From the IMG/VR virus record IMGVR_UViG_3300046703_000335, positions 124,001-188,000 of that record: a stretch of DNA of 64,000 nt; one strand, given 5' to 3'. Positions within the stretch are counted from its first letter, which is position 1. Each line of letters begins with the position of its first letter. The position numbers and the translations under genes were made by a program. Positions 1 through 64,000 of the stretch are shown piece by piece. Below the pieces are notes generated by a model that did no database searches, was not told where the DNA came from, and saw only the letters and a list, made by a program, of their open reading frames with translations.

Positions 1-3000
1 TCCATGACTACCAGGATCAAGGACTGCTTCTACAAGGGAATCCGCTATCTCTGGAGCCAATGCCGCATTTATACTATTTGTTAAACCATCAATAGTTCTA
101 TTACTAATTTCGTTAAAGAAGAAAGTACGTTCATACTTGTAGTTTAAATTCCAATCGCAAGAAGCACTCAAAGTATCCGTTCCATCATCTACCGTAATAT
201 TAGATGCTGTGAATTGATAATTAGAAGCGGGTTTAATTTGTAATACATTTTCATCTTTCAGCATAATATTATCAGTTATAGATAATGGTACATTAGCATG
301 AAAATTAGGAAGATAACTATATTCAAAATATCCGGGATTAAACTTATCCTCACGAGTGAACTTAAGATTAGCATAAAACCATTTATTGACAATATTATTA
401 TTGTTTATTCTATTTACAAGATCAGCTATACTTTCCTTATCTGGAGCCATAGCATGCCCGGATCCTGCTAATGGTAACCCGTATCCTAAGGTTTTAACGG
501 GCTGACCAAGATCGGATGCCTTAATAAAATCTACAGAAGAACTTTTAAAATATAACCAGTTATCCTTAACTTCATACTGAGCATTATAATCCCAGCTATA
601 TATATCAAAAGCTATAATATCTTTTCTGAACCCTTGAGGGACATTACTCAATGTATCAATATAAGCTGCCTCTGGATCTCCTATGGTAAACTTATGAGTT
701 TCCCCATAGCTATATCTTTCTTCCTTAATATTTATTCGATGCTTTATATTACCCTTAAGAATAATATTATTAAGCTTCCACCCAATTAACTGATTGTTCT
801 TATATAATACCGTACCATCAGACATATCTACGGTAAATGACTTGATAATTGGAACAAATGCAGTTTCAAACTCAGAGCTCTTATATTTACCTTCTACTTC
901 TGAATTACCAATTAATTTAGCGGTAAAAAATGCCCGGTTACCATTATCATCAACTTCTCCTGATGCATTAAATTTAGTTAGAACAATAGCTTCAACAAGT
1001 TCATTGATAGTACTATATTTTCGAAGATTATATGTTGCGCTATTACTTTCAGATCCATTAATCCTTGTAAGAATTAACTCTTTAAGTGCCCCAACAACTG
1101 GGCTATCTTCTACAACTTTTATCTGATTATATTGTTCCTCTGTAATTGGTTTGTTATTGTCTATTAAATCCAGGATTTCTTGTGGAGTCATATAACTCTT
1201 GTAGTCTCCTGAATCAAAATCTGAGAATGATACAGACCATTCAAAACCATCTATACAACTTAGTTCGATAATCTCTCTATTATTAATTACATTCCATTTA
1301 CCAGACACTGGTATACCCTCTATAGCGGCTTTATTTGGATTACCATTAGATGTGTACATTGGAAAGGAAAACACAGCATTTTTTATACTGGATATCGTTC
1401 TACTATTGGAATCTTTCCCACTTATTGCTTCAATATACGTATCTACATATACAGTTGTTACCCAATCAAATCCTACAGGTAAAATATTGACATTTGTTAG
1501 AATATATGAAGTAGTTAAACCACTTTTAGGTTCAGCCTCATATACTGAAGATGCTGATAAAAGATTCTCTCCTAAATAAATGAAGCTATTAATCTCATCA
1601 CATATCTCAGCCAAAGTTTTAAATGATCCATCTATTTTTTGAAATGAAAATGTAAAAATATCAGAGATAGTGGTATCTTTATATATAACTTTTCCATCAA
1701 CAATAAGATTATAGAAAATTATATCCAGCTTCTTTATCTTAGCACTATCCGTATATATACGATAATAAAATTGATCTGTATTTTTATCTACAGAACTATA
1801 GATATTATTCGTAGAAATATATGGAATTGCAAAAAATTCCTTAGCAGAAACATAATCTGAAGTACTTATAAAAAGATCTGATGTACGAGATCTATTAGCT
1901 GTGGGTACTGTGCTATGAAACAAATAAGTGTTATTTATTTCACTAGACAACTCAAATATAGTCTTATATGCATTTGAATTACTGCCTATGATATATAATT
2001 TAAATGTACTATAAAATGTCTCTTCATTAAAATCATAAGCTAATGTTAATACCTTTCCCCCGGTATTATCAAAGAAGACGCCATATCTAAAATTAGCTTT
2101 ATTGTAAGGATCATTTAAAGTTATAGACAATCCTGGGGTACCATATTTTAATAGATAATAATTCCCTAAATAAGATATATTAAATCCTGGGAGCTCTCTT
2201 ATCTCATGTGTATAGATTCTATCCTCTACATTTTTGTTAAGAAAAAGCACTCTTGGATCAGATGCTCTATGGTCAGCCACATTAGTAGATACAAGTTGGA
2301 GGCCATTAATGGAGTCAATAGGTTGATTACTTAGAAGTACAGTCTTTGATAGCACGTCATTTTCGGTGTAGGTGAAAACATTATCTGTTAAAAATAATTT
2401 TATTCCCTCATAACTATGACTTGATATTTCCGAACAAATATTATTTATAGTCTTATAGGATATAGTTGGAATACCTCCTATATCTATCTTATCATATAAA
2501 TAAAATACCCACGCTATTCCTGGTACAATTTGATTAGGATTATCTTTCCTAATTAGATCAAAAATAATCTTAATATATTTGCCATCATAATTAGAAGATA
2601 CAGTAACCAAGGGGGAAACTACTGTATAAACAGATTGGTCTGCCAAGGACATCTTAATAATTGGTATCTCTACTAATCCTACAGTCATAACTTTTGAATT
2701 AGTATCATACATCTGTCTTACTAACTGCTGGTATAATATCCCTTGTTCAATACTCATGACCCATCTTATATAATTGTTCTTCCAGTTATAGTTATTGTTT
2801 TCATTTAGATTGTAGTAAAAAAGTAGTTTACTATAAAAAGTGTTATACAAATTCCAAGCATAAAGGGTTTGATTATATGTGGTAGCAATCTCTGGAGAAG
2901 CATTATTTTCAGCATGAACAAGATCAGGATAAAGGGTTCTAAAAACAGGACCAGCAGTATCTACTAAAAATCTTAATTGCTTTTCATAAGTAAGTATTCG

Positions 3001-6000
3001 TACTCTCAATATATCAGAGATACCTGAAGTAGTACCCCCATCAGGCATTGCCAGATAATCCTGATATTTACTATTTTTACGATTAAGGTCACCATTGTCA
3101 AAAGCCCGAGCTATCTTGTCATTATAGCTATATAAATCTCTTACAATGAGCTCCTCAGTCTGCCAAGCTTGCTTTTCAAGAAGCAATCTTTTATAGATAT
3201 TTTCAGGATCATAAAAATTCTCGTATACCTTTTCTTCATTATAACCATAATCACCGATAATGGGTTCTTCTCCGCCATCTGCAAACTTAAAAATCCAATC
3301 TCTATCTTTAGCTCTAATAACTATACCTTGATAGTACCCATCTTTACTCTCTGCATCGTATATATTTTCTAAAGATAAATAAAAATATCTGAAGAACCCC
3401 TTAGAGGTATCTTCCTTTATATCATAGATGATTATCGGAGGTGCTGGTAAAGGCATTGGTATCTTAGCCTTTTCAGTAAAATCATATCTTAAGGCATCCA
3501 GAACATCATCGATATTTCGTTCTTCTTTAAATGTTAACTTTGATAAATCTACGGTGCCAAGTTCTTCCCAATCCTTTTCAGAATCCCTCTTTATCAGAAC
3601 TTTAAAATTTTTTGTGGACTCTTTAATAAAAGGAAATAGCAGCTTTACCAGAGCAGCACTAAAAGGTTTCCTTATCCTACGGGTATTATTTGCAAGTCTT
3701 TCTACAGCATCCCCATAAGCTGTAGCTCCAAGACTCCCATAGTCATCAAACATTGGAAAATCTTCTTTATCCTGACGAGTAATTACAATACGATATCCTT
3801 CTGGAGAAAGAGCATCTACAAAGGTATCAAGAGGAAGTAATCCAAATGTATTGGGGTTTTCTGACGTCTGTACTTGTTTATCAACTATATTATAAGTCTT
3901 TATTCCCTTATCAGAAAAAGGCTTATTAGTAAGAATATATTCATACGTTTTATTATCCGGAGATTCTATACTCGATATAGTATAAGTATTTTTAAAATCT
4001 TCTATAATAACTTTATCCCCTACATTTACTACACGTAAAAATGTATAGTTATTTGGAGTAAAAGATCTATCAGCTATAGGGACATTAACAACATAATCAT
4101 CAACTAATTTATTATTTGTAGCTATTGAGTCATCTTTCCAAATAGTAAAAGATAGGTCAGATGTCCTATTCCAATAAGGTCGCTCAGATTTAATTACTCC
4201 TACAGTTATTATCTTATTCTTATCATTCTTATATGTTACATTACAACAGTATACTTCATTAAAAGATAGAAATCCTTTTTCAAATCTATGATAATAATCT
4301 GGAGCTTGATCACTATACCCTATAGGGAAATATTCTGAAAATCCATTATTAATCTGAGCGATATCTATATCTTTAGTGAGAGTATAATCTTCTGTTTCTA
4401 CATACTGATCCTCTATGCTATAGTAATCGTTTACTTTACCAACTGCATTACTGTGCCCGAACTTAAATCCAAGACCAAGCTGCATCTCAGCACTTAACCC
4501 TCGAAGTCTCTGTTTATACCATTTGAAAAATCTCAAATAAAGTTGTTTCTTAATATATTCATCTTGTAGGAGATAATAAATATCCGCTACACCTCCTCCA
4601 TAATTTGGAGTAGAGTTATTGGTTGCCCCACTATCATTACCTTGACCGCCAACAGCTGCTTTTTGTTCTATGAGCTGTTCTATTTGAGGCACGGTAACTA
4701 TTTCAGAGAAGCTTCTTTCAGTAAGCTTCTGTATATAAAATTGATCTATATTCTGATATTCAAAATAAACGTCCAAACGATACCCTATAGGAAGAGCAGT
4801 TACAAATCGACAAGAACATGTTATTGGGTCACCTTCATTTTCAAATAAATTATCAAGACCCATATAATTAAGGATATATCGATCTAAAGATGCCACAGGA
4901 GTAGTTAATTCTACCACGCCATTAGTAATAGCATAGTCTGTGTTTACTTCTAATCTTCTCTCATTAAGATTCCCAATAGGTATGAAGGAACTAACATCTA
5001 CAGTAGCATATATAGTTTGATTCCCTGAAATACCTTCTCCTAACAATGCAGTGAGATGCGTATAATCCCATTTTCCTAAACCAAATGTATCCTGATTTTT
5101 AAGTATGGTGGTGAAAGGAAAAATAGTGCTTGAAACAACAGAGGATATATTTGGGATAATAGAAGCAGCTAAATCATACAAATCATTTGTATCAGAATAC
5201 TGAATGATAGTTTCTTTTTTTAGCTCATTACCAGAAGGATCAAATAAAAGTTCTTTTATAGAAATATTGTTCGATGTAATATATACATCAAATGTACCTA
5301 TGCATCCAAGGGGAACTTTATAATTAATATCAAAAGCACCAACTGCTAAGGGGATATAACTTGGTAAATTTATGTATTGATCATCAGTACTCTTCAGTGC
5401 GTACTTATCAAAAGCATCATTAAGAATATCAATAAAGTTATTATCTACTGTTATATTAAAAGGCCTATCCCCAGATATATAGGATTCTATTCTCTTGATA
5501 GCCTCAAAAAGCAATCCAAAATTATCGTAATTTGCGTATTTTAGGGAAATCTCCTTAGTATTGAAATTATCAACTACTTCTTTAAAGTATATCTGATCAA
5601 CAGCCACTTTAACCATAGCACTTCCGGTATGCTTATACGGTGCTGTATATGTAAATTGAACTTGAGGTTGTGGTCCAGAAGTAGTTAATACTACTGGGAT
5701 CTTACTGATTTTTACATACCCTGAATAAGTCTGGACTTTTACCCCTGAATCAATTTCAGAATTCAAAAGTAATTCAAAGTTATCTACATTTTGTATTACT
5801 CCCTGAACCTGATATATATAGCTATTACCAATATTCAGGATAGTTCCTACTCTAATGTTATCCTTAAGATCTCCAGAAAATTTTAATCGTGATGTACTAT
5901 GATCTACACCAATAAGGAGACTAACCATATCCAGCCATTCTGGTGAAGTACTTATATATTTATAAGGTGCTACCATATTTTCATTTATAGTACTGTATAA

Positions 6001-9000
6001 AGTTACTATAGTACCTTTATCGGGTACATACACAGTACTCTTTACCATACTTAAAAACATTCTACTACTTATTTTATTAATAAAGGCAATTAGCATACCA
6101 TGCGCAAAATAAGTAGACAGATCAGCATCAGTTATTGTAAACTCATTTTTTCCACTAAAGAGTTCTAAAAGTGTATATTTAAAAAGATCAGGAGTAGTAT
6201 TAAATGTATACGGAAGATTTATAGGATTTTGATCTTCGAAAGGTATCAAAGTATCTGGACTCCAAGTACCCTTTCCGAGATAATATTCTTCTCTGTTAGC
6301 ATGAGTTATGGTGAAAGGATTATATTCCGGAACATCTATATATGGTATGCTTGCTTTGAATGTGGATTTGGTAGACTGAATAGCTTTTGCTAATGTATAA
6401 ATATCTGAATAATCTTTGATTAAATATTTATAAGGCACAGGATTCTTAATACCAGAAATATATTCATCAAGAACTATTGAATCTTTTACAAAAAGTACTT
6501 TAGCACTCCCTTCAAATCCTATAGGGGATTCGTATCTTAATGTAAATGCAGGCTGAGCTGTATCATTAAGAATAAGTTTTCTTGCCGGTAGAGTTGTAAT
6601 TCCTTCCGTATAAACTGGGAGAATAGAATATTTTATATTGGAAGTCAGAGAGGATCTGAGATTTGGGTAAATAGTTACAGTAGTTTTTGTGCCGTTAGTT
6701 GTTACCAAATTTATTGTGTATATCTCTTGATCATTAACCAATAATAACCCTTCTTTCTTCAAATTTGTATTTAAAAAAAGAGGACCTCCATCCAGAATTA
6801 TAAACCCAGAGTCTATTGGTATGGTAGTATCTACTTTAACATCTTCTGACATAGTTTGCCAGGTAATTTGATCATCAAATATCGAGAACACAGGATCAAT
6901 AGCTGTCTCAGAAAAAGTACCATAAATCTCTATTTTTGTAGTTTGATTATTAAAGGATACATTTCTTAAGACATAGTAATTTAATGATTGAGGGTCATTA
7001 TTAGCCACCTGAAGAATAGTACCTGCTTTAAGAGAATCTGTTTTATCATAACCCTCTATCAGAAATGAATCATCCCCCGCATTTATTACTGTAGATATAA
7101 GTAAAATTGGGGCATAGGGGAGGATATCTGATTCATATGTATAAGATCCTACAACAATATCATCACTCGATAATGCTATACTGTTTACTGTGGAATCTAA
7201 CTCTATCAATTTTTTGATGTCATCATATTTTGCACCATTGACATCAAAAATTTTATTGGTCCCTTTTACTCCGATACTTAAGATATTCTCAGGAGTAATA
7301 CTCCCTAAAAATTTATAGTTAGCGGTAATTTTATCACTATCAAACAATATCTTTTTTGGTACAGATACTGAAGGATTATTAACTTTAAACAGCAATCTCT
7401 TGCTTCCAATATCATTTTGAGAAAAAGTAAATACATCATCAATTATAGTATATGAATAGTTAATACTTTTATCTATACTACGAGCTATACAGTTTATCTG
7501 CGCCATAGGAGTATAAGAAGCTCGTATCTCAACAGTAATTTCCTCCGAGGGTAGCATATCAATATACCCTGTGATATATGACATATTAAAATCTATACCT
7601 TCAACAAGTATCCTTGTTAAAGTTACTTGACTTCCTGAATCACTTAGCTTATTATATTTTTTCGACAGTACTAAGGAATTAATTACTAATGGATAGCTAT
7701 TAAGGCGTAAAGTCTTTAGTTCAACTTTCTCATCCTTTATATCATCACCTTCTACATAATAAGACAATAGAACGGTCTCATCAATCTTAGTAGGCTTACT
7801 AAGCGCAAATGCTCCCGATTCTGGATCAATAGTAAAGTCTATATCACGAAGCAAATTATTGGAATCTGTATCTTCATAATACACAGTGTAATCTATTCCT
7901 TTTAATCCCGATACTCCAGGAATAACCAAATTGTTGAAATCATTTACATTCTCCTTTTTAACTCCGGTTATTACACTAATACCATCCCATATGAGTTTTT
8001 TAGGATATGTTAAAGTATCTATTAAAGCTTCATGATTACTGTGCTCAACAAAAGTAAGCATACCCGCACCATCATTAGACACATATTCTGAATTCTTTAT
8101 TTTTTCCGATCCAGCTACTTTTATGGAAAAATCATCTGTAGACAAAATATCCTGGACAGGTCTTACTACTACAGTATCCCCCTCTATTGTCTTTTTATCA
8201 ATAGTAATATTACCATTAAATGTGGTACTTATCTTACTGACTTGAACTTCATCTTCCATACTATCTAAAAATTTTATATAAGCAACTTTTCTCTCTTCAT
8301 ATGGAGGAATAGGGTATAAGATCTCTGAGCTATTTGTATAATTGATAAAATAATCTTTAACTTCTACCGCTTTTTTAGGCTCCTCACCATTTTTACCTAT
8401 GAAAACTTGAAGACTACTATGTGGGTAGGGTATCGGACTCAAAGAGATATCAAAAACTGGTGAAGTATTATTAGCAACTAATGTCTTAGTAGTACTTAAT
8501 ACTGTAGCAATATCAGGCTTCTTCTTTGATGTACCATTTTGAAATTTAAGAGTTACTCCAGTATCAAGATTAAAATTACCAGATGGAGCTATAACAGGAT
8601 CAAGCATCTGTATACCAGTAATTCCCCACTCGCTATTATCCTTGTTATATATAATATTAGTATCTGCATGCTCATATTTTACACTATCAAGATATATCTT
8701 TTCTATGGAACAGCTACCTGACTGCACATCTGGGTCAGAGTTATTTTCTTTTGTATACTTTTCAATAATGAAAATATTTGTTCCATCTATACCTGTTACA
8801 GTGTATGCAGTTCTATCAATGTCAAGTTTTATTTTATCATTATGAGATAGATTCTGAGCTCCTGTATACTCTCTAATAACATCACTATTCTGAATAAATG
8901 TTCCATATCCACTAAGGTCATTGCCTATTAAGGAGGACTGAATCAAATATTCTTTATTTATCCCTGTTTCACCAGTCTTTACAGTAGGGTCATCACCGGG

Positions 9001-9111
9001 ATTAACTTCTATAGTTCTTGTAGAAGATGCATTTTTAATACTGACACGCGCACCACGAACTACAGTATCGTCAAGATAAAGCGAATTTAAATTAAAAATT
9101 TCTGATCCCAT
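1..9111 (-). CDS. Giant virion protein (>=3037 aa, 3'-truncated at window edge), probable baseplate/tail-fibre-associated
   Basis: ATG at 9111 directly after the 9122..9739 gene (MGSEIFNLNSLYLDDTVVRG...). Frame is open where spot-checked (e.g. NNSTPNYGGGVADIYYLLQD at ~4600; LAPEIADSLVEAVLDPGSHG at 60-1). The ORF track lists no minus-strand ORF here, consistent with no stop before the edge. Recurring beta-rich modules (DFTIDPESGAF, DYAITNGVVEL). Confidence 0.85.
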   Translation of the reverse strand, partial: MGSEIFNLNSLYLDDTVVRGARVSIKNASSTRTIEVNPGDDPTVKTGETGINKEYLIQSSLIGNDLSGYGTFIQNSDVIREYTGAQNLSHNDKIKLDIDRTAYTVTGIDGTNIFIIEKYTKENNSDPDVQSGSCSIEKIYLDSVKYEHADTNIIYNKDNSEWGITGIQMLDPVIAPSGNFNLDTGVTLKFQNGTSKKKPDIATVLSTTKTLVANNTSPVFDISLSPIPYPHSSLQVFIGKNGEEPKKAVEVKDYFINYTNSSEILYPIPPYEERKVAYIKFLDSMEDEVQVSKISTTFNGNITIDKKTIEGDTVVVRPVQDILSTDDFSIKVAGSEKIKNSEYVSNDGAGMLTFVEHSNHEALIDTLTYPKKLIWDGISVITGVKKENVNDFNNLVIPGVSGLKGIDYTVYYEDTDSNNLLRDIDFTIDPESGAFALSKPTKIDETVLLSYYVEGDDIKDEKVELKTLRLNSYPLVINSLVLSKKYNKLSDSGSQVTLTRILVEGIDFNMSYITGYIDMLPSEEITVEIRASYTPMAQINCIARSIDKSINYSYTIIDDVFTFSQNDIGSKRLLFKVNNPSVSVPKKILFDSDKITANYKFLGSITPENILSIGVKGTNKIFDVNGAKYDDIKKLIELDSTVNSIALSSDDIVVGSYTYESDILPYAPILLISTVINAGDDSFLIEGYDKTDSLKAGTILQVANNDPQSLNYYVLRNVSFNNQTTKIEIYGTFSETAIDPVFSIFDDQITWQTMSEDVKVDTTIPIDSGFIILDGGPLFLNTNLKKEGLLLVNDQEIYTINLVTTNGTKTTVTIYPNLRSSLTSNIKYSILPVYTEGITTLPARKLILNDTAQPAFTLRYESPIGFEGSAKVLFVKDSIVLDEYISGIKNPVPYKYLIKDYSDIYTLAKAIQSTKSTFKASIPYIDVPEYNPFTITHANREEYYLGKGTWSPDTLIPFEDQNPINLPYTFNTTPDLFKYTLLELFSGKNEFTITDADLSTYFAHGMLIAFINKISSRMFLSMVKSTVYVPDKGTIVTLYSTINENMVAPYKYISTSPEWLDMVSLLIGVDHSTSRLKFSGDLKDNIRVGTILNIGNSYIYQVQGVIQNVDNFELLLNSEIDSGVKVQTYSGYVKISKIPVVLTTSGPQPQVQFTYTAPYKHTGSAMVKVAVDQIYFKEVVDNFNTKEISLKYANYDNFGLLFEAIKRIESYISGDRPFNITVDNNFIDILNDAFDKYALKSTDDQYINLPSYIPLAVGAFDINYKVPLGCIGTFDVYITSNNISIKELLFDPSGNELKKETIIQYSDTNDLYDLAASIIPNISSVVSSTIFPFTTILKNQDTFGLGKWDYTHLTALLGEGISGNQTIYATVDVSSFIPIGNLNERRLEVNTDYAITNGVVELTTPVASLDRYILNYMGLDNLFENEGDPITCSCRFVTALPIGYRLDVYFEYQNIDQFYIQKLTERSFSEIVTVPQIEQLIEQKAAVGGQGNDSGATNNSTPNYGGGVADIYYLLQDEYIKKQLYLRFFKWYKQRLRGLSAEMQLGLGFKFGHSNAVGKVNDYYSIEDQYVETEDYTLTKDIDIAQINNGFSEYFPIGYSDQAPDYYHRFEKGFLSFNEVYCCNVTYKNDKNKIITVGVIKSERPYWNRTSDLSFTIWKDDSIATNNKLVDDYVVNVPIADRSFTPNNYTFLRVVNVGDKVIIEDFKNTYTISSIESPDNKTYEYILTNKPFSDKGIKTYNIVDKQVQTSENPNTFGLLPLDTFVDALSPEGYRIVITRQDKEDFPMFDDYGSLGATAYGDAVERLANNTRRIRKPFSAALVKLLFPFIKESTKNFKVLIKRDSEKDWEELGTVDLSKLTFKEERNIDDVLDALRYDFTEKAKIPMPLPAPPIIIYDIKEDTSKGFFRYFYLSLENIYDAESKDGYYQGIVIRAKDRDWIFKFADGGEEPIIGDYGYNEEKVYENFYDPENIYKRLLLEKQAWQTEELIVRDLYSYNDKIARAFDNGDLNRKNSKYQDYLAMPDGGTTSGISDILRVRILTYEKQLRFLVDTAGPVFRTLYPDLVHAENNASPEIATTYNQTLYAWNLYNTFYSKLLFYYNLNENNNYNWKNNYIRWVMSIEQGILYQQLVRQMYDTNSKVMTVGLVEIPIIKMSLADQSVYTVVSPLVTVSSNYDGKYIKIIFDLIRKDNPNQIVPGIAWVFYLYDKIDIGGIPTISYKTINNICSEISSHSYEGIKLFLTDNVFTYTENDVLSKTVLLSNQPIDSINGLQLVSTNVADHRASDPRVLFLNKNVEDRIYTHEIRELPGFNISYLGNYYLLKYGTPGLSITLNDPYNKANFRYGVFFDNTGGKVLTLAYDFNEETFYSTFKLYIIGSNSNAYKTIFELSSEINNTYLFHSTVPTANRSRTSDLFISTSDYVSAKEFFAIPYISTNNIYSSVDKNTDQFYYRIYTDSAKIKKLDIIFYNLIVDGKVIYKDTTISDIFTFSFQKIDGSFKTLAEICDEINSFIYLGENLLSASSVYEAEPKSGLTTSYILTNVNILPVGFDWVTTVYVDTYIEAISGKDSNSRTISSIKNAVFSFPMYTSNGNPNKAAIEGIPVSGKWNVINNREIIELSCIDGFEWSVSFSDFDSGDYKSYMTPQEILDLIDNNKPITEEQYNQIKVVEDSPVVGALKELILTRINGSESNSATYNLRKYSTINELVEAIVLTKFNASGEVDDNGNRAFFTAKLIGNSEVEGKYKSSEFETAFVPIIKSFTVDMSDGTVLYKNNQLIGWKLNNIILKGNIKHRINIKEERYSYGETHKFTIGDPEAAYIDTLSNVPQGFRKDIIAFDIYSWDYNAQYEVKDNWLYFKSSSVDFIKASDLGQPVKTLGYGLPLAGSGHAMAPDKESIADLVNRINNNNIVNKWFYANLKFTREDKFNPGYFEYSYLPNFHANVPLSITDNIMLKDENVLQIKPASNYQFTASNITVDDGTDTLSASCDWNLNYKYERTFFFNEISNRTIDGLTNSINAALAPEIADSLVEAVLDPGSHG

Positions 9112-9121
9112 TATATTTCCT

Positions 9122-9739
9122 TCAATTTATCTTAGTAAACAATGAGGGTATCCCTATTACTGCCACAGGACCTACTGGAGGAACCGGGGCTATAACACCA
9201 GTCACTATGACCGTAAAATGTACTGAAGATTTAAGATGATTAACAATACCAAAAGATATTGATTCACATAAATTAGCTGCATCTCTTCCTGTTAGTTGCT
9301 TAGATACCATTAATGAGTACATCAGGTTAGATAATGTACTAACATTAACAGCTGTAAAACTCCCTATGCCACCACCAAGTGCTATACCCGCAGCAGTGCC
9401 CGATAATACCATCCCCATAAGAATTTGAGACAAACCATTTGATATTGAATCAAATAATTTTTTTATATCTCGCCCATTTAATCTTTTAGAAGCGGCTTTA
9501 CTTAACATTAAACCACTCATAACTGTGGGAACTAATCCAGTTACAGCCATACTATTTATATTACCTATAGGACCTGCAGTTCCATTAAGTGTACAAGAAA
9601 CTAAATTAGGTGTTACAAGATAAGTCGCTACAGAAGTACTCACGGCATCCACTAATTTAATAGCATCCCTTCCTGTTAACCTATTTAAGGATAGGAACCC
9701 CTGTATTGATGATGATATTGCTTTAGATACTACTGGCAT
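9122..9739 (-). CDS. Spike-associated virion protein with three internal repeats
   Basis: 205 aa with repeats LTGRDAIKLVDAVS / LNGRDIKKLFDSIS / LTGRDAANLCESIS. Overlaps the stop of the spike gene. Function inferred from position. Confidence 0.55.
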   Translation of the reverse strand: MPVVSKAISSSIQGFLSLNRLTGRDAIKLVDAVSTSVATYLVTPNLVSCTLNGTAGPIGNINSMAVTGLVPTVMSGLMLSKAASKRLNGRDIKKLFDSISNGLSQILMGMVLSGTAAGIALGGGIGSFTAVNVSTLSNLMYSLMVSKQLTGRDAANLCESISFGIVNHLKSSVHFTVIVTGVIAPVPPVGPVAVIGIPSLFTKIN

Positions 9740-11757
9740 TACATGCTAGCCTTTGCAGTAGAAGAGCCCTTTAAGGGTGCACCCGTAATATAATCATTAT
9801 GAGTGCGACTAGTTATAATACCCCCCAGGTTACCCAATCTACCATTCAAGTTTATCGATCCCCCAGTTATATTAATAGTTGCTGCCTTAGAAGTTTCAAT
9901 TCCAATATTCAAACTTGCTCCTATAGTAGCTCTACCTGCTCTTGTACTGAGACCAACATTACCTGAAGTAGTACTAAGAGTAACATTTCCTGCTCTTGTA
10001 TTCGCGGTAAAGTTACCCGAATTAGTAGTAAAGCTACGATTTCCTACTCCTGTAATTTCTTCTTGGATACTACCTGTCAAAATCTTTAACTTCTTATTAC
10101 CAACATTAGTAATCTCTTCCAGAATATCACCCCTGATAGATTTTATAGTTAGTTCAGAATTTCCGCTATTAATAAAGGTTTTTCGATTACCAAAACTCTC
10201 ATTTTTTTCTTTAGTAACTTTTTCAGTAAAAGCATCTCCAACTATAACATTATATCCTGATCCAATACTAATAGTAGATGCTCCACTTACTCTTTCTACC
10301 CGGGCACCCTTTACTGCTAATTTATCTGAACCATTGATTATGGTTTCACGAGTGGATTCCACTTCCACACGCTCATTACCACCAATCTTTTCAATCTTAT
10401 AATACTTCCTGACACTATCTAATTTTTTATCTTTTTTATCGAAGTCATATAAATCGGGTGATAATTCAGATCCATACATAAAAAATACAGAGCTACTTGT
10501 TCTAATGTCCATACTTCGATTACTATAAGGGTTACCATCACGCTCATTATGTGATCCAATCTGCCACCTTATACCTCCGACAGTATCTAAATCCCATGAA
10601 TTAGCATACCGAGAATCCTGTCCCCATACTTCCTTCTTACTCCCACGAGCAAGAATGGACATTGACCTACCTTTACCTAATCCTCCGCCTGTAGCAGCAG
10701 GAAGATGTTGAAAGAAGTGCCCTTCTTTATCTATACCTAAGTATGCCCCTAATGAAGGACTGGTTTTATTTGGCTTAAATAGAGTAATAGCAGAAGCAAA
10801 ATTATCTATACCGTCCCCGGACACTGGCTCAAATGAAAAATTTCCTGAATTATCATCGGGATCTGTAAAAAGAACAGGCCTTAAAACTCTACCATAATTC
10901 CCATTATTTGGATTATTACCTATAAAGTTACCTAATGAAAATATAGCAACAGGTTTTCGAATAGTTTTATTAGAACTATAGTTAACATCATTTATAGGTT
11001 TTACTCCAAAATCCCTATCATCTACTTCAAGAAGATATTCCACTAAATATGGGTCAGAGGCCCCATCAGAATTCTGAGGTCTTATTACGAAAGTGTCTTT
11101 ACCATTAACTCTTACATCCTTAAAAGCATTAGGTATCTCATCAATCTCAATAGGACTTATGCTGTTACGCCGGACTATCCCAGCATTTCTCCAGATACCA
11201 CTACTAAACACATAATTGTTAAGAGAAGTATTAATGATAGAATTATCTTCAGGTCTTAATACAAAGCTATTTCCACAACTATCATCCACTTTAAAGTAAT
11301 CACCCAATAAAACTTCTATACCTTCAGTAGAACATAATGATACCCAGCCTTCCTTTAATTTTCTCATACGGAAAAAAAGTTCATTCTTTTCCTGAATTTT
11401 TACATCATCGGACCATACTTCCACATTTCTATTTTCTAATCCAAGTACGTAATTTGGTAAATAAGTTATTGGAAAATAATCTCCTGATTGACGTGCCACT
11501 AAAATAATTGAACCCTCTTCTGGGGTAGCTTGTATAAAGCTATGGGTTCCTGAAAAAGGCTGGGAAATATCAATTATTATACCTGACCCATACCCCTTTC
11601 TAAAGTCAACGTACATTTTTTGTCTATCAACATCAACTTTTTTTACATCCCCAATTAAAAAAGTTAAATCTTCTTGACCCCTGGCACTTGGAGAGGGTAT
11701 CTCATTAGGAGCTATTTTTCTACCGGGTAAGTTAAAGTACCCTTTAGATGTTCTCAT
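9739..11757 (-). CDS. Baseplate central spike (gp5/GpV/VgrG-like)
   Basis: N-terminal OB-fold-like segment (GDVKKVDVDRQKMYVDF...PEEGSIILVA), C-terminal beta-helix-type repeats (GNFTANTRAGNVTLSTTSGNVGLSTRAG) and a His-containing tip (THNDYITG). Follows the hub gene. Confidence 0.8.
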   Translation of the reverse strand: MRTSKGYFNLPGRKIAPNEIPSPSARGQEDLTFLIGDVKKVDVDRQKMYVDFRKGYGSGIIIDISQPFSGTHSFIQATPEEGSIILVARQSGDYFPITYLPNYVLGLENRNVEVWSDDVKIQEKNELFFRMRKLKEGWVSLCSTEGIEVLLGDYFKVDDSCGNSFVLRPEDNSIINTSLNNYVFSSGIWRNAGIVRRNSISPIEIDEIPNAFKDVRVNGKDTFVIRPQNSDGASDPYLVEYLLEVDDRDFGVKPINDVNYSSNKTIRKPVAIFSLGNFIGNNPNNGNYGRVLRPVLFTDPDDNSGNFSFEPVSGDGIDNFASAITLFKPNKTSPSLGAYLGIDKEGHFFQHLPAATGGGLGKGRSMSILARGSKKEVWGQDSRYANSWDLDTVGGIRWQIGSHNERDGNPYSNRSMDIRTSSSVFFMYGSELSPDLYDFDKKDKKLDSVRKYYKIEKIGGNERVEVESTRETIINGSDKLAVKGARVERVSGASTISIGSGYNVIVGDAFTEKVTKEKNESFGNRKTFINSGNSELTIKSIRGDILEEITNVGNKKLKILTGSIQEEITGVGNRSFTTNSGNFTANTRAGNVTLSTTSGNVGLSTRAGRATIGASLNIGIETSKAATINITGGSINLNGRLGNLGGIITSRTHNDYITGAPLKGSSTAKASM

Positions 11758-11759
11758 AT

Positions 11760-14216
11760 CTACCCACTATATGTTGAATATTTTTGATTATCTTCTAATA
11801 GACTTTCATCTACCGTACTAATTGGAACATCCATTAATATCTTTGTGGCATTATCCACATTATTAATCGCAGCTATCCCTGTTTTATTATTCATACTTTC
11901 ATAAAAATAAGGATTAGACTGTGAATTTTGTTGCTGCTTTACATCCTCAAGTGTACTATAGATATTATCCATTTTATCTTTAGACTTTTGAATAGTAACT
12001 TCTTCTTGTTCATTAGTTGCAGTAGGATTACTAGCTACGCTATTCTGTATATCATTATTAGCCTCACTACTAACTCCATAAGATGTTGCTTCACGTATCC
12101 CTGAGCTATTTAATATGGAGCTCACTTCCTGATCTTTTACATCAATAAAGTTTGTAGTATCTCGCATCTTACCATCTTTTGTAATTACAAGATTAGCTCC
12201 GTAAGGAAAAGCACCCATATGTCGGTACCCAAGCTTATCCGTAAATGGGACACTTTCATCAGTTAGCATAACAAGTTCATTAGAAGTATATGTAGCCCCA
12301 TCACCAGCATCTTTAATTTGATCCTGAGTCCTCTGTTTTACATTAGCTCGATCGATTTTCCATAACCCCAATAACCCCGGGCCATCATAAACTCCATTTT
12401 GAGCTGATATTAATTGTTTTTTCCAATCATTTATAGTTTTATCTAAATCTTTAGGCTGCTTGCCTTTTTCAGATATAGCACTAATTTTATCTTTTAATGC
12501 TGCAGTATTTATATTTCCGTCATTTATCAACTTAGCTATCTCAGCTTCTCTATCTCGCAGCACACAAGAATAGAGTACATCCCCTAGCTGAGATCCTGGC
12601 ACACCACTATTACCATCATCAAAAACTTTTTCTCTTCTAAATTGTAAGGTTAACTCAGTGACTGCAGAAGAACCATATGTAAAATTATGATTAATACCGG
12701 TTACATAATAAAAAGTATCTATATGCTCAAGATACACTGGATAACCAAGTCTCATCTCTGGTCTTAACGGGATAGAAACACTCCCAGTATATGCCTGACC
12801 ATTCTTTCTAGCCATCTCAGCCACAGCTATCATTTTAAGCTGTTTTGCGTTCATACCGTATGGCACGTTAAGCTGTTCTGATCTTATCCCATATCTTTTA
12901 ATTGAATCAAAATCAGCGTGAAAACCTATAGCCTCAAGGGAAGGCAGTGATTGATATAAAGGACCAGTAACAGTTAGGTAATTTATAATTGAATTTGAAT
13001 CAAAAGAAGAATTATAGTTAATAATCTCATCCGGCCCTACACGATAGTATGGTACTTTACCTGAAGCTACATCAAGATTATAAAAAGGTGGCTTAAATAC
13101 TATCTCCCCATTAGTATCTACAAAAAATTCCATGAAAACTTTTTCGCATATAGTTGTAGCTATTTCCAATTTTGAATAAATTGTAGGTTCAGCACCCGAG
13201 CCAAATAATTCAAACATACCATAGGGTTGAACTCTTGCCAATATCCCAAAATCTAAATCTAATTTTGCTCTTCTATCTGCTTGCTGACCCAGTGATGCTT
13301 CTTTAGGATCAAGAAAAGACAGCATTGAATCACTGACAGTCTTAAAGTCTATGGGACCCCGTAATCCATACATTCTCAGAGGGATTTTTTCTAATTGTTT
13401 TCTTATAAGATCGGGATTATCATCCGCAGATACTCCCAAACCAAAACGATCATTCCAGTAATCTATAACAAGGCTTGATAAAGGGCCAAAAGTATCTCTT
13501 GTAGGAATCAATGAATCAGGAAAAATGCCAGTCTGTGACCATTTAGGAAATATAAAATTATAATGCAAAGCAGAACCATTAGTAGCATGCTGAGCAAAAA
13601 AGGAATCTACAAATAAAGAGTATATTATCTCCCATGCAGACATTTTTTCAAATGTTGAAGGAAATCTTATTTGTGGGGCTCCTCCAAAAAAGGCATCCTG
13701 AACACTTGGATTTAGTGTGATTTTCTGGTATTTCCACCAGCATAAAAAATCTTCACAAGTAATACTTATAGTATAATTACCATCAGAATAACTTTCTTGT
13801 ACATTAGTTATCATACCCCAGAATACTGGATAGTATCTCGGTACATAGTTATACTCTGGTTCAAGAAATCTACCTTTCATGTATATTTTTACTTCCATCA
13901 TAGGCATAAAAAATGGCACTCTTGTTCCATTTGGTAGAGTTATATAATAATCCTCATGTATTCCTTTATATATAGGTGCTATAACTTCAATAGTCGCTCT
14001 GGATGCTCCGGGGGGAGATATTGCTGCACTGACATTAATAGAAGATATTCCTCCCCTTATATCGATACTTTGAGTTGATTTAGCCTCCATTGGAGATAAT
14101 ACTCTTGATGTCAAAGCTCCATTTATGATAACAAATGCATCTGGAGCTATCTTTAGAACATTTCTTCGATAATTAAACTCATCAAGAGTAAACAATCCTG
14201 ATTGAACATTTGCCAT
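11760..14216 (-). CDS. Baseplate hub protein (gp27/GpD-like)
   Basis: Hub motifs VFWGMITNVQESYS, MEFFVDTNGEIVFKPPFY, SIKRYGIR, LRPEMRLGYPVY, YYVTGINHNFTYG. Located between tube-initiator and spike genes. Confidence 0.8.
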   Translation of the reverse strand: MANVQSGLFTLDEFNYRRNVLKIAPDAFVIINGALTSRVLSPMEAKSTQSIDIRGGISSINVSAAISPPGASRATIEVIAPIYKGIHEDYYITLPNGTRVPFFMPMMEVKIYMKGRFLEPEYNYVPRYYPVFWGMITNVQESYSDGNYTISITCEDFLCWWKYQKITLNPSVQDAFFGGAPQIRFPSTFEKMSAWEIIYSLFVDSFFAQHATNGSALHYNFIFPKWSQTGIFPDSLIPTRDTFGPLSSLVIDYWNDRFGLGVSADDNPDLIRKQLEKIPLRMYGLRGPIDFKTVSDSMLSFLDPKEASLGQQADRRAKLDLDFGILARVQPYGMFELFGSGAEPTIYSKLEIATTICEKVFMEFFVDTNGEIVFKPPFYNLDVASGKVPYYRVGPDEIINYNSSFDSNSIINYLTVTGPLYQSLPSLEAIGFHADFDSIKRYGIRSEQLNVPYGMNAKQLKMIAVAEMARKNGQAYTGSVSIPLRPEMRLGYPVYLEHIDTFYYVTGINHNFTYGSSAVTELTLQFRREKVFDDGNSGVPGSQLGDVLYSCVLRDREAEIAKLINDGNINTAALKDKISAISEKGKQPKDLDKTINDWKKQLISAQNGVYDGPGLLGLWKIDRANVKQRTQDQIKDAGDGATYTSNELVMLTDESVPFTDKLGYRHMGAFPYGANLVITKDGKMRDTTNFIDVKDQEVSSILNSSGIREATSYGVSSEANNDIQNSVASNPTATNEQEEVTIQKSKDKMDNIYSTLEDVKQQQNSQSNPYFYESMNNKTGIAAINNVDNATKILMDVPISTVDESLLEDNQKYSTYSG

Positions 14217-14240
14217 TATGTTAATTCCTTAAAATTATCA

Positions 14241-15683
14241 TTAAATAGATATTTCATGCTCATTTACCACGCCAGGAGCAGAATGCTTAGCTATAAGTTG
14301 TAAAAAATCAAGTCTAATTGGATCAACTATTGGAGCACTAATAGCTCTATTATGTAATGTTCTCCACATGTCATCTAAGATAGGATTAACTTGAAACTCT
14401 ACACAATCTAAATAGTTTGATGCTAAAGGATTAATTATTCTTGCTCCAAAGTCACAATGCTGAGGGTACATCCCATTATCTGTACCTTCATGACCTATAA
14501 CTGAGCCTACACTAACTGTAGCCCCCACTACAAGGACTATGCTATTTATATCTAAATGATAATATCGCACATATAAGGAGGTACCTCTAAAATTTGTAGA
14601 TACTATTATATAATTTGAACCTCCATATAAAGTACTTTTCTGCACTTTCCAAACAGTGCCATCAGTAGCAGAATAAACTGTACCTGTGTGAGTTCTAAAA
14701 TCACATTTCATATTAGGATCACCATGAGGTTCTCCATCTCTCCACCCACGAGTTATTCTAAAGATACCAGGACCTATGGGTGAAACGCCATTTTCTAATG
14801 GATCCCCAAAAAACTTTTTTTCATCTGAATACTCTCTTGTTGTATAATCATAAAGAGTTGGATCCTTAGCATCACTCAAAGGAAAATAAGAATTAAGTTC
14901 ATTCTGGTCTAAACCAAGAATCGGTGTAAATCCTACATTCTCCCCCTGTAAACTTATATGGACTTGATTATCCAGTTGGTTATCCTCCATAGAAACATGT
15001 CCTTCCACACCTGGATATAGTATACCAAAACTTGATACTATAAACTCAAAACTATACTCCATTTTATAGGGGCTGGTTGCAAGATCATTAAGAGTAAAGG
15101 TACTAAAGGATCCTATATAAGTTGAGCCATCGTATTCAATCTTAATACTGTCCATAACATTTATTACTCTACTAGTACCATCTTTAAATAAGGATGGGTT
15201 AGATGCACCATCTAAAAAATACCAGCCATTATTCTTAAATAATCCTGTGATATCCATAACATTGACAAAACTCGGAGACCCTCTTCTATATTTGTTAGTT
15301 AAACCACCATTATTATTGAGATAAAAATAAAAAGCAGCTGATACCCCCGAAGCTGATATCGTAGCTTGTTGATTTCCCCAAGCTGTTGTCACCCAACCAC
15401 GCCTAGTATACGTGTTACCTAATACTTGCTGCTGTCCGATAGTCATATCACGAGGATTAATAAACAGTGTTAAAGTAGCCACATCATAACTTAGATATGA
15501 ATTATATATCGATATTGTAAATTCCTTATGATCCGCTGGAATGTTAGCAGCAGTTCTTAGATTTGTTGTATCAGTTTCCAAGGTACTATTTACAACAGAA
15601 TTATAAAATAAACTACCACCCTGTCTATTTTGTAATGCTAACAGAACTTCTTTTGTTGCTGTATATTTTTGATTTTCTATCAT
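14241..15683 (-). CDS. Tube-like baseplate (tail-tube initiator) protein fused to an M23-like peptidase domain
   Basis: N-terminal tube-like motifs (LFINPRDMTI, TYTRRGW, YIGSFSTFTL, PYKMEYSFEF). C-terminal M23 signature VYSATDGTV...RYYHL...VGATVSVGSVIG...HCDF. Confidence 0.7.
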   Translation of the reverse strand: MIENQKYTATKEVLLALQNRQGGSLFYNSVVNSTLETDTTNLRTAANIPADHKEFTISIYNSYLSYDVATLTLFINPRDMTIGQQQVLGNTYTRRGWVTTAWGNQQATISASGVSAAFYFYLNNNGGLTNKYRRGSPSFVNVMDITGLFKNNGWYFLDGASNPSLFKDGTSRVINVMDSIKIEYDGSTYIGSFSTFTLNDLATSPYKMEYSFEFIVSSFGILYPGVEGHVSMEDNQLDNQVHISLQGENVGFTPILGLDQNELNSYFPLSDAKDPTLYDYTTREYSDEKKFFGDPLENGVSPIGPGIFRITRGWRDGEPHGDPNMKCDFRTHTGTVYSATDGTVWKVQKSTLYGGSNYIIVSTNFRGTSLYVRYYHLDINSIVLVVGATVSVGSVIGHEGTDNGMYPQHCDFGARIINPLASNYLDCVEFQVNPILDDMWRTLHNRAISAPIVDPIRLDFLQLIAKHSAPGVVNEHEISI

Positions 15684-16537
15684 TATCCTATTGTCCAGAT
15701 AGTTTTTTCAGACTTAAATACAGTACTATAAATTAATCTATAGGGATTTGCTGAATCTTCCGTTATATCAAAGGATTCAAAATGCCCTAAAAAAGTTACA
15801 TAATCAAAACTTATTCGATTATATAATCTTTCTCGAATCATACCTCGTCTAGGATGATTCCCTATAAAAGAAGGATTTTGATTTAAGTATCTATTCATTA
15901 TGGCAAATTCCGCAACCTCCCGTTCAGATGAGGGGGAATTTGACATTGTATAACCATTGTCTTCTTGATATAAATAACCGTTTATTCTATATATGTTAAT
16001 AAGCGCTCTAAGAAATTGATATGACTCAGAGACACTCCTACCAAGAACAGTTAAGCCTTTATACTGATTTGGATATTTAGGATCATTAGGATTAAGTTTA
16101 AAATTAAAAGAATAAGTTGAACCTGAAAAATTTATTGAATCTAAATCATCTCCCCAATGTTCTTCTACCCATCTTGTCATTGTATTGTATCTATTAACAA
16201 TTTTTGATGAGCTTATTACTAAAGATTCTGGATTTGGGGTAAGTTTAAGAGATTCTATGGTAGACCCATCCTCTAATTCAATATGAACCGGTTTAATATT
16301 GGAATCTACATAATCAATAATCATTGGAATTTCATCGGTTACTTTTCTTACATAAGGGGGTTGAAATTCCACAATATTAGCTGATTGGTTTTCTACTTTC
16401 CAATTCTTAGTAGGACCTAGAATATTAACGTTTTCGAAACCCTCAGTTGTATAAAGCTGTGGCAATGTTTTAGCCATTATATACTTTTCAAAAAAAGCTG
16501 GAGTTATGTTAGCTATTGTTGTATTATCTTCAGCCAT
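15683..16537 (-). CDS. Tube-like baseplate protein (gp48/gp54-like initiator)
   Basis: Paralogous to the neighbouring N-terminal domain (LTPNPESL, TMTRWVEEHWG, FLGHFESFDITEDSANPY). Directly follows the tape measure gene. Confidence 0.7.
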   Translation of the reverse strand: MAEDNTTIANITPAFFEKYIMAKTLPQLYTTEGFENVNILGPTKNWKVENQSANIVEFQPPYVRKVTDEIPMIIDYVDSNIKPVHIELEDGSTIESLKLTPNPESLVISSSKIVNRYNTMTRWVEEHWGDDLDSINFSGSTYSFNFKLNPNDPKYPNQYKGLTVLGRSVSESYQFLRALINIYRINGYLYQEDNGYTMSNSPSSEREVAEFAIMNRYLNQNPSFIGNHPRRGMIRERLYNRISFDYVTFLGHFESFDITEDSANPYRLIYSTVFKSEKTIWTIG

Positions 16538-16545
16538 ATTTCACT

Positions 16546-19500
16546 CTATCTTCTTTTCTGTTTTTCGAAGTACATTCTCTCAAATGCTTGCTCAATAGCA
16601 GGTCTTATACTTTTTAGAAATTCTTCCGGATTACCACTTACTGATCCTATATTAATATTAACAGGAATGCTGGGAGCGATAGCCCCTTGGGATCTACCAG
16701 GGCTAAGAGAGCTCAACATATTAGCTGCAGCGGTACCTGCAAATGCCCCAAGATCCCCGCTGATACCTGATGACATATTACGAGCATTTACTACTACATC
16801 TCCTTTACTTAACAGAGCATAACCACCTGAAGATGATTTATAATCTTTATTAGGTGTAACAGGCTGAGTATCCGTTATCTTATTATTATCATTGGTAGTA
16901 TCTTTATTTTTTTTGGATAAAAATAATTCTACTTGTTTCGTAGAATATTGCAGATAACCTTTTTGGTATGCAAAGTCTTTCTGCATTACATCCGCTTCTT
17001 TTTCCAACTTAAGAGCTTTTTTATCATCACCTTTACCTCTTACAGAGGCAGCTTCATCTCTTTTTTGTGTTATAGCTTCCTCAGCAGCCCTTTTTTCTTC
17101 AAATATCTTCCTTGCTTTATCTAAAGCAGCATCAGAAGCTGAACCAATAAGTTGGCCCCCTATATCTGATCCATGTTCCTTCTTTAACACATCTCCCAGA
17201 TGAGCAGCGTTCTTAGTTAATCTATCAATCTCTTTTTGATATTCTTCTTGCTTTTTAACATCAGTTGTTTCTGCCTTACCTGCTTCCAAGACTTTTATAT
17301 CCGCACCAATTTCTTTTAATCCCTTATAGTAGATATCTTTACTTGGATCCTTTAATATTGCTTTTTCTTTATCTGTAGCCTGTAAAAAACTAAAAATAGA
17401 TCCTACTGTCTTAGCAGTACTTACAGCTGCCAAAGCAGCATCCTTTTGAATATCATTACTTGATAATATATACTTTGCATTTTCAGCAGATATACCAATA
17501 AAATCTTCAATAGATTTTGTGTTATTTACAAGATCATCTAATCTCTTATCCTGAGCTTCCATTCCATCATCATTTACTTTAGATACATTATTTAATTCAG
17601 TTAATGTAATTTTATCAATGTTCTTTTGAAGATTCTCATACCCTCCTGAAACTAAATCCTGTACAGCCTGGGGATACTTATCCAAATAAGCCATGACTTG
17701 CTTTATATCTTTACTATTCACTTTAGCGTATGTCAATAGGCCTGATCTTATAGATTCCATATCCATTTGACCAGTTTTCATACCATCTTGAATAACCTTT
17801 TGAAATCTCTCTTGAAATCCCTTTTTATTCTCGGGAGATACATTATCTACCATCTTTTGAACATCTTTACCCATTTGAAGGATACCAACTCTTGACGTCT
17901 GAAGATGACCAAGCATTTTTCTAGCAAATTCTTCTGATACTCCCATAACAGTTTTCATATGCTCTATGGCGGCACGGTCATCAGCAAATATATCCAGACC
18001 TCCCTGCTTTTTCATTTCACTAAAATATTTACTTAATTTAGAACCGGCATCCTTAGAAAGCATCTCTAAATATTCTGCCATATTTAAAGCATTAGATTTA
18101 GCAGCATGGTCAGCCATAGCAAATGTTTTTTGCAAAGTATCACGTAAATTTTCTTCTGCTGATACCTCATTTTCCAATTTAGCTATTACTGCTTGATCCG
18201 CTTTACTGCCTTTACTTTTTTCCTCTTCTATCTTTTTTCTTTTATCTTCTAAAGCTTTGTTATGTTCCTGTATAGCTGCCCCTGTTTCAGCTGCCATTTT
18301 TTGAAAATCTTTTCTATAAGATTCTACTCCACCAGACATTTCCATGAAAGCAATTTTTTGATTAGAACTCATATTACCAAATAAATTGGTCATTTCCTGT
18401 GCCTGCTTCTGAGCATCCTTAAAACCCATGGCACCTTGTTTTTGAAAATTCTTAAGATTATTAGAAGCTACATCCATAAATTTACCATAATAACTTAGAG
18501 CTTCTGCAGCGGCATAAGTAGCTTGATAAAATTTTTGTGATTGTATCCCGGCAATAGAAGCATCATAAGATAGAACTTTAAAACTTTTTGAAGCTTCATC
18601 AACAGTAGACTTAAGATCAGTCATCTGTTCCCCTAACATAGCCCCAGCTTCATCCATAGAAACACCAAAATCGAAACTTACCTTTGCAGCATCTTCTGTA
18701 AGAGCACTATATCCCCCCGCTATATTCTGCATTACTCCCTGAAGACTCATACCTGCTTCTGAAATCCCTTTAAACATCCCAAGAATATCTTCAGACTTCA
18801 AACCATATTTAAGATTTCTCTTAACATCAAAGATAGAATCAGTAAATGTCTTCATAGACTTACTAACATCTTTCATCAATACTGTAGGTCCTTGAAGTTG
18901 AGTAAATGTCTTATTAAATCCTTTTAAAAATTTATCTAATTCATTAACAGCTTTAGCAATAGCTACTACTGCGGAAATGATAAGTCCTATCCATCCTAAT
19001 TTACCTAATGAATTTAATGCTGTGCCAAGCATCTTCATCATATTACCTGCACCCAAAGCACTTTTACCAGTAACCCCCATTATCTCGTTAAGCTTACCTA
19101 ACTCTTTTGAAGCTTCACCATGAGATTTAACTGCCCCCATTCTCTCCCCAAAACTTGATTTTGTACTAAAGAGTGTTTTAAGACTACTTACTTGCTCAGA
19201 TCTTAAACTTACACCTTTTCGAGCTTGAGCAGCACCTTGACTACGGGTTATCTCCCCCATTTTATTCTTAGCAAATCTTTTTGGGTCCGTCAATCCCGTA
19301 GCACTTTTAGTAAGATCTCCTACCATCGGAGTTGCTTCCTCTGAGACATTTCTTTTTAAAAATTCTCCCTGTATCTTATGCATCTCCTCAAGTTGACCCA
19401 GTTTTTCCTTTAAATCCTTAGCTTCTTCTTTACCTAATGTCCCACTTTTTTCCTGAATATCAAATTGTTGCCTCATAATATCAAGGCGCTCTTGTGTAGC

Positions 19501-20040
19501 ATTATTAAGAGCTTTAGTACTTCCTATTTTGCTACTATCTATTTTACTAAGAGCTTCAAAAGTATCTGCTAAAAGTTCAGCATTTCCCCTTAATTTCTTA
19601 GACTCTTTAATCGAACCTACTAAACTTTTTTCAAATGCCTCAACAGATTTGCTAGCCTCATCCAATTCATGGTGGAGAGCATTTAGCCTCTTTTTATTAT
19701 CTGTATAGTCTTTAGAATTTTTCTTATTATCCTTCTTAAGATCTTTCTGTACTTTTAAAAGCTTTAATTCTTCTTCTTTAAGCTTTTTATGAAGTTTACC
19801 ACTTTTCTTTAAATTATCATTACTATGTATTATGCTACTAGCAAGTTTCTGCTCTTTATCCATAAGATCTTTTTGAGCAGTAGCTGCTGCTGAAAGAGCA
19901 TCCGTGTATTTTTTACGAACACTTATGCTATAAAGCATAGTACTATTAAGATCTTTCTCTCTTGCTAATAGGTTAACTTGCTTATCAGCTAATTCTTGAT
20001 ATTTTTTTATTTCGGCATCGATATTACTTAGATCAGCCAT
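16546..20040 (-). CDS. Tail tape measure protein
   Basis: 1164 aa, helical/coiled-coil, A/K/E-rich with one hydrophobic segment (LGWIGLIISAVVAIA). Canonical position after tube and chaperones. Confidence 0.85.
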   Translation of the reverse strand: MADLSNIDAEIKKYQELADKQVNLLAREKDLNSTMLYSISVRKKYTDALSAAATAQKDLMDKEQKLASSIIHSNDNLKKSGKLHKKLKEEELKLLKVQKDLKKDNKKNSKDYTDNKKRLNALHHELDEASKSVEAFEKSLVGSIKESKKLRGNAELLADTFEALSKIDSSKIGSTKALNNATQERLDIMRQQFDIQEKSGTLGKEEAKDLKEKLGQLEEMHKIQGEFLKRNVSEEATPMVGDLTKSATGLTDPKRFAKNKMGEITRSQGAAQARKGVSLRSEQVSSLKTLFSTKSSFGERMGAVKSHGEASKELGKLNEIMGVTGKSALGAGNMMKMLGTALNSLGKLGWIGLIISAVVAIAKAVNELDKFLKGFNKTFTQLQGPTVLMKDVSKSMKTFTDSIFDVKRNLKYGLKSEDILGMFKGISEAGMSLQGVMQNIAGGYSALTEDAAKVSFDFGVSMDEAGAMLGEQMTDLKSTVDEASKSFKVLSYDASIAGIQSQKFYQATYAAAEALSYYGKFMDVASNNLKNFQKQGAMGFKDAQKQAQEMTNLFGNMSSNQKIAFMEMSGGVESYRKDFQKMAAETGAAIQEHNKALEDKRKKIEEEKSKGSKADQAVIAKLENEVSAEENLRDTLQKTFAMADHAAKSNALNMAEYLEMLSKDAGSKLSKYFSEMKKQGGLDIFADDRAAIEHMKTVMGVSEEFARKMLGHLQTSRVGILQMGKDVQKMVDNVSPENKKGFQERFQKVIQDGMKTGQMDMESIRSGLLTYAKVNSKDIKQVMAYLDKYPQAVQDLVSGGYENLQKNIDKITLTELNNVSKVNDDGMEAQDKRLDDLVNNTKSIEDFIGISAENAKYILSSNDIQKDAALAAVSTAKTVGSIFSFLQATDKEKAILKDPSKDIYYKGLKEIGADIKVLEAGKAETTDVKKQEEYQKEIDRLTKNAAHLGDVLKKEHGSDIGGQLIGSASDAALDKARKIFEEKRAAEEAITQKRDEAASVRGKGDDKKALKLEKEADVMQKDFAYQKGYLQYSTKQVELFLSKKNKDTTNDNNKITDTQPVTPNKDYKSSSGGYALLSKGDVVVNARNMSSGISGDLGAFAGTAAANMLSSLSPGRSQGAIAPSIPVNINIGSVSGNPEEFLKSIRPAIEQAFERMYFEKQKRR

Positions 20041-21103
20041 TTACTTTTTCCTTCATCTCAGGTCTGATAATCCGGGTGCTTAACTTTTTGTACACCCGTT
20101 CTTTAGTCTCAGCATCTTCTTTACCTGCCATGTATGCCCGGTTCTCTGATCTAATTTTATTTTGTTCTAATATCTTATTAAGTTCTTGAGAAGATATTGG
20201 TTTAGAAGGTTCTAGTAAATCCAAATCTGACTCCGTTATCTTCTTACGGAAAGCTTGCTGTTTATCTATAACACTCTGCTTAACTGCCTCAGCTCTCCCC
20301 TTTTGATCTTCTATCCATTGATCTATGTATAAATCATGCTTGTCCTTTTTACCATCCATTTGGCGATAAAGCTCTTTCACCAAATCCTCACGAGATACTA
20401 ATGGAGCTGTCCAAGTCTCCCTCTTTTTCTCATTTTCCTCTACTCTTTTTCTATCATGCCCATATTTAAGTATTTCATCTCTAAGCTCTTTACGTTCCTC
20501 AACATGCTTTTCATAGTTCTTAGAAAGCATCTTTGCGCTTTTATAATTCGAAGCACCAACGATGAGAAGAGTGTTATTTAAGTTACTTCCATATTCCTCT
20601 TCCTCATCTAATCTTTTATTAATACTAATCCAATTCTCAATCACACTATTAATCCCTATAAGATCTATTCCTCCCATACCAACAAAGGAAGACCTGTTAT
20701 ATGGATCTAACACAGACCAAAGATATCTCGATCGGGGGGAATAGCTAAACCCCTCAAGAAAATTTATGGAATCAGTATAAGTTTGATTCAGCTCATTAAT
20801 TGCTTCAACTATTCGAAGCATAAACAAAGCTGAGGAATTCTTATATAGCTCTACTATCTTAGAGATATTCTCATTTCTTTTTTCTAATAAGCTAATTCCA
20901 TCTATTGATACCGTACAAAAAGCTAAACTAAGAAAATTAAACTTCTCTCTATCTTTATTAGAACAGAGCATCTGCATATGCTGATATTCTCTATCTGATA
21001 TATTTTTTATTAATAGATCATGACCATTATATGAAATTCTAACAGATAAAAATCCAAAAGTTATTATCCGCTCTATATTTTCATAGGCATCTTTAACTTT
21101 CAT
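20033..21103 (-). CDS. Tail assembly chaperone-like protein
   Basis: Lies between tube and tape measure genes. Shares an 'AFCTVSIDG / SYALISIDG' motif with the upstream ORF. Confidence 0.6.
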   Translation of the reverse strand: MKVKDAYENIERIITFGFLSVRISYNGHDLLIKNISDREYQHMQMLCSNKDREKFNFLSLAFCTVSIDGISLLEKRNENISKIVELYKNSSALFMLRIVEAINELNQTYTDSINFLEGFSYSPRSRYLWSVLDPYNRSSFVGMGGIDLIGINSVIENWISINKRLDEEEEYGSNLNNTLLIVGASNYKSAKMLSKNYEKHVEERKELRDEILKYGHDRKRVEENEKKRETWTAPLVSREDLVKELYRQMDGKKDKHDLYIDQWIEDQKGRAEAVKQSVIDKQQAFRKKITESDLDLLEPSKPISSQELNKILEQNKIRSENRAYMAGKEDAETKERVYKKLSTRIIRPEMKEKVNG

Positions 21104-21104
21104 G

Positions 21105-21686
21105 TCAATCTACCTGACTTAAATCATCTTCTTTTTCTTCTATCTTTTTAAAGACTATTGGTGCATCTTCGGATATAGATTCTTCCTGAGATTCAAATAC
21201 TTCAGGTTCTTTATTCTCAGTTTTTTTATTCTTCTCTTCTTTCTCCATCTTTTCTCTTTCTTCTTTTCTCTGCTCCGGAGTCTTATACCACTGGAACTCT
21301 ACCTCAGTATTAAGACGAGTGTCTGTTTCATCTTTAAAATCGATATAAACTTCAAAAAGCTTTTCTACAATCTTAGGAGGAAGCTTTTTTAAAATCTCTC
21401 TGATATATATAGCTTTTTCTTTTGTTGTAACTTTATCCCCTTCTGTTATTTCTACAATAGGGGGAAAACTTTCACCGTCAATACTAATAAGAGCATATGA
21501 TAATACTTTTGCTCTTGTCTTCTCATAATAGGATATAGGATCATCCCCTTCATCAGGATATGCATTTATCATTTGATCCTGTTCGTAGTTAAGAAGAGCA
21601 ATTTCAAATGAAATACCACTAATAACAGCCTTTTTCTTGAAAGTAAGTTTTTCTTCCAAAGATTTTATGACATCAGATAATGACAT
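21105..21686 (-). CDS. Tail assembly chaperone
   Basis: Immediately downstream of the tail tube. LSYALISIDG...LKKLPPKIVEKLFEVY is chaperone-like, with an acidic tail and AAGGAG RBS. Confidence 0.65.
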   Translation of the reverse strand: MSLSDVIKSLEEKLTFKKKAVISGISFEIALLNYEQDQMINAYPDEGDDPISYYEKTRAKVLSYALISIDGESFPPIVEITEGDKVTTKEKAIYIREILKKLPPKIVEKLFEVYIDFKDETDTRLNTEVEFQWYKTPEQRKEEREKMEKEEKNKKTENKEPEVFESQEESISEDAPIVFKKIEEKEDDLSQVD

Positions 21687-21856
21687 GAGTATCTCCTTAT
21701 GTGGGATATATTTTTATATACAAATAGGTAGAATAATACAAGGTCTGTACAAAAAGAGGGATATAGATATAAAGATATTATTTTATATATGAAAAAATGT
21801 GATATATATTATTTTATTTAAATGTAAAGTAAGTCTCCCTCTTGGAGACCTGACCT

Positions 21857-22567
21857 TTAAGAAAGTGCTATTCCACCACTAGGCTTACCTGTAGTTTGAG
21901 CTCCTACAAATGAGTTGTGCTCCGGATTTGCAATTCTTGATACTGCATTCATATTGAAATAATCACCAAGTTCAATATAATCATTACTGGTACTTGCAAC
22001 AATGTCAGTCACATTAACTGTAACATTCTCTTGTACAAGTGCCGCATCTGCTGCATAAGAAATACCATAATCAGAGATCCAACAGCCTTCATAGTACGTT
22101 AGGATAGCATCTAACTCACCATTAAGCCCTTTGGCTGTGATACCCGGAGCGCCATTACCTCCAGTGATAACTGCTGGAAGACGGCTTATAACCACTTCCT
22201 GAACAATATCAAAGGGCCATTTGTGGTGACGAAGAGATCTCACAATACCATCGACACCACCCTTATATCCGAATACCTGAAAAATCATTGACAGATATTG
22301 GGCGGTACGTGTGATACCAAGAGTCATAGGCTCTGTAGCACCAGGAACCAACTCAGCAATATGGTCACCAAAACCTATACCACGAACAGGTTCGATGGTA
22401 CGGGATTCAGCCGGGTCAAATGTAGCAAGGACTCCGATCTGAAAAGCCGTACTCTGGTCACCATCAGCTGGGATAGCATAAATTTTATTTTTAGAACTTA
22501 TGACCGAAGCGGTTTCGGGAGTAACACCTAACCGATGGACATAAGTATCTCTATCTCTAGCTGCCAT
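21857..22567 (-). CDS. Tail tube protein
   Basis: Tube motifs IGVLATFDPAESRTIEPVRGIG...ELVPG, PFDI, YEGCWISDYG...VQENVTVNVTDI. Downstream of the sheath. Confidence 0.85.
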   Translation of the reverse strand: MAARDRDTYVHRLGVTPETASVISSKNKIYAIPADGDQSTAFQIGVLATFDPAESRTIEPVRGIGFGDHIAELVPGATEPMTLGITRTAQYLSMIFQVFGYKGGVDGIVRSLRHHKWPFDIVQEVVISRLPAVITGGNGAPGITAKGLNGELDAILTYYEGCWISDYGISYAADAALVQENVTVNVTDIVASTSNDYIELGDYFNMNAVSRIANPEHNSFVGAQTTGKPSGGIALS

Positions 22568-22590
22568 AATTTATTTCTCCTTATAGTTAA

Positions 22591-23553
22591 TTACGAAAAG
22601 AGTCTGCTAAGTTTTGCAGCTTCACCTGCATCAAGCTCAACTTCATCCAGGGATGACATAAGTTCGATACCTTCAATAACAGAAGATGCAGCATCTTTCT
22701 CTTCTTTTTCAGCCTTTTCAGCTTTATCTTCTTCCTCTTTAGCCTCTTCCAATTTCTCTTCGGCTTTCTTAAGATCGTCCTGAGCTTGTTCAACCAACTT
22801 TTCGGCTTCTTCCTCTTTCTTTTCAGCTATCTGCTCAATTTTTTCTTCAGCCTCATCAGAAGCGCTTTTTTCTTTTTTCTTAGTTTTCTTAGCCTTCTGA
22901 TCTTTCTCTAAAGTTTTAAGAAGCTCTTTATTTTTCTTTTCTTCTCTCGTCTTAGCAATGTCAGCCCCGGTAGCAGCTTCTTTCTTAACTGCTCCATGAG
23001 ACTTCTCTACCATACCTGAATTAATGGATTTCTCAATGTCAGGAGCCTGTTCCTTCTTAAGAGTAGGAGCTAAAGTAGGCTTATGTGTACCATCAGGAAT
23101 TTGCTCTTTGTCGAGATGTCTTCCTGTGTCACAGCAGACACTCTTATTCATACCAACAACATCACGTAGTAAATTATCGACAACTGCTTTAGATGCTTGT
23201 TTACACCAAAACATCCCAGCTGTTTTTTCTGAAGCTTCTACAGACATGGGCATCTCCCCTTCTTTTTTGATTATAATGACTTTTGGTTTTTCATCACTAC
23301 CAGGAAGATCCAAAGGCTCATTCACTGGAACACCAGTTGGTATTATACCCTGTAAAGGCCCTGGGCCTTTATCACACATGCATGCATCAAACTCTTCAGA
23401 TTCAAAGTCCCCAGAAAGAATACCTGTGAACTTATCATCAGCCATCTTATTCAAGACATAAGACATTGCCTTAAGATCACGATTATACGGCGTGTGACTG
23501 GCAAAGACGCTTGATAAGCTCTCCAATCTTTTTGCTAATGCTATACGATCCAT
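22591..23553 (-). CDS. Charged scaffold-like/internal virion protein
   Basis: 320 aa, K/E-rich coiled coil. N-terminal helix MDRIALAKRLESLS and several K-x-A sites (KTA, KQA, KEA, KSA, KDA). Confidence 0.55.
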   Translation of the reverse strand: MDRIALAKRLESLSSVFASHTPYNRDLKAMSYVLNKMADDKFTGILSGDFESEEFDACMCDKGPGPLQGIIPTGVPVNEPLDLPGSDEKPKVIIIKKEGEMPMSVEASEKTAGMFWCKQASKAVVDNLLRDVVGMNKSVCCDTGRHLDKEQIPDGTHKPTLAPTLKKEQAPDIEKSINSGMVEKSHGAVKKEAATGADIAKTREEKKNKELLKTLEKDQKAKKTKKKEKSASDEAEEKIEQIAEKKEEEAEKLVEQAQDDLKKAEEKLEEAKEEEDKAEKAEKEEKDAASSVIEGIELMSSLDEVELDAGEAAKLSRLFS

Positions 23554-23598
23554 AATATAAATCTCCTTATAATAGTTGTTTTCTACTGTTGTTCTTAA

Positions 23599-26532
23599 TT
23601 AAAGGCTCTGTCTCAGATTCAAAGTCACTACAATCCAATTCAAAGGAAATACTGGGCTGTAATATGCCTCTACATCAAGAGTACTAGGATCTTGTTGATT
23701 CTGAGTTACGTTAATACCCGTAAAATCAACAATGAGCTCTTTTTGCTTCAGTGACTTAAAATATGACCCGACAGAATCTCTGACCTGAGACTGCATCTTT
23801 GGAAGATTCTTGGAACCAATGAATCTATCAAGAGATCTTCTAATACCCTGCTGAACAAAGTGCTTAACTTCTACTATTCTAGGATCTCTCGTTAAAGCTG
23901 TTGAAGTATCAGATGTCAGATAGAAAAGAATCTTTATAACAGGAGCCTGTTCTTCAAGAACTGTACATCCAGCATTGGCAACAAGAGCTGCATTAACGCT
24001 ATCCAATCTCCGATATAGTCTCTTAAATCCAACAATTGTAGAATTGGTTAAAGGAGTTGCTATATCAGAAACTTGAGATACATCTCGTCCAGCAACAGCA
24101 GCAGCTATTATTGAACCATCAACGACATATTCCACTTCATTTCCATACGCATCCACGATACCTATAATCGCTCCATCAGGATAAATAGGAGTGAGTTTTT
24201 CAGTTTTAAGATTCTGGACCATTTGAATAACCTGGTCCGATGTCGTACCTACTGAAAAACCAAAGATACTCGTTCTCTCATTCTTATACCGTATACTTGA
24301 CTGTATAGCATTTGAAGTCTTAAGATAACTGATAACTTCTGAATTAGTTGTCAAAGGTTGCATCAATGAAGGTCTCAAACCATTAGGTAAAGGTTCATTG
24401 AAAGCATCAATACCTGAGATGTAATCTGCAACAGAAGCATCCGTACCATTAGCACTACGTTTAATCTGCTTCAAGGCCACTGCCTGAGCACCATTTAAAA
24501 ATGCTAAGTTAGCAGCTACAGTCAGTTTATTATTAATGTCCATAGGGCCATAATACTTTGTAACATCTCTCATGTTAGTCAAGAATCGTGTTGTATAATC
24601 TGTTTTTACCTTATCAAAGGAAACATAATACAAATCACCAACTGCTGGCTCATTACCAGATTTTACATAAGTATCAATGATCACAGTGTCATCAGTATTA
24701 TCAGGTGTTCCACCGCTTGTTGTAGGAACTGCTAAATTGACACCAGGGATTACTCTAACATTACTTACTGAAGCAGTAATGTAAAGTTTTTGTGTGGCAT
24801 CTGACACGGTAGGATCACCTATATCATATCTTACTAAAGTACCCGCACCAGGATTAAAAGTTCCGGTATCACCAGAGAAAGTAATACGTAATCCTGTTGT
24901 AGGATCAACATATGTCTTACCACAATAACCAATATTTTGATTATATGTAGTAACTGAACCAGTTCTTCCAGGAAGTGTGAATCCTGTACCAAGAAGTGAA
25001 GTAACTGTAAAAGCACCCGCACCATCAAAAGTAAATATTACACGTTCAACTGACCCTTTAAGAGGATCAATTTGAAAATTAGGGGTACCTGAACCAGAGT
25101 AAATTGGAGTAACTGTCCCACTGATATATTTAACTTCAAGTGCAGTACCACTTACTCTTGACGTTATAGTATACTTACCAATACCTGCACCACCAGGTAC
25201 TTTATTGGTCATTGTCCACTTATCATCCAGAAGGAGATTTTCGAAGTATGTTACGAAAACTATTTCTTCAGTAGGTTGATCAGGAGACACCGTAAATGTA
25301 ATCATATTGCCAGATATTTTTGAAACGGTTTTTGGTCCAGCTGTATAAGCTGCTGCCCAGTCAGTTCCAATATAAGCAATAATGTTTGCGGGATCTTCTG
25401 TCCATACACCTAAACCTGATCCATCAACTGGCATCGTAGGAAGTGCAAAAGATTTATTACCTGCAAGATTGATCTGCTCTCCATTAGTATTAACTTGGAT
25501 AACCCCACCTACTGTATAAGGACTTGCTGGAGAAGCAACTCTTCCATATACACGTGTATCGGTAAGTGATACTGATACATTATTTATAAGAGGTACGGAT
25601 CCTGCGGTAAACAAACCTTGAGCAGCATTGAAGGAATTTCCCCAATGAATTCTATTATTACCTGCAAGCACACAATCATCACCAATTGAGAAGTCATTAG
25701 TATCTTGACTTAAACCAACCTTAACCAGTTGCTCAACAATTGATGCTGGAAGAATATCATATGTATCCTGCCAGGTATTTGTGAAGTAGGTAACAGTTAA
25801 AACTGATGAGACTGCAGGAGTATTTTGAAGTACAAACATTGCATCTGAACCATTAAGATGCGTAACCGGTACTTCTACACCGTTTACCTTAACTTGAAAT
25901 ACTCTTACCTGACGTTCATACTCATCACCGATGATTAATGGGTCGGGGTTAAATAAGATAGTAGTCGTACCATTGATGTCGGAATCAACTGCTGATCTTC
26001 CACCATTATCACCCTTTACAATACGATCACTTTTTACTTTGAAACTATTAGTAATACCATCTACTTGGACAGAAATGTCCTCATTTTCAATAAAGGTATC
26101 ACGACGTTTGAAGTAGTAATTAGCTCTTACTTCATCACCCACTGCTGGGATCTGAACAAGAGTAACTTCACCAGTAAGACCATTTACAGAGTTAACTGCA
26201 ACATTAAATCCGTTAATTGAAACTATAACACTTCCAGGAGTAGTGGCTACTTTACCGCTACCATCACCAGTTACGATTGGTTTATTCTCGACTACAAATG
26301 TATTCTCCATACCCGTGAATTGAGTACTGACATCTTCGTCAAGTATAAGATTATCAGAAATTGCTGATGAACCTCTTACCATTTCAAAGTTGCCAATACG
26401 AACAGTTTCAGCGGACACGCCCACAAAGGCTGGTATACGTATATCACCAGCTGCAGTAGTTCCAGCAGCTTCAGTGTTAGTTCTAGCGTATACACCTGGA
26501 AATACGAAACTTTCTAAAGGTCCTATTGCCAT
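23599..26532 (-). CDS. Contractile tail sheath protein
   Basis: N-terminal FPGVYART, internal LAFLNGAQAV, C-terminal sheath domain (DRFIGSK...DPSTLDVEAYYSPVFPLNWIVVTLNL). 977 aa with large inserted domains. Confidence 0.92.
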   Translation of the reverse strand: MAIGPLESFVFPGVYARTNTEAAGTTAAGDIRIPAFVGVSAETVRIGNFEMVRGSSAISDNLILDEDVSTQFTGMENTFVVENKPIVTGDGSGKVATTPGSVIVSINGFNVAVNSVNGLTGEVTLVQIPAVGDEVRANYYFKRRDTFIENEDISVQVDGITNSFKVKSDRIVKGDNGGRSAVDSDINGTTTILFNPDPLIIGDEYERQVRVFQVKVNGVEVPVTHLNGSDAMFVLQNTPAVSSVLTVTYFTNTWQDTYDILPASIVEQLVKVGLSQDTNDFSIGDDCVLAGNNRIHWGNSFNAAQGLFTAGSVPLINNVSVSLTDTRVYGRVASPASPYTVGGVIQVNTNGEQINLAGNKSFALPTMPVDGSGLGVWTEDPANIIAYIGTDWAAAYTAGPKTVSKISGNMITFTVSPDQPTEEIVFVTYFENLLLDDKWTMTNKVPGGAGIGKYTITSRVSGTALEVKYISGTVTPIYSGSGTPNFQIDPLKGSVERVIFTFDGAGAFTVTSLLGTGFTLPGRTGSVTTYNQNIGYCGKTYVDPTTGLRITFSGDTGTFNPGAGTLVRYDIGDPTVSDATQKLYITASVSNVRVIPGVNLAVPTTSGGTPDNTDDTVIIDTYVKSGNEPAVGDLYYVSFDKVKTDYTTRFLTNMRDVTKYYGPMDINNKLTVAANLAFLNGAQAVALKQIKRSANGTDASVADYISGIDAFNEPLPNGLRPSLMQPLTTNSEVISYLKTSNAIQSSIRYKNERTSIFGFSVGTTSDQVIQMVQNLKTEKLTPIYPDGAIIGIVDAYGNEVEYVVDGSIIAAAVAGRDVSQVSDIATPLTNSTIVGFKRLYRRLDSVNAALVANAGCTVLEEQAPVIKILFYLTSDTSTALTRDPRIVEVKHFVQQGIRRSLDRFIGSKNLPKMQSQVRDSVGSYFKSLKQKELIVDFTGINVTQNQQDPSTLDVEAYYSPVFPLNWIVVTLNLRQSL

Positions 26533-26631
26533 GTGTCGTTCTCCTTTTTATACCGTAAATATTTTTTCATTGATCTTATTTATATTTTTAAAATTCTTTA
26601 TATAAGATTTATTCATATTATTTAATGTGTA

Positions 26632-26647
26632 TATTAGAAGAGTATTA
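26632..26647 (-). promoter_or_regulatory. TAATA-N6-TAATA motif (putative late promoter) upstream of sheath
   Basis: Minus strand TAATACTCTTCTAATA. Confidence 0.5.
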
Positions 26648-26671
26648 CCAACGACACCAGGACCTGCAATA

Positions 26672-27151
26672 TCAACCTTCTGTAATTGCTCCAGATGATT
26701 CAAACTGTGGTATACCCTTTTTTACTCTATCTGATCTATGCTCCTGTAATGCTTCTGAATATTCTTTTCTTAACGTTCGTTCCTTATTATCTCCCAAGTG
26801 CATTATCGGACTATACTTACCATCCTGATCCTTGGGGATATTAACCTGCTCAGGAGTCTTACCCTTCCATCTCTTCTGCTGCCTAGCCTCATACCGGCTC
26901 TTCCATCTCTCATCGTAACCTTCCCATCTCTTTTCAGATACTTTACCTACGACTTTGTCAATCTCTTTACGAGTAACTATCGTATCTGTTTTAGGATTTA
27001 AGTCACTATGCACCCCGAATAAAGAAGCCACTTTTCGTTCTGAAACCGTCCCACATCTTTTACAGGATTGCTCCGCATCCCTATCTTTATATGGCACTAA
27101 TTCTTCAAACTCATGACCACAGCCCACACACTTAAATTCATACAACGGCAT
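26672..27151 (-). CDS. FmdB-family zinc-ribbon protein
   Basis: MPLYEFKCVGCGHEFEEL...CKRCG zinc-ribbon signature. Confidence 0.8.
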   Translation of the reverse strand: MPLYEFKCVGCGHEFEELVPYKDRDAEQSCKRCGTVSERKVASLFGVHSDLNPKTDTIVTRKEIDKVVGKVSEKRWEGYDERWKSRYEARQQKRWKGKTPEQVNIPKDQDGKYSPIMHLGDNKERTLRKEYSEALQEHRSDRVKKGIPQFESSGAITEG

Positions 27152-27196
27152 AAATACTCCTATCTTATGTTATATATGATCTATTAATAGAATTCG

Positions 27197-27212
27197 TATT
27201 AATAGATTATCA
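27197..27212 (-). promoter_or_regulatory. Putative late promoter motif
   Basis: Minus strand TGATAATCTATTAATA, upstream of the 27151 start. Confidence 0.55.
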
Positions 27213-27247
27213 CCACTTAATGGGGTATATCATACACACCATGGATA

Positions 27248-28681
27248 CTAAAAATATCTAGGATAACCAATTTTGGGATAGGATACCTCAAAGATTGTGC
27301 TACTGGGCTTTAGCATCAATTCAAGTATTCTTCCCTGATTTGTTACGATATAACTCTTATTAGTTACATATCTGTAAATTTTAGTATCAAAATCTACAAT
27401 CTCAGTCAGGAATGGAATAAACTTTTTCCATTCTGTCATAATCTGAATATTTATACCATGCCTATAGTATAAATCACCTGTATTCTCATCATATGGTTCC
27501 TCTGTTTCACCCGTTGCATCCATCTCTTCAATAGTCAAACCTTCATCTATTAATAATAAACGGCGGTTTCCCCATATATCTTCTATTAGATGATCTGTAA
27601 GATTTGCCAGCTGCTGCGGGTCACGTGCCACTACATCAATATCAAAATTCATTTTATAGTGCCCACTATTCATATTTGCAGCAGCTTCCCGCTGAGGATA
27701 TACAATAACGACTACTTTATCTCCCACAGTTATTTCATTACTAAAAGAGAGAATCACCCCAGGAAGAGCCTCATTCACATAATGAAATTCACTGGGTATA
27801 TTAAAAGGACCCATAGTGCTGCCTACCCAGCGATAATTTGCATATAGGGTTGTATTAGCATCAAGAGGCTGTAAAAAAGTTATAAGACCATTTTGATCAA
27901 TTGTATAGTCGATACCTTTTTCGAGATATAACTTAGTACTAACATCCATTTTTTTAGTGTAAAGCATATCAAAGTCACCATATAAATTTCCATTTAATAA
28001 CTGTGCTGTAGGCTCCATACCTGTGGTTCTATCTATAACTTTTTCATTTTTAACAACATAAAATGGATCAATCACAAATTGCGTAGGAGATATTATCTCA
28101 ATGTAATACCTTCCCGGAGGAGTTAAATTACTATAATAATAAGACACTAAAAGCTGACTACCTAATACTGGGGCCATAGGCAAAGAAAACACACCACTGA
28201 CACCATCTAAGAATTCTGGAAGTACTGATTGACCATCTAATAGAACCGAGATCTGCCGGAAATTATCAGCTACTAGCGTATTATTATACCCCGATAATAC
28301 TGGCTTTCTTGGGATCTTAAAAAATCTATTAGTCCCTATAGATATTGTACCGGTTATTTGAGATGATAAATCTTCATCTTTTTGATATTTTGTCAAGTTA
28401 TTAAAATCTTCCCAAACCCATGCTAAAAACTTTCCTTCAAAATTCTCTGCGTGAGCCATCATGACATGACTCTTCAATACCCCCGCGTGGTCATCAGCAG
28501 AGAGCTTTATCCTTGATGATGAAGCATTCTTAAGTACGATCGCCATCATGGGTCTTTCTTTGTACGGGAATTTATGAAAAACCTCGACAGGAACTGATCT
28601 GAACACTTGATGTCTTTGTATAGAACCAGTAAGCTCATCCATGACCCGAGATTTAACAACTCTTAATAAATTATTTTCCAT
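27248..28681 (-). CDS. Tail terminator/neck protein
   Basis: Upstream of the sheath. Terminator-like C-terminus (FDIDVVARDPQQ...TGETEEPYDENTGDLYY) with inserted Ig-like modules (KGIDYTIDQNGLITF). Confidence 0.55.
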   Translation of the reverse strand: MENNLLRVVKSRVMDELTGSIQRHQVFRSVPVEVFHKFPYKERPMMAIVLKNASSSRIKLSADDHAGVLKSHVMMAHAENFEGKFLAWVWEDFNNLTKYQKDEDLSSQITGTISIGTNRFFKIPRKPVLSGYNNTLVADNFRQISVLLDGQSVLPEFLDGVSGVFSLPMAPVLGSQLLVSYYYSNLTPPGRYYIEIISPTQFVIDPFYVVKNEKVIDRTTGMEPTAQLLNGNLYGDFDMLYTKKMDVSTKLYLEKGIDYTIDQNGLITFLQPLDANTTLYANYRWVGSTMGPFNIPSEFHYVNEALPGVILSFSNEITVGDKVVVIVYPQREAAANMNSGHYKMNFDIDVVARDPQQLANLTDHLIEDIWGNRRLLLIDEGLTIEEMDATGETEEPYDENTGDLYYRHGINIQIMTEWKKFIPFLTEIVDFDTKIYRYVTNKSYIVTNQGRILELMLKPSSTIFEVSYPKIGYPRYF

Positions 28682-28685
28682 GCCA

Positions 28686-30044
28686 TCACCTATTCTTAAT
28701 GTCTATTATATCCAAATAAAGTTTTGATAATATATTGGGTAGTTCCGTATTTTGATTATAGCCTATTCGTATCAATGGTATTTTGTTTTCTTCACAAAAC
28801 TTATTTTTAAGATTATCCCGATATTGCGACTTCTTGAAATTGGCGAGTGCTCTCTCCATAGATATGCCATTGAAACGGACTGGTCGGTAATGCTGTTCAC
28901 CATCATACTCAATTAATGTGTTTATTTCTGGGAGATAGAAATCAAACTGAAGCGGTTTTTTATCAACTTTTAATTCATTAAGCTTATACTGCTGAACAAA
29001 ACTTATACTATTTTCAGTAAACCATTTTTTTATTGCAAGTTCCCCATAAGATATATGGCAATTTGGGCACCTCTGCCCATCTATGTGATTATTTGGTTTC
29101 TGCCAGAATTCACCATGCTCTCTACATATAATGCATACTTTAGTCCTCGAGTTATAATATTCAACTTTTGAATAATCGTAAATATCCCCATGTATTTCCT
29201 TAAATTTATTAATACATTCAGATAAAGTATATGAAGCATACCCACATCTTTGACAACCATGCCCTTGTAAAAAAACATGTGCATTCTGATTAAACTCACC
29301 ATGAATATTACAAGTTACTATGACATCTGTAAGTGCATTTATATATCTTGTTTTATCATAGTTGTATTTATCTTTTCCGTATACTTTTATGGCCTTTTTA
29401 ATAAATTTTTCCTGAGTCAGAGTACGTTTCTCACCAACTCTATCATACCCGCATTTAGGGCATCCACAACCACTTAAATGGTCGTTTGGGGTCTGATAGA
29501 ATTTATTATGCTTGGGACATATTATTAATAATTTAGAATGAGCATCAATGTACACAGATTTAGAATAATTGTACTTACTACCGTGAATAGAATTAGCTTT
29601 ATCTACAAATTCAGATAGGGTCTGTAGTTTTAGCTTTTTTAATAACTTATTAGCGCACTTTTTACAAATCCTACCCTTAAGATGTCCGTTAGGAGTCTGT
29701 AGGAAATCTCCATGTTCTGGGCAAGTTATTAGGACTTTAGAACCAATACCTGCATAGACAACTTTAGAATAATCATATCTATTACCATGAACTTTAATCG
29801 CTTTTTCAACAAATTTATCTGTGGTGCAAGTATTAGACTTAGACCTGGACAAATTACCACATGTCGGGCACCCTTTTCCGGATATGTGACTTGAGGGCTT
29901 TTGACTAAAGATTCCATGTTCTGAGCATCTCATATCTATTTTTGTGCGCCAATCTTTATATTCAGATATGGAATAGTCATATCTGCTTCCATGCGTAGCC
30001 GTAGCTTTATTAATAAATAATTGCGTTTGTTCTGATCTTTCCAT
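28686..30044 (-). CDS. Free-standing homing-type endonuclease (about five Zn-binding repeats plus Vsr/DUF559-like PD-(D/E)xK nuclease)
   Basis: Repeats of KA.KVHG..YDYSK..Y....KV.I.C.EHG.F.Q.P..H..G..C..C. C-terminal FDFYLPEINTLIEYDGEQHY...RDNLKNKFC. Confidence 0.85.
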   Translation of the reverse strand: MERSEQTQLFINKATATHGSRYDYSISEYKDWRTKIDMRCSEHGIFSQKPSSHISGKGCPTCGNLSRSKSNTCTTDKFVEKAIKVHGNRYDYSKVVYAGIGSKVLITCPEHGDFLQTPNGHLKGRICKKCANKLLKKLKLQTLSEFVDKANSIHGSKYNYSKSVYIDAHSKLLIICPKHNKFYQTPNDHLSGCGCPKCGYDRVGEKRTLTQEKFIKKAIKVYGKDKYNYDKTRYINALTDVIVTCNIHGEFNQNAHVFLQGHGCQRCGYASYTLSECINKFKEIHGDIYDYSKVEYYNSRTKVCIICREHGEFWQKPNNHIDGQRCPNCHISYGELAIKKWFTENSISFVQQYKLNELKVDKKPLQFDFYLPEINTLIEYDGEQHYRPVRFNGISMERALANFKKSQYRDNLKNKFCEENKIPLIRIGYNQNTELPNILSKLYLDIIDIKNR

Positions 30045-30069
30045 AAGATATCCTCGACTATAATAAATC

Positions 30070-30085
30070 TATTAAGGGATTATTA
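30070..30085 (-). promoter_or_regulatory. Putative late promoter motif
   Basis: Minus strand TAATAATCCCTTAATA, immediately after a terminator. Confidence 0.6.
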
Positions 30086-30116
30086 AAAAAGGCTGAGAGA
30101 AGTTATTCTCCCAGCC
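30085..30116 (-). terminator. Rho-independent terminator after actin-like gene
   Basis: Minus strand GGCTGGGAGAA-taac-TTCTCTCAGCC followed by T6. Confidence 0.75.
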
Positions 30117-30166
30117 CCTTGCAGAAAGCTGTTCTTTCGCAAACAGCTAATTGATCAATATCTTAC

Positions 30167-31177
30167 TTAATCATTCATTGCAGCTATAAGAAGTCCTTTT
30201 GCTACATCTCCAAGAGGATCACTAGCCATTCTTATTTCAGATATGCTAATAGGAAAATTATCACGTTCTTTTTCGAACTCTTGTTTGAAAAATTCAAGGA
30301 AATTTTTGGCTTTAGCAGTACCACCACTAATAATCCATGGGATCTGGTCAGGAAGTTCAATCTTTCCATTATCCTTTTTGAACTCTCTCTTTATGCTATC
30401 TACCACATAATGTATAAGATTCTTATAATAAACCACAATGGCTTCTCTTTCCCTAAGTTGTTTTGGATCACCTTCATTAGGATCAAGAAGATTTACACCT
30501 TTTTCCTTTATCGACATCAGACGTGTAGCAGTACTACCTACAGCTTTAGCTGCAGATTGATCAACCCAGTCACCACTACGTGAAACTGAAAATGACATAC
30601 CCACCATGGTCTGGAAAACCAAAGCTGTATTTACCATACCTGCACCAAAAGATGAAGCAAGAGCTGTAAAACCATCAGAACTTCCATTTGCATAAACAAT
30701 TGCAGCTGCTTCATTCATAGCAGTAGCTTTATAACCAAAAGACTCTATAATCTTTTGGAACATTGCTTGATGATAGATAATGTCCATATCTTTATCTATA
30801 GACTTCGCTGGTACAGAAAAGAATACTGACTCATTCTCAACTTTAGGAGAACTAAGAATATTTTTTAAAAGTATTACTAACATCCTCTCAGCATCATGTT
30901 CTCCAGAGGATATAACTCCCTGATTTAAAGGTCTTCTAGCTTCTCTTTTAAGAAGATTAGATACACTTAATGCAGGTTCTCCTACTATGTAAATAAAATC
31001 TTTTTCCTGCACGTAAGAAACATTTGACATCTTAAGCATATTCAAAATAGACTGGTCTGCTTCTACATCCAAAAATGCGTCCCGGATAGATTTTAGTTCT
31101 ACAGGTGCATTTTCATTTTTAATATCTTTTGTAGCACTTACCAAAAAACATGTCCCTATGTCAAGTCCAACTGCCAT
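30167..31177 (-). CDS. Actin-like (FtsA/MreB/ParM superfamily) ATPase
   Basis: Phosphate-1 GLDIGT, connect NEAAAIVY, phosphate-2 SFGAGMVN, adenosine ISGGTAK, terminal VAKG. Confidence 0.85.
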   Translation of the reverse strand: MAVGLDIGTCFLVSATKDIKNENAPVELKSIRDAFLDVEADQSILNMLKMSNVSYVQEKDFIYIVGEPALSVSNLLKREARRPLNQGVISSGEHDAERMLVILLKNILSSPKVENESVFFSVPAKSIDKDMDIIYHQAMFQKIIESFGYKATAMNEAAAIVYANGSSDGFTALASSFGAGMVNTALVFQTMVGMSFSVSRSGDWVDQSAAKAVGSTATRLMSIKEKGVNLLDPNEGDPKQLREREAIVVYYKNLIHYVVDSIKREFKKDNGKIELPDQIPWIISGGTAKAKNFLEFFKQEFEKERDNFPISISEIRMASDPLGDVAKGLLIAAMND

Positions 31178-31191
31178 AAAAACCTCCTAAA

Positions 31192-31872
31192 TTATATTGA
31201 TTTAGATTTCAACTCTTTAAGTTTTTTCAATGAATCAGACACGCTATCTCCAGAATCAATTGTCCGTACTTCTAACTTTATGTGTGAATTAGCATCTTCT
31301 ACCCGAATATTAGGGATATAAACATCTTCTACCCGTCGACTATCTCCTTGTATAGATGCTGAATTCACACCAGATCGACTAATAATACCTTCAAGTTTTT
31401 CAAGTATACCATCACTTTTATTACTCTGCATCCGTACTTCTATACTCTTTAAAGCATCTTGTATAACCGATAAATCAATAGAAGTAGGATTTTTTTCTAA
31501 TTTCTCAAGTCTATCTAATATAATAGCCAAAGCATCATTATTCTGCGTTGAAGGAAGAGAAAGATTAGATTGATTTTTAACTGTTGCTTCTAAATCTTTA
31601 ATCTTATCTAATAAGACTTCTATTTCTGGAGATGAGACTGATTCAGAAGATTTAATCTCAGAGGATATAATAGGTGTTTGAATATCAAAAGAACCTGTGG
31701 TATCTTCAGACTTTTTGAGAACTATAAGAATCTTACGTTCGATTGCGCGTTTTAAATCAACAGAACTTTCATATTGAGCATCAGTATAAACTTTCTGCTG
31801 CTTATAATACACACAATCGTTAAGATCTTTAAGTTCTACCTTCTTTGGGGAATTTCCAATGATATAGAACAT
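31192..31872 (-). CDS. Hypothetical coiled-coil protein co-transcribed with the actin-like ATPase
   Basis: 226 aa, heptad-rich central region, ends 14 nt upstream of the actin gene. Confidence 0.55.
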   Translation of the reverse strand: MFYIIGNSPKKVELKDLNDCVYYKQQKVYTDAQYESSVDLKRAIERKILIVLKKSEDTTGSFDIQTPIISSEIKSSESVSSPEIEVLLDKIKDLEATVKNQSNLSLPSTQNNDALAIILDRLEKLEKNPTSIDLSVIQDALKSIEVRMQSNKSDGILEKLEGIISRSGVNSASIQGDSRRVEDVYIPNIRVEDANSHIKLEVRTIDSGDSVSDSLKKLKELKSKSI

Positions 31873-31917
31873 ATTTTTTATTTTATATAAATTTTATGAA
31901 ATTAAAATATCCAGCTA

Positions 31918-32817
31918 TTAAATGGAATATTTTACAACCGATTTCCAGAAATCATCTTGAGCTTCTTTTGGAATTTTTTCAAATTTAGGAACATTTTTTT
32001 TCGGGATTTCTACGCCTTTTTCATCTATTGGTTCTTCTTCCTCAGAGGTTCCCTCTTCTATAGATTCACCATCTATTACAGGCTCATCCTCAGGGACTGT
32101 CTCTTCTACGACTGGCTCACCTTCAACAGCACCTTGATCCTCAGGTATTTCTTCATCCTTTGGAGCTACACCATCCTCAGGAGTTTCATCTCCCATTGGA
32201 GTTTCAGCTATTTCAGGTGTCTCATCCTTATCCGAAGTTGCATCACCTTCAGGTTTCTGTTCTTCATCAGGAGTTCCATCATAATCTGATATTTCAGGTG
32301 TTTCATCAGTTTTATCTTCATCAGAAGTTTCTTCATTTTCAGAAGTTTCAGAAACATCTTTATCTTCTTCAGGGTTCACTGCAGTCATGGGAAGAGTGCC
32401 ATCAATAACAGGGGGTTCATCAGTTTTAGGTTCGACTACATCAGAAGTCTCATCCCCCTTATCAGTTCCCTGATCATCAACAGGTTCGAATATATCCGCA
32501 CCAGTATCTTCTGTATCATCAGACTCTACATAGTATTTTTCACTTGAGTCTGTAGGAACATAAGACATTTTACCACCACAAGCCAGACATGTTACGGCAT
32601 CATTCACTGTAACATTAGCGATACGTTTAACACTATGATTTTTACCAGCAATCTTACGCTTTTTATTAATATCAAGTAATGACGATGTATGATTACATCC
32701 ATCACAAACAAAGAATGTATTATCCGCAGCTTCCTTCTCAAGATCATCAGCGATCTTAAGTAATCTTTCAGCGGCAAGTTTCATATTCGATCCCATGAAA
32801 AGACTCCTTTGAGGCAA
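31918..32817 (-). CDS. Zinc-ribbon plus acidic disordered protein, probable internal head protein
   Basis: CDGCNH and CLACGG pairs, long D/E/P-rich tail, N-terminal RLLKIADDLEKEAA helix. True start may be a downstream Met. Confidence 0.55.
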   Translation of the reverse strand: MPQRSLFMGSNMKLAAERLLKIADDLEKEAADNTFFVCDGCNHTSSLLDINKKRKIAGKNHSVKRIANVTVNDAVTCLACGGKMSYVPTDSSEKYYVESDDTEDTGADIFEPVDDQGTDKGDETSDVVEPKTDEPPVIDGTLPMTAVNPEEDKDVSETSENEETSDEDKTDETPEISDYDGTPDEEQKPEGDATSDKDETPEIAETPMGDETPEDGVAPKDEEIPEDQGAVEGEPVVEETVPEDEPVIDGESIEEGTSEEEEPIDEKGVEIPKKNVPKFEKIPKEAQDDFWKSVVKYSI

Positions 32818-32844
32818 AAGAACTTCTGATAGATTTATATATAA

Positions 32845-32860
32845 AATTAAGAGATTATTA
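32845..32860 (-). promoter_or_regulatory. Putative late promoter motif
   Basis: Minus strand TAATAATCTCTTAATT. Confidence 0.55.
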
Positions 32861-32915
32861 TAACAAAAGATTTCTTATAGAATAAAATTCTTAAAAGGAA
32901 CTAAAAATAAAAAGT

Positions 32916-34295
32916 TCAAAAAACAATATTCTCAAATGTTACTGTTCTCCCCTGTAAAGTATATTGACCTGGTATCCCTGGCTTGTTAGGGATAGTAGGA
33001 CTTGCATCTGTAGGTCTATCTGTACGATAAGCATTCCACGCTGCGGGGACAATCAATCCTCCATTTATAGGTACCTGATACCTGATATCTCTCCGATCAA
33101 GGGGCGCTAACATAAAATGCTGCTGATATATAGCTCCACGAGATCCTTGTGGATTCACATGAGCTATGGACATCCTATCATTATTCTGTCTTACGATAAA
33201 ATCACGATCATTAAGAAGAGGATAAGGACCAGTCCAGGTTTGCCAATCGTAAGATATATGTAAACCCATATCCATAAGTTGGACAGTCTTTTCTGTTTCT
33301 GGGGGAGCTATAATTATATCATAAGGCCCTTCATACCCCCCAATATAACCTGTACCTAGGCATAAGGTATGATCACTTTGAGGAGTACGATATTGCTCAT
33401 TCCAACAAGGGCAACGCTCTCCAGCCCATTTCCTAATGAATAACTTTACACGTTCTCCAGCCTGCTCTAATATCCATCTGTTTCGTCGAATACTTTCAGC
33501 CCAAATCCAATCAATCTTTTCCATATCATAAAGATTAATAGCGCCTACTTCAGTTAAGGGGGTCTCTTTCATTTCGTCATTAGACCCATCGATAGCAACT
33601 GTAGTACATTTATAATAAATTTTTCTATTAGCATCCAACTGAATGTTATTATTGATATAGGTATAGGATACCCTTATCTCACCACCACTACTAAGAATGG
33701 GTAATACAGGAGGATCTAATCTATTAAACTGATTATTGTATGTTTGTTTATTTATTAAAAAGATTTCACCGGTTTCGCCTCTTACCTTAAATGCAGGAAC
33801 TGTTTGAAATGCATCCAAGGAAGTGGGCCTAATCTCAACCTTAACATGCTTAGGATGATTCGCCAATTCTCCATTTGTTCCGACAATTACTAATGGTTTA
33901 TTATAGGTATGAACAATCCAATCACCATTTGCATTAGTACCTGCTATAAGTCTTCCACCAGCTACAGGATCTTCCTGATTAGCCCAAACTTCCCGGGTTT
34001 CATCCCTATAATACAAAGCCCCTATAGGTACATCATTTAACTTAATATAGGGTCCTTCAGGAGTATCATATGATCGATAGACATTTATACCAAGAACATT
34101 ATACCCATTATGCTCAGAATATTCTGCAGTAGAATCCCATCGGATGTCTATCGCTCCTATAAGATAAGGGCTGGTAGCATGTACATTCTTAGGTCCGAGA
34201 GGTATAGAAAGAGGCTTATCCGTATTCCATCGATAAGGAAGTTTAAAATCTGGTCTTCCATAATTATCCATAAAATTATGAGGAGATGTTGTCAT
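32916..34295 (-). CDS. Neck/head-closure-like protein with FN3-like N-terminus
   Basis: GINVYRS...PEGPYIKLN (FN3-like) and LEQAGERVKLFIRKWAGERCPC...CLGTGYIGGY. Confidence 0.55.
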   Translation of the reverse strand: MTTSPHNFMDNYGRPDFKLPYRWNTDKPLSIPLGPKNVHATSPYLIGAIDIRWDSTAEYSEHNGYNVLGINVYRSYDTPEGPYIKLNDVPIGALYYRDETREVWANQEDPVAGGRLIAGTNANGDWIVHTYNKPLVIVGTNGELANHPKHVKVEIRPTSLDAFQTVPAFKVRGETGEIFLINKQTYNNQFNRLDPPVLPILSSGGEIRVSYTYINNNIQLDANRKIYYKCTTVAIDGSNDEMKETPLTEVGAINLYDMEKIDWIWAESIRRNRWILEQAGERVKLFIRKWAGERCPCWNEQYRTPQSDHTLCLGTGYIGGYEGPYDIIIAPPETEKTVQLMDMGLHISYDWQTWTGPYPLLNDRDFIVRQNNDRMSIAHVNPQGSRGAIYQQHFMLAPLDRRDIRYQVPINGGLIVPAAWNAYRTDRPTDASPTIPNKPGIPGQYTLQGRTVTFENIVF

Positions 34296-34306
34296 ACAAT
34301 ATATCC

Positions 34307-36724
34307 TTATCCCTGTATTCCAGTAGAACCCATTATCGCAAAAAGTTTTTTCAGAGTCACAGTACTACTTATACCCGTAGCCCCTATAATAGCACTTGAA
34401 AAAGCACTTAAATTCGAAATAGTATCATCACCAGATCCTGAGTTAGTAAATCTCAGTACCCAATTTGTAAATGATCCTGAAACAAAATTATTAGTATAAG
34501 AACCATGAACATATTTACCATCAATAGATATTACAAATTTATTACCATTAAATATAAATCGGACTTTAAGATCTGAAAATATCTCATCAGGTGTATGCGG
34601 ATCAGATATACTATAATTTATCTCATATGTATTTATGCCTGTCACATACCCATAAGTTATAACTGATAAAGATCTGTTTATCTTTATGTATGCACTATTA
34701 TCATTATTATTTATTTTTACCATTAAGTTATCTGATTTCACAGTAACAAATAGTTTTATATCTACATCTGTATTAAAACTAAATCCCCCCATTATATTCG
34801 AAGGGGATGTCAATGTTAGATTATTCATATCATAACTATAAGTTCCTACCCCTGTCCAAGACCCATCTCTAGCATTACTATAAAAAATACCACTCAGACC
34901 GATTTCATTAAATCTTTCTATACCTATAAGATTTATGCCTGTTACACCATGAAAAGAAGGGTAGTAACCTGGCTCCACAAGGATATATGGACTGCCATTC
35001 TGGAGTGCTCTATCAATAGTTCGGTAGGGGGATTCAAAAGTCCCAGTCCATAAATCATTACCATCCGGAGATGCATATATTAACCCTGTCTCAAAAGAAG
35101 GATGTGATGGATATATAATGACCACATCATTTCTTGTCCTATTACCTATAATCAAATTGCTATCACTCAGAGTCATTTCTTTACTTCTAAACCTACTATA
35201 ACTTGATCCAGTAGTATAAAAAGTATAAAGACCTGTTTCTCCATTTTGTGATGGGACAACATTTGTAGCTATATGTAAATCATTGACACCTGATCTCTGA
35301 TACCCTCTATCTGGAGTAGCATAAGGACCCGTTTCAGTACCCGGATAATCCTTATCGTACCCATATTCAGCGACATAATTTCCCAAAGCTGTTTCATTAT
35401 AATTAAACTCAAAAGCCCCTATATCTCCTGTAACACCCTGTATCCCTGTGGCACCTCTATGGAATAAGTCAAAATCTATATCACGATCAAATGGAGATAC
35501 ATTATCTCTGATACCTGTATAAGATGCAGTATAGTACCATCCCCCATCAATATTAACTTTCTTTACCCCTATCTCTCCATAGATATTATTCCACCTATCA
35601 AAATCTCCTCTATCGATATTTGGGGAAGAAAGCTGCAGTCTAAAATCCTCATTAAAAGGATCTCTATACATAGCAGTCTCACCGATATTATTCATACCAG
35701 TACTCCCAGTAGGAACAGATCCCCCCCACCATACGAGCACATCATCGAAATTATTATTTAAAATCTTTACAGGAGTATTGAAATAAACTCCAGTAGATAT
35801 CGGAGTACCTGCACTCGATATGCTATTAGAATCTACTCTACTATTCTCATCCCCGATATTACTAAGACTTATAGCCATACCAGGATCAATATCCCCTGCT
35901 TCTGAATACATTACCCTAACTATATCACCTATAGCAAGTTCTTGTGATAGTTGAAGACCACTCCATGAAACTATAGATCCTAAAGATATAACTGTAAAAT
36001 CCGTACCATAATTAAATGATGGTCCATTTACGATATTTACAGCAACGTCATATTCTCCATTATTTGTCGGTGAAGCAAAACCTGGGAGTTGTATTCTATT
36101 ATGGCTGATATCAAAAGCATTAATAGTCTTATATATTACTCTAAGATTGGTATCAGGAAACAAAATCGGGGGTAAATCTAAAGCCCCATAAATAGTATTT
36201 CCCCACAGATCTAATCTATCAACAGTAACTATGTCTATAGATTTTCGACCATTAGAAAAAACATTAGAATTTACACAGATTTCTTTTGCAGAATTAATTT
36301 TTATAGCTGATTGATGCTCATAGAAATAATTTCTATTAATTGAAATGTAATTTACGGAGTCTATATTTATTGCAATATCTACACTATTAAATCTACACCC
36401 ACGAACTATTGTTGAACCGACACTTAGATTATTTGCAGTTATTCCTGTGGAAATATTTTTAAATGTTAATCCTTCAATAAGACCCTGCATGTTTAATAGA
36501 GTTAAACTTCCCACTACTGGTGTAGCACCATATGCAGATTTAATTGTCAAATTTTTAGTAACAGTAAGATTTCCATAAGATACCCCATTACCGCTCTGAA
36601 GGACAATAACACCACCCTCATATACTTGTGTCAAAGCATAAGGAAGTGTCTTCACCGGAGAAAGAAGTTCTCCGGTGTTTGTATCCAAGCCATATAAAGA
36701 ATCAACGTATACGGTATAAAGCAT
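34307..36724 (-). CDS. Right-handed beta-helix (pectin-lyase-like) virion appendage protein
   Basis: DUF1565-like starts (VYVDS..G.D.N.G...SP.KT; YASPDGNDLWTGTFESPYRTI), beta-helix coils, DFRLQLSSPNIDRG...DIGAFEF. Confidence 0.75.
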   Translation of the reverse strand: MLYTVYVDSLYGLDTNTGELLSPVKTLPYALTQVYEGGVIVLQSGNGVSYGNLTVTKNLTIKSAYGATPVVGSLTLLNMQGLIEGLTFKNISTGITANNLSVGSTIVRGCRFNSVDIAINIDSVNYISINRNYFYEHQSAIKINSAKEICVNSNVFSNGRKSIDIVTVDRLDLWGNTIYGALDLPPILFPDTNLRVIYKTINAFDISHNRIQLPGFASPTNNGEYDVAVNIVNGPSFNYGTDFTVISLGSIVSWSGLQLSQELAIGDIVRVMYSEAGDIDPGMAISLSNIGDENSRVDSNSISSAGTPISTGVYFNTPVKILNNNFDDVLVWWGGSVPTGSTGMNNIGETAMYRDPFNEDFRLQLSSPNIDRGDFDRWNNIYGEIGVKKVNIDGGWYYTASYTGIRDNVSPFDRDIDFDLFHRGATGIQGVTGDIGAFEFNYNETALGNYVAEYGYDKDYPGTETGPYATPDRGYQRSGVNDLHIATNVVPSQNGETGLYTFYTTGSSYSRFRSKEMTLSDSNLIIGNRTRNDVVIIYPSHPSFETGLIYASPDGNDLWTGTFESPYRTIDRALQNGSPYILVEPGYYPSFHGVTGINLIGIERFNEIGLSGIFYSNARDGSWTGVGTYSYDMNNLTLTSPSNIMGGFSFNTDVDIKLFVTVKSDNLMVKINNNDNSAYIKINRSLSVITYGYVTGINTYEINYSISDPHTPDEIFSDLKVRFIFNGNKFVISIDGKYVHGSYTNNFVSGSFTNWVLRFTNSGSGDDTISNLSAFSSAIIGATGISSTVTLKKLFAIMGSTGIQG

Positions 36725-36742
36725 AACTATTCATTTCTATTA

Positions 36743-37075
36743 TTAATTTGTGTATAGCCAGCTTGGTTTGGAAGATATGCTAAAAGTACCCCCGCCACCA
36801 CCTCTCACAGTTGTAACCGGTTTACTCTCTGCTGAGCCATCCGCAAGATTCACTCCTGAACTGTTATCTACTCTGTCTCCAAGAGGATTACCAAACTTTG
36901 TGTCAGGAGACACACCACCACCAGTAGAATTACTTATAGGAATGTTTTGAAACAATTCCGGAGGTATGACACCACCACTTAGTACTTCTCCATCATTAGA
37001 GGAATAGGAAGCAAAATTCCCATTAATAATTACAATATTCTTATCTGTATAATTCTGCACTATTACTTTGTTCAT
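36743..37075 (-). CDS. Hypothetical G/S-rich protein
   Basis: 110 aa, in operon orientation with AAGGGG RBS. Confidence 0.55.
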   Translation of the reverse strand: MNKVIVQNYTDKNIVIINGNFASYSSNDGEVLSGGVIPPELFQNIPISNSTGGGVSPDTKFGNPLGDRVDNSSGVNLADGSAESKPVTTVRGGGGGTFSISSKPSWLYTN

Positions 37076-37126
37076 ACTAATACCCCTTTATGTGTTTATA
37101 CAACTACCTGTATTAATCAACTTAAT

Positions 37127-37651
37127 TTAAAAATTTGGTATAACTAAACTTGGATCATTCATATCTCTCTGTATCTGCCAATAGGTAGGATCTAAACCAG
37201 TTATTATATTTGATAATTTTTTTAGCTCTTCTAAATTTTCTTTAAAAGCTACAGACATAATTACCGTCTCACATCTACCCTTAACTGCATTAAATAGCTT
37301 AATGGCGCTATCGTAAACTCCCTCACCACGATATGCATCATGATATTCTTTAGTACCATCAAAGCTAATTCCTATCCTATCAACATGGTCAGCTATCTCT
37401 GGTCTATAAAAAGTTCCATTAGTAGTAACTCCTACTTTAAACCCTTTACTTTTTAGTATATCACAAATATCCGCTAAATTTGATATAGTAAAAGGTTCAC
37501 CACCAGTAATGTACACCCATTCTATTTCACCAGCTTTTGATAATATTGTTTCCAAACTTTTATCAATATCTATTATTGCGGTACTCTTTGCACAACATCC
37601 GGCGCATGATAAATTACAAGCATACGTAATTGGGAAAAGTATATGATTCAT
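37127..37651 (-). CDS. Minimal radical SAM enzyme
   Basis: CNLSCAGC (CxxxCxxC), ITGGEP, TTNGT, ISFDG...HDAYRG. No SPASM/twitch extension. Confidence 0.9.
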   Translation of the reverse strand: MNHILFPITYACNLSCAGCCAKSTAIIDIDKSLETILSKAGEIEWVYITGGEPFTISNLADICDILKSKGFKVGVTTNGTFYRPEIADHVDRIGISFDGTKEYHDAYRGEGVYDSAIKLFNAVKGRCETVIMSVAFKENLEELKKLSNIITGLDPTYWQIQRDMNDPSLVIPNF

Positions 37652-38224
37652 TTATACAGTCTCTATTGGTTGTTCGATCATTTTAAGCTCGTTAATCCAT
37701 TTTTGATGTAAGACCAATCCTGTAGAATATCGCCATTTATACATCGTAACAGCTTGCCAGTCTCGATAAAGATATGGAACCCATACATTACCCCCACCAA
37801 GTCGATGATGTCTTGACCAGGCTACCGAATAAGGTAACCCTACATCATCAATACCATCCTCAGAAGGGCACTCTATACCATCAATGTAATATCGCATCTC
37901 ACCATCACCAAGACATACATAGGTAAGTAAATGCCATTTCTTATCATCTAATGATATACCTGTATACTGTTCAATAGGTTTAGATTCAGAATTAGAAAAT
38001 TGTAATTTATAATCGTAGTCACCAGATCTTTTTATTTCCATTAGTATTGCCTGATCTGACAGTACTAAACCTCCCGAATCTGATACAGTCAACAAATACA
38101 CAGGGTATTCATCCGGGATCTGTATATCATAAATCCACCCCATACAAGTAAACTTATTAGCCTTCTTAATACTGGTGGGTTCTACAGTTACATATTTACT
38201 TTTTATGAGTGAGACTTCTGGCAT
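37652..38224 (-). CDS. LamG/concanavalin-A-like domain protein
   Basis: FTCMGWI...DDKKWHLLTYV...MRYYIDG LamG signature. Confidence 0.7.
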   Translation of the reverse strand: MPEVSLIKSKYVTVEPTSIKKANKFTCMGWIYDIQIPDEYPVYLLTVSDSGGLVLSDQAILMEIKRSGDYDYKLQFSNSESKPIEQYTGISLDDKKWHLLTYVCLGDGEMRYYIDGIECPSEDGIDDVGLPYSVAWSRHHRLGGGNVWVPYLYRDWQAVTMYKWRYSTGLVLHQKWINELKMIEQPIETV

Positions 38225-38250
38225 ACTAATCCTTGAATTTATATATCGAT

Positions 38251-38553
38251 TTAATAGTTATATACTGCTCTCAGGTATAAGATACCTGTTACACCATGAG
38301 AAGTGTTATTCATTACATCTTTTATATCCGAATTAGCAAGATTCAAAGCCAACATAGCTGTAGTACCCGGAACATTACTAAATGTAACTCCAAAATCGAT
38401 ACCATACCGCTGGGCAGGTCCATCAGTAGGATCTACAGCAATATCATAGGCACCATTGGGTCCAGTTGTCGGTGCTGCCCTTAACAGTATTAAGTCATTA
38501 GATAGAGGACTTACCATACCTGTCAAACCAAAATATTCAACTTCTATAGCCAT
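38251..38553 (-). CDS. Small putative virion surface protein
   Basis: 100 aa. DIAVD...GPAQRYGIDFGV resembles DVAVN...GPSFNYGTDFTV in the 805-aa protein. Carries GLTG and GVTG motifs. Confidence 0.55.
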   Translation of the reverse strand: MAIEVEYFGLTGMVSPLSNDLILLRAAPTTGPNGAYDIAVDPTDGPAQRYGIDFGVTFSNVPGTTAMLALNLANSDIKDVMNNTSHGVTGILYLRAVYNY

Positions 38554-38608
38554 GTGTATTTCACTTTATATGAACTTGTTTATGGAACGCCATTTATTAA
38601 TATTGCTT

Positions 38609-38624
38609 CATAAACAGATTATTA
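38609..38624 (-). promoter_or_regulatory. Degenerate late promoter motif
   Basis: Minus strand TAATAATCTGTTTATG, upstream of the 38553 start. Confidence 0.4.
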
Positions 38625-38633
38625 GAAAAAGTC

Positions 38634-38662
38634 TTGAAATACCCGATAATAAGTAGTATTAT
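38634..38662 (+). promoter_or_regulatory. Sigma70-type promoter for the nuclease-Mom fusion gene
   Basis: TTGAAA-17 nt-TATTAT, followed by GGAGG RBS and ATG at 38695. Confidence 0.65.
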
Positions 38663-38694
38663 TAATATTAAGACAACCATGCTATGGAGGATAT

Positions 38695-40830
38695 ATGACA
38701 GCAGCACAAAAAGGTATTACTTTGCTTTTATGGTCTGAACAAGAAGATACACTACTCAAGGAGCTATATTTAAAAACACCTAAAGATATAATATTAACTA
38801 AGTTAAACAGAACTTGGAAATCTATAAGATATAGGGCTAGTAGACTAAAGTTTAAACGAGACCCATCCATTATAAAACAGGATAATATAGAAGGTACTAA
38901 AAAAGCTATGCTTGAAAAATATGGTGTAGAATACTCTACCCTTCTACCGGCTATGAAAGAAAAAAGTAGACAAACCAATTTGAAAAAAAGGGGAGTAGAG
39001 TATCCTTCACAATCCAAAGAAGTTCGTGACAAGATAAAATTAGTAGTAAATGAGAGATATGGTGTAGATAATGTATTTCAGGCACAGAAAATAAAAGAAA
39101 AATCTGAACAAACTATTTTAAAAAGATATGGAGTAAGATATATAAACCAAAGTCCAACTATTCGAGAGAAAACAAAAGAAACAAATCTTGAAAGATATGG
39201 AATATCAAATACTTTTCAATTAACAGATAGGGTCGAAAAAGGAATGATTGAAAAGTATGGACAAAGAGTCCCACTTAATGTCCCTGAAATTGCTGAAAAA
39301 AAGAAAAAAACGAGTTTAGAAAAATATGGTGTTGAAGTAGCTTCAAAAAATGAAGCTGTAAAAAGAAAATTATCAGAAACTTTAAAAACTGCTGTCGTTA
39401 GAGAAAAAAAATATCAAGCATTAAAGAAAAAAGGCTCTTTTAATTATTCTAATGAAGAGCTTGCATTCGCTAATTATTTATTAATAGCTGATCCAGACCT
39501 TAAAACTCATCAGCTTCATCCTATAACAAAACATGTGATAGATTACTATATGCCCAGATATGACTTATGGGTACAATATGACGGAACTTATTGGCACGGT
39601 AAGGGAGAAGCAGTGCATACTGGACCTCAAGCCATATCCATAGAGAAGATAAAAGCAAAAGATATCTATCAGAACGAAAATATTCCAAATTTAATAAGAT
39701 TCTGGTCAGATGATGTTAATGAAGCTATAAAAAAAGGCAGCATATTTACTCTTATTGAAATAAAAATAAAAGAAAAGATAAATACTACTGAGGATATATT
39801 TGTGTGCCACCAGTATCGAAAAAAAATAGAACATTATACTGAAGACCGAGACAATTTACCATTTAACCCAGATAATATCAAAGCATCAAATTTTACGCTT
39901 ATAAAGGAGGAACTATCAACAGAGATCGTAGAGTTTATAAAAAAATATGAATGGTTAGAAACTGTTGGAGTTAATCCTAAATGGTGTTTCACAGCTCGAT
40001 ACAATGATAAACTTGGAGGAGTAGTCCTAATAAATGAACCTACTGCTTATTCAAAAATGCTGGGTAAAGATACCCCCATCTATGAAGCCCTTATACAAAG
40101 AGGTGCTACAGCTTCCTGGACCCCTAAAAACCTCGGAAGCAGACTTGTTATGTTCTCTTGTAAGTGGATGGTAGCTAATACCCCAAAACGAATCTTTGTA
40201 GGTTATGCTGATCCTTCTGCTAAAGAACGCGGCATTATCTATCAAGCATGTAATTTTGATTATTTAGGGGATAATTTTGGGAATAGCTACCTATACAAGC
40301 ACCCTGAAATAAATCGAACATTTACATCCCAATATCTAAAAAGAACATCAACATTTAGACGCTGGTGTCTTCTTAATAAAATTGAACTGAGAAAAGAATG
40401 GTTTAAAGAAAATGGGTTTAAGAATTTGGAGATTATACCTCATGAAATTAAAAATATGTGGTATCTCTGGATAAAAGATATAATAAGCAGTGCAGAAAGA
40501 ATAACTATAAGTAAAAAGATGAAATATGCTATTCTACTCTATAGAGATAAAAAAGACAGAAAAATACTTGAACCTTTAAAAAAATATGACAAATTTCCAT
40601 ACAATAAAATTTATAACACAACAAACCAGCTAACTCTCCGACCACGCGGAAAAAACAATCATGGCTTAACAGCAGATAGAAAAAATCCAGAAAAAATTGA
40701 ATTTATATTAAAAAATCATAGCACTATGTCCAGGTCAGTTATGGCCCTAGAGTTGAATGAAACTCAACGATGGGTAAAAAGACAAGTAAATAAATTAGTA
40801 TCTGAGAATAAGATTAAGCCAAAGAGATAA
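38695..40830 (+). CDS. Multidomain protein: HTH + KYGV repeats + Vsr/DUF559-like endonuclease + Mom-like GNAT DNA-modification domain + HTH
   Basis: About seven (K/R)YGV-type repeats. DYYMPRYDLWVQYDGTYWHG nuclease motif. FIKKYEWL...RGA...KNLGSRL...VGYADPSAKERGIIYQACNFDYLG matches the Mom-family motif. On the opposite strand to its neighbours. Confidence 0.75.
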   Translation: MTAAQKGITLLLWSEQEDTLLKELYLKTPKDIILTKLNRTWKSIRYRASRLKFKRDPSIIKQDNIEGTKKAMLEKYGVEYSTLLPAMKEKSRQTNLKKRGVEYPSQSKEVRDKIKLVVNERYGVDNVFQAQKIKEKSEQTILKRYGVRYINQSPTIREKTKETNLERYGISNTFQLTDRVEKGMIEKYGQRVPLNVPEIAEKKKKTSLEKYGVEVASKNEAVKRKLSETLKTAVVREKKYQALKKKGSFNYSNEELAFANYLLIADPDLKTHQLHPITKHVIDYYMPRYDLWVQYDGTYWHGKGEAVHTGPQAISIEKIKAKDIYQNENIPNLIRFWSDDVNEAIKKGSIFTLIEIKIKEKINTTEDIFVCHQYRKKIEHYTEDRDNLPFNPDNIKASNFTLIKEELSTEIVEFIKKYEWLETVGVNPKWCFTARYNDKLGGVVLINEPTAYSKMLGKDTPIYEALIQRGATASWTPKNLGSRLVMFSCKWMVANTPKRIFVGYADPSAKERGIIYQACNFDYLGDNFGNSYLYKHPEINRTFTSQYLKRTSTFRRWCLLNKIELRKEWFKENGFKNLEIIPHEIKNMWYLWIKDIISSAERITISKKMKYAILLYRDKKDRKILEPLKKYDKFPYNKIYNTTNQLTLRPRGKNNHGLTADRKNPEKIEFILKNHSTMSRSVMALELNETQRWVKRQVNKLVSENKIKPKR

Positions 40831-40882
40831 GTACTTATCAAAAAGCATGTTAAGGATTATTTTTATATAATCCTCTTGGTCC

Positions 40883-41797
40883 TTAACTCCAACCCCCCCT
40901 TGCACCGGACACGAAGTTTCTACGGCTTTGGACCCCCGGACGTGAATACGGTCCCAGGGCCGAACTGATACCTATACCGTAACGAGGCTGTTTTAGTCCT
41001 ATAGCAATCTTTATAGATCTCTTAGCTTGGTCAAGAAGCTTATCGTATTCACCTTCAAAAGAATCTCTCATTGATTGATACTTAGATGATTTCTCTATAT
41101 TAAGAGATACACCACTGATGCTATAATCATATTCGTCAACTATCCAATTCAAAGCAAGAGCCCCGCAAGCCAGTGATGCGGACTTAAGAAGAATAACAGC
41201 TCTCCATCTATCTGGAGTTTGAAATAATGTTATACCTGTCACCGGAGGAGCCGTATTGAAATAATCAACAGCCATAAGTAGATACTCATAGAGTTCATAA
41301 TCTTCCCACACGTAACCAAATACCTGAGCTTGTGCTTGTATGAACTTTTCACTCGCCGGGGGACGAAATCTATAATTACGATCGGGATTATTATCCCTTA
41401 GCATAATTCTTAACCTTCTTACGAGCAACTGCTCAGAATCAACACTATTAATATCTGTCTTTACATCTTTAGCAACAACATTAAATTCCTGAACAACTTG
41501 AATTGTAGGAGATCCTGAAGTTTCCCTAAAATTCCATCGTACTAGCCAGTCTCCGATATTTGCATCTAAGGGTATGGTAATATTCACATAATATTGACCT
41601 ACCCCCATGGTAGCGGGGATTTGATCTGGAGGCCCAATAAGAACTTCAACACCTGTAGTATAATCAAATATAGAAAATCTAATATAATAGGGATCTACCA
41701 AATTTCCGATATTATCCCGGATTAATATTTTCAAATCTTCTTGGGTAAGAGTTTGTCCCGGTTGGTATGCTACTGACATATTAAATTCCTCGATCAA
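40883..41797 (-). CDS. Head-tail adaptor/neck protein with N-terminal Ig-like domain
   Basis: LVRRLRIMLRD...WEDYELYEYL..AVDYFN...EYDYSISGVSLNIEKS, a gp6/gp13-like adaptor pattern. Confidence 0.65.
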   Translation of the reverse strand: MIEEFNMSVAYQPGQTLTQEDLKILIRDNIGNLVDPYYIRFSIFDYTTGVEVLIGPPDQIPATMGVGQYYVNITIPLDANIGDWLVRWNFRETSGSPTIQVVQEFNVVAKDVKTDINSVDSEQLLVRRLRIMLRDNNPDRNYRFRPPASEKFIQAQAQVFGYVWEDYELYEYLLMAVDYFNTAPPVTGITLFQTPDRWRAVILLKSASLACGALALNWIVDEYDYSISGVSLNIEKSSKYQSMRDSFEGEYDKLLDQAKRSIKIAIGLKQPRYGIGISSALGPYSRPGVQSRRNFVSGARGGWS

Positions 41798-41987
41798 TAT
41801 TATTTAGATACTTGTCAAGAACTTTCCTTACAGAGTCTTCTTTAAGGAATGAAAACTTATGGAACTGTTCCTGAATATATGGAGTAATCTTACCTGACTC
41901 ATCTTTGAGAAACTCCCCATTTTCAGATCTTATATAGGATGATATTCGAATCATGTCCCTGAAGACAGGATTTTTTTTACGTTGCAT
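41781..41987 (-). CDS. Hypothetical protein (68 aa)
   Basis: GGGAG RBS and promoter motif upstream. Overlaps the next gene. Confidence 0.55.
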   Translation of the reverse strand: MQRKKNPVFRDMIRISSYIRSENGEFLKDESGKITPYIQEQFHKFSFLKEDSVRKVLDKYLNNIDRGI

Positions 41988-42024
41988 AAGATTGTCTCCC
42001 TATAATATTACTGTAAGGATTTTA

Positions 42025-42040
42025 TATTATTAGATTATTA
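42025..42040 (-). promoter_or_regulatory. Putative late promoter motif
   Basis: Minus strand TAATAATCTAATAATA. Confidence 0.55.
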
Positions 42041-42051
42041 GCTCTAAAATT

Positions 42052-42456
42052 TTAGTACAATATCATGAAAGCATTAATATCGAAGTGATTTTCCATAGCT
42101 GACATTTGCTGATGAATACCATCCGAAGTTACTGAAAATTCCACAGTGGTCAATTGTGTAGCAGAGGTCTCCAAAGCCCTATAATACCAGCGTATCTCAT
42201 AAGTCCCAATCTTCCATGTATCCTCAATAATAAAATTGGGTTTTATCTTTCCAGTATCTAAAATATCAGGTAACCGATTACGAATACCAATTGGCATAAA
42301 TTGATTTGTAAGAAGATGAACAAACCCAATATCATATCTTATCCAATATGGAGTATATGGAAAAGTCTGGTATGGGTAGGCATTATAATACCGCGCATAC
42401 AAATTAAGGATAAGATCTGTTTGTCCTATCCGATGTCCTTGTATAAAACTTTCCAT
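42052..42456 (-). CDS. Ig-like protein paralogous to the adaptor N-terminal domain
   Basis: PYWIRYDI...IGTYEIRWYYR versus PYYIRFSI...IGDWLVRWNFR in 40883..41797. Confidence 0.6.
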   Translation of the reverse strand: MESFIQGHRIGQTDLILNLYARYYNAYPYQTFPYTPYWIRYDIGFVHLLTNQFMPIGIRNRLPDILDTGKIKPNFIIEDTWKIGTYEIRWYYRALETSATQLTTVEFSVTSDGIHQQMSAMENHFDINAFMILY

Positions 42457-42520
42457 AAGGAGTCTCCAGACAAAGGAACCGATATATGCAAGATCAGTTC
42501 TTTAACGGAAGGGCACAATC

Positions 42521-42979
42521 TTATTCTTCGTTATCTTCTTCTTCGATCTCAAGTACTAACTCAACAGTAAACTTGATCACCTTCTTATCCTCATCAATAT
42601 CTGGCATATAATCAACCTGGTCTTCCCAGATATAATCATCAAAATCCTGATTCAAATCTGATATATCAAGATTAGCATATTTTTCTTTAAGAAAGGATGA
42701 TAGTTTTGGATTGATCATTTTTTTAAGATCACCATCATGATCATCAACCCAATCCTGAAGTATTCTATTAAGTACCCTATAACTGTCCGGTGGTATACCA
42801 TCATAAGTTATATGGATATCTGCCCATACTTCAATATTTGCTGAGAATTCCTCATCATTGTTTTCTACAACATTTTCTTCATCGATATCAATGTTTTCAA
42901 ACTCAATAAAAGAGGCTTCTTTTAGCTTAAAATTTTCAGAAGCTTTTTTAGCCATAAAATCAACAACAGATGCTCTCAT
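42521..42979 (-). CDS. Highly acidic protein, probable internal head protein
   Basis: About 28% D+E by manual count. N-terminal KKAS and KEAS sites. Confidence 0.55.
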   Translation of the reverse strand: MRASVVDFMAKKASENFKLKEASFIEFENIDIDEENVVENNDEEFSANIEVWADIHITYDGIPPDSYRVLNRILQDWVDDHDGDLKKMINPKLSSFLKEKYANLDISDLNQDFDDYIWEDQVDYMPDIDEDKKVIKFTVELVLEIEEEDNEE

Positions 42980-42981
42980 AA

Positions 42982-43182
42982 TTAAAATCCATGTTTGCTG
43001 TTAGTAAAATTAGCATCATTTATTCCCGTATAACCCATATCCCACATTACAGGCTCAAGTGTCCCCATACCTGTTATGCCACCGGTTTCAGGGGTCACTT
43101 TATCAATGTTATAAAATACATTGATTTCATATGGTCCTATAGCAGGGGATATAGTCATCATTTTACCTTGATATACATCCAT
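42982..43182 (-). CDS. Small TG-motif-rich protein
   Basis: 66 aa with ETG, GITG and GYTG. Tightly packed in the operon. Confidence 0.55.
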   Translation of the reverse strand: MDVYQGKMMTISPAIGPYEINVFYNIDKVTPETGGITGMGTLEPVMWDMGYTGINDANFTNSKHGF

Positions 43183-43190
43183 ATTAATTC

Positions 43191-43493
43191 TTATCCTTTT
43201 TTAATTTCATTCCCAATTATGCTGGCACAAAGAGACTTTAATGACTTTATATTGTCAGCATAAGTAAGAGCATCAACTGGACATTGTCTTAAAAAGTATG
43301 CTGTTTTCAACTTTTCTACCACATCTGAATTTTCAAAAAAGAAAAATACTTTTCTTTGGTCCTTAGTGGTATTTTTTATTTTACAACCAGAGGTTGCAAA
43401 TAGAGCTGCAAGATAAAGGTCACACGTCTTATACCCATCCCGTGTATAAATCAAATCACCGTGTATATTATCGTTCATTTGATCACCTCTCAA
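43191..43493 (-). CDS. DUF5659-like protein
   Basis: TCDLYLAALF...G...KVFFFF...YADNIKSLK pattern. Start probably at the second Met (GAGG RBS). Confidence 0.6.
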   Translation of the reverse strand: MRGDQMNDNIHGDLIYTRDGYKTCDLYLAALFATSGCKIKNTTKDQRKVFFFFENSDVVEKLKTAYFLRQCPVDALTYADNIKSLKSLCASIIGNEIKKG

Positions 43494-43528
43494 TATTTTT
43501 TATTATAGATGTTATTTTAAATTTAAAC

Positions 43529-43560
43529 AAAAATTGCCGAGGTCGATGTAACCCCGGCAA
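43529..43560 (-). terminator. Rho-independent terminator
   Basis: Minus strand TTGCCGGGGT-loop-ACCTCGGCAA then a T-run. Confidence 0.65.
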
Positions 43561-43591
43561 CCTCAAAAATCATCAAGTCTTAAAAAAAGTC

Positions 43592-44017
43592 TTAAGCATT
43601 ACCGTAATAATACCCAGTTGAACCAGCTGCACCAGTTGAATACTTATCATTAGCCAGAAGATCCATGTAAGTATTGGTGAATCTGGAAGTACCTGTATCA
43701 CCGATATCTTGACGAGGGACTTCATCAGCTGAAGTGTATGCACCTTCAGTAAGAACAAATGGTGCACCATTATGGTCTGTGAAGAGTGAGTTACTTGCTG
43801 CTGTCGAGAAATACTTCAGGACACCCTTTGCAAGACTATACAGAACGTTATCTGTAAGTTGAATAACTTTTGTTTCTCCCCACACGATATATTCATCTTG
43901 ACCGCTGAGGTAATTACCTTCCTGGGCACCGCCAAGCTGACTTCTTTTGTCAAAATCAGTAAAATAAATTTTACCTACGTTTGTGCCAAAATATTGTACA
44001 CGTAGTGTATCAGCCAT
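43592..44017 (-). CDS. Putative abundant virion (decoration/surface) protein
   Basis: Own promoter motif, strong AAGGAGG RBS and terminator. GDTG and STGAAGSTG motifs. Confidence 0.5.
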   Translation of the reverse strand: MADTLRVQYFGTNVGKIYFTDFDKRSQLGGAQEGNYLSGQDEYIVWGETKVIQLTDNVLYSLAKGVLKYFSTAASNSLFTDHNGAPFVLTEGAYTSADEVPRQDIGDTGTSRFTNTYMDLLANDKYSTGAAGSTGYYYGNA

Positions 44018-44090
44018 AAAAGCCTCCTTAGACTAAATCTTTTTGTTTGTATATAAAACCCTTTATCAGGGATCTTCAATAAAGGTAGCA

Positions 44091-44106
44091 TATTAAGAGA
44101 TTATTA
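44091..44106 (-). promoter_or_regulatory. Putative late promoter motif (consensus)
   Basis: Minus strand TAATAATCTCTTAATA. Confidence 0.65.
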
Positions 44107-44113
44107 TCTATGT

Positions 44114-44151
44114 AAAAAAAAAGGCCACTCATTTTATTGAGCAGCCTTTTT
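44114..44151 (-). terminator. Terminator after glycosyltransferase
   Basis: Imperfect stem AGGCTGCTC...GAGTGGCCT followed by a long T-run on the minus strand. Confidence 0.55.
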
Positions 44152-44174
44152 ACATACACGTTTAATAACTGATA

Positions 44175-47100
44175 TTATTTTATGCCAAATTCCTTAAGCC
44201 ATCCATCAGCTATTTTTCCCCAATTATACTCCTTCATCTTAGCATAAGCCCTATCAGCCCACATAAGCCTATAAGACTCATCAGAAAGCATCCTTATAGC
44301 TTCTGCTACGAATCTATTAACATATGAAGTGGGATATTCACCATTGCGACTTAATCCATCAGGAGAAAGAAGTATCCCTGCTGATCCTACAGTAGTTTGC
44401 AAACCGGCGAAGTCAGTACTTACAATAGAACACTTAGATAATCCTGCAGCAACTGCTGTTATACAAAATGTTTCACTGAACCAGCTCGGATACAACCAAA
44501 TCTTTGATTCTTTCTCATATTCAGCCAATTGCTTCTTACTCACTCGATCAACATACTTTACACCAGGCTGATTCATTAGATTTTTTATATCTGCTATAAA
44601 TTTCAGTCCCTCGACATCCTTCCGCATACGAGCCATGGATTCCCAATTAAAAAAGCCATAAGCTACGACAAGTTCAAAATCAGGGATCTCTTTTCTTATT
44701 TGAGGAACCATCTTTAAAAGCTGGTATAAACCTCTATCGGGGCTTGAAGAATAAACAGCTTGATTCTTCTTTTTATATTTGTCAACATCGCTATATAGAC
44801 TGAAATCCTGACCATTTGCAGTAAGGAACATCTTATCACTTATAATACCATGGTGACTCATAATAAATTCTTTATGCCACTCTGACAAATAAGCGTACTT
44901 ATCTACACGCCAAGTCATAATATCATAACTTTTATCTGGGGATAACCAAATATCATGAAATATGATATAGTTTCTTAAAGAATGAATATTTAATTTTAAT
45001 GGTTCCGTCGATCGTGACGCTATGAAATAATCAATAACATCATATTCTACATCAGCCTGCATCTTAGTATGATCACGATAAACAACATCCCCAACCTTTT
45101 CTCCGACATTATCAAAGACCGGATCAAGAACGATATCATCTTTACTGTCTGATAGTAAATCATTATAAATAGTGGTCTCAAAACCTTTTTTTACAAATTC
45201 CCGAGCAAGATATGATGCCCAAGTTTCTGATCCTGCCATACCCTCATCTACTTTTTGTTTATTCCAAGGCTCCCAAGCTGGACCTGTCCAAATTACTACT
45301 CGGGGTTTATTCCATTTTGCCCTATATTTCATATGATTTTCAGCATCTTCTTTATTATAAGATTCTCTATTCTCTTCCTGGTAGGCACCTCGGCTTATTC
45401 CGCCATAATGAAAAACAAAAGAATCTATAGCTTGACCTGTCACATATCCAAATTTTGATAATCGATTCATAAGGTCAAGATCTTCGCACCCATTAAGGAA
45501 GAGAGGATCAAATAAGCTTACTTCATTTATTGCACAGCGAGCAAAAATAGTAGCGTATGCTGCCACCCATCCCTGACGGACAAAAACATCCTTATGCTTT
45601 TTGTTAGAATACTCCATGAATTTATAGAGTTCTTCCACATAAGGTTTAATCTCATCAATTTTCATAGCTGGGTGAAGATCAATCTTTGATTTTTCTAAGA
45701 GCATCGAATAAGATGGTTTACCTGGAGCGTCATGCAACCAGCCTCTGTCACAATTAGACAATACCCCACAAGAAGCTAATCGATCAACAGTCTCCATTTT
45801 ATTTACAAGGCTAGTAAGCCAGCACTTTGACACTATAACATCTGAATTCAAAATTACAAAATATTTTGTATTAGAAGCTTTAATACCTGCGTTACAAGTC
45901 TCAGAAAAAGATAAGCGCTTATTTGGGTCACCTATAACAGTAATTCCTTTTAATGTCAGCAAGTAATCCCATGTCTCTTTATTACTACCTCCATCTGAGA
46001 TAATGATGTGGAAAGGGTATAGGGTATTCATGAGAATAGAGCTTACACACATCTTAAGATATTCAACGTTATTATAGTTAGCAATAATGATATCTACTAT
46101 GGATCTATTTTTTACATCTATCTTTTCGGGAGGATCCGGAAATTTCATCTGATTATTAATAAGCTCTGTTAAAGTGCTAATCCACTGACTAGCAATAACT
46201 GGTAGACTATACTCTCCTATAGAAGCTTTTCCAGCTTCTCCTATCTTCTTTCTCACGGTACTATCTTTCAACTTTATGAGAGCATTTTTCCACTCTTCTT
46301 TAGTATCACATATAAAACCGTTTTCTCCATCCTTGATAATTTCTTTGTATGCCTGAAGTGGAGAACAAAGAACTGGGAGACCAAGAGCCATTGCTACAGT
46401 AGCTTTCACAGAACTCTTTGCTGGTTGAACCTCAACACGTTGAGGGCACAATACCACATCACAGGCATTCATTACATCGACCCAGCCTTCCTCTGTCCAG
46501 CGATGAGTAGCATTATCCCATTCTGTACATAATACTATTTCATAACCTGCTTCTTCAATTGTATCTTTTAGATATTCATTTACAAGCCAGGAATTTCCAC
46601 CCATACCCACATAAACTGCCTTAGGCTTTAGATATCGATTTTCATATACTGCTTTATCAGATGTTTTCTCCACTGCATCCTTAAGGACTACTGTCTTCAT
46701 AAAACCATGTTCATTAGTAATCTCTTTAAGCTTGGTAGAACAGCAGGTGATAAGATCAACCTCTTCCATACATTCCCGTTCAAACGGAAAATTGAATAAA
46801 GCCTCACAATGATCAAAGACACATTTTATATCTGAGGATTTAAGATGCTTCATTATTTCAAGATCTTCTTTACCAAACTGAGTAAAAATAGCTACAGTTG
46901 CATCTCCTACCTTGTTTCTTGTTTCATAGATATTATTACCGTAGTAATTAGAAATGATTGTGCTATCAATACCCATATCTACCAGTTGCTGGCAGATATT
47001 AAACCTTCTTAATCGGATAGAAGGATTCGTTAGATCAAGTGTGGGAATAAACCACACTATTTTAATATCGCGAATTTTATTCAATCTTATGTCACAAAAA

Positions 47101-48296
47101 TCGAGGTTATTCCGGAGAACACTCATATTAAGATCATTTTTCTGCAAAAATTCTTTTAATTTAGAAATGTCTTCTTCCTGGAGCACCATTCCTTTTGACA
47201 AACGATTCATTTCGATATTCGTAATCTTAAGAAGTTCGCTCATCTGTTCATTACCGGGTTTATGCGTAAGAGCAAGTGTACAATATTTTACTACACTGTC
47301 ATATTCTTTTCTGTTGTAATAAATAAGAGCCAGTTTAGCTGCTGGAATAAATCCATAATAGTCAATTATCTGAGACATTCCTCCTTCAAGCTTTTTATTA
47401 AGAGCTTCTTTATAATATGATACTGCGGTGTCTGTATCATTCTCTTGCTCAAAGATATTTCCAAGAACCACGTAATTCTCAGCATAAATGCTATTGAATC
47501 TAATACCTTTTAGTGCATAATTTTTTGATGAGGAATAATCAGATTTTTCAAAATAGTATCTTGATAATTTTATACATGCTGTAGTAAGATTATCCGCAAA
47601 ATCAGCCCCCTTTTTTATATACGGATCAAGTACCGATATTGCTTTTTCCCACATTCCAAAATCAGCCAGTTCTTTACCATAATAAAATTTTATTCGCTCT
47701 GAACAATCTCCCGTTTCATATACTTTTTTGAGAGCCTCTATATTGCGAGCGGGATTATGTACTCTAACCCTATAATGATCAATATTGATATTTTCCCGAT
47801 GTAATCTATTGGGGGGGACATCCAAATTCATATACTCGTGTATGGGGTCATGCCATTTTATATGCTCACAATTTTTTACTATTCTTTCTCTAGGGAGAAT
47901 TAGTACTGGAGCATCCTTCTCATCATGGCTATATACGTAGTTAAGAATTATAATATCCCAAGCACTTATCTTTGGCTTCAATACCTGCAGTCTCATATAC
48001 TCTGAAGGCCTCAAAACATCGTCAGAGTCTAACCACATGATATATTGAGATGTATTATTACTAAAAGAGAAGTTTCTCGCAGCTGAGAAATCAGAAATCC
48101 ATTTAAAGAAAAATGTCTTAGCACCATAACTTTCAGCTAAAGACTTTATCTCTGGGTCCTCTTTTTCCATAGCAAGAGTTATTACTATCTCGTCAAATAG
48201 TTCACCTTGACAACTTTTAAGACATCTATCTAAAACATCCTTATCATCAGGACCTACAATAATATTCAAACCCAATAAAGGGGTGCGTATACTCAT
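44175..48296 (-). CDS. Multi-domain glycosyltransferase (GT2-TPR-GT4-GT2-GT4)
   Basis: GT2 #1: DFSAARNFSF, WLDSDD, PIHE. TPRs. GT-B #1: KSSVKATVAMALGLPVL. GT2 #2: DIIIANYN, ILNSDVIV, EDLDL. GT-B #2: YSSSPDRGL, YPSWFSETFCITA. Confidence 0.9.
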   Translation of the reverse strand: MSIRTPLLGLNIIVGPDDKDVLDRCLKSCQGELFDEIVITLAMEKEDPEIKSLAESYGAKTFFFKWISDFSAARNFSFSNNTSQYIMWLDSDDVLRPSEYMRLQVLKPKISAWDIIILNYVYSHDEKDAPVLILPRERIVKNCEHIKWHDPIHEYMNLDVPPNRLHRENINIDHYRVRVHNPARNIEALKKVYETGDCSERIKFYYGKELADFGMWEKAISVLDPYIKKGADFADNLTTACIKLSRYYFEKSDYSSSKNYALKGIRFNSIYAENYVVLGNIFEQENDTDTAVSYYKEALNKKLEGGMSQIIDYYGFIPAAKLALIYYNRKEYDSVVKYCTLALTHKPGNEQMSELLKITNIEMNRLSKGMVLQEEDISKLKEFLQKNDLNMSVLRNNLDFCDIRLNKIRDIKIVWFIPTLDLTNPSIRLRRFNICQQLVDMGIDSTIISNYYGNNIYETRNKVGDATVAIFTQFGKEDLEIMKHLKSSDIKCVFDHCEALFNFPFERECMEEVDLITCCSTKLKEITNEHGFMKTVVLKDAVEKTSDKAVYENRYLKPKAVYVGMGGNSWLVNEYLKDTIEEAGYEIVLCTEWDNATHRWTEEGWVDVMNACDVVLCPQRVEVQPAKSSVKATVAMALGLPVLCSPLQAYKEIIKDGENGFICDTKEEWKNALIKLKDSTVRKKIGEAGKASIGEYSLPVIASQWISTLTELINNQMKFPDPPEKIDVKNRSIVDIIIANYNNVEYLKMCVSSILMNTLYPFHIIISDGGSNKETWDYLLTLKGITVIGDPNKRLSFSETCNAGIKASNTKYFVILNSDVIVSKCWLTSLVNKMETVDRLASCGVLSNCDRGWLHDAPGKPSYSMLLEKSKIDLHPAMKIDEIKPYVEELYKFMEYSNKKHKDVFVRQGWVAAYATIFARCAINEVSLFDPLFLNGCEDLDLMNRLSKFGYVTGQAIDSFVFHYGGISRGAYQEENRESYNKEDAENHMKYRAKWNKPRVVIWTGPAWEPWNKQKVDEGMAGSETWASYLAREFVKKGFETTIYNDLLSDSKDDIVLDPVFDNVGEKVGDVVYRDHTKMQADVEYDVIDYFIASRSTEPLKLNIHSLRNYIIFHDIWLSPDKSYDIMTWRVDKYAYLSEWHKEFIMSHHGIISDKMFLTANGQDFSLYSDVDKYKKKNQAVYSSSPDRGLYQLLKMVPQIRKEIPDFELVVAYGFFNWESMARMRKDVEGLKFIADIKNLMNQPGVKYVDRVSKKQLAEYEKESKIWLYPSWFSETFCITAVAAGLSKCSIVSTDFAGLQTTVGSAGILLSPDGLSRNGEYPTSYVNRFVAEAIRMLSDESYRLMWADRAYAKMKEYNWGKIADGWLKEFGIK

Positions 48297-48469
48297 GCGT
48301 ACACCTCACGTATATTTTCAAGTCCTGTAAATCCTTCAAATTTCTTTCTATTAATATAGTCATCAATTGCACGTCTTATAATCTCAGCACGAGGTACCCC
48401 CGTAAGTTCAGATATTACTCGAAGACCATGTATCTCACCATCGGTAAGATGAAAATTCACTCTTTCCAT
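48293..48469 (-). CDS. Ribbon-helix-helix (CopG-like) regulator, 58 aa, not in ORF track
   Basis: MERVNFHLTDGEIHGLRVISELTGVPRAEIIRRAIDDYINRK... with AGGAG RBS. ATGA overlap with the glycosyltransferase start. Confidence 0.85.
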   Translation of the reverse strand: MERVNFHLTDGEIHGLRVISELTGVPRAEIIRRAIDDYINRKKFEGFTGLENIREVYA

Positions 48470-48483
48470 TAAAAACTCCTATA

Positions 48484-48512
48484 TATAGGTAAGTACCATA
48501 TACTTACCTATA
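48484..48512. promoter_or_regulatory. Perfect 12-bp inverted repeat, putative RHH operator
   Basis: TATAGGTAAGTA-ccata-TACTTACCTATA between the promoter motif and the RHH RBS. Confidence 0.65.
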
Positions 48513-48519
48513 GAAAAGA

Positions 48520-48535
48520 TATTAAGAGATTATTA
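48520..48535 (-). promoter_or_regulatory. Putative late promoter motif (consensus)
   Basis: Minus strand TAATAATCTCTTAATA. Confidence 0.65.
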
Positions 48536-48564
48536 ATTTTTAAAAATTATTAGAGAAAGGAAAT

Positions 48565-49017
48565 TTATACTGCGGCTTCTTTAGCAGCTTTCCACTTCCT
48601 GTCATCGATACCGGAGATCTTTGAAATATTTTTTTCTTGAGTAATGAGAGGTTCATATGATTTAGTACTCAAACCAGCTTCTGAGGCTAATTTACTAGCA
48701 TCTGACCAAGATTCTGTCTCTACCCCTGCAACATTGGGTTTTAATTTAGTCCCACCTGAACCATAGCGTTCGATTTGGCGAATTTCAAGTTCAGTATTCT
48801 GCTTCCTTTTATCCCGACTGATCTTATACGTCTGAGCCTCTGTCCATTGCTTGAAAAAAAATCCACCATTTAAATTTAGAGATATCAGGCGTTCCATCTT
48901 TACTTCCTTATGACCCTCTTCACATCGAGGGCATAAGATATCGGGGGTTTCTTTAATGGAATGAATAACTTCTTGTATCAAGCTACAGCTATTACATCTG
49001 TACTCGTAGGTAGGCAT
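48565..49017 (-). CDS. FmdB-family zinc-ribbon protein
   Basis: MPTYEYRCNSC...CPRC...MERLIS. Confidence 0.8.
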   Translation of the reverse strand: MPTYEYRCNSCSLIQEVIHSIKETPDILCPRCEEGHKEVKMERLISLNLNGGFFFKQWTEAQTYKISRDKRKQNTELEIRQIERYGSGGTKLKPNVAGVETESWSDASKLASEAGLSTKSYEPLITQEKNISKISGIDDRKWKAAKEAAV

Positions 49018-49037
49018 ATCTTAACTCCTATGTAATA

Positions 49038-49337
49038 TTATATTAATGATAATTTTAATTTAAATGTTTCATGTTGATTTATAAACCATATACCATTCTC
49101 TTTTACCGAAGGAAGGTATTTCAGATAAGCTGTTCTGAATATACCAATACCCTGATGAACATAGTCAAATTTTACTTCATCAGAAAAAGTTAAGACTATT
49201 TTTTTAATTATGTCAGGATTGGCATAAATCATTCCAACGATATCATCGTGGAATTCTATGTAGTTAAAAGCACAATCAATCGCTTTTGAAAAAAGATTCT
49301 TATCAAATTCGATAAGATATACGGGTAGATCATTCAT
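49038..49337 (-). CDS. Stand-alone paralog of the major capsid A-domain (99 aa)
   Basis: AFNYIEFHDDIVGMIYAN versus MCP AFARIETHDLRVARIFMN (9/18 identical, ungapped). Confidence 0.6.
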   Translation of the reverse strand: MNDLPVYLIEFDKNLFSKAIDCAFNYIEFHDDIVGMIYANPDIIKKIVLTFSDEVKFDYVHQGIGIFRTAYLKYLPSVKENGIWFINQHETFKLKLSLI

Positions 49338-49366
49338 TAATACTCCATTTTATATATATCTGTTTT

Positions 49367-50926
49367 TTATTTTATCGCTGGTCGTACTTTCGTTGGTCTT
49401 TTCATTCTTCCAGGATTTTTAACTTTCTTTGGTATAGTGGTAGGCATCCAATCAGGAGCTTCATTATTAACAACATCCACTTCACCAGTACCTATAGTAC
49501 CATCATCAAGCTCTGGGATAACCTGAGCTTCAGCAGGATTATCCTTATCTATAACCTGATCCATTAACTCAAATCCCTCGTCGACAAGCCTCTTTGATAT
49601 ATACCCACCGCTTTGACGTTTTAAGTATGCTTCTTCTATGAGTATAAAAAATACTCTTTCAGGAAACATACTGAATTCTTTAAGAGATTTTAATTTTTGT
49701 TCATCTGTCCGAGGGAACCAGGTATTCTGAAACCAATCAATAACTGTTGGCATAAAACTTTCTCTTTTAAAATACCCAGGCACTTTAGGACTTGAAGATA
49801 ATAACCTATTCTTTACATCTTTTTCTGTAAAAGGAAATTTCATCATCTTTTCCCATGCCGTTACATCAATTTTCTTGGATGGTGGAGAATATACAGGATA
49901 ATTCTTATAATGTACTTCTATGGGAGTATTCTTTATCTCATCAAAAACTGCAAGTATATGCTTACATACTCTCGCATTTTTACCCCTACCAGGGTTTCTT
50001 TTCCCATTAGGATATCTTTGACTTTTAGAAACAGTATATTGACCAGGTTCTTTCGGAGCAACTAAATCAGGTTTAAACGCAGGCATATACATGTAATTGT
50101 CTTTAACAGCATAATACTGAGCTCCGCTATACAAAAAAGCGGGGCAGGTACAACCAATATGTACAGGATAATCGACATACTTGGTTGCATCTATTTTATC
50201 ATCTCTTAAAAACTGTAGATAGACACTATGCGTCCCATATCTGGATCCCGGGGAGGTTACTCTAAAAGTAAATAACCCACGTTCATATTGTTTAGGGTTA
50301 TTTTTATTTGACCATATAGCCCTACACTTATTAGCACGCTGCAATTTTAAATCATTTTTATAATGATAATCTTTTTCAATTATCTCATCAAGAGATGCTG
50401 CAACTTTACACCTCATAACAAATTCATTGAAGTCATTACCTGATATAGTAAGATTAGCTAAAAGTTCTTCCGGAATAATATCAGAAGATAATTTTCTGGT
50501 AAGACTTATAGCAGGCTGTTGTTGATCCTCATCTGTAGTAAAATCCTGCTCTCTTGATTTTCTCCATTCTTCTAAAACGCCCCCCTCACTATATATTTTT
50601 GGGGTATTAAAGTACCCAAATTGAGTAGGATCTGAAATAGCGTTCTCAAAAGGGGGGGAGTCCTCCTGATCTTTTGGTTTATCAGAAGGACTATCATAAT
50701 CATATGGATCAGTTGTACTAAAAGAAGTATCAAGATGTTCCTTGCCTTTAAGCATATCAGGAACGGGATTATCTGGACCATGTGTAGTTTTAGCTTTATC
50801 CTTAAGATATTCCATCCAGGATTTATCAGTGTCTGTAGATACTTCTCCTGGTAAGTCATAATTCGGAGGACAATCCTCCGGTTTTTCGAAATATCTTGCT
50901 AAAACTCTTCTGACCCTTATATCCAT
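49367..50926 (-). CDS. SWIM zinc-finger domain protein
   Basis: CTCPAF...CKHILAV. Acidic N-terminus with a KVAAS site. Confidence 0.7.
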   Translation of the reverse strand: MDIRVRRVLARYFEKPEDCPPNYDLPGEVSTDTDKSWMEYLKDKAKTTHGPDNPVPDMLKGKEHLDTSFSTTDPYDYDSPSDKPKDQEDSPPFENAISDPTQFGYFNTPKIYSEGGVLEEWRKSREQDFTTDEDQQQPAISLTRKLSSDIIPEELLANLTISGNDFNEFVMRCKVAASLDEIIEKDYHYKNDLKLQRANKCRAIWSNKNNPKQYERGLFTFRVTSPGSRYGTHSVYLQFLRDDKIDATKYVDYPVHIGCTCPAFLYSGAQYYAVKDNYMYMPAFKPDLVAPKEPGQYTVSKSQRYPNGKRNPGRGKNARVCKHILAVFDEIKNTPIEVHYKNYPVYSPPSKKIDVTAWEKMMKFPFTEKDVKNRLLSSSPKVPGYFKRESFMPTVIDWFQNTWFPRTDEQKLKSLKEFSMFPERVFFILIEEAYLKRQSGGYISKRLVDEGFELMDQVIDKDNPAEAQVIPELDDGTIGTGEVDVVNNEAPDWMPTTIPKKVKNPGRMKRPTKVRPAIK

Positions 50927-50927
50927 T

Positions 50928-52202
50928 TTACACTTCCGCTAAAAGATCATTAAGATCAATATCATCGTCCTTGGCATAAATTACTTCTGCCTCTGAAGCA
51001 TCAAAGGGGGTATCTTCACCTGAAGAATACACTGCGGTAGGTTCCTCAAAATCATTATTCGATGAAAAAGTAACCTCACCAGCATCAACTTCACCAGAAG
51101 CACCTACAGTCACTCTCGAAGTGATTCCATCTTCAGTTTGAATACTTGACCTTGTATCTCGGGATACCTTACTTATCACAACAGCTTCCTGACCTTCAGT
51201 AATAACTGTGACCCCTTTAGCTACTGTAGGTTTAGTATCCACTATAATTGGAGCACTATCGATAAGTTCTTCAACAGAATCTGTAACATTCATAACCGGA
51301 GCATTAGAAGTAATTTTAGCAGGAGCCTTCTTAGCAGGAGCCTTCTTAACAGGAGCCTTCTTAGCAGGAGCTTTTTTAACCGGAACCTTATTAGAAGAAA
51401 CCTTATGTTGTTCCATCTGAGCCTGAGTACTTGACCCTACATCTGTTGTTTGTGTCGATGGGTAAGATGTCCCAGCAACTTCTACATCAGTAGCAAATGT
51501 TTCCATTTTTACAGGAGCTTTAACTACATTACTTTTATTATTCGATGTCTTACGAACTTCTACACCAGATGATTCATAATCAATAGTTAATTTTTTTCTA
51601 TCCTCAGTACTGGCTTGTTTACCTGTATAATTTGTTGCTTTGGCAACATTACCTTCATGAGATAACGTTGCACTTTTTGCATTAGTATTGCTGCCAATAG
51701 CTACGCTATCCTTATTTGTAACTGGAGCGCCATCATAAGCAGATACTTTTCTAACTTCATTGGCATCCTCGTTAACAACAGTAACTTCTCTTTTAATATC
51801 ATCCAGATCACTGGTAACTTCTCTTTTACCATTAACCAATTTAATCTCAGGTGTCTTATCATAACCCTTTAAAAGTTTATCGATGCTATCACTGGGAGGA
51901 TTCTGTATTCCAACGAGGGGATCAGAAGTGTAATCACTATGCTCTACAACCCTACCTCCTGTAGCATTACGAGATACAGATGCAAGCTGCTTCTCGACAG
52001 GTTTTAATGATGTCCCCGTAAGAGCTATCCATTCCCCTACTACTTTAGATAATGAACGTGCGGTACCCTGCTCCCCACGAAGTATCACATTAAGACCATC
52101 AAATTGTAAAATCTCCCCTCTTTTTACATAGAGAGAAGTCTTACCATTATCCAGACTTACGGTAAAATCCTGAAGTGCTGAGTATTCCTTTAAATTTGAC
52201 AT
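50928..52202 (-). CDS. Low-complexity protein with KKAP(A/V) repeats
   Basis: KVPVKKAPAKKAPVKKAPAKKAPAK and an acidic C-terminus. Confidence 0.6.
   Translation of the reverse strand: MSNLKEYSALQDFTVSLDNGKTSLYVKRGEILQFDGLNVILRGEQGTARSLSKVVGEWIALTGTSLKPVEKQLASVSRNATGGRVVEHSDYTSDPLVGIQNPPSDSIDKLLKGYDKTPEIKLVNGKREVTSDLDDIKREVTVVNEDANEVRKVSAYDGAPVTNKDSVAIGSNTNAKSATLSHEGNVAKATNYTGKQASTEDRKKLTIDYESSGVEVRKTSNNKSNVVKAPVKMETFATDVEVAGTSYPSTQTTDVGSSTQAQMEQHKVSSNKVPVKKAPAKKAPVKKAPAKKAPAKITSNAPVMNVTDSVEELIDSAPIIVDTKPTVAKGVTVITEGQEAVVISKVSRDTRSSIQTEDGITSRVTVGASGEVDAGEVTFSSNNDFEEPTAVYSSGEDTPFDASEAEVIYAKDDDIDLNDLLAEV
51317..51385. repeat. 15-nt tandem repeat encoding KKAP(A/V)
   Basis: About four to five units of tagcaggagccttct. 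Confidence 0.8.
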
Positions 52203-52244
52203 ATCTGTATCTCCTTTTTATGTTATTATGATTTGATTTATATG

Positions 52245-53525
52245 TTATATATTCAATGGTAACTTTTTTTCATTATCCCTATCTTTACCATTAGAAAATA
52301 CTATATTATTTACTTTAAACGTCTTACCTTTAAAAGTCTCATCCCCTATAAAATTGTCCATGGAATCTTTTTTAACATATGCTATAGTAACATGGGGATT
52401 GTATGTCGGGAATGTGCTTTCATTTTTTATCTTTTTTACGAGATTATAATACAATTTCTCAAGATCTCCAGATTCTACTTCAATCTTAAGAACATCATAT
52501 TCTTTTTTATCCTTAAATGCATTAATCAAACCAAGGCGTACTTCAAAAGGTTTAATTTCTCCAATAATCTTTGCAGTCCTTATAGGAGAATCATCTGTAA
52601 TCCCATAAAGCACTGTTACATGAATATCATCCTCTCGACCTTTTGAATTATCCCCTTCTACATATAATTTATTACCTGGTACATTATCCTTACCCCATTT
52701 TATAATTGACTTAGATAAGGCATCCGGTAAATTGATTTTAGTACACGAATACTCATACTTCACTCCGGTTTTTGCAACTTTTGTACGTACATCAACGTAG
52801 GTACTAGAAGGAACATCATAAGTGAAGATAATTGATTCTGGATTGCGATTAGAAAATGTTTTTTTTACATGTTCAATATCTTTATAATTCTTAAGAAATG
52901 CCAAAGAGTTATCCGGATCAGAGAGACTTTTAATACTAAATGTGTTAAATCCTGTAGTAGCTTCACCATACTTTGGAATTCTTATAGTCTTACCAGAGAA
53001 AATATCATTCACTACTTTTGGGATGGAATCCGTATCCAGGCGTTCAAATTTAAAATCTATAGCCCTTGAGGTACCTTTATCTGGAGATACGAAAGGCATA
53101 GCCATTTTTGAAAGTGTATTCGCGCACTTTCTTATTTTTGAGCTAATACTTTTCAAATTTTTTTCCTTTAGTTTATTTAAAAACTTTTTTACACTGTCGA
53201 TACTGTCAAATTCCTTGACTATGCCACTACGCCTACCTATAAGTTCAAGAAATTTCTTTTCCCTATCTGATTGGTTACCGCCATTATAGAAAATAACATA
53301 ATCTGAATTTATCATCCCAGCTATTTCTTTATAAGTATTCTTTGCTGGATCATAATTATTATCAAAAGGGTCTAATAGGTATAAGTCTCCTCCAAACTCT
53401 TTCTCGATTTCTTTACGCCAACTGTTATTCTGACAGTCTCCACCAAGAAAAATAACAGGGGTACCAGATTTTGGAGCGTTAACAATATCTTTATCAGATA
53501 AATAGGATGTAATTAAACGAATCAT
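52245..53525 (-). CDS. Nucleoside-2-deoxyribosyltransferase-like domain fused to an Acb1/gp57B-like 2H phosphoesterase
   Basis: N-terminal IFLGG...SWR...DPF...E...SDYVIFY. C-terminal YEYSC...GREDDIHVTVLYG...YNPHVTIAY (two HxT motifs). Confidence 0.75.
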   Translation of the reverse strand: MIRLITSYLSDKDIVNAPKSGTPVIFLGGDCQNNSWRKEIEKEFGGDLYLLDPFDNNYDPAKNTYKEIAGMINSDYVIFYNGGNQSDREKKFLELIGRRSGIVKEFDSIDSVKKFLNKLKEKNLKSISSKIRKCANTLSKMAMPFVSPDKGTSRAIDFKFERLDTDSIPKVVNDIFSGKTIRIPKYGEATTGFNTFSIKSLSDPDNSLAFLKNYKDIEHVKKTFSNRNPESIIFTYDVPSSTYVDVRTKVAKTGVKYEYSCTKINLPDALSKSIIKWGKDNVPGNKLYVEGDNSKGREDDIHVTVLYGITDDSPIRTAKIIGEIKPFEVRLGLINAFKDKKEYDVLKIEVESGDLEKLYYNLVKKIKNESTFPTYNPHVTIAYVKKDSMDNFIGDETFKGKTFKVNNIVFSNGKDRDNEKKLPLNI

Positions 53526-53725
53526 ATTCTAAGTAATTCTCGTGATAGTTCTCTAATAATATCTGAAGCGCACTTTTTCTTTTTATCCTTATCTCTCCAC
53601 ATACCTAAACATTGAGCGATACTTTGATCTCTATCCTTGTTTTCAATGCGGACACATTGATGCATACAATCACCCATAAATTTTTGCTTGTCTCCATCAT
53701 ATTTGTTAGGATCAGGCATCATCAT
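53522..53725 (-). CDS. Small Cys-containing phage protein
   Basis: KQKFMGDCM...DQSIAQCLGMWR, followed by KKCASDIIRELSREL. Confidence 0.6.
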   Translation of the reverse strand: MMMPDPNKYDGDKQKFMGDCMHQCVRIENKDRDQSIAQCLGMWRDKDKKKKCASDIIRELSRELLRI

Positions 53726-53973
53726 TCCCCTGTCTTAAGTAAATCACTATCAGTAGTCTTCTTATTTTCCGAAAAAGATTGGGCTGCTTTCGCACCTAAA
53801 ACTCCAGCAATCAAAAGTGCTTCTGATGTCCCTAACGAAATAAAACCTCCACCCTTTATCATAGAAACAATATTATGTGCAGCAAAAACTATCATAATAG
53901 TTATACATACTACAAAAGACATCAAACGCATCATACTAATTTTTCCATCAGGACCAGTGAACAAACTACTCAT
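53722..53973 (-). CDS. Small two-TM membrane protein (holin-like)
   Basis: KISMMRLMSFVVCITIMIVF...LLIAGVLGAKAAQ with a charged C-terminus. Confidence 0.5.
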   Translation of the reverse strand: MSSLFTGPDGKISMMRLMSFVVCITIMIVFAAHNIVSMIKGGGFISLGTSEALLIAGVLGAKAAQSFSENKKTTDSDLLKTGE

Positions 53974-53995
53974 AATGCCCCCAATATCCTAAAGG

Positions 53996-54580
53996 TTACT
54001 CTGAAACTGCTTTTGTATATTCATCCATAGCAATTTTTAATTTTTTCACTAATAAAGTATATCCTCGCTTTTTCAAACAATCCTTAATATATGATAGTCT
54101 CTCAGCTGGATAACGTACTTCATCTATCTTTTTTGAAGAAATATTACGGGATGCTTCTTTACTTTTTGCATATTCTATTAAAGGTCTCATCTGTGCTTTT
54201 ACATCAGGAGTAGCTTTATTATATGGACCAATCAAACGCTCTTCTCTCATAGCCCCTGTTTCAACCATATCCTCAATTTCTTTTTTAGGAACTAATCTCT
54301 TACCATCCCACATCATCAACTCTTCTTTACCAGTAGAAGAATTCAGTTCAATAACAAATTCTCCCTTTTCATACGGTTTGATATTAGGATCAGTAGGCTC
54401 ATGAAAAGTTTTACCAGGTGTTCTATCACTCAATAATCGTGGACTATGCTTGGTTTCCCCAAAAAAAGGATACCCAGTAAGAGTCGCTTCCTTAATAGCT
54501 TTTAGCTCAGAAGCTTCTTTACTAAAACCACGTTCATTAAGAATATCAGAAATCTTATTTAGTCTACTTAAGATACTCAT
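53996..54580 (-). CDS. Probable internal head protein
   Basis: N-terminus RLNKISDILNERGFSKEASEL, shared with 55398..56156. KEA sites. Confidence 0.55.
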   Translation of the reverse strand: MSILSRLNKISDILNERGFSKEASELKAIKEATLTGYPFFGETKHSPRLLSDRTPGKTFHEPTDPNIKPYEKGEFVIELNSSTGKEELMMWDGKRLVPKKEIEDMVETGAMREERLIGPYNKATPDVKAQMRPLIEYAKSKEASRNISSKKIDEVRYPAERLSYIKDCLKKRGYTLLVKKLKIAMDEYTKAVSE

Positions 54581-55296
54581 TATTTACCACCTTTAAGATA
54601 TTTCTTTAAAAGCTTATCAAAATACGCTATTTTATCCTTTGGTAAGTAGCTTTTAGCTCCTCCAAGATAATATGAAAAGCTATCCGCCCAATCCTCCCAA
54701 GGGGATCTTTTTGCATAGAATCTTGTGAATCTAGCATATGGTGAATAATAATAATCTCCTATTACTTCAGGAGTACCTTTTTCATTAATATGTATTCTTT
54801 TAAGTCCTGGTTTTGGATATTTTGACCAACCAGATAATTCCTGCCAATCTTTTTTAAGAGATAGATCCCCATCTTCTCCCTGTGCTTCATCCCACCCATG
54901 ACCAAGCTCATGATAAAGAGTTTGATCAAATTTATTTATTATAGACCCATTATCAGGATCTATAATTAACTTGGGGTCATTAAGCAATTGATCATTCATG
55001 ATAAGAGTATTATTAACATATTTACCATGATTCGGATAGTATTCCTTGGAGGGACCTAAGTCATCAAATGATAAAGATTTTATACCACACATCTTTACAA
55101 TTTCTGGAGATATTCTCTGAAGGCTACTATATAATGCCTGGATACACTCAGGATTAGTTTTTCTATCTACATTAATACCATAAATTTCTTTGATACCAGA
55201 AAACAAATCAGAGTTACGACTATGTTCTTCTAAATCAGCCGCAATTCTCCGTAGACGAAAAATAAGTTCTATTGGTGTACTTTTTATAGTCATCAT
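54580..55296 (-). CDS. Zincin-type metallopeptidase
   Basis: YHELGHGWD (HExxH) and downstream YA..SPWEDWADSF. Confidence 0.75.
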   Translation of the reverse strand: MMTIKSTPIELIFRLRRIAADLEEHSRNSDLFSGIKEIYGINVDRKTNPECIQALYSSLQRISPEIVKMCGIKSLSFDDLGPSKEYYPNHGKYVNNTLIMNDQLLNDPKLIIDPDNGSIINKFDQTLYHELGHGWDEAQGEDGDLSLKKDWQELSGWSKYPKPGLKRIHINEKGTPEVIGDYYYSPYARFTRFYAKRSPWEDWADSFSYYLGGAKSYLPKDKIAYFDKLLKKYLKGGK

Positions 55297-55310
55297 TACA
55301 CTAAAAAAAA

Positions 55311-55326
55311 TATTAATGTATTATTA
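55311..55326 (-). promoter_or_regulatory. Putative late promoter motif
   Basis: Minus strand TAATAATACATTAATA, just after a terminator. Confidence 0.5.
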
Positions 55327-55332
55327 TTTAAT

Positions 55333-55363
55333 AAAAAAGGTATTGGGCTACATACCCAATACC
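55333..55363 (-). terminator. Rho-independent terminator
   Basis: GGTATTGGG/CCCAATACC stem plus T6 on the minus strand. Confidence 0.75.
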
Positions 55364-55397
55364 CTTATTAATATCTTACTATTCCTAAAAAATGAAT

Positions 55398-56156
55398 TTA
55401 ACTATTATGTGGTAAATTAGATCTATCTGTTTTTACCATTGGAGCATTAGGGGTAAAAGGAATTTCACCTGATCGGACTAACTTATCACGAAGACTCACA
55501 CCACCATGCATAATATCCCCTTCTAATTTCTTCTTACCATCAGTATAAGTAATCAATCGAGCGGTATTACCAAATGCATCCTTTAGTTCTTCAACATTTT
55601 TTACAGTTTTATCAGCTTGTCCAGGTTTTCGAGAATTTTGTGCATCATCTACATTTACGCTATCCTGAAAACGAGACTTATGATGCTCAGCTTCTTGTTT
55701 ATGATAATTCTCCATAACTATCGCAAAACTTTTAGGATCCCCTTTTTCAAGTTGTCTCAAATCCTTAGCAGTATAAGTAACTGTGCCTCCCTGAGGAGCC
55801 TTAACTGTAATGGGGCTACCTTTTGCTTCTACCTGAGAAAGAAATGAAGAAGCAAGTACCATAGCTAACATAGCCAAGGATCTTATCTTAGGACTAACAC
55901 CCATAGCTTCCTTATCCCCTATACCCTCTGTAGAAGGCGTATTCAAGTATTTCGCAACAATCTCAGCAGCATTCTGGGGATTAAGCGTAATACCTACCTC
56001 ACGTGCCAATTGAACTGCTTCAGGGGGGAAAGTAGTCATGGCTTCCAAAGATTCAGAAATCTTATCAATTTCATAAGCTTCTTTTAAATACCCATGAGAC
56101 TCTACTGAATCAGCAATTTTATCAAGAGCTTTAGCTATCTTCAAAAATTCACACAT
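55398..56156 (-). CDS. Probable internal head protein with an internal signal-peptide-like segment
   Basis: LDKIADSVESHGYLKEAYEI N-terminus. KEA-MGVSPKIRSLAMLAMVLASSFLSQVEA at residues 82-111. Confidence 0.6.
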   Translation of the reverse strand: MCEFLKIAKALDKIADSVESHGYLKEAYEIDKISESLEAMTTFPPEAVQLAREVGITLNPQNAAEIVAKYLNTPSTEGIGDKEAMGVSPKIRSLAMLAMVLASSFLSQVEAKGSPITVKAPQGGTVTYTAKDLRQLEKGDPKSFAIVMENYHKQEAEHHKSRFQDSVNVDDAQNSRKPGQADKTVKNVEELKDAFGNTARLITYTDGKKKLEGDIMHGGVSLRDKLVRSGEIPFTPNAPMVKTDRSNLPHNS

Positions 56157-56215
56157 ACTATCTCCACCTTCTATAGTGATTCAATAAACATACACGTCAT
56201 ATCCCTTATACGCGA

Positions 56216-56231
56216 TATTAATAGACTATTA
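56216..56231 (-). promoter_or_regulatory. Putative late promoter motif
   Basis: Minus strand TAATAGTCTATTAATA. Confidence 0.55.
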
Positions 56232-56248
56232 ATTTTTTAATAACCTTG

Positions 56249-56277
56249 TTGTTATGCTCATTCTAAACCAGTATATT
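56249..56277 (+). promoter_or_regulatory. Sigma70-type promoter
   Basis: TTGTTA-17 nt-TATATT upstream of an AAGGAG RBS and ATG 56307. Confidence 0.5.
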
Positions 56278-56306
56278 ATTAATAGACACACTAACAAGGA
56301 GACTTT

Positions 56307-56813
56307 ATGTTGAATAAGAAACTAATAATCATGTTGACCGTAATTTTAATGTCAGTAATTAATATCTCTGCAAAAAATATCCTCAGCATCTATGATAGTC
56401 ATAAAAAGCTATATACCAGCAAGTCACTGAACCCTGCTTATATTGGACCTCTATTTGCCACTGGGGGAGCCATGACAGACATTAACCGGTATATCAACAA
56501 TATGGCACCAGAGAAGATTGGGCATTTCACCAGTAATACTTTAGTTCTTATTGAAACAGACACCCTCCTAAATCAGGTGTATACATTTAATAAAGTGACA
56601 GCCTATAATGTGACAAAAGATACCAATAGCTTTAATATAATGCACATAGTTGGTACTCTGGGGGGAGAAAAGTATGATATAATTGTAGAAATAAAAGAGG
56701 GACCAGAGTATGATCGGATCATCACGATCTATAAGAATCTTAAACCTATAACAATAATTTTGTGGTTAGATAATTCAAAAATTACTCAGAAGAAAGCTCC
56801 TACTACTATCTAA
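56307..56813 (+). CDS. Exported protein (moron-like)
   Basis: Signal peptide MLNKKLIIMLTVILMSVINISA. Opposite strand, with its own promoter and terminator. Confidence 0.7.
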   Translation: MLNKKLIIMLTVILMSVINISAKNILSIYDSHKKLYTSKSLNPAYIGPLFATGGAMTDINRYINNMAPEKIGHFTSNTLVLIETDTLLNQVYTFNKVTAYNVTKDTNSFNIMHIVGTLGGEKYDIIVEIKEGPEYDRIITIYKNLKPITIILWLDNSKITQKKAPTTI

Positions 56814-56827
56814 CATCATATAGCAGT

Positions 56828-56869
56828 AAAGGCTCCTGGTACAAAACAACCTGTACCAGGAGCCTTTTT
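56828..56869. terminator. Bidirectional terminator between convergent genes
   Basis: 16-bp perfect stem AAAGGCTCCTGGTACA/TGTACCAGGAGCCTTT. Confidence 0.85.
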
Positions 56870-56883
56870 AATACACTATCCGT

Positions 56884-59466
56884 TTACATAAACTCTTTTA
56901 AGAATCTTCCATGATCAGCAGCAATAGGAGCTACTTTGAAAAGTTCTTCTTTTAGCGAAGCATATTTCTTACCAGCATTAAACAATCGCTTCATCTTAAG
57001 AGTATAATTATTTCCTCGAATCTTCCCATACTCATAGAAGGACAGAGCTTTATTCTGTGCGAGGCATTCTTTAAAATACTCTGACACTATTATAGTAGGA
57101 GTCTCAGCCTGATATTGTGGTATCATCCCACAGGCTTCTATAAACTTATTCCAACTACCATAATAGTGCTCAATAACATGTGAGGGTGCCCCCAAAATTG
57201 ATTTTTCACGATAGGTCTCTCGAGACATCCCTAATTTTAAGCTAACTTCTTTAAACTTATTCTGGATTGTATTCTCGTCAAAAGATACCGAAAAAGCTCT
57301 TTTATTTACTTCATGTGGAGCATCAGTGCACTTTATAATATTATCATAACTGTTTTTTAAGTTAACCCAGTTAATCGAGTCCTTAACATGTCTGGAAAAC
57401 AACAAGATAACTTCATAACTGTCTGAGGTAGTCACATGCTTAAAAGGTATTCTCAACACTTTAAATAACTTATACCCTAAATTACTACATGTGTTTATTG
57501 ATCTTTCAATAAGGGGAACTTTTTGGTTGGGGCTATAACAGACACCGAATACTCCATCCTCCCTCAAGGATTTAATACAACCTTTTACAGTAGCATCCCA
57601 ATACTGAGTCAACCAATCGGAAAGTTCTGGAAATCTATTGATACTTTGAGATTCTTCATTAGAATAGCTTTCATAATCAAAGTATGGTGGTGATGAAAAT
57701 GCTAATCCAAAATAATTCGTGTAAGGGATATCAACTTCAGAGCCCTTATTGTGTACACAATAATTTCCCCCTAAGTTAGCTTTTACAAATGCTCCGAAAT
57801 TTAATAGATTTTCATATGTTATAGTATTAGGCTCAAAACCTACATACTCCATACCTAAAGACATTGCTGCCAGCATCCTTGAACCAAAACCAGCAGAATA
57901 ATCTAATACCTTACCATTTTTACAAAAGTTGGCATATATATACCTAGCTATTGAGGGCTTAAAGTTACTTACAACAGTATTCATTAACTTTAGCCCTTTA
58001 CGCATTGAAGAATCATTTATTCTATCTGCGTACCTCAACCTATTCTCTACTAACTTTTTAAAAAAAGTCTCATCAACCCATACATCTATAGGTGCTGGAT
58101 AACCTTTACGTTTACTGCTATATATATTCGGAAAAAACTTCTCGCATAATTCCATCCCAGAGGTGTTAAAGCTTAAGAGATCGCCATCACATGTTGAAAT
58201 CCCGTTGTCTTTAAAGCTCCTTAACAAATAAAGAGCCCTACTGTCTGATATGTCTGAAAATGGAAAAGGTTTCCCCCAATATTGCTCAAAAGTCATATTA
58301 AACATCCGGGCCTTCATAACATCATTACCTACCCTATAAAATTTAGGATGTACCATTAATGGGGTTAAGGTATTAACCTTATCGGGGATTAAGAACTCTT
58401 CAGGTATCTTATATAGGACATCCGGAGTGGCTACTTGATATACAATATCAAAAAATTCCTTATAAAATTTTTTAGAAAAACTTATCCCACTTTTATAAAG
58501 CTGAAAACCCCACCCCAACTTATTCTCTAAAAAATCAACAAAAGCACTTAGTTGTTCCTTTATAGGGCAATAATTATTAATTATAAGAAATCGAGAATCA
58601 TCATCGTAATAACCATCATCTATAAACCAATAGGCCAATATTCTTTCATCCCAGTACTCTGAAATTAAGTCTATTGGAATTAGCTTACCTTCAACACCCT
58701 CTTTATAAAAAGATTCTCTAAACTTTGAGAAATGTTCACTCTGAATTGTTGCAAAACGTAACCCTGTTCCGTTATCACAGGGGTAGCAATTAGTGGAATA
58801 AGGTTCTAAAAGTTTATGTTTTAAACGAAGGTACTGCTCTTGTTTTAATGAGTGACTCTCATAATATCTTGGAGAAGAATCTATTCCACCATCCCCAAGT
58901 AGACCACCAATAATTAAGACAATCTGATTATGTGTTAAAGGAGGAGACTGCTTCTGTGTTTTTAATAAAATCCCTTTATCTTGTATTATAGGTCTCCAAG
59001 TAGTTTTTGAAACACCATATTTAGAAGAAAATTCTTCTTGTGTTAATTCATAATAATCTTTTTCAAGAACTTCTTTTGGAGTCTGTATGACTCTTTCTTT
59101 TTGTATATCATTAACTTTTATAGATATCCCAAGATTCAATTTCTTCCTTCTATATGCTACACCCTCTCCAGACATCTTAAAAAGTTTGCCAATATTTGAA
59201 TCTGTTTTTCCTTCAGCGTGCAAGGTTCTCAAGATATCATCAGTGAGTTTATTCTTAAGATCTTTTCGTATACCCTCATACACCACAGTAATTTTCGAGT
59301 TATATGCCCCTCTACTATCCGAAGTAATACCATAGGTTTTCATTCGCTTAAAGATTGCATCTTCTGAGACACCAAAAATTCCACCTATAGCTTTTGCAGT
59401 AAAACCAAAATCGCAATATAGCCTTTTTATGGATTCCATATTTAATTCTTCGATAGTATACTGCAT
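56884..59466 (-). CDS. HTH repeats + LAGLIDADG endonuclease + amino-DNA methyltransferase (N4C/N6A) fusion
   Basis: LAGLIDADG motifs IIGGLLGDGG and LAYWFIDDG. MTase motifs VLDYSAGFGSRM and FSSPPYF. C-terminal YYGSWNKFIEACG (homing-endonuclease-associated repeat). Confidence 0.85.
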   Translation of the reverse strand: MQYTIEELNMESIKRLYCDFGFTAKAIGGIFGVSEDAIFKRMKTYGITSDSRGAYNSKITVVYEGIRKDLKNKLTDDILRTLHAEGKTDSNIGKLFKMSGEGVAYRRKKLNLGISIKVNDIQKERVIQTPKEVLEKDYYELTQEEFSSKYGVSKTTWRPIIQDKGILLKTQKQSPPLTHNQIVLIIGGLLGDGGIDSSPRYYESHSLKQEQYLRLKHKLLEPYSTNCYPCDNGTGLRFATIQSEHFSKFRESFYKEGVEGKLIPIDLISEYWDERILAYWFIDDGYYDDDSRFLIINNYCPIKEQLSAFVDFLENKLGWGFQLYKSGISFSKKFYKEFFDIVYQVATPDVLYKIPEEFLIPDKVNTLTPLMVHPKFYRVGNDVMKARMFNMTFEQYWGKPFPFSDISDSRALYLLRSFKDNGISTCDGDLLSFNTSGMELCEKFFPNIYSSKRKGYPAPIDVWVDETFFKKLVENRLRYADRINDSSMRKGLKLMNTVVSNFKPSIARYIYANFCKNGKVLDYSAGFGSRMLAAMSLGMEYVGFEPNTITYENLLNFGAFVKANLGGNYCVHNKGSEVDIPYTNYFGLAFSSPPYFDYESYSNEESQSINRFPELSDWLTQYWDATVKGCIKSLREDGVFGVCYSPNQKVPLIERSINTCSNLGYKLFKVLRIPFKHVTTSDSYEVILLFSRHVKDSINWVNLKNSYDNIIKCTDAPHEVNKRAFSVSFDENTIQNKFKEVSLKLGMSRETYREKSILGAPSHVIEHYYGSWNKFIEACGMIPQYQAETPTIIVSEYFKECLAQNKALSFYEYGKIRGNNYTLKMKRLFNAGKKYASLKEELFKVAPIAADHGRFLKEFM

Positions 59467-59553
59467 CTTATTCCCCCTATTATGTAAATTATTAAGTAAG
59501 TATACTATATTTTACGCCAATAATCCATAAATTTTAGATCCTTATGCACAAAT

Positions 59554-59586
59554 AAAAAAGGATTGGTAATTTTACTTACCAATCCT
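59554..59586 (-). terminator. Terminator after major capsid gene
   Basis: AGGATTGGTAA/TTACCAATCCT stem plus T-run on the minus strand. Confidence 0.8.
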
Positions 59587-59650
59587 AAAATGATAACCTG
59601 ATGTTTTACTTTAAGGTAGTATGTAAACACACTACCTTTACAGTTGAAAA

Positions 59651-61660
59651 TTAGCGAGCTATCTTAACCCTTGTAATTGCCAATGGGTTATGGCACCCAA
59701 TACCTAAATTTTCGAAGACTGAAAATCCTATTCTTCTTGCCTTTGGATCATCAGCAGATAGTACTGTAAGTTCGGTACGTACAGGAATGCGCCCGAAAAA
59801 TTCTGGTTCTGCGCAAACATAAGCATAACCAGGATTAACTTTTCTGCTGACGATGATCTGAGCACCCCAAACGGTACCAAGTAGACCACTCTTAAGCAAT
59901 GTCCCTTGAGTTTCAATATCAAGAACGTCTCTTCCCCATTTTCTTAAATCTGCAAAGTCAAGAGCGTTCATGAAAATACGAGCAACTCGAAGATCATGAG
60001 TCTCAATACGTGCAAAAGCGTCAATCAAGTTTGCAGGTGTAAGAGGAGCAACAGCATTGATCTGTGCGTTTACATATGCACTTCCAAGATTGTCAAAACC
60101 AAACTGAGAAACTGCATCCATAACATCAAAGGCACGTGCATCTTCAGCAGCTTGAATTTGAGCTTTTGCCAAATCCTGTGCGCGTTCGATAAGGTCAAAA
60201 CGACGTTCTTTGATCTGTGTCAAAGGCAGTTCAGGATTCGATGCTATTTCGAAAAGAGGGAATATCACACGGCGAGGTTTTGTGATCGCCAGAATGTTTT
60301 CACCTTCTTCTCCGACAACGAAAGCAGTGACGTTAGGATCTTTGTCGTAAATTGGCAGCGCACCATCAGGGAGCTGTTCTACGAGAAAAGCCTTACGTGC
60401 AACTGACGTATAATCTCTGCGAAGACGCAGAGGCTGGATCCACTTTGTTACTACCCTATTTAAGGGCGTATGAGTCTTTCAACTCATATCTCATGGTTAC
60501 CCATGAGTTCAGACTGTATCACTACCTGTTATATACAGGTACTCGGCATGTCTTGACAAATTACTCTGTCAAGGTAGGTCTTATCGCCATTACCAAAACT
60601 TGGTATTAGGCTTCCCTCAGTCGTTGAACCTTCAATGGGGTTTCCCCCAAAGCTTGGCTGCTGATTGTCCTTTGAACGATATCTCTTAGGTAACTTATAG
60701 ATCAAATCATTAGTAATATTATCACGGATATACTCATAAGCAGTATCTCTTGATTCCTTCAAAACCCTAATATGGCATTCACCATCAGAGTTCTCAGTAA
60801 CACTTACAACCAGGTTTAAAACATCCTTAAAGATATCTATAACCAGTTCTTTGTTGTTTTTGAAAAAGCTATCATAAGACACTATAGTAAACCCGTAATC
60901 ACCAACCGCCCCATCATCCATCCACCAAAAAGACAACCCTACACCAGTAAGTTCACTTAGTAGTTCAGCACTCAGTACCTTTGTACCTTCAGGATAAAAC
61001 TTTTTTCTTAACTCTGTAAATTGATGCAAGGCATAACTCCTTGCATCAACATATGAAAAAAGTTCTCCACCGGATATAAAAGCTCTTTCACCATAAAATA
61101 CTTTAGCAGTAAAAAGGCTTCATTATCTCTGCTTTTCTAAGCAATAGTTGCTCTTGTTTCACACTATGCCTACAAAGCCAATATCCAGTCCCAGATGATT
61201 GTACTGCAATGCAGGAATCCCCAAACAAACTCCCATGCAGAAATTCTTTCTGATAGCTATTTAACGGAACCAATCTTAATGCGTTACGATTCAAATGATA
61301 GCCCTTATTTGTACTAATACCATAGATACTTCTTAAGGTACAAACTACTCTATCAGTTAAACCATATTTTTCACCTATCTCAATATCGCATAAACCAGCA
61401 TTGATGTACTCTTCAACAAGCACATCTTCCGGCAAAACACTTATAAGTCTTGCCAGTTTCTCTTCGCTGATTATTACGTTATTGATCTTCATACCTACCC
61501 ATCGTTCAAAGGATGTTCCAGACAATTTACCGAGTTTTACGTCCACCATCCAGAATCAATTAATGGACGCCGCTAACTTTGCACGGCCAGAAGCAGTCTT
61601 AATGTAATCTCCAATGATCTGTTGTTTCAGTTCATTAGTGATTGTGTTTGTTCCTTCCAT
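59651..61660 (-). CDS. Major capsid protein (HK97 fold), spliced: exon 1 61660-61563 joined to exon 2 60440-59651, 295 aa
   Basis: AGGAGG RBS. Exon 1 MEGTNTITNELKQQIIGDYIKTASGRAKLAAS + AT|G joins in frame to IQPLRLRRDYTSVARKAFLVEQLPDGALPIYD...GEEGE...IGFSVFENLGIGCHNPLAITRVKI. Follows the scaffold and decoration genes. Confidence 0.9.
60441..61562 (-). mobile_element. Group I intron (1122 nt) in the major capsid gene
   Basis: 5' exon ends in U (GTCCAT) pairing with IGS GTGGAC. IGS CTGGAT pairs with 3' exon ATCCAG (P10). P AAATTGTCTGGAA, Q AATCAGCAG, R TTCAACGACT, S GATACAGTCT. P3 ACTCGGT/GCCGAGT. Terminal omega-G. Confidence 0.93.
60529..61492 (-). pseudogene. Intron-encoded LAGLIDADG homing endonuclease with a 1-nt frameshift
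   Basis: LHGSLFGDS lies in 61103..61549 and LSFWWMDDG in 60529..61029. Removing one T from the T5 run at 61111-61115 gives a continuous 320-aa ORF (...MKPFTAKVFYGERAF...ALHQFTELRKKFY...). Confidence 0.8.
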
Positions 61661-61739
61661 TTCACTTCCTCCTAAAAAAATAAGTTTTCTGCGTGTCTAC
61701 TATATCATATTATGGATTATTTTCACGGCTAACGATTAA

Positions 61740-62318
61740 TTAGATCGAAAGCTGAACAACCATAAATGGATCAGTTGCACTTGGAGCAATCAATACGATA
61801 CCAACTACGAAAGCTGCAACATCAACAGCTGTACTAACAGCATTGCTGAGCAAGCCATTCTGAGAAACATAAAGTCTTGCACCAGGAAGATATGTGATAG
61901 GAACTCCGGCACCAGCCTGAGTACATGTCTCATACATATCTGTTGAGAAAACGGTACCTGTTCCATGTAAATATGGGCATTTACCACTTGCTACACCAGA
62001 GCTTGACTCGAAAGGATAACCAACAGCGTTATTAATCGCAACACCAACTGGGCGACCAACAAGAACTGATGGAGCTGCATCTGTACCTGTACATGCTACG
62101 ACTGTTCCGTTCACTGTTCCAACACATACAAACTGACCTGCAAGAATACCCTTAGGTGTGTCAGCACTAAGACGAGAATTCGCCAAAGATTGAACATTTG
62201 CACCGTAGTTATCTCTTGTCAGTCCAGCCGCTGTCAGATTCATGAGAGTATTCATTGTCACGCGATTGAGGATATTTAGGCCTCTATCAGGGGCAATTCC
62301 ACTTCCTTCACCAACCAT
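61740..62318 (-). CDS. Capsid decoration/cement protein
   Basis: Between scaffold and MCP. Beta-tulip-like pattern (ASGKCPYLHG, YLPGARLYVSQNGLL, VVGIVL). Confidence 0.65.
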   Translation of the reverse strand: MVGEGSGIAPDRGLNILNRVTMNTLMNLTAAGLTRDNYGANVQSLANSRLSADTPKGILAGQFVCVGTVNGTVVACTGTDAAPSVLVGRPVGVAINNAVGYPFESSSGVASGKCPYLHGTGTVFSTDMYETCTQAGAGVPITYLPGARLYVSQNGLLSNAVSTAVDVAAFVVGIVLIAPSATDPFMVVQLSI

Positions 62319-62439
62319 GTTAAACCTCCTATTAAATGAAACCCAATCCCCTTATGGGGCGGGTAGATACTGTTAAAAATCTTATATCGATCTTTTTACT
62401 ACTGATACCCCTCTAATAAAGTGGGGTATCGAATATCAC

Positions 62440-63447
62440 TTAATTAAAAATTTCTCTTACATCCGGAGCAGTAGACCATAGACTTGATAAGTCACTGGAA
62501 CCACTTGAAGAAGCTTCTTTCTTAACCATACCGGAAAGTTTTGAAGCACCCTTCTTGATAGGAGAAGGCATAACACCACTGAAAATCTGATCAAGAAGAC
62601 TTGCATCTTTTGATGAGCCTTCTTCTTCATCTTCTTCTTTTTTATCCTTGGAGGAAGCTTCGACTTCTTCTTCATCTTCTTCTTTTTTGGCAGAAGCTTC
62701 GACTTCTTCTTCGTCTTTGCCTACTTCTTTTTCAAGCTCTTCAGCTTGCTTTTTCAGGCTGGCAAGTTTTTCTTTTTTCTTTTTAATGTCCAGATCCTTA
62801 GTGCCGGCTTCTTTTTCTTTCTTATCATCTTCGTCTTTGTCGGCAGAGGCATCCTTCTCTTCTTTATCCTTATCATCTTCATCTTTGTCAGCAGAAGCAT
62901 CCTTCTCTTCTTTATCCTTGTCATCTTCATCTTTGTCAGCAGAAGCATCCTTCTCTTCATCTTCTTCATCAGAAGAATCAGAAGCAGCTTTTGCGATCAT
63001 CTGAGCGAGACCTTCTTGGTTTGCAAGAGTCGCATTAAGGCCCTCTTCAGGAAGATGCATAAGAATACCCGCCTGCTTCTCGATAATCTCGTCTGTAGCA
63101 CCAGGAAGCATTCTCTGTGAAGCAATAATAGCTTTGACAGCTTTCTCTTCAAGTCTACGAGCACTTGCGATAGCTTCTTGAGCAGCATGTTTATCAATAA
63201 GAGGAGCATGACCAGTCTCTTCACGTTTCTGATCATCTTTATTTACTTTGTCTTTATTAACGCCTTCATTCCATGCTTCAGGATCACCCTTAGCATATTC
63301 ACCGACACTTGGATTATTCTTGCTGTGTCCAGTATCATTCATATCAAAAACATCATTGTCAATTCCAGAACCCTTATCTTCAACTTGGGCACCTGGTTTT
63401 GACTTCATATCCGAAGCTAATCTGTTAGTCAAACGATTACGAGACAT
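62440..63447 (-). CDS. Capsid scaffolding protein
   Basis: Highly charged, disordered/coiled-coil, upstream of decoration and MCP. Many K-x-A sites. Confidence 0.7.
   Translation of the reverse strand: MSRNRLTNRLASDMKSKPGAQVEDKGSGIDNDVFDMNDTGHSKNNPSVGEYAKGDPEAWNEGVNKDKVNKDDQKREETGHAPLIDKHAAQEAIASARRLEEKAVKAIIASQRMLPGATDEIIEKQAGILMHLPEEGLNATLANQEGLAQMIAKAASDSSDEEDEEKDASADKDEDDKDKEEKDASADKDEDDKDKEEKDASADKDEDDKKEKEAGTKDLDIKKKKEKLASLKKQAEELEKEVGKDEEEVEASAKKEEDEEEVEASSKDKKEEDEEEGSSKDASLLDQIFSGVMPSPIKKGASKLSGMVKKEASSSGSSDLSSLWSTAPDVREIFN
62822..62958. repeat. 48-nt tandem repeat (EEKDASADKDEDDKDK, about 3 copies) in scaffold
   Basis: Near-identical DNA units visible directly. Confidence 0.85.
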
Positions 63448-63516
63448 GCTTGTCCTCCTGTGTCAATTTATTTATGAAGTTCTAATGAACTTGGTTGTTT
63501 TCAGAGAAAAAACAGA

Positions 63517-63532
63517 TATTAAGAGATTATTA
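63517..63532 (-). promoter_or_regulatory. Putative late promoter motif (consensus)
   Basis: Minus strand TAATAATCTCTTAATA, upstream of the scaffold. Confidence 0.65.
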
Positions 63533-63544
63533 TAAAAAAGTTTT

Positions 63545-64000
63545 TTACTCTTCAAATTGAGATAAAATCTTAGCCCATGAAGCTAACTTTTTACACTCTC
63601 TCTGACTTGGCTTGCGACCTATCTCAACTATCATCTTTGTGAAAAAGGGCACCATTCCTGTTGATCCAAGTTTGACTCTGGATAAAGTCTTAACTGCATC
63701 TGTACCAACAGGGATATTAGAAGCATTCTTATCTATAAAGTGCAATATCCCTAAAACATCATCACGAGTGTACCCATACTTTTTAAATTGTTTCCAATTC
63801 TTAGTATTAGATAAAATCATAATACCATTGTACAGCCGATCATTTTTTGTATCTCTTGCAGAAGCTAAAATCTTTTTAAAACTAGCGGACTTGTTCACTA
63901 AGTTATCATTTGTAGAAGTCTCTTCATCCGAAGGACGTCCACTATCTCCGCCATCTTGCTTAGCCTGATCCTTCATGATCTCTCTACGAATCTGATTAAG
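63545..64000 (-). CDS. C-terminal part of a head-morphogenesis protein (possibly the prohead protease), 5'-truncated
   Basis: Frame open to the window edge (LNQIRREIMKD...). Identity inferred only from its position upstream of the scaffold. Confidence 0.45.
   Translation of the reverse strand, partial: LNQIRREIMKDQAKQDGGDSGRPSDEETSTNDNLVNKSASFKKILASARDTKNDRLYNGIMILSNTKNWKQFKKYGYTRDDVLGILHFIDKNASNIPVGTDAVKTLSRVKLGSTGMVPFFTKMIVEIGRKPSQRECKKLASWAKILSQFEE

What the first reader, a model, noticed from the sequence alone, without database searches (positions are those of the whole stretch)
52245..53525. NDT-like + Acb1-like fusion: putative dual anti-signalling polyprotein
Seen: residues ~24-120 resemble nucleoside-2-deoxyribosyltransferase-like domains. 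Residues ~255-426 form a 2H phosphoesterase with gp57B/Acb1-like context. KMA (140-142) and KVA (249-251) sites separate three modules. Known: T4 Acb1 degrades CBASS cyclic oligonucleotides. Inference: a virion-delivered, protease-processed polyprotein that destroys more than one class of immune nucleotide from the moment of injection.
Basis: partly seen in the sequence, partly recalled or inferred. Interest (0 to 1): 0.72.

Follow-up and report, generated by a model that had tools for sequence, protein, structure and literature searches.

The report
Three-module NDT-like/2H phage enzyme
A huge phage from peat encodes, inside its head-gene block, a 426-residue protein that strings together a nucleotide-glycosidase-like domain, a small unnamed module and an intact Acb1/LigT-type phosphodiesterase; it is probably a counter-defence enzyme, but the claimed protease cutting and virion delivery are not shown.

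Summary
The ORF is real (window 52245-53525, minus strand, 426 aa) and the three-module reading holds. The N module (11-120) is a divergent PF15891/NDT-like domain, supported by sequence and fold. The M module (143-246) matches no described family. It also occurs alone and inside ART/cREC polyvalent proteins. The C module (258-426) is a 2H phosphoesterase with both HxT motifs invariant. By sequence profile it is closest to Acb1/PDE-9. By structure it is closest to ThpR/LigT cyclic phosphodiesterases. About 75 relatives show every module order, and each module also occurs alone. The gene lies in a conserved late block: terminase, portal, protease-like gene, intron-split capsid gene, target, tail sheath. 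In other phages the same 2H type is fused to a portal or a head-maturation protease, so virion association is plausible but unproven. The KMA and KVA "sites" are conserved and lie in flexible linkers. However, the same motifs form the native N-termini of stand-alone M and 2H proteins, and site 2 sits where PDE-9 has its N-terminal lid. Protease processing is therefore unsupported. The substrates (immune cyclic nucleotides versus RNA 2',3'-cyclic ends) are undecided. Verdict: a new variant of a known kind, of moderate interest.

The parts
52245..53525 (-). Whole ORF, 426 aa (P0001), N-M-C three-module protein
53166..53495 (-). N module, residues 11-120: DrHyd/NDT-like (PF15891-type) Rossmannoid domain. 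Invariant R37, D52, E67, E89, with D55 near-invariant
   Evidence: Pfam sub-threshold in 29/30 members. Stand-alone PF15891 homologs at E 1e-33 to 1e-49. The top 7 structural matches are all NDT superfamily, Z 7.6-9.4. Invariant residues:
53100..53165 (-).
   Evidence: Conserved. Low pLDDT over 133-142. The same helix ends stand-alone N proteins, begins stand-alone M protein P0076 and precedes 2H-only proteins P0040 and P0051
52788..53099 (-). M module, residues 143-246: alpha/beta module with no match in Pfam, PHROGs, NCBIfam or PDB sequences. Begins A-x-P; invariant D174, G178, P184, Y236
   Evidence: Profile search: 58 hits, including stand-alone 92-141 aa proteins and fusions to cREC+ART-PolyVal, cREC, LigD 3'-phosphoesterase and 2H
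52755..52787 (-).
   Evidence: K249 near-invariant and A251 invariant. pLDDT <50 over 248-254. Stand-alone viral 2H cluster aligns from residue 247. PDE-9 chain 16-165 aligns to 258-414, so its lid (residues 1-15) falls on roughly 243-257
52248..52754 (-). C module, residues 258-426: 2H phosphoesterase core. HxT motifs at 52614-52622 (H302-V-T304) and 52386-52394 (H378-V-T380)
   Evidence: Pfam PF13563 and PF23474 hit all 31 of 31 C domains aligned in A3. PDB profile: 9q2g 'Acb1'/PDE-9 at E 1.9e-7. Structure: Z 15.4 to drCPDase, 14.7 to ThpR, 11.3 to FBB1 Acb1
59651..61654 (-). Context: major capsid gene, split into exon 1 (about 61654-61562) and exon 2 (60478-59651) by an insert of about 1.1 kb carrying LAGLIDADG ORFs
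   Evidence: phrog_2522 major head protein E 3e-37. tblastn of the L006 capsid protein. LAGLIDADG_2. Rfam Intron_gpI 29.3 bits, below the gathering score of 50
63545..64000 (-). Context: 3' end of a 950-aa intein-bearing gene with a head-maturation-protease match (the rest lies beyond the window)
   Evidence: phrog_18299 E 5e-7 over residues 534-664, plus intein Pfam hits

Best explanation
The gene encodes one polypeptide of three mobile modules joined by flexible linkers. The modules are an NDT/DrHyd-like nucleotide-binding, probably N-glycosidase, domain; a small accessory module (M) of unknown role; and a catalytically intact 2H phosphoesterase. It belongs to the 'polyvalent/Swiss-army-knife' network of phage counter-defence domains. 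It is co-transcribed with head and tail genes of a peat huge phage. The most likely mechanism is inferred, not shown. The 2H domain would hydrolyse a phosphodiester through a 2',3'-cyclic-phosphate intermediate on a host-made nucleotide signal (Acb1/PDE-9-like), or on the cyclic-phosphate product of such chemistry. The NDT-like domain would attack an N-glycosidic bond of a nucleotide or NAD/ADPr-derived molecule. The modules act additively rather than as an obligate pair, because related phages at the same locus carry N-M-C, N-C or M-C. The conserved K-x-A motifs are best read as the native N-terminal edges of the M and 2H modules. For the 2H module this segment would be a lid like that of PDE-9. 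They are not demonstrated protease sites. Shown: the architecture, the intact motifs, the folds, the modularity and the head-module position. Inferred: the substrates, the counter-defence role and the timing. Unknown: whether the protein is packaged or cut.
For: Architecture and conservation. N fold and family. 2H: HxT motifs invariant. Acb1 and the generic 2H model hit all 31 of 31 C domains aligned in A3. The best PDB profile match is PDE-9/'Acb1' 9q2g at E 1.9e-7, against 1e-3 for LigT-like proteins. PDE-9 and T4 Acb1 degrade CBASS signals. Iyer et al. 2017 found that polyvalent and solo phage 2H domains never associate with RNA ligases, and predicted signal degradation. Modularity: orders N-M-C, N-C, M-N-C, M-C and N-M, and each module alone. 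The syntenic loci L002/L004 (N-M-C), L006 (N-C) and L007 (M-C) confirm this at one locus. Polyvalent link: M in cREC+ART-PolyVal proteins; 2H fused to GNAT+C39 peptidase, to a portal and to a head protease. Late/structural context. Lid reading of site 2. Site 1 as the native M N-terminus.
Against: The structural neighbours rank cellular ThpR/LigT/drCPDase first (Z 13.5-15.4) and Acb1/PDE-9 lower (Z 10.4-11.3). One stand-alone N gene sits among a ligase, a LigD 3'-phosphoesterase and an RRM protein. M's other partners (cREC, LigD-PE) are RNA/DNA-end enzymes. Two structural groups of viral 2H PDEs had no activity on any of 18 messengers. P0001's own PF15891 score is far below the cut-off. E89 could not be superposed residue by residue on the NDT nucleophile. 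No expression, proteomic or biochemical data exist, and the phage is uncultured.
Confidence: 0.5

Rival explanations
1. RNA (or nucleic-acid) end-healing enzyme. The 2H domain is a ThpR/LigT-type 2',3'-cyclic phosphodiesterase that repairs phage or host RNAs cut by metal-independent defence RNases (anticodon nucleases, HEPN or Csm6-type effectors). The N and M modules assist substrate handling.
For: The top structural matches are drCPDase, ThpR, PH0099 and YjcG (Z 13.5-15.4). M is fused to LigD 3'-phosphoesterase and to cREC cyclic-phosphate domains. Stand-alone N protein P0129 lies next to an ATP-dependent ligase, a LigD_N protein and an RRM protein. PHROG 755 is labelled 'RNA ligase'.
Against: The ThpR equivalog model TIGR02258 scores 29-32 bits against a cut-off of 65.7. 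The PDB profile prefers PDE-9/Acb1 by four orders of magnitude in E-value. No ligase, kinase, LigD-PE or cREC lies near the gene or anywhere in the 210 kb record, apart from one weak PF09414 hit 130 kb away. The conserved neighbours are head-block genes. Iyer et al. report no RNA-ligase linkage for this kind of phage 2H.
Confidence: 0.25
2. The protein is packed into the capsid and cut by the prohead protease after K-x-A (at about 142 and 251) into three enzymes, which are injected with the DNA and destroy several immune nucleotides at once.
For: Both motifs are conserved and lie in low-pLDDT linkers. A K-x-A(S) also precedes the N module where something lies upstream. The gene sits in the head module, near a protease-like gene. 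The 2H domain is fused to portal and head protease in other phages, and an assemblin-type protease fusion is listed by Doherty et al.. Polyvalent proteins are predicted to be packaged.
Against: The same motifs open stand-alone M and 2H proteins and sit at residues 3-9 of M-first proteins, where there is nothing to release. In P0044 the motif is at residue 4. Site 2 coincides with a known functional lid position. The K-x-A count in the protein is near chance (3 against 1.7). Conserved K-x-A is not enriched in neighbouring head-block proteins. The protease's specificity is unknown and no S78/S77 Pfam hit was found. There are no proteomic data.
Confidence: 0.12
3. Nucleotide-pool or DNA-modification enzyme. 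The NDT-like domain works like DNPH1, MilB or BlsM (a (d)NMP N-hydrolase) or as a base-exchanging transferase for the phage's modified DNA, and the 2H domain has an accessory metabolic role.
For: The closest folds include DNPH1, MilB, BlsM and deoxyribosyltransferases. The window also encodes a Mom-like modification protein, a radical-SAM protein and a 1373-aa multi-glycosyltransferase.
Against: The gene is not adjacent to nucleotide-metabolism genes. The N module is dispensable at this locus in a related phage (L007). The fusion partners are conflict-type domains. PF15891 relatives are mostly viral stand-alone genes of unknown role.
Confidence: 0.08

Closest known systems
Phage 2H phosphodiesterases Acb1 (T4 gp57B, FBB1; PDB 7T26/7T27) and PDE-9 of Burkholderia phage BCSR5 (PDB 9Q2G/9Q2Y)
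   Same: 2H fold with two HxT motifs. Pfam Acb1 hit at threshold in all family members. Best PDB profile match, and PDE-9 has the highest identity among structural matches (21%). A conserved, poorly modelled segment lies N-terminal to the core, where PDE-9 has its lid.
   Different: The core is about 170 aa rather than 140-165 aa, and it is structurally nearer to ThpR/LigT. It is fused to two further modules. It sits in a head block, not among early genes. No activity data exist.
ThpR/LigT-type RNA 2',3'-cyclic phosphodiesterases (4QAK, 5H7F, 1VGJ)
   Same: Highest structural similarity (Z 14.2-15.4 over about 155 residues). Same size class.
   Different: 13-14% identity. The TIGR02258 equivalog cut-off is missed by a wide margin. 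The profile E-value is 1e-3 against 1.9e-7 for PDE-9. The protein is viral, multi-module and has no ligase partner.
Polyvalent proteins of phages and conjugative elements (Iyer, Burroughs, Anand, de Souza, Aravind 2017, PMC5512222)
   Same: Several conflict-type enzymatic modules in one chain. The 2H domain is of the kind seen fused to portal/MuF. The M module is shared with ART-PolyVal/cREC giants. The gene is encoded with virion genes.
   Different: Only three modules. This protein has no peptidase or MuF/portal anchor (the relative P0060 does). The NDT-like + 2H combination is not mentioned in the parts of the papers read.
NDT/DrHyd superfamily: PF15891 Nuc_deoxyri_tr2, YtoQ (8OF6), nucleoside 2-deoxyribosyltransferases, DNPH1, MilB/BlsM
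   Same: Rossmannoid fold with top structural matches. The invariant acidic residue E89 follows strand 4, where these enzymes carry their nucleophile (inferred).
   Different: Shorter (about 105 aa against 135-160 aa). 10-19% identity. The protein's own Pfam score is below the cut-off. The oligomeric active-site elements of NDTs were not assessed.

Membership tests
2H phosphoesterase superfamily (PF13563 clan) | Two H-x-T/S-x motifs | tested here: met
   H302-V-T304 and H378-V-T380 are invariant in 33 sequences
2H phosphoesterase superfamily (PF13563 clan) | Pfam gathering score and 2H fold | tested here: met
   PF13563 scores 30.9-33.4 bits against 27. Z is up to 15.4 to solved 2H enzymes
Acb1 (PF23474, anti-CBASS nuclease) | Pfam gathering score | tested here: met
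   27.2 bits (whole protein) and 29.3 bits (domain alone) against a cut-off of 27. All 31 of 31 C domains aligned in A3 hit, best E 1.7e-8. The pass is marginal, and the generic 2H model scores higher
Acb1 (PF23474, anti-CBASS nuclease) | Compact core of about 150 aa with a short C-terminal lid (Hobbs et al. 2022) | tested here: inconclusive
   The core is about 170 aa. Structural Z is 11.3 to FBB1 Acb1 against 15.4 to drCPDase. The conserved flexible segment is N-terminal, as in PDE-9
Acb1 (PF23474, anti-CBASS nuclease) | Cleaves 3'3'-cGAMP/cA3 3' of adenosine and rescues phage from CBASS | not testable with these tools
   Needs biochemistry and infection assays
ThpR/LigT RNA 2',3'-cyclic phosphodiesterase (TIGR02258 equivalog) | NCBIfam equivalog cut-off | tested here: not met
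   29.4-31.9 bits against 65.7
PF15891 Nuc_deoxyri_tr2 / NDT (DrHyd) superfamily | Pfam gathering score on this protein | tested here: not met
   14-16.8 bits against 30. The best score seen among family members scanned individually was 27.7 bits (P0043)
PF15891 Nuc_deoxyri_tr2 / NDT (DrHyd) superfamily | Homology by consistent and transitive evidence | tested here: met
   29 of 30 members hit only this family. Stand-alone homologs at E 1e-33 to 1e-49 carry PF15891. 69 of 100 Atlas feature hits are PF15891 clusters
PF15891 Nuc_deoxyri_tr2 / NDT (DrHyd) superfamily | NDT-type Rossmannoid fold | tested here: met
   The top 7 VIA matches are all NDT superfamily, Z 7.6-9.4 over about 100 residues. 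Foldseek's five best-ranked chains (MilB, YtoQ, PTD) are all NDT-superfamily with prob 0.97-1.0, but E is only 0.017-0.04
PF15891 Nuc_deoxyri_tr2 / NDT (DrHyd) superfamily | Catalytic glutamate nucleophile after strand 4 | tested here: inconclusive
   E89 is invariant in fused and stand-alone forms and lies 9 residues after strand 76-80. No residue-level superposition was available
Polyvalent proteins (Iyer et al. 2017) | Two or more conflict-type domains in one chain, shared with recognised polyvalent proteins | tested here: met
   Three modules. M occurs in ART-PolyVal+cREC proteins, and 2H with GNAT+C39 peptidase
Polyvalent proteins (Iyer et al. 2017) | Packaging into the virion, via a portal/MuF anchor or proteomic proof | not testable with these tools
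   Only context is available: the head block and anchors in relatives P0075, P0061 and P0062
Prohead-protease-processed capsid cargo | The motif is a cleavage signal, so it should be absent where nothing needs to be released | tested here: not met
   The motif is present at the N-termini of stand-alone M and 2H proteins and of M-first proteins
Prohead-protease-processed capsid cargo | The motif is shared with other substrates of the same protease | tested here: inconclusive
   Only 3 of 34 conserved K-x-Z tripeptides in neighbouring proteins are K-x-A. The capsid protein's processing state is unknown

The most novel reading that the evidence does not exclude
The connector helix ([CS]-[IV]-S-x-x-[IL]-[RK]-K-x-A-x-x-L) and the K-x-A edge motifs recur at the termini of three unrelated modules, whether these are fused or encoded separately. 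They could be a cargo-loading and release signal, analogous to T4 capsid-targeting sequences or encapsulin targeting peptides. Huge phages would use it to load interchangeable anti-defence enzymes (NDT-like, M, 2H) into the capsid for injection. Other phages would reach the same end by fusing the 2H domain to the portal or the head protease.
Probability: 0.12. Interest if true: 0.8.

Novelty: new variant of a known kind. Interest (0 to 1): 0.5.

Why it matters
Viral 2H phosphodiesterases are a proven way to erase CBASS, type III CRISPR and 2-5A signals. Their substrate range tracks subtle differences in the core. This family adds a widespread, uncharacterised architecture in which such a PDE is tethered to an NDT/DrHyd-like domain and to a module matching no described family. 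That module also appears in giant ART/cREC polyvalent proteins. If the N domain degrades a second signal class (NAD/ADPr-derived, or the bases of nucleotide messengers), this would be a single-chain, multi-target immune-evasion enzyme. If the protein is really packaged, it would extend 'pre-loaded' counter-defence to huge phages. The M module and the connector helix are concrete new handles for experiments. As it stands, the finding is a well-supported annotation with an open mechanism.

Tried and rejected
1. Megablast of the locus against deposited phages found no match. tblastn found only the 2H part.
2. PDB sequence-profile searches for N and M gave nothing usable. The M 'hits' were designed coiled coils matching the helix.
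3. The ESM Atlas feature search for M gave no usable hit.
4. Pfam S78/S77 prohead-protease models found nothing in the 210 kb record. Only a PHROG-level protease hit turned up, in the 950-aa intein-bearing gene.
5. A test for a block-wide K-x-A protease motif was negative.
6. An HMM of the connector helix against all ORFs of the record gave best non-self E-values of 0.02 and 0.044. Both are in head-module proteins. The shuffled control gave 0.2, so the result is not significant.
7. The alternative middle module of P0054-56 looked CYTH-like by eye (REKEKR), but neither Pfam nor NCBIfam supports this, so the idea was dropped.
8. The ORF upstream of the LR756511 2H gene is not an M module.
9. The N-terminal MPxPxxY..CMH..QAxAxCxxxW module of P0028, P0031 and P0051 matched no PHROG or Pfam family.
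10. The record has no LigD_N, ATP-dependent ligase (PF01068) or cREC gene.
Full report
**What is there.** The finding's coordinates match an ORF on the minus strand (52245-53525, 426 aa, P0001). The window is part of a 210,408-bp IMG/VR virus record that CheckV estimates to be about 45% complete. The record uses the standard genetic code and is 94% coding, almost all on one strand. It encodes a tail sheath. Near-identical DNA recurs in peat metagenomes from several studies. The source is therefore an uncultured huge myophage.

**Family.** About 75 relatives were found, many full-length (413-492 aa), on contigs of up to 373 kb. Their alignment shows three modules. The AlphaFold model (mean pLDDT 80.5, pTM 0.44) has three confident domains. 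They are separated by the only internal low-confidence stretches, 123-126/133-142 and 248-254.

**N module (11-120).**
- P0001's own PF15891 score is sub-threshold (14-16.8 bits against 30).
- However, 29 of 30 family members hit PF15891 and nothing else consistently.
- 69 of 100 Atlas feature hits are viral PF15891 clusters.
- A profile search finds stand-alone proteins of 110-240 aa at E 1e-33 to 1e-49, most carrying PF15891.
- The N-only model (pTM 0.77) has NDT-superfamily enzymes as its top seven structural matches (Z 7.6-9.4). TIR and generic Rossmann folds rank below them.
- R37, D52, E67 and E89 are invariant, and D55 nearly so, in both fused and stand-alone forms.
- E89 lies after strand 4, where NDT, DNPH1 and MilB carry their nucleophile. 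This placement is an inference, because no residue-level superposition was available.

**C module (258-426).**
- Both HxT motifs are invariant.
- All 31 C domains hit the generic 2H model (best E 1e-14) and Acb1 (best E 1.7e-8). LigT_PEase hits 19 of them.
- Against PDB sequences, the family profile matches 9Q2G/9Q2Y best (E 1.9e-7), ahead of LigT-like PH0099 (1e-3) and FBB1 Acb1 (2e-3).
- 9Q2G is PDE-9 of Doherty et al. (bioRxiv 10.1101/2025.08.21.671373). PDE-9 is a group-3 enzyme, like T4 Acb1. It degrades 3'3'-cGAMP, spares 2'3'-c-di-AMP, and has an N-terminal lid.
- By structure the order reverses: drCPDase, ThpR, PH0099 and YjcG score Z 13.5-15.4, while FBB1 Acb1 scores 11.3, MHV ns2 11.2 and PDE-9 10.4.
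- The ThpR equivalog model is missed by a wide margin.
- The domain is thus a bona fide, probably active 2H enzyme. Its subfamily, and hence its substrate, cannot be fixed computationally.

**M module (143-246).**
- It has no match in Pfam, PHROGs, NCBIfam, PDB sequences or the Atlas.
- An exhaustive profile search found 58 relatives. They include many stand-alone proteins of 92-141 aa and several fusions.
- The fusion partners are cREC + ART-PolyVal (1748 aa), cREC (1159 aa), LigD 3'-phosphoesterase, and 2H with or without PF15891.
- M therefore belongs to the domain network of polyvalent proteins (Iyer et al. 2017, PMC5512222). All of its partners perform cyclic- or 3'-phosphate chemistry.

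**Modularity.**
- The module orders seen are N-M-C, N-C, M-N-C, M-C and N-M, and each module also occurs alone.
- At the same syntenic locus, related phages carry N-M-C (L002, L004), N-C (L006) or M-C (L007).
- The modules therefore look additive rather than obligately coupled.

**Context.**
- Reading along the minus strand, the order is as follows:
  1. terminase (intein-bearing);
  2. a 1355-aa unknown;
  3. portal (phrog_16240, E 6e-31);
  4. a 950-aa intein-bearing gene with a head-maturation-protease hit (E 5e-7);
  5. two unknowns;
  6. the major capsid gene (phrog_2522, E 3e-37), split by a group-I-like insert;
  7. seven ORFs (six on the same strand);
  8. the target;
  9. unknowns and glycosyltransferases;
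  10. an actin-like gene;
  11. the tail sheath.
- The target's start codon overlaps the stop of the preceding gene.
- In other phages, the same 2H type is fused to a portal (P0075) or a head-maturation protease (P0061, phrog_80 E 6e-12). It also occupies the protease/scaffold slot between the portal and capsid genes (P0062).
- Doherty et al. list an assemblin-type protease fusion.
- BFVD neighbours include actinophage 'capsid morphogenesis' and 'structural' proteins.
- Virion association is thus plausible by position and by analogy, but it is not shown.

**The K-x-A 'sites'.**
- They are conserved and lie in flexible linkers.
- However, the count in the protein (3) is close to the compositional expectation of 1.7.
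- Stand-alone M proteins begin MxKx[AST]xP[HW], and P0076 even keeps the connector helix.
- The M-first proteins P0042 and P0045 carry A-x-P within their first 10 residues.
- In P0044 the K-x-A-S that precedes N is at residue 4.
- The nearest Atlas cluster consists of stand-alone viral 2H proteins and aligns from residue 247.
- PDE-9 residues 16-165 align to 258-414. This places its functional lid (residues 1-15) on RTKVAKTGVKY. Doherty et al. note that such lids are typically modelled with low confidence.
- Neighbouring proteins show no excess of conserved K-x-A.
- The motifs are therefore best read as module edges, and for the 2H domain as a lid. Cleavage is not excluded, but nothing favours it.

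**An unexplained element.** The connector helix occurs at the C-terminus of stand-alone N proteins, at the N-terminus of a stand-alone M protein, and before 2H-only proteins. A search for it in other proteins of the record was not significant. Its recurrence across unrelated modules is the basis of the novel case.

**Rivals.**
- RNA-end healing is favoured by the structural ranking, by M's partners, and by one stand-alone N gene that sits beside a ligase, a LigD-PE protein and an RRM protein.
- It is disfavoured by the lack of any ligase linkage at this locus or in the record and by the sequence-profile preference for PDE-9/Acb1.
- A metabolic or DNA-modification role is weakly possible.

**Novelty.** Multi-domain viral 2H PDEs and polyvalent proteins are already described. 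The NDT-like + M + 2H architecture, the M module itself and the connector helix are not mentioned in the papers read. The finding is therefore a new variant of a known kind.

Noticed in passing
window 59651-61654 (-): The major capsid gene is interrupted. Residues 3-31 of the L006 ortholog map to 61648-61562 and residues 19-293 to 60478-59654. About 1.1 kb lies between them, carrying a LAGLIDADG_2 ORF (60529-61029) and a 148-aa ORF. Rfam Intron_gpI matches 60490-60748 at 29.3 bits, below the gathering score of 50.
   Followed up: partly
window 30167-31177 (-): An actin-like 'Volactin' homolog (PF25216, 209 bits) lies in a conserved block just upstream of the tail sheath. The same block (299 aa, 223 aa, Volactin, about 480 aa, Zn-ribbon, sheath) recurs in L012, L013 and L019.
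   Followed up: partly
L008 (G000 187001-207000) and window 63545-64000: The terminase, the portal and the protease-like 950-aa gene each carry an intein with a LAGLIDADG domain. The record is unusually rich in inteins and homing endonucleases (see also window 28686-30044, 38695-40830 and 56884-59466).
   Followed up: partly
window 1-9111 (-), continuing to G000 122906: A giant ORF of about 3401 aa. It was not examined.
   Followed up: no
window 44175-48296 (-): A 1373-aa protein with several glycosyltransferase domains, conserved downstream of the target block in all related loci. A small RHH protein and a Zn-ribbon_8 protein precede it.
   Followed up: no
window 38695-40830 (+) and 37127-37651 (-): A Mom-like DNA-modification domain fused to homing-endonuclease repeats, on the opposite strand. 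Nearby is a QueE-like radical-SAM fragment. Together these hint at modified DNA.
   Followed up: no
window 48565-49017 and 26672-27151 (-): Two paralogous Zn_ribbon_8/FmdB-like small proteins, one after the target block and one before the tail sheath. Both are conserved in related loci.
   Followed up: no
P0028, P0031, P0051 (relatives, N-termini): A further conserved N-terminal module of about 45 aa (MPxPxxY..YMxxCMH..QAxAxCxxxW) precedes the N or 2H modules. It has no Pfam or PHROG match.
   Followed up: partly
P0054-P0056 (relatives, residues about 128-290): A different module of about 150 aa replaces M between the NDT-like and 2H domains. No family match was found.
   Followed up: partly
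window 54580-55296 (-): A conserved 238-aa neighbour with weak zinc-metallopeptidase hits (Peptidase_Mx E 0.0065, residues 189-211). It lies four genes upstream of the target and was not pursued.
   Followed up: no

What the first reader, a model, noticed from the sequence alone, without database searches (positions are those of the whole stretch)
55398..56156. Cryptic Sec signal peptide exposed by predicted K-E-A cleavage
Seen: after KEA (residues 82-84) comes MGVSPKIRSLAMLAMVLASSFLSQVEA-K, with a basic n-region, hydrophobic h-region and V-x-A cleavage site. Inference: a two-address protein, packaged via its N-terminal helix, unmasked by the prohead protease and then exported by the next host (superinfection exclusion or envelope repair). 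Alternative: internal translation start at Met85, since GGGGATAAGGAAG lies upstream.
Basis: partly seen in the sequence, partly recalled or inferred. Interest (0 to 1): 0.65.

Follow-up and report, generated by a model that had tools for sequence, protein, structure and literature searches.

The report
Huge-phage exported protein, internal signal peptide
A 252-residue protein of an uncultured peat huge phage has a conserved Sec-type signal peptide starting at residue 85, behind a conserved cytoplasmic domain; it is most likely exported in the infected cell together with a co-inherited secreted partner, not packaged and re-exported in the next host.

Summary
The ORF at window 55398-56156 (minus strand) encodes 252 aa, with KEA at residues 82-84. 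Residues 85-111 look like a signal peptide: two basic residues, a 13-residue hydrophobic core, and V-E-A before K112.

One such pattern is not rare by chance. Conservation is what makes it meaningful:
- All 27 full-architecture relatives keep the segment, with Ala at -1.
- Four distant short relatives (135-181 aa) carry the same C-terminal domain directly behind an ordinary N-terminal signal or lipobox. The domain is therefore extracytoplasmic.

The N-terminal 84 codons are under purifying selection (dN/dS 0.05-0.23). One clade has no start codon at the Met85 position. An internal start is therefore not the family's design.

A divergently transcribed 168-aa secreted protein is the only neighbour kept in otherwise unrelated huge-phage contexts.

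The packaging and unmasking story is not supported:
- An internal signal needs no unmasking.
- One clade lacks the N-terminal hairpin and lies outside the head module.
- The hairpin is absent from phage G, Tunturi_5 and two other huge phages.

Cleavage at K-E-A remains untested (EA in 24 of 27, KEA in 20 of 27). The function is unknown.

Verdict: a new orphan family and a variant of an ordinary Sec-exported protein. Interest is moderate.

The parts
55398..56156 (-). Target gene, 252 codons plus stop (P0001).
   Evidence: ORF list and translation. 18 word-search homologs and more by profile and locus scans.
56162..56169 (-). Shine-Dalgarno-like GGTGGAG, 5 nt upstream of the annotated ATG (56154-56156).
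   Evidence: Upstream sequence CACTATAGAAGGTGGAGATAGT-ATG. The spacing falls within the genome norm of 5-9 nt.
56031..56156 (-). Residues 1-42: helical hairpin (H2-20, H24-39). The motif is L-D-x-I-A-x-x-L-E-x-x-G...E-A-x-x-L-D-x-V/I-S/A-x-x-L-E.
   Evidence: AF2 model. The motif is shared with four other ORFs of the same contig and with 4 ORFs of relative G002. Its only PDB similarity is to designed antiparallel coiled coils. dN/dS is 0.13-0.23.
55941..56030 (-). Residues 43-72: two-helix unit FPPEAxQLARELGITLNPQNAAEIVxKYLN. This is the part of the N-domain kept in all clades.
   Evidence: Alignments A1 and A4 and the locus translations. AF2 helices 45-53 and 60-70. dN/dS is 0.05-0.12.
55905..55940 (-). 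Residues 73-84: low-confidence linker of variable length, ending in K82-E83-A84 (55905-55913).
   Evidence: pLDDT is below 50 at residues 77-82. K82 and A84 are at least 90% conserved in A1. Across the family EA is present in 24 of 27 and KEA in 20 of 27.
55824..55904 (-). Residues 85-111: internal signal-peptide-like segment. n-region MGVSPKIR, h-core LAMLAMVLASSFL, c-region SQVEA, with the predicted signal peptidase I site between A111 and K112.
   Evidence: It aligns to the N-terminal signals of P0033-P0036.
55401..55823 (-). Residues 112-252: orphan alpha/beta domain. It consists of a beta-hairpin, a long helix, a 3-4 strand sheet with the core DxFGNxAxLITYxDGxKxLEGDIxHGGVSLR, and a disordered tail.
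   Evidence: Alignment A2 and AF2 models. No fold match in PDB, BFVD, VIA-wide or the ESM Atlas. No Pfam, PHROG or NCBIfam hit.
55336..55366 (-). Terminator-like hairpin (13-bp stem followed by TTTTTTATT), 32 nt after the stop codon.
   Evidence: Pattern scan. Fold energy -22.4 kcal/mol, z = -3.4. A comparable hairpin follows the homolog in L010, but none was found in L006 or L023.
56157..56306 (.). 150-bp divergent intergenic region between the target and the partner gene. It holds weak sigma-70-like matches on both strands.
   Evidence: 9 of 12 matches on each strand; not evidence of function.
56307..56813 (+). Partner gene: 168-aa protein with an N-terminal signal peptide (MLNKKLIIMLTVILMSVINISA|KN).
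   Evidence: It is the only neighbour conserved with the target in L006, L010, L011, L013, L021 and L023. Alignment A3. The family has 38 members, on many of the same contigs as the target family. Complex prediction gave weak support, 0.48 against a best control of 0.00.

Best explanation
P0001 is an envelope-directed accessory protein of a phage-G-like huge phage. Its Sec signal peptide lies behind a conserved cytoplasmic domain of about 84 residues.

Proposed mechanism in the infected (producing) cell:
1. The hydrophobic segment (residues 93-109) inserts N-in/C-out.
2. The N-terminal helical domain stays in the cytoplasm.
3. The 141-residue C-terminal domain is translocated.
4. Host signal peptidase I probably cuts at V-E-A(111)|K(112). 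The C-domain is released outside the membrane, where it acts with the co-inherited secreted 168-aa partner. The N-domain is left tethered by the signal peptide.

Shown: the conserved signal-like anatomy, homology of the C-domain to domains that sit behind ordinary N-terminal signals or a lipobox, purifying selection on the N-domain, and co-inheritance with a secreted partner.

Inferred: the topology, the cleavage, the time of action, binding to the partner, and the biological role. The role is probably an envelope function such as exclusion, envelope modification or lysis timing, but it is unknown.
For: - Anatomy and its conservation. Ala at -1 in 27 of 27, V/I/A/S at -3, two basic residues in the n-region, and a core of about 13 hydrophobic residues.
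- Exported domain: a profile of the C-domain finds P0033, P0034, P0035 and P0036 (E = 5e-14 to 7e-7 against 1.84 billion proteins). In these the domain starts at residue 30-58, directly behind an N-terminal signal, a lipobox (SITA|C) or a signal anchor.
- N-domain is translated and selected: dN/dS is 0.05-0.23 for codons 1-72. No start codon lies before the signal in the short-N clade.
- Partner: the divergent secreted ORF is the only conserved neighbour across unrelated contexts. Complex prediction gave weak support: score 0.48 against a best control of 0.00. That mark was reached by 58 of 80 solved complexes and 2 of 110 mismatched pairs, but scores of 0.60 or under are weak. Run agreement was at least 0% and partner pLDDT at least 67.
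- Own terminator-like hairpin.
Against: - No experiment exists, and no SignalP or TM predictor was available.
- The uncharged span is 14-21 residues, so an uncleaved anchor is not excluded.
- Lys at +1 and often at +3 after the predicted site is unfavourable for Sec export in E. coli (established knowledge). The host is unknown.
- Three things remain unexplained by plain export: the (K)EA motif conserved in an otherwise variable linker; the hairpin shared with other proteins, one of them encoded between portal and protease; and the position of the gene just after the capsid gene in this clade.
- No fold or family match suggests a function.
Confidence: 0.6

Rival explanations
1. Uncleaved signal anchor. 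The hydrophobic segment is a permanent transmembrane helix. The protein works as a bitopic N-in/C-out membrane protein that links an outside domain (with its secreted partner) to a cytoplasmic helical domain, with an architecture like RodZ, ToxR or anti-sigma factors.
For: - The uncharged span reaches 19-21 residues in several members.
- AF2 draws one continuous helix over residues 89-112.
- The conserved cytoplasmic two-helix unit 'LAxELGIxLTP..AAxIV' looks like a helix-turn-helix (resemblance only, with no Pfam hit).
- The topology follows from the exported relatives.
Against: - The strictly hydrophobic core is only about 13 residues.
- A simple sum over the best 19-mer is +2.4 to +6.8 kcal/mol on the Hessa scale, which is unfavourable for a stable helix.
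- Ala at -1 in 27 of 27 members and a small or aliphatic residue at -3, kept down to 28% identity, is hard to explain without signal peptidase.
Confidence: 0.25
2. The N-terminal helix carries the protein into the prohead. The prohead protease cuts at K-E-A and exposes the signal peptide. After ejection, the next host's Sec system exports the C-domain.
For: - In this clade the gene lies just downstream of the capsid gene, in a module that has a head maturation protease.
- The hairpin is shared with P0002 (two genes away) and with an ORF between portal and protease.
- (K)EA is conserved in a variable linker.
- KEA is concentrated in the scaffold-like protein and neighbouring head-module proteins.
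- Giant-phage prohead proteases are known to cut after Glu and to remove N-terminal propeptides (PMC10052503).
Against: - A signal at residue 85 is not masked. It would be captured by SRP or Sec in the producing cell (established knowledge).
- The short-N clade has no hairpin and lies outside the head module.
- The hairpin is absent from four related huge phages.
- Two other hairpin proteins sit near a tail fibre/epimerase and near ParB-like genes.
- The co-inherited secreted partner argues for export at the time of synthesis.
- KEA is missing in 7 of 27 members and EA in 3 of 27. In one lineage the KEA of the P0002 ortholog is replaced by KSS.
- No phage protein is known to me that is ejected and then exported by Sec. 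One literature search found none.
Confidence: 0.05
3. Internal initiation. In this phage Met85 is a second start, so an ordinary secreted pre-protein (residues 85-252) is made alongside or instead of the full-length form.
For: - TAAGGA lies 4 nt before the ATG.
- The six closest sequences all use AAG-GAA-GCx-ATG. They are related to each other, so they are not independent.
- 8 of 108 genes with an SD-like site in this contig also have a 4-nt spacing.
Against: - Codons 1-72 are under purifying selection in this frame.
- Position 85 is Leu in about half of the long-N members. The codon is TTA in L006, where an ATG follows two codons later. It is Lys or Gly in the short-N clade, with no nearby start codon.
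- K-E is AAR-GAR, so any K-E pair looks like a Shine-Dalgarno site.
- The spacing is shorter than the genome norm of 5-9 nt.
Confidence: 0.1
4. Membrane tether for head assembly. The cytoplasmic hairpin joins other hairpin-bearing proteins of the prohead core while the signal segment holds it at the membrane. Cleavage at (K)EA by the head protease frees the prohead, as proteolysis frees T4 and SPN3US proheads from the inner membrane.
For: - Antiparallel coiled-coil-like hairpin shared by five proteins.
- The (K)EA motif lies exactly between the cytoplasmic domain and the membrane segment.
- Head-module position in this clade.
- Prohead release from the membrane on proteolysis is described for SPN3US and T4 (PMC10052503).
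Against: - It does not explain the conserved exported domain, the signal peptidase motif or the secreted partner.
- The short-N clade lacks the hairpin and the head context.
- Nothing shows that the hairpin proteins are head proteins.
Confidence: 0.08

Closest known systems
Cleavable Sec (type I) signal peptides of bacterial and phage secreted proteins
   Same: Basic n-region, h-region of about 13 residues, small residues at -3 and -1, and an exported domain behind it. Short relatives of the same domain have exactly this at their N-terminus.
   Different: Here the signal starts at residue 85 (47-110 in relatives), behind a conserved, folded, selected domain rather than at the N-terminus.
Type II (N-in/C-out) bitopic membrane proteins with a cytoplasmic helical or HTH domain, such as RodZ, ToxR/CadC and anti-sigma factors
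   Same: The order of parts: a small cytoplasmic helical domain, a basic juxtamembrane stretch, one hydrophobic segment, then an outside domain.
   Different: No sequence or fold relation was found. The hydrophobic core is short, and it is followed by an invariant signal-peptidase-type motif.
Internal signal sequences of eukaryotic virus polyproteins (flavivirus C-prM, HCV core-E1) and bipartite organelle presequences (thylakoid lumen proteins, cytochrome b2/c1)
   Same: A cytoplasmic or capsid-side module, a possible protease site, an internal signal sequence, a signal peptidase site, then an exported module. The comparison rests on established knowledge and was not tested here.
   Different: Those are eukaryotic systems with demonstrated sequential cleavages. 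Here no cleavage is shown, and no phage precedent was found.
T4 capsid targeting sequence and giant-phage N-terminal propeptides removed by the prohead protease (T4 gp21, phiKZ gp175, SPN3US gp245)
   Same: An N-terminal element shared by several proteins of one phage. A Glu-containing motif follows it. The phage encodes a head maturation protease.
   Different: The specificity of this protease is unknown. The hairpin is about 40 residues and coiled-coil-like, not a 10-residue CTS. It is internal in one paralog (residues 100-142 of the 207-aa ORF). It is missing in one clade of the family and in related phages.
SAR (signal-anchor-release) domains of phage endolysins and of the T4 RI antiholin
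   Same: A weakly hydrophobic Ala/Ser/Gly-rich segment that resembles a signal peptide (LAALAALLAAGF in relatives), encoded in a phage, with an exported C-terminal domain (the comparison is from memory).
   Different: SAR domains are N-terminal, and release takes the whole protein into the periplasm. An 84-residue cytoplasmic domain would block that. There is no endolysin or holin relation.

Membership tests
Sec type I signal peptide | Positively charged n-region directly before the hydrophobic core | tested here: met
   P-K-I-R in P0001. The pattern P-[KR]-x-[KR], or an equivalent, is present in all 27 members.
Sec type I signal peptide | h-region of roughly 7-15 hydrophobic residues, shorter than a transmembrane helix | tested here: met
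   The core LAMLAMVLASSFL is 13 residues. The uncharged span is 14-21 residues across the family.
Sec type I signal peptide | Small uncharged residues at -3 and -1 of the cleavage site | tested here: met
   -1 is Ala in 27 of 27 and -3 is V/I/A/S, for example VEA|K, VAA|K, IQA|K, VQA|Q and AAA|Q.
Sec type I signal peptide | Located at the N-terminus of the precursor | tested here: not met
   It starts at residue 85 in P0001 and at about 47-110 in relatives. The preceding codons are under purifying selection.
Sec type I signal peptide | Actual export and cleavage by signal peptidase I | not testable with these tools
   This needs PhoA or beta-lactamase fusions and N-terminal sequencing. Indirect support: the same domain lies behind N-terminal signals in P0033-P0036.
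Lipoprotein (type II) signal peptide | Lipobox ending in Cys at +1 | tested here: not met
   There is no Cys after the hydrophobic core of P0001 or of any long-N member. Only the distant relative P0034 has one, SITA|C.
Tat signal peptide | Twin-arginine motif (S/T-R-R-x-F-L-K) | tested here: not met
   The n-region is K-I-R or K-x-R, and no member has RR.
Signal-anchor bitopic membrane protein | Hydrophobic segment long enough (about 18 residues or more) to span the membrane, and not cleaved | tested here: inconclusive
   The span is 14-21 uncharged residues, with polar S, N and Q inside. The simple hydrophobicity sum is unfavourable. No TM predictor was available.
Prohead-protease substrate with an N-terminal targeting propeptide (T4 or phiKZ type) | Conserved protease motif (Glu at P1) at the propeptide boundary | tested here: inconclusive
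   EA is present in 24 of 27 and KEA in 20 of 27, 7-9 residues before the n-region. Genome-wide KEA is observed 30 times against 17.2 expected. The specificity of this protease is unknown.
Prohead-protease substrate with an N-terminal targeting propeptide (T4 or phiKZ type) | Targeting element shared by head proteins and present wherever the protein is present | tested here: not met
   The hairpin is missing in the short-N clade and in G001, phage G, Tunturi_5 and LR745208.1. Two of the five carriers are encoded far from the head genes.
Prohead-protease substrate with an N-terminal targeting propeptide (T4 or phiKZ type) | Presence of the processed protein in virions | not testable with these tools
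   The phage is uncultured and comes from peat metagenomes. No proteome exists and no RNA run was found.
Spanin (i-spanin/o-spanin pair) | i-spanin with an N-terminal TM helix and a coiled-coil periplasmic domain, paired with an outer-membrane lipoprotein | tested here: not met
   The hydrophobic segment is internal. The C-domain is alpha/beta, not a coiled coil. The partner has a signal peptide without a lipobox in this phage. The pair is divergently transcribed.

The most novel reading that the evidence does not exclude
A phage 'mini-polyprotein' with an internal signal sequence that is processed from both sides. The head maturation protease cuts at (K)EA on the cytoplasmic face. This frees the hairpin domain for, or from, the prohead. 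Host signal peptidase cuts at V-x-A on the outer face and frees an envelope-acting domain.
Probability: 0.1. Interest if true: 0.8.

Novelty: new variant of a known kind. Interest (0 to 1): 0.4.

Why it matters
- Automatic annotation would miss this. Signal-peptide predictors look only at the N-terminus, so families like this are filed as cytoplasmic or as 'one TM helix' hypotheticals.
- The family and its secreted partner form a two-gene envelope cassette. It has moved between huge-phage genomes and is a candidate for exclusion, envelope remodelling or lysis control in phages that are otherwise almost unannotated.
- If signal peptidase really cuts behind a large cytoplasmic domain, this would be a clean natural case of an internal cleavable signal in a bacterial virus. 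It would also show a way of making a membrane-tethered cytoplasmic fragment and a free exported fragment from one gene.
- The shared hairpin and the (K)EA motif offer a testable handle on the unknown specificity of phage-G-type head proteases.

Tried and rejected
- Family scans of P0001, the partner, P0002, P0003 and the two small downstream ORFs gave nothing useful. Pfam, PHROGs and NCBIfam were used. P0003 had only a weak Peptidase_Mx hit.
- tblastn and megablast against 50,697 phage records found no match for P0001 or for the 20-kb region.
- Fold searches found nothing above background. The full model was searched with Foldseek against PDB and BFVD. The C-domain model was searched with VIA-wide (best Z 4.2) and the ESM Atlas (TM by query at most 0.33). 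The protein atlas feature search gave no usable hit. Sequence profiles against PDB chains found only designed coiled coils for the hairpin and insignificant FAN1 hits.
- Phage G gp28 and Tunturi_5 gp335, the genes after the capsid gene in those phages, show no evident resemblance on reading their translations. No pairwise comparison was run.
- My crude signal-pattern detector fired more often on shuffled proteins than on real ones. It is useless as a significance test and shows only that a lone pattern proves nothing.
- The hairpin HMM found no further carriers above a reversed-sequence control. The N-terminus of P0003 and the ORF at window 31918-32817 look similar by eye but do not score.
- Short contigs gave no context for P0033-P0035.
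- No RNA runs hold the locus.
- Rfam found no intron model in 55000-62500.
- The complex prediction for the C-domain and the partner gave only weak support (0.48 against controls of 0.00, with one of three runs at 0.00). It is not counted as evidence of binding.
- P0037 (624 aa, repeats, E = 9e-6) was set aside as a repeat artefact.
Full report
**What the window is**

The 64-kb window is positions 124001-188000 of a 210,408-bp IMG/VR virus record that CheckV rates 45% complete. GC content is 32-40%, there are no tRNAs, and nearly all genes are on the minus strand.

The C-terminal two thirds of the major capsid protein (window 59651-60268) match PHROG 2522. They are 70% identical to the 485-kb uncultured phage LR745208.1, 48% to Tunturiibacter phage Tunturi_5 and 42% to Bacillus phage G gp27. 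This is therefore a phage-G-like huge phage. Near-identical DNA occurs in peat metagenomes from several studies, and no RNA run holds it.

**The observation**

K82-E83-A84 is followed by MGVSPKIRSLAMLAMVLASSFLSQVEA and then K112, and GGGGATAAGGAAGCT precedes the Met85 codon. The annotated start has a good ribosome-binding site (GGTGGAG, 5 nt spacing).

A lone pattern of this kind is not rare. A crude detector hit 12 internal sites in 185 ORFs, and 19-35 in shuffled proteins. The case rests on comparative evidence.

**The family**

A word search found 18 homologs of 206-301 aa, none with a name or Pfam domain. Locus scans and a full HMMER search added more. All lie on phage-like contigs of up to 424 kb.

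The alignments and locus translations show five parts:
1. A helical hairpin, residues 1-42.
2. A two-helix unit, FPPEAxQLARELGITLNPQNAAEIVxKYLN, residues 43-72.
3. A linker of variable length, usually ending in K-E-A.
4. The signal-like segment.
5. A conserved C-terminal domain of about 125 residues, with the core DxFGNxAxLITYxDGxKxLEGDIxHGGVSLR.

AlphaFold models (pLDDT 75 for the whole protein, 68 for the C-domain) agree with this partition.

In all 27 members that have an N-terminal extension, the segment keeps these features:
- two basic residues (P-[KR]-x-[KR]);
- a hydrophobic core of about 13 residues;
- Ala at -1 and V/I/A/S at -3.

This is the classical (-3,-1) signature of signal peptidase I, held down to 28% identity.

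**The domain is an exported one**

The profile of the C-domain alone, searched against 1.84 billion representatives, found 16 proteins. Four of them are short (135-181 aa, E = 5e-14 to 7e-7). In these the domain begins at residue 30-58, directly after an ordinary N-terminal hydrophobic signal, a lipobox (P0034: MKVLTILIIALSITA|C) or a signal anchor. In a joint alignment, their N-terminal signals fall on the internal segment of P0001.

This is the strongest evidence that the segment is a real export signal and that residues 112-252 work outside the cytoplasm.

**The N-terminal extension is real protein**

Against three relatives (93, 86 and 78% identity), dN/dS is 0.13-0.23 for the hairpin and 0.05-0.12 for the two-helix unit. 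It is 0.01-0.05 for the C-domain.

Met85 is not conserved:
- It alternates with Leu in the long-N clade.
- The codon is TTA in L006.
- It is Lys or Gly in a 'short-N' clade (P0022, L010, L011, L020, L021, L023), where no start codon lies near.

In this genome the SD-like TAAGGA sits 4 nt from the ATG, whereas 78 of 108 SD-bearing genes have a spacing of 5-9 nt. A K-E dipeptide (AAR-GAR) looks like a Shine-Dalgarno site by its codons alone.

Internal initiation may occur in this phage, but it does not explain the architecture.

**Context**

In this clade the gene lies in the head module. The order is:
- portal (with an intein);
- three small ORFs;
- a 207-aa hairpin-bearing ORF;
- a 184-aa ORF;
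- head maturation protease (with an intein; it matches Tunturi_5 gp331 and phage G gp19);
- a 335-aa acidic scaffold-like protein;
- a 192-aa protein;
- the capsid gene.

After the capsid gene come a homing-endonuclease/methylase ORF, a divergent 168-aa ORF, the target, an HExxH protein and P0002.

In the short-N clade none of this is kept. In the 98%-complete 424-kb genome G001 the gene lies among RtcB ligase and methyltransferase-like genes.

The one neighbour retained everywhere is the divergently transcribed protein of about 165 aa with its own N-terminal signal peptide. Its family of 38 members occurs on many of the same contigs.

The target is followed by a terminator-like hairpin. A similar hairpin follows the L010 homolog, but none follows the homologs in L006 or L023.

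The target and partner therefore behave as a mobile two-gene cassette of envelope-directed proteins. A complex prediction for the C-domain and the mature partner gave only weak support (median 0.48, best control 0.00, one run at 0.00, partner pLDDT at least 67). I do not count it as evidence of binding.

**The hairpin and KEA**

The hairpin motif occurs in five ORFs of the contig:
- the target;
- P0002;
- the 207-aa ORF between portal and protease, where the motif is internal at residues 100-142;
- two small ORFs, one near a collagen-like tail fibre and an epimerase, the other near ParB-like genes.

It occurs four times in the related contig G002. It is absent from phage G, Tunturi_5, LR745208.1 and G001. 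Its only resemblance in the PDB is to designed antiparallel coiled coils. It is best read as an association module, lineage-specific rather than a general capsid address.

The KEA tripeptide is seen 30 times in 185 proteins, against 17.2 expected from per-protein shuffles. It clusters in P0002, the target, the 207-aa ORF and the scaffold-like protein (VKKEASSSG near its C-terminus). In the family, EA is present in 24 of 27 members and KEA in 20 of 27. In P0002 orthologs the KEA after the hairpin is kept in one lineage and replaced by KSS in another.

Giant-phage and T4 head proteases do cut after Glu and do remove N-terminal propeptides (PMC10052503). A protease site is therefore plausible, but the evidence is only suggestive.

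**Most likely mechanism**

An internal signal or anchor needs no unmasking. SRP and Sec recognise such segments wherever they lie (established knowledge of type II membrane proteins). The simplest reading is therefore:
1. The protein inserts N-in/C-out in the cell that makes it.
2. The N-domain stays cytoplasmic.
3. The C-domain is exported to join the partner.
4. The invariant A-x-A-type site is cut by host signal peptidase I.

I give this 0.6. The uncleaved-anchor variant gets 0.25.

Its export element is right, but the packaging and unmasking elements are contradicted by the short-N clade, by the partner, and by the lack of any need for unmasking.

Two observations remain unexplained by plain export: the (K)EA motif between the cytoplasmic domain and the membrane segment, and the hairpin shared with likely head-module proteins. 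They keep alive a dual-processing or membrane-tether reading at about 0.1.

**Function**

No family, fold or name gives a function. By analogy with other phage-encoded exported pairs, an envelope role is the best guess: exclusion, envelope modification or lysis timing. This is inference only.

**Limits**

- No signal-peptide or topology predictor was available.
- The host is unknown.
- Read laying was not used, because no RNA run holds the locus.

Noticed in passing
window 59654-61660 (minus strand): The major capsid gene is interrupted. Residues 1-33 map to 61660-61562 and residues 21-295 to 60478-59654. The insertion of about 1.1 kb between them carries a LAGLIDADG ORF (60529-61029) and a 148-aa ORF (61103-61549). 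The relative L004 has an intact 295-aa gene. Rfam found no intron model.
   Followed up: partly
window 56884-59466 (minus strand): An 860-aa ORF combines HTH/HNH-like N-terminal repeats, a LAGLIDADG_2 endonuclease domain and an N6/N4 methyltransferase-like domain. It sits between the capsid gene and the target pair, and it is absent at this place in L004.
   Followed up: no
G000 187545-190397 (its 3' end is window 63545-64000) and G000 192812-196237 or beyond: The head maturation protease and the portal protein each carry an intein (Hint plus LAGLIDADG_3 domains). Together with the split capsid gene, three core head genes are invaded by selfish elements.
   Followed up: partly
window 52245-53525 (minus strand): A 426-aa protein has a weak nucleoside 2-deoxyribosyltransferase-like N-terminal part and a 2H phosphoesterase / Acb1-like C-terminal domain (Pfam 2_5_RNA_ligase2 at 3e-7, Acb1 at 3.5e-6). 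It is a candidate anti-CBASS nuclease, and its position is conserved in relatives.
   Followed up: no
window 54580-55296 (minus strand): A 238-aa HExxH protein (HELGHGWD, with EDWADSF further on; weak Peptidase_Mx hit) lies immediately downstream of the target. It is 64-73% identical in L006 and L013. It may be a zinc peptidase of unknown role in the head-proximal module.
   Followed up: no
window 53996-54580; G000 17929-18411, 64015-64395 and 190992-191615: A helical-hairpin motif of about 40 residues (LDxIAxxLExxG...EAxxLDxVSxxLE) is shared by five otherwise unrelated small proteins of this phage and four of a relative. It is absent from phage G, Tunturi_5, LR745208.1 and a 424-kb relative. 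In the 207-aa ORF it follows a zinc ribbon and a Lys/Asp-rich stretch.
   Followed up: partly
window 62440-63447 (minus strand): A 335-aa protein rich in Asp, Glu and Lys lies between the protease and the capsid gene. It is probably the scaffold. It has K-E-A-S just before a conserved C-terminal tail (VKKEASSSGSSDLSS...). KEAS recurs in P0002, in the 207-aa hairpin ORF and in two other proteins.
   Followed up: partly
window 53722-53973 and 53522-53725 (minus strand): An 83-aa protein with two hydrophobic segments (holin-like in shape) and a 67-aa four-Cys protein are conserved in order downstream of P0002 in relatives. No family match.
   Followed up: no
window 1-9111 and 44175-48296 (minus strand): A giant ORF runs off the window (over 3037 aa in the window, 3401 aa in the contig). 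A 1373-aa protein combines TPR repeats with GT1, GT2 and GT4 glycosyltransferase domains.
   Followed up: no
window 38695-40830 (plus strand): One of the few plus-strand genes encodes homing-endonuclease-like repeats fused to a Mom-like DNA modification domain (PHROG 1384).
   Followed up: no

What the first reader, a model, noticed from the sequence alone, without database searches (positions are those of the whole stretch)
59651..61660. Major capsid gene interrupted by a fully resolvable group I intron
Seen: splice sites at 61563|61562 and 60441|60440 are fixed by P1/P10 pairing and recreate an ATG codon (AT|G) in a 295-aa capsid ORF. The ORF track shows only a truncated 205-aa piece. Known: phage group I introns are most familiar in DNA-metabolism genes. 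Inference: the most abundant virion protein depends on splicing, a possible control point for head assembly.
Basis: partly seen in the sequence, partly recalled or inferred. Interest (0 to 1): 0.6.

Follow-up and report, generated by a model that had tools for sequence, protein, structure and literature searches.

The report
Group I intron in capsid gene
The major capsid gene of this uncultured giant (phage G-like) bacteriophage is split by a mobile self-splicing group I intron whose homing-endonuclease gene is broken; the reading is sound, but this kind of element is already known in phage capsid genes.

Summary
On the minus strand, exon 1 (61660..61563) and exon 2 (60440..59651) flank a 1122-nt insert (61562..60441). 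Uninterrupted homologues read straight across the predicted joint (…KLAAS-M-xQPLR…); 77 of the 80 closest viral contigs have only an ATG there. Exon 2 matches the solved phage G capsid protein gp27 (PDB 6WKK, E 1.5e-59).

The insert has a complete group I core: P1 with a U·G splice pair, P10, P3-P9.2 and a terminal G. P7.1/P7.2 are present and P2 is absent. Ten other viral contigs carry a homologous intron at the same site. Their helices covary strongly: 43 of 63 pairs show double changes, and 0 of 500 shuffles reach that. The P1 and P10 guide sequences track synonymous exon changes. ORF-less orthologues pass Rfam's cut-off (51-62 bits). The window's copy scores 29 bits because about 0.8 kb of ORF sits in the P5 loop.

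The intron's LAGLIDADG gene is split by one extra T (61115..61111). This copy also has a unique extra U in P4.

The pattern fits a selfish homing element in decay. Nothing supports a regulatory "control point". It is a new member of a known kind. No RNA evidence could be obtained.

The parts
61668..61673 (-). Ribosome-binding site AGGAGG, 7 nt upstream of the capsid start codon
   Evidence: Read directly from the sequence. Exon 2 has no comparable site.
61563..61660 (-). Capsid exon 1: 32 codons plus AT of codon 33. Its last six bases (61568..61563, GUCCAU) form the 5' strand of P1.
   Evidence: The exon-1 peptide aligns with the N-termini of uninterrupted homologues.
60441..61562 (-). Group I intron, 1122 nt. 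It lacks P2 and has P7.1/P7.2 (subgroup IA-like).
   Evidence: Rfam RF00028 partial hit of 29.3 bits, E 3.7e-5. Helices mapped. Covariation. Orthologues pass Rfam's cut-off.
61556..61558 (-). In-frame TGA that stops exon-1 ribosomes three codons into the intron, before the guide sequence. A stop at this position is present in all eight site-1 introns examined.
61541..61553 (-). Internal guide sequence: CUGGAU (61553..61548) pairs with exon 2 (P10), and GUGGAC (61546..61541) pairs with exon 1 (P1).
   Evidence: Homologues carry compensating versions: P1 GAGCAU/GUGCUC, and four P10 types.
61501..61535 (-). 5' strands of P3 (61535..61528), P4 (61525..61518) and P5 (61513..61501). P4 carries a copy-specific extra U at 61522.
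   Evidence: The extra U is absent from the seven other site-1 introns aligned and from the three site-2/site-3 intron starts read.
61103..61492 (-). Intron ORF, first piece: helix-turn-helix-like N-terminus plus the first LAGLIDADG motif. The start at 61492 is set by homology; the open frame reaches back to the ATG at 61549.
   Evidence: It aligns with the intact enzymes in L128 and L135.
61111..61115 (-). Run of five T with one T too many compared with the intact homologues. This shifts the endonuclease frame by +1.
   Evidence: The same sequence occurs in an independent Logan assembly.
60529..61119 (-). Intron ORF, second piece: the second LAGLIDADG motif. It reads on through the P5', P4', P6, P7, P7.1, P7.2 and P3' strands and stops in the P8 loop.
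   Evidence: Pfam PF03161, E 1.3e-14; PHROG 11023
60441..60680 (-). 3' catalytic domain. P5' 60680..60668; P4' 60664..60658; P6/P6a; P7 60622..60618 with 60516..60512; P7.1; P7.2; P3' 60548..60541; P8 60540..60524; P9 60507..60490; P9.1; P9.2; terminal G at 60441.
59651..60440 (-). Capsid exon 2: the G of codon 33, then 262 codons and a stop. Bases 60439..60434 form the exon strand of P10.
   Evidence: PHROG 2522, E 5e-47; PDB 6WKK gp27, E 1.5e-59
59559..59586 (-). Intrinsic-terminator-like hairpin with a T run, downstream of the capsid gene

Best explanation
The window comes from a 210-kb fragment of an uncultured jumbo phage related to Bacillus phage G. Its major capsid gene (HK97-type, gp27-like) was invaded, between the second and third base of codon 33, by a mobile group I intron.

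Shown:
- The intron RNA can form the complete group I core.
- Its guide sequence pairs with the last six bases of exon 1 (U·G at the cleavage site) and with bases 2-7 of exon 2.
- Removing 61562..60441 recreates the conserved …KLAAS-M-IQPLR… sequence.

Inferred: splicing follows the standard two-step, guanosine-initiated transesterification. Ribosomes that start at the strong exon-1 site on unspliced RNA stop at a conserved in-frame stop three codons into the intron, so only spliced mRNA yields the 295-aa capsid protein.

The intron entered by homing. It carries, in the P5 loop, a double-motif LAGLIDADG endonuclease gene that is intact in orthologous introns. In this copy a single extra T has disrupted it, so this copy has probably lost its own mobility while still needing to splice. 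Relatives show the other stages of the homing cycle: an empty site, an intact gene, a swapped gene and a deleted gene.
For: Gene identity:
- Exon 2 matches PDB 6WKK gp27 (E 1.5e-59) and PHROG 2522 (E 5e-47).
- Phage G, Tunturi_5 and LR745208.1 have uninterrupted homologues.

Exact joint:
- 77 of 80 related contigs are continuous across the site, with only the ATG codon between the exon-1 and exon-2 matches.

Ribozyme:
- Q, R and S core elements are matched by RF00028.
- P1, P10, P3, P4 and P5 are mapped.
- The 3' domain folds with z = -5.33.
- Across seven homologous introns, 63 pairs are 92.9% canonical and 43 show double changes. With the 3' partners slid out of register these figures fall to 36-45% and 8-16, and 0 of 500 column shuffles reach the observed value.
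- P1 switches from GUCCAU/GUGGAC to GAGCAU/GUGCUC together with a synonymous Ser codon change. P10 has four compensating types.
- ORF-less orthologues at the same site score 62.3, 61.3 and 51.4 bits against a cut-off of 50.

Exon context:
- None of 77 intron-less alleles has the GTCCAT|GATCCAG context that the three intron-bearing alleles using the same GUGGAC/CUGGAU guide share; L059 differs by one base, matched in its guide.

Endonuclease gene:
- PF03161 hits and the frameshift alignment.

Not an assembly artefact:
- An 82.6-kb Logan contig from another run is 100% identical over 3 kb, including the T run and the P4 extra U. A second run carries a 97% identical variant of the intron 3' part plus exon 2.
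Against: - There is no RNA-level evidence.
- The window's copy is below Rfam's gathering score (29.3 against 50 bits).
- This copy alone has an extra U that must bulge from P4, a core helix. Its effect on catalysis is unknown.
- The endonuclease frameshift shows that decay has begun. If that protein also served as a splicing helper, splicing could be impaired.
Confidence: 0.88

Rival explanations
1. The intron is a decaying, splicing-dead remnant: the P4 insertion, or the loss of a helper protein, has inactivated it. The capsid gene would then be a pseudogene in a defective phage population or a dead-end variant.
For: The extra U in P4 is unique to this copy. The endonuclease gene is frameshifted. 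No RNA evidence is available.
Against: - All other core helices and conserved nucleotides are intact, and P3 is the best-paired among the homologues.
- The exon frames, the ribosome-binding site and the exon sequence are intact, and exon 2 is 99% identical in protein to that of an intron-less relative.
- The identical sequence sits on large contigs from an independent run and assembly, as expected of a replicating phage.
- A phage cannot propagate without its capsid protein.
Confidence: 0.07
2. The gene is split by a free-standing endonuclease cassette without RNA splicing. The capsid would be made as two polypeptides, or from an internal start in exon 2.
For: Phage genes split by endonuclease genes and expressed as two pieces are known (own knowledge: Aeromonas phage Aeh1 nrdA). 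The ORF list shows a 205-aa GTG-started piece.
Against: - Exon 2 has no ribosome-binding site, and no start codon at its conserved beginning.
- The 205-aa piece would lack 57 conserved residues that align with gp27.
- A complete, covarying ribozyme core with guide sequences fitted to both exon ends is present.
Confidence: 0.03
3. The insert is an assembly chimera or another kind of insertion (an intein, a group II intron or an IS element).
For: The source is a metagenomic contig.
Against: - An independent Logan assembly gives identical sequence.
- The exon-1 frame stops three codons into the insert and the frames differ, so it is not an intein.
- There is no group II or other Rfam hit.
- Homologous inserts sit at the identical site in ten other viral contigs.
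Confidence: 0.01

Closest known systems
Capsid-gene intron of mycobacteriophage LittleE (Cluster J), and the Tuc2009 capsid intron cited there (PMC3706429)
   Same: A group I-type intron interrupts the major capsid gene of a tailed phage. Exon 1 ends in U and the intron ends in G. The intron carries a LAGLIDADG-like ORF and is present in only some close relatives. In LittleE, splicing was shown by RT-PCR and N-terminal sequencing.
   Different: The host phage lineage differs (a siphovirus of Mycobacterium against a G-like jumbo phage). The LittleE ORF lies on the opposite strand, whereas here it is on the same strand, inside the P5 loop, and overlaps the 3' core. Here the ORF is frameshifted. 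No sequence relationship between the two introns was tested.
Subgroup IA2 phage introns (T4 td, nrdB and nrdD/sunY; the three introns of Staphylococcus phage Twort orf142; SPO1 DNA polymerase). Compared from own knowledge, plus the reference list of PMC6669764.
   Same: Both have P7.1/P7.2 hairpins between P7 and P3', compact phage-type cores, looped-out endonuclease genes, an early in-frame stop after the 5' splice site, and sporadic distribution. In relatives of this phage (L113, L124/L136) one gene carries two or three such insertions, as in Twort orf142.
   Different: The host gene here is structural, not a nucleotide-metabolism or replication gene. There is no P2. The ORF sits in L5 and reads through the core to L8. 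Subgroup assignment by dedicated models was not possible with these tools.
Group I introns that fragment essential genes of other huge phages (Jug phages, crAss-like phages; PMC12880540)
   Same: [quoted passage not shown]
   Different: Jug phages carry about 18 short introns per genome (about 206 nt each), mainly reported in terL, nrdD and the polymerase gene. Here a single intron of this family was found in the 210-kb fragment, and it lies in the capsid gene.
Intron-encoded endonuclease of jumbo phage PhiPA3 (PMC11620839)
   Same: It is an intron with a homing endonuclease in a jumbo phage. That study shows such elements can matter in competition between co-infecting phages.
   Different: In that case the endonuclease is active and gives a competitive advantage. 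Here the endonuclease gene is broken, so that benefit is unlikely for this copy.

Membership tests
Group I intron (Rfam RF00028) | 5' splice site follows a U that forms a U·G pair with the internal guide sequence (P1) | tested here: met
   GUCCAU (61568..61563) pairs with GUGGAC (61546..61541), and the last pair is U·G. In relatives the helix covaries as GAGCAU/GUGCUC.
Group I intron (Rfam RF00028) | The intron ends in G, and the 3' exon pairs with the guide sequence (P10) | tested here: met
   G at 60441. CUGGAU (61553..61548) pairs with AUCCAG (60439..60434). Homologues show four compensating P10 variants.
Group I intron (Rfam RF00028) | Conserved catalytic core: P3-P8 with the P/Q/R/S elements and the P3/P7 pseudoknot | tested here: met
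   Q, R and S are aligned by the Rfam model. P3, P4 and P5 are mapped. P6, P7, P8 and P9 are recovered by the consensus fold.
Group I intron (Rfam RF00028) | Score at or above the Rfam gathering cut-off (50 bits) | tested here: inconclusive
   The window copy scores 29.3 bits, E 3.7e-5. About 0.8 kb of ORF in L5 separates the 5' strands from the rest of the model. ORF-less orthologues at the same site score 62.3, 61.3 and 51.4 bits.
Group I intron (Rfam RF00028) | Helices maintained by compensatory change among homologues | tested here: met
   63 pairs are 92.9% canonical and 43 show double changes. Slid-partner controls give 36-45% canonical and 8-16 double changes. None of 500 column shuffles reaches 43 double changes or 92.9% canonical.
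Group I intron (Rfam RF00028) | Guanosine-dependent self-splicing, or spliced RNA in vivo | not testable with these tools
No reads were laid.
Subgroup IA group I introns | Extra hairpins P7.1 and P7.2 between P7 and the 3' strand of P3 | tested here: met
   The consensus fold predicts a branched hairpin and a 10-bp hairpin in that position, both with compensatory changes. No subgroup-specific models were available.
LAGLIDADG homing endonuclease (Pfam PF03161) | Significant match to the family profile | tested here: met
   The second ORF piece gives E 1.3e-14, 54.9 bits against a cut-off of 25. Intact orthologues give E 1.2e-16 and 3e-20, covering profile positions 2 to 154 and 2 to 162 of 168.
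LAGLIDADG homing endonuclease (Pfam PF03161) | Both LAGLIDADG motifs in one continuous polypeptide | tested here: not met
   In the window the motifs lie in two frames, separated by one extra T at 61115..61111. They are continuous in L128 (318 aa) and L135 (342 aa). The window's gene is therefore filed as a disrupted member.
HK97-type major capsid protein, phage G gp27 group | Sequence homology to a capsid protein whose structure was solved in the virion | tested here: met
   Exon 2 against 6WKK chain A (Gp27 major capsid protein): E 1.5e-59, residues 2-258 aligned to 32-279. PHROG 2522: E 5e-47. Pfam PF05065 is only sub-threshold at 17.9 bits against 24.2.
HK97-type major capsid protein, phage G gp27 group | Full-length collinearity of both exons with uninterrupted family members | tested here: met
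   In 77 contigs the exon-1 peptide aligns immediately upstream of the exon-2 match, with only the Met codon between them. Each exon was searched separately by reference; the joined protein was never submitted to a tool.

The most novel reading that the evidence does not exclude
The intron may be more than a passenger. It has lost its endonuclease yet persists in a replicating population. Its P5 extension pairs with the endonuclease's translation-start region. A conserved stop codon shields the guide sequence from ribosomes. Splicing efficiency could therefore set the timing or yield of the most abundant virion protein. A further possibility is that +1 slippage of tRNA-Phe on the five-U run restores the conserved KPFTAKVFYGE reading and throttles endonuclease production. 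Neither idea is excluded by the data, and neither is supported beyond the anatomy.
Probability: 0.07. Interest if true: 0.6.

Novelty: new member of a known kind. Interest (0 to 1): 0.32.

Why it matters
For annotation, gene callers report this capsid gene as a 205-aa fragment. In relatives with two or three insertions the fragments are smaller still. Capsid-based classification and counting of G-like jumbo phages in metagenomes will therefore miss or truncate such genes unless introns are modelled.

For biology, this set of capsid alleles is a compact natural series for studying the homing cycle and the co-adaptation of intron and exon in an essential, highly expressed structural gene. The series includes:
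- an empty site;
- an intron with an intact LAGLIDADG gene;
- an intron with a frameshifted gene;
- an intron with an unrelated endonuclease gene;
- three deletion derivatives;
- up to three insertion sites in one gene.

It does not change what is known about how group I introns work.

Tried and rejected
- Near-identity DNA search of GenBank phages found nothing.
- Rfam at gathering thresholds over the whole window found nothing. Only the permissive search found the core.
- Co-conversion tracts were sought by comparing the flanks with intron-less and intron-bearing relatives in 50-nt windows. The relatives are too diverged at the DNA level (about 85-90%), so there is no clear tract beyond about 12 nt on each side of the site.
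- Other copies of this intron family in the 210-kb record: none, either with RF00028 or with an nhmmer profile of the 3' core.
- The upstream 192-aa ORF (61740..62318) sits where phage G has its decoration protein gp26, but it shows no detectable sequence similarity to gp26 or to any solved chain.
- An intein, a group II intron and an assembly artefact were considered and rejected (see the rival explanations).
- The joined (spliced) protein was deliberately not built or sent to any search or fold tool. Exons were searched separately by reference, and natural uninterrupted homologues served as the full-length comparison.
- A typed 280-character structure string for the count of structure pairs was avoided. 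The same counts and controls were computed in a script instead.

Full report
**What is there.** All features lie on the minus strand.
- A strong ribosome-binding site (AGGAGG, 61673..61668) precedes an ATG at 61660.
- The frame runs for 32 codons and then stops three codons after position 61563.
- About 1.1 kb further on, from 60439, a frame opens without any start signal and runs for 262 codons to a stop at 59651.
- An intrinsic-terminator-like hairpin follows at 59586..59559.

**The gene is a major capsid gene.**
- The exon-2 translation matches PHROG 2522, "major head protein", at E 5e-47.
- It matches the solved phage G capsid protein Gp27 (PDB 6WKK chain A) at E 1.5e-59, with residues 2-258 aligned to 32-279.
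- The Pfam Phage_capsid hit is only sub-threshold.
- tblastn finds uninterrupted homologues in Bacillus phage G (gp27), Tunturiibacter phage Tunturi_5 (gp334) and the 485-kb uncultured phage LR745208.1.
- The window is part of a 210-kb IMG/VR virus record that CheckV estimates to be 45% complete. That is consistent with a G-like jumbo phage.

**The joint is exact.**
- The uninterrupted 291-aa gene of LR745208.1 reads …GRNKLAAS-M-TQPLRTRRDY….
- The window reads …GRAKLAAS + AT | G + IQPLRLRRDY….
- A scan of viral contigs gave at least 596 relatives, of which the 80 best were kept.
- In 77 of these 80, the exon-1 peptide match ends exactly one codon (ATG) before the exon-2 match. One of them, L010, has a capsid protein 99% identical over exon 2.
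- The joined protein was never built for, or sent to, any tool.

**The insert is a group I intron.** The insert (61562..60441, 1122 nt) begins after a U and ends in G.
- Rfam finds nothing at gathering thresholds. A permissive search aligns RF00028 to 60748..60490 at 29.3 bits, E 3.7e-5, matching the conserved Q, R and S elements.
- Reading the sequence with its homologues gives the complete core:
  - P1: GUCCAU with GUGGAC.
  - P10: CUGGAU with AUCCAG of exon 2.
  - No P2.
  - P3: ACUCGGUA with UGCCGAGU.
  - J3/4: AAU.
  - P4, then a 13-bp P5 that closes a loop of about 0.8 kb holding the ORF.
  - P6/P6a with a GAAA loop.
  - P7: GACUG with CAGUC.
  - Two extra hairpins (P7.1, P7.2) before the 3' strand of P3, the mark of subgroup IA.
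  - P8, P9, P9.1 and P9.2.
- The 245-nt 3' domain folds at -77.5 kcal/mol against -54.4 ± 4.3 for shuffles, z = -5.33.

**Homologues and covariation.** Introns homologous to this one sit at the identical site in other viral contigs.

| Locus | Intron length | ORF state |
|---|---|---|
| L006 | 1045 nt | unrelated endonuclease gene |
| L011 | 347 nt | ORF-less |
| L059 | 406 nt | ORF remnant |
| L128 | 1127 nt | intact LAGLIDADG, 318 aa |
| L135 and L113 | 1121 nt | intact LAGLIDADG, 342 aa |
| L124, L136, L131 | 374 nt (measured in L124) | ORF-less |
| L143 | partial locus | not assessed |

Contig L005 starts exactly at the terminal G of such an intron.
- A consensus fold of seven 3' domains predicts 68 pairs, 43 of them with compensatory double changes.
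- Recomputed with controls, 63 pairs are 92.9% canonical. The figure is 36-45% when the 3' partners are slid by 1-3 columns. None of 500 column shuffles reaches 43 double-change pairs (mean 19.8, maximum 30).
- The guide sequence tracks the exons. Where the Ser codon before the site is AGC instead of TCC, the guide reads GUGCUC instead of GUGGAC. P10 occurs in four mutually compensating versions.
- None of the 77 intron-less alleles has the GTCCAT|GATCCAG context that the three intron-bearing alleles using the same GUGGAC/CUGGAU guide share; L059 differs by one base, matched in its guide.
- The three ORF-less orthologues pass Rfam's gathering score at 62.3, 61.3 and 51.4 bits. The window's low score is therefore explained by the ORF that separates the 5' strands from the rest of the model.
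- All eight site-1 introns examined have an in-frame stop three codons after the 5' splice site, upstream of the guide sequence.

**The intron ORF.**
- By homology the ORF starts at 61492 (MKINNVIISEEKL…). The open frame extends back to an ATG at 61549, inside the guide sequence.
- It encodes a helix-turn-helix-like N-terminus and a double-motif LAGLIDADG endonuclease.
- In L128 and L135 this is a single ORF covering Pfam PF03161 positions 2 to 154 and 2 to 162 of 168.
- In the window it is split into 61492..61103 and 61119..60529. Alignment shows one extra T in the run 61115..61111.
- The second piece still matches PF03161 at E 1.3e-14.
- The ORF reads on through P5', P4', P6, P7, P7.1, P7.2 and P3' and stops in the P8 loop.
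- An 82.6-kb Logan contig from a different run and assembler is 100% identical over 3 kb, including the T run. The frameshift is therefore not an artefact of one assembly. A second run carries a 97% identical variant of the intron 3' part plus exon 2.

**A second copy-specific change.** The 5' strand of P4 reads UUGUCUGG in the window, where the seven other site-1 introns aligned and the three site-2/site-3 intron starts read have UUGCUGG. The extra U at 61522 must bulge from a core helix. Its effect is unknown, and it is the main reason for keeping some probability on a splicing-impaired intron.

**How it most likely works.**
- Shown: the anatomy, the exact restoration of the conserved coding sequence, the evolutionary maintenance of the RNA structure, and the patchy presence of the intron.
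- Inferred: standard guanosine-initiated self-splicing of the late transcript; termination of exon-1 ribosomes on unspliced RNA at 61558..61556; translation of the 295-aa capsid protein only from spliced mRNA.
- Inferred: the intron arrived by endonuclease-mediated homing, followed by decay of the endonuclease gene.
- The related alleles display every stage of the homing cycle:
  - an empty site;
  - an intact gene (L128, L135);
  - a frameshifted gene (the window);
  - a gene replaced by an unrelated homing nuclease (L006; PHROG 559 and 9084);
  - deletion derivatives (L011, L059, L124).
- This pattern argues for a selfish element and gives no support to a regulatory "control point". In this genome, however, capsid production trivially depends on splicing.

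**Comparison with what is known.**
- Spliced introns in phage capsid genes are published. LittleE has a LAGLIDADG-like ORF, and splicing was confirmed by RT-PCR and N-terminal sequencing. A Tuc2009 capsid intron is cited in the same paper (PMC3706429).
- Group I introns fragmenting essential genes are common in other huge phages (PMC12880540).
- An intron endonuclease of a jumbo phage has been shown to act in phage competition (PMC11620839).
- The core architecture resembles the subgroup IA2 phage introns (own knowledge).
- No report of introns in phage G-type capsid genes turned up in the searches I made. A preprint on the phage G genome does not contain the word "intron". That is not proof of absence.

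**Verdict.** It is a new member of a known kind. The regulatory inference is unsupported.

Noticed in passing
window 56884..59466 (-): The 860-aa ORF directly downstream of the capsid gene combines repeated helix-turn-helix segments, a LAGLIDADG domain (PF03161, E 3e-15) and a weak DNA-methyltransferase-like region (PF01555, sub-threshold; PHROG 498 and 12517). Its LAGLIDADG part is a distant paralogue of the intron enzyme (24% identity over 289 aa, E 5e-15). A 1229-aa counterpart sits in the same position in LR745208.1, which has no capsid intron. A free-standing nuclease fused to a methylase is unusual and was not explained.
   Followed up: partly
L113:1800-4015; L124:485-3400; L136:4170-7085: In more distant relatives the same capsid gene carries two (L113) or three (L124, L136) insertions, near codons 33, 46/47 and 116/117. 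Each starts with a related guide/P3/P4 segment and has a related core. The exact splice site of the second insertion in L124 could not be made to follow a U and was left unresolved.
   Followed up: partly
L006:2955-3999 (ORF at 3025-3930): The orthologous intron at the same capsid site carries a 301-aa ORF rich in Cys pairs instead of a LAGLIDADG gene. It matches PHROG 559, 9084 and 7140 (homing or intron-encoded nucleases) and has no Pfam domain. This is an endonuclease-gene swap inside a conserved ribozyme.
   Followed up: partly
window 61522 (-): An extra U in the 5' strand of P4 is unique to this copy among all homologous introns compared. It is also present in the independent Logan contig L145. 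Its effect on splicing is unknown.
   Followed up: partly
window 60529..60680 (-): The endonuclease ORF continues for about 50 codons through the ribozyme's P5' to P8 strands and stops in the P8 loop. The same frame stays open through the core in all homologues, even the ORF-less ones (the …DNQQPS…EGSTT… stretch), presumably because of RNA constraint.
   Followed up: partly
window 62440..63447 (-): A 335-aa, very acidic Lys/Glu/Asp-rich protein has a 48-nt unit repeated 2.9 times (62821..62958) and a 39-nt unit repeated 2.4 times. It has no family hit. Its position upstream of the head genes suggests a scaffold or internal head protein.
   Followed up: no
window 61740..62318 (-): A 192-aa ORF occupies the position of phage G's decoration protein gp26, immediately upstream of the capsid gene. 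It has no detectable similarity to gp26, to any solved chain, or to Pfam or PHROG families.
   Followed up: partly
L001:1-650 (Bacillus phage G, gene 23): The phage G endolysin gene is annotated as a CDS joined from two pieces. The reference G genome is thus itself annotated with at least one interrupted gene, although its capsid gene is continuous.
   Followed up: no
L005:1-3: A 4.4-kb viral contig begins exactly at the intron's terminal G followed by exon 2 in the intron-type context GATCCAGCC. This suggests an assembly break at an intron that is polymorphic in that population.
   Followed up: no
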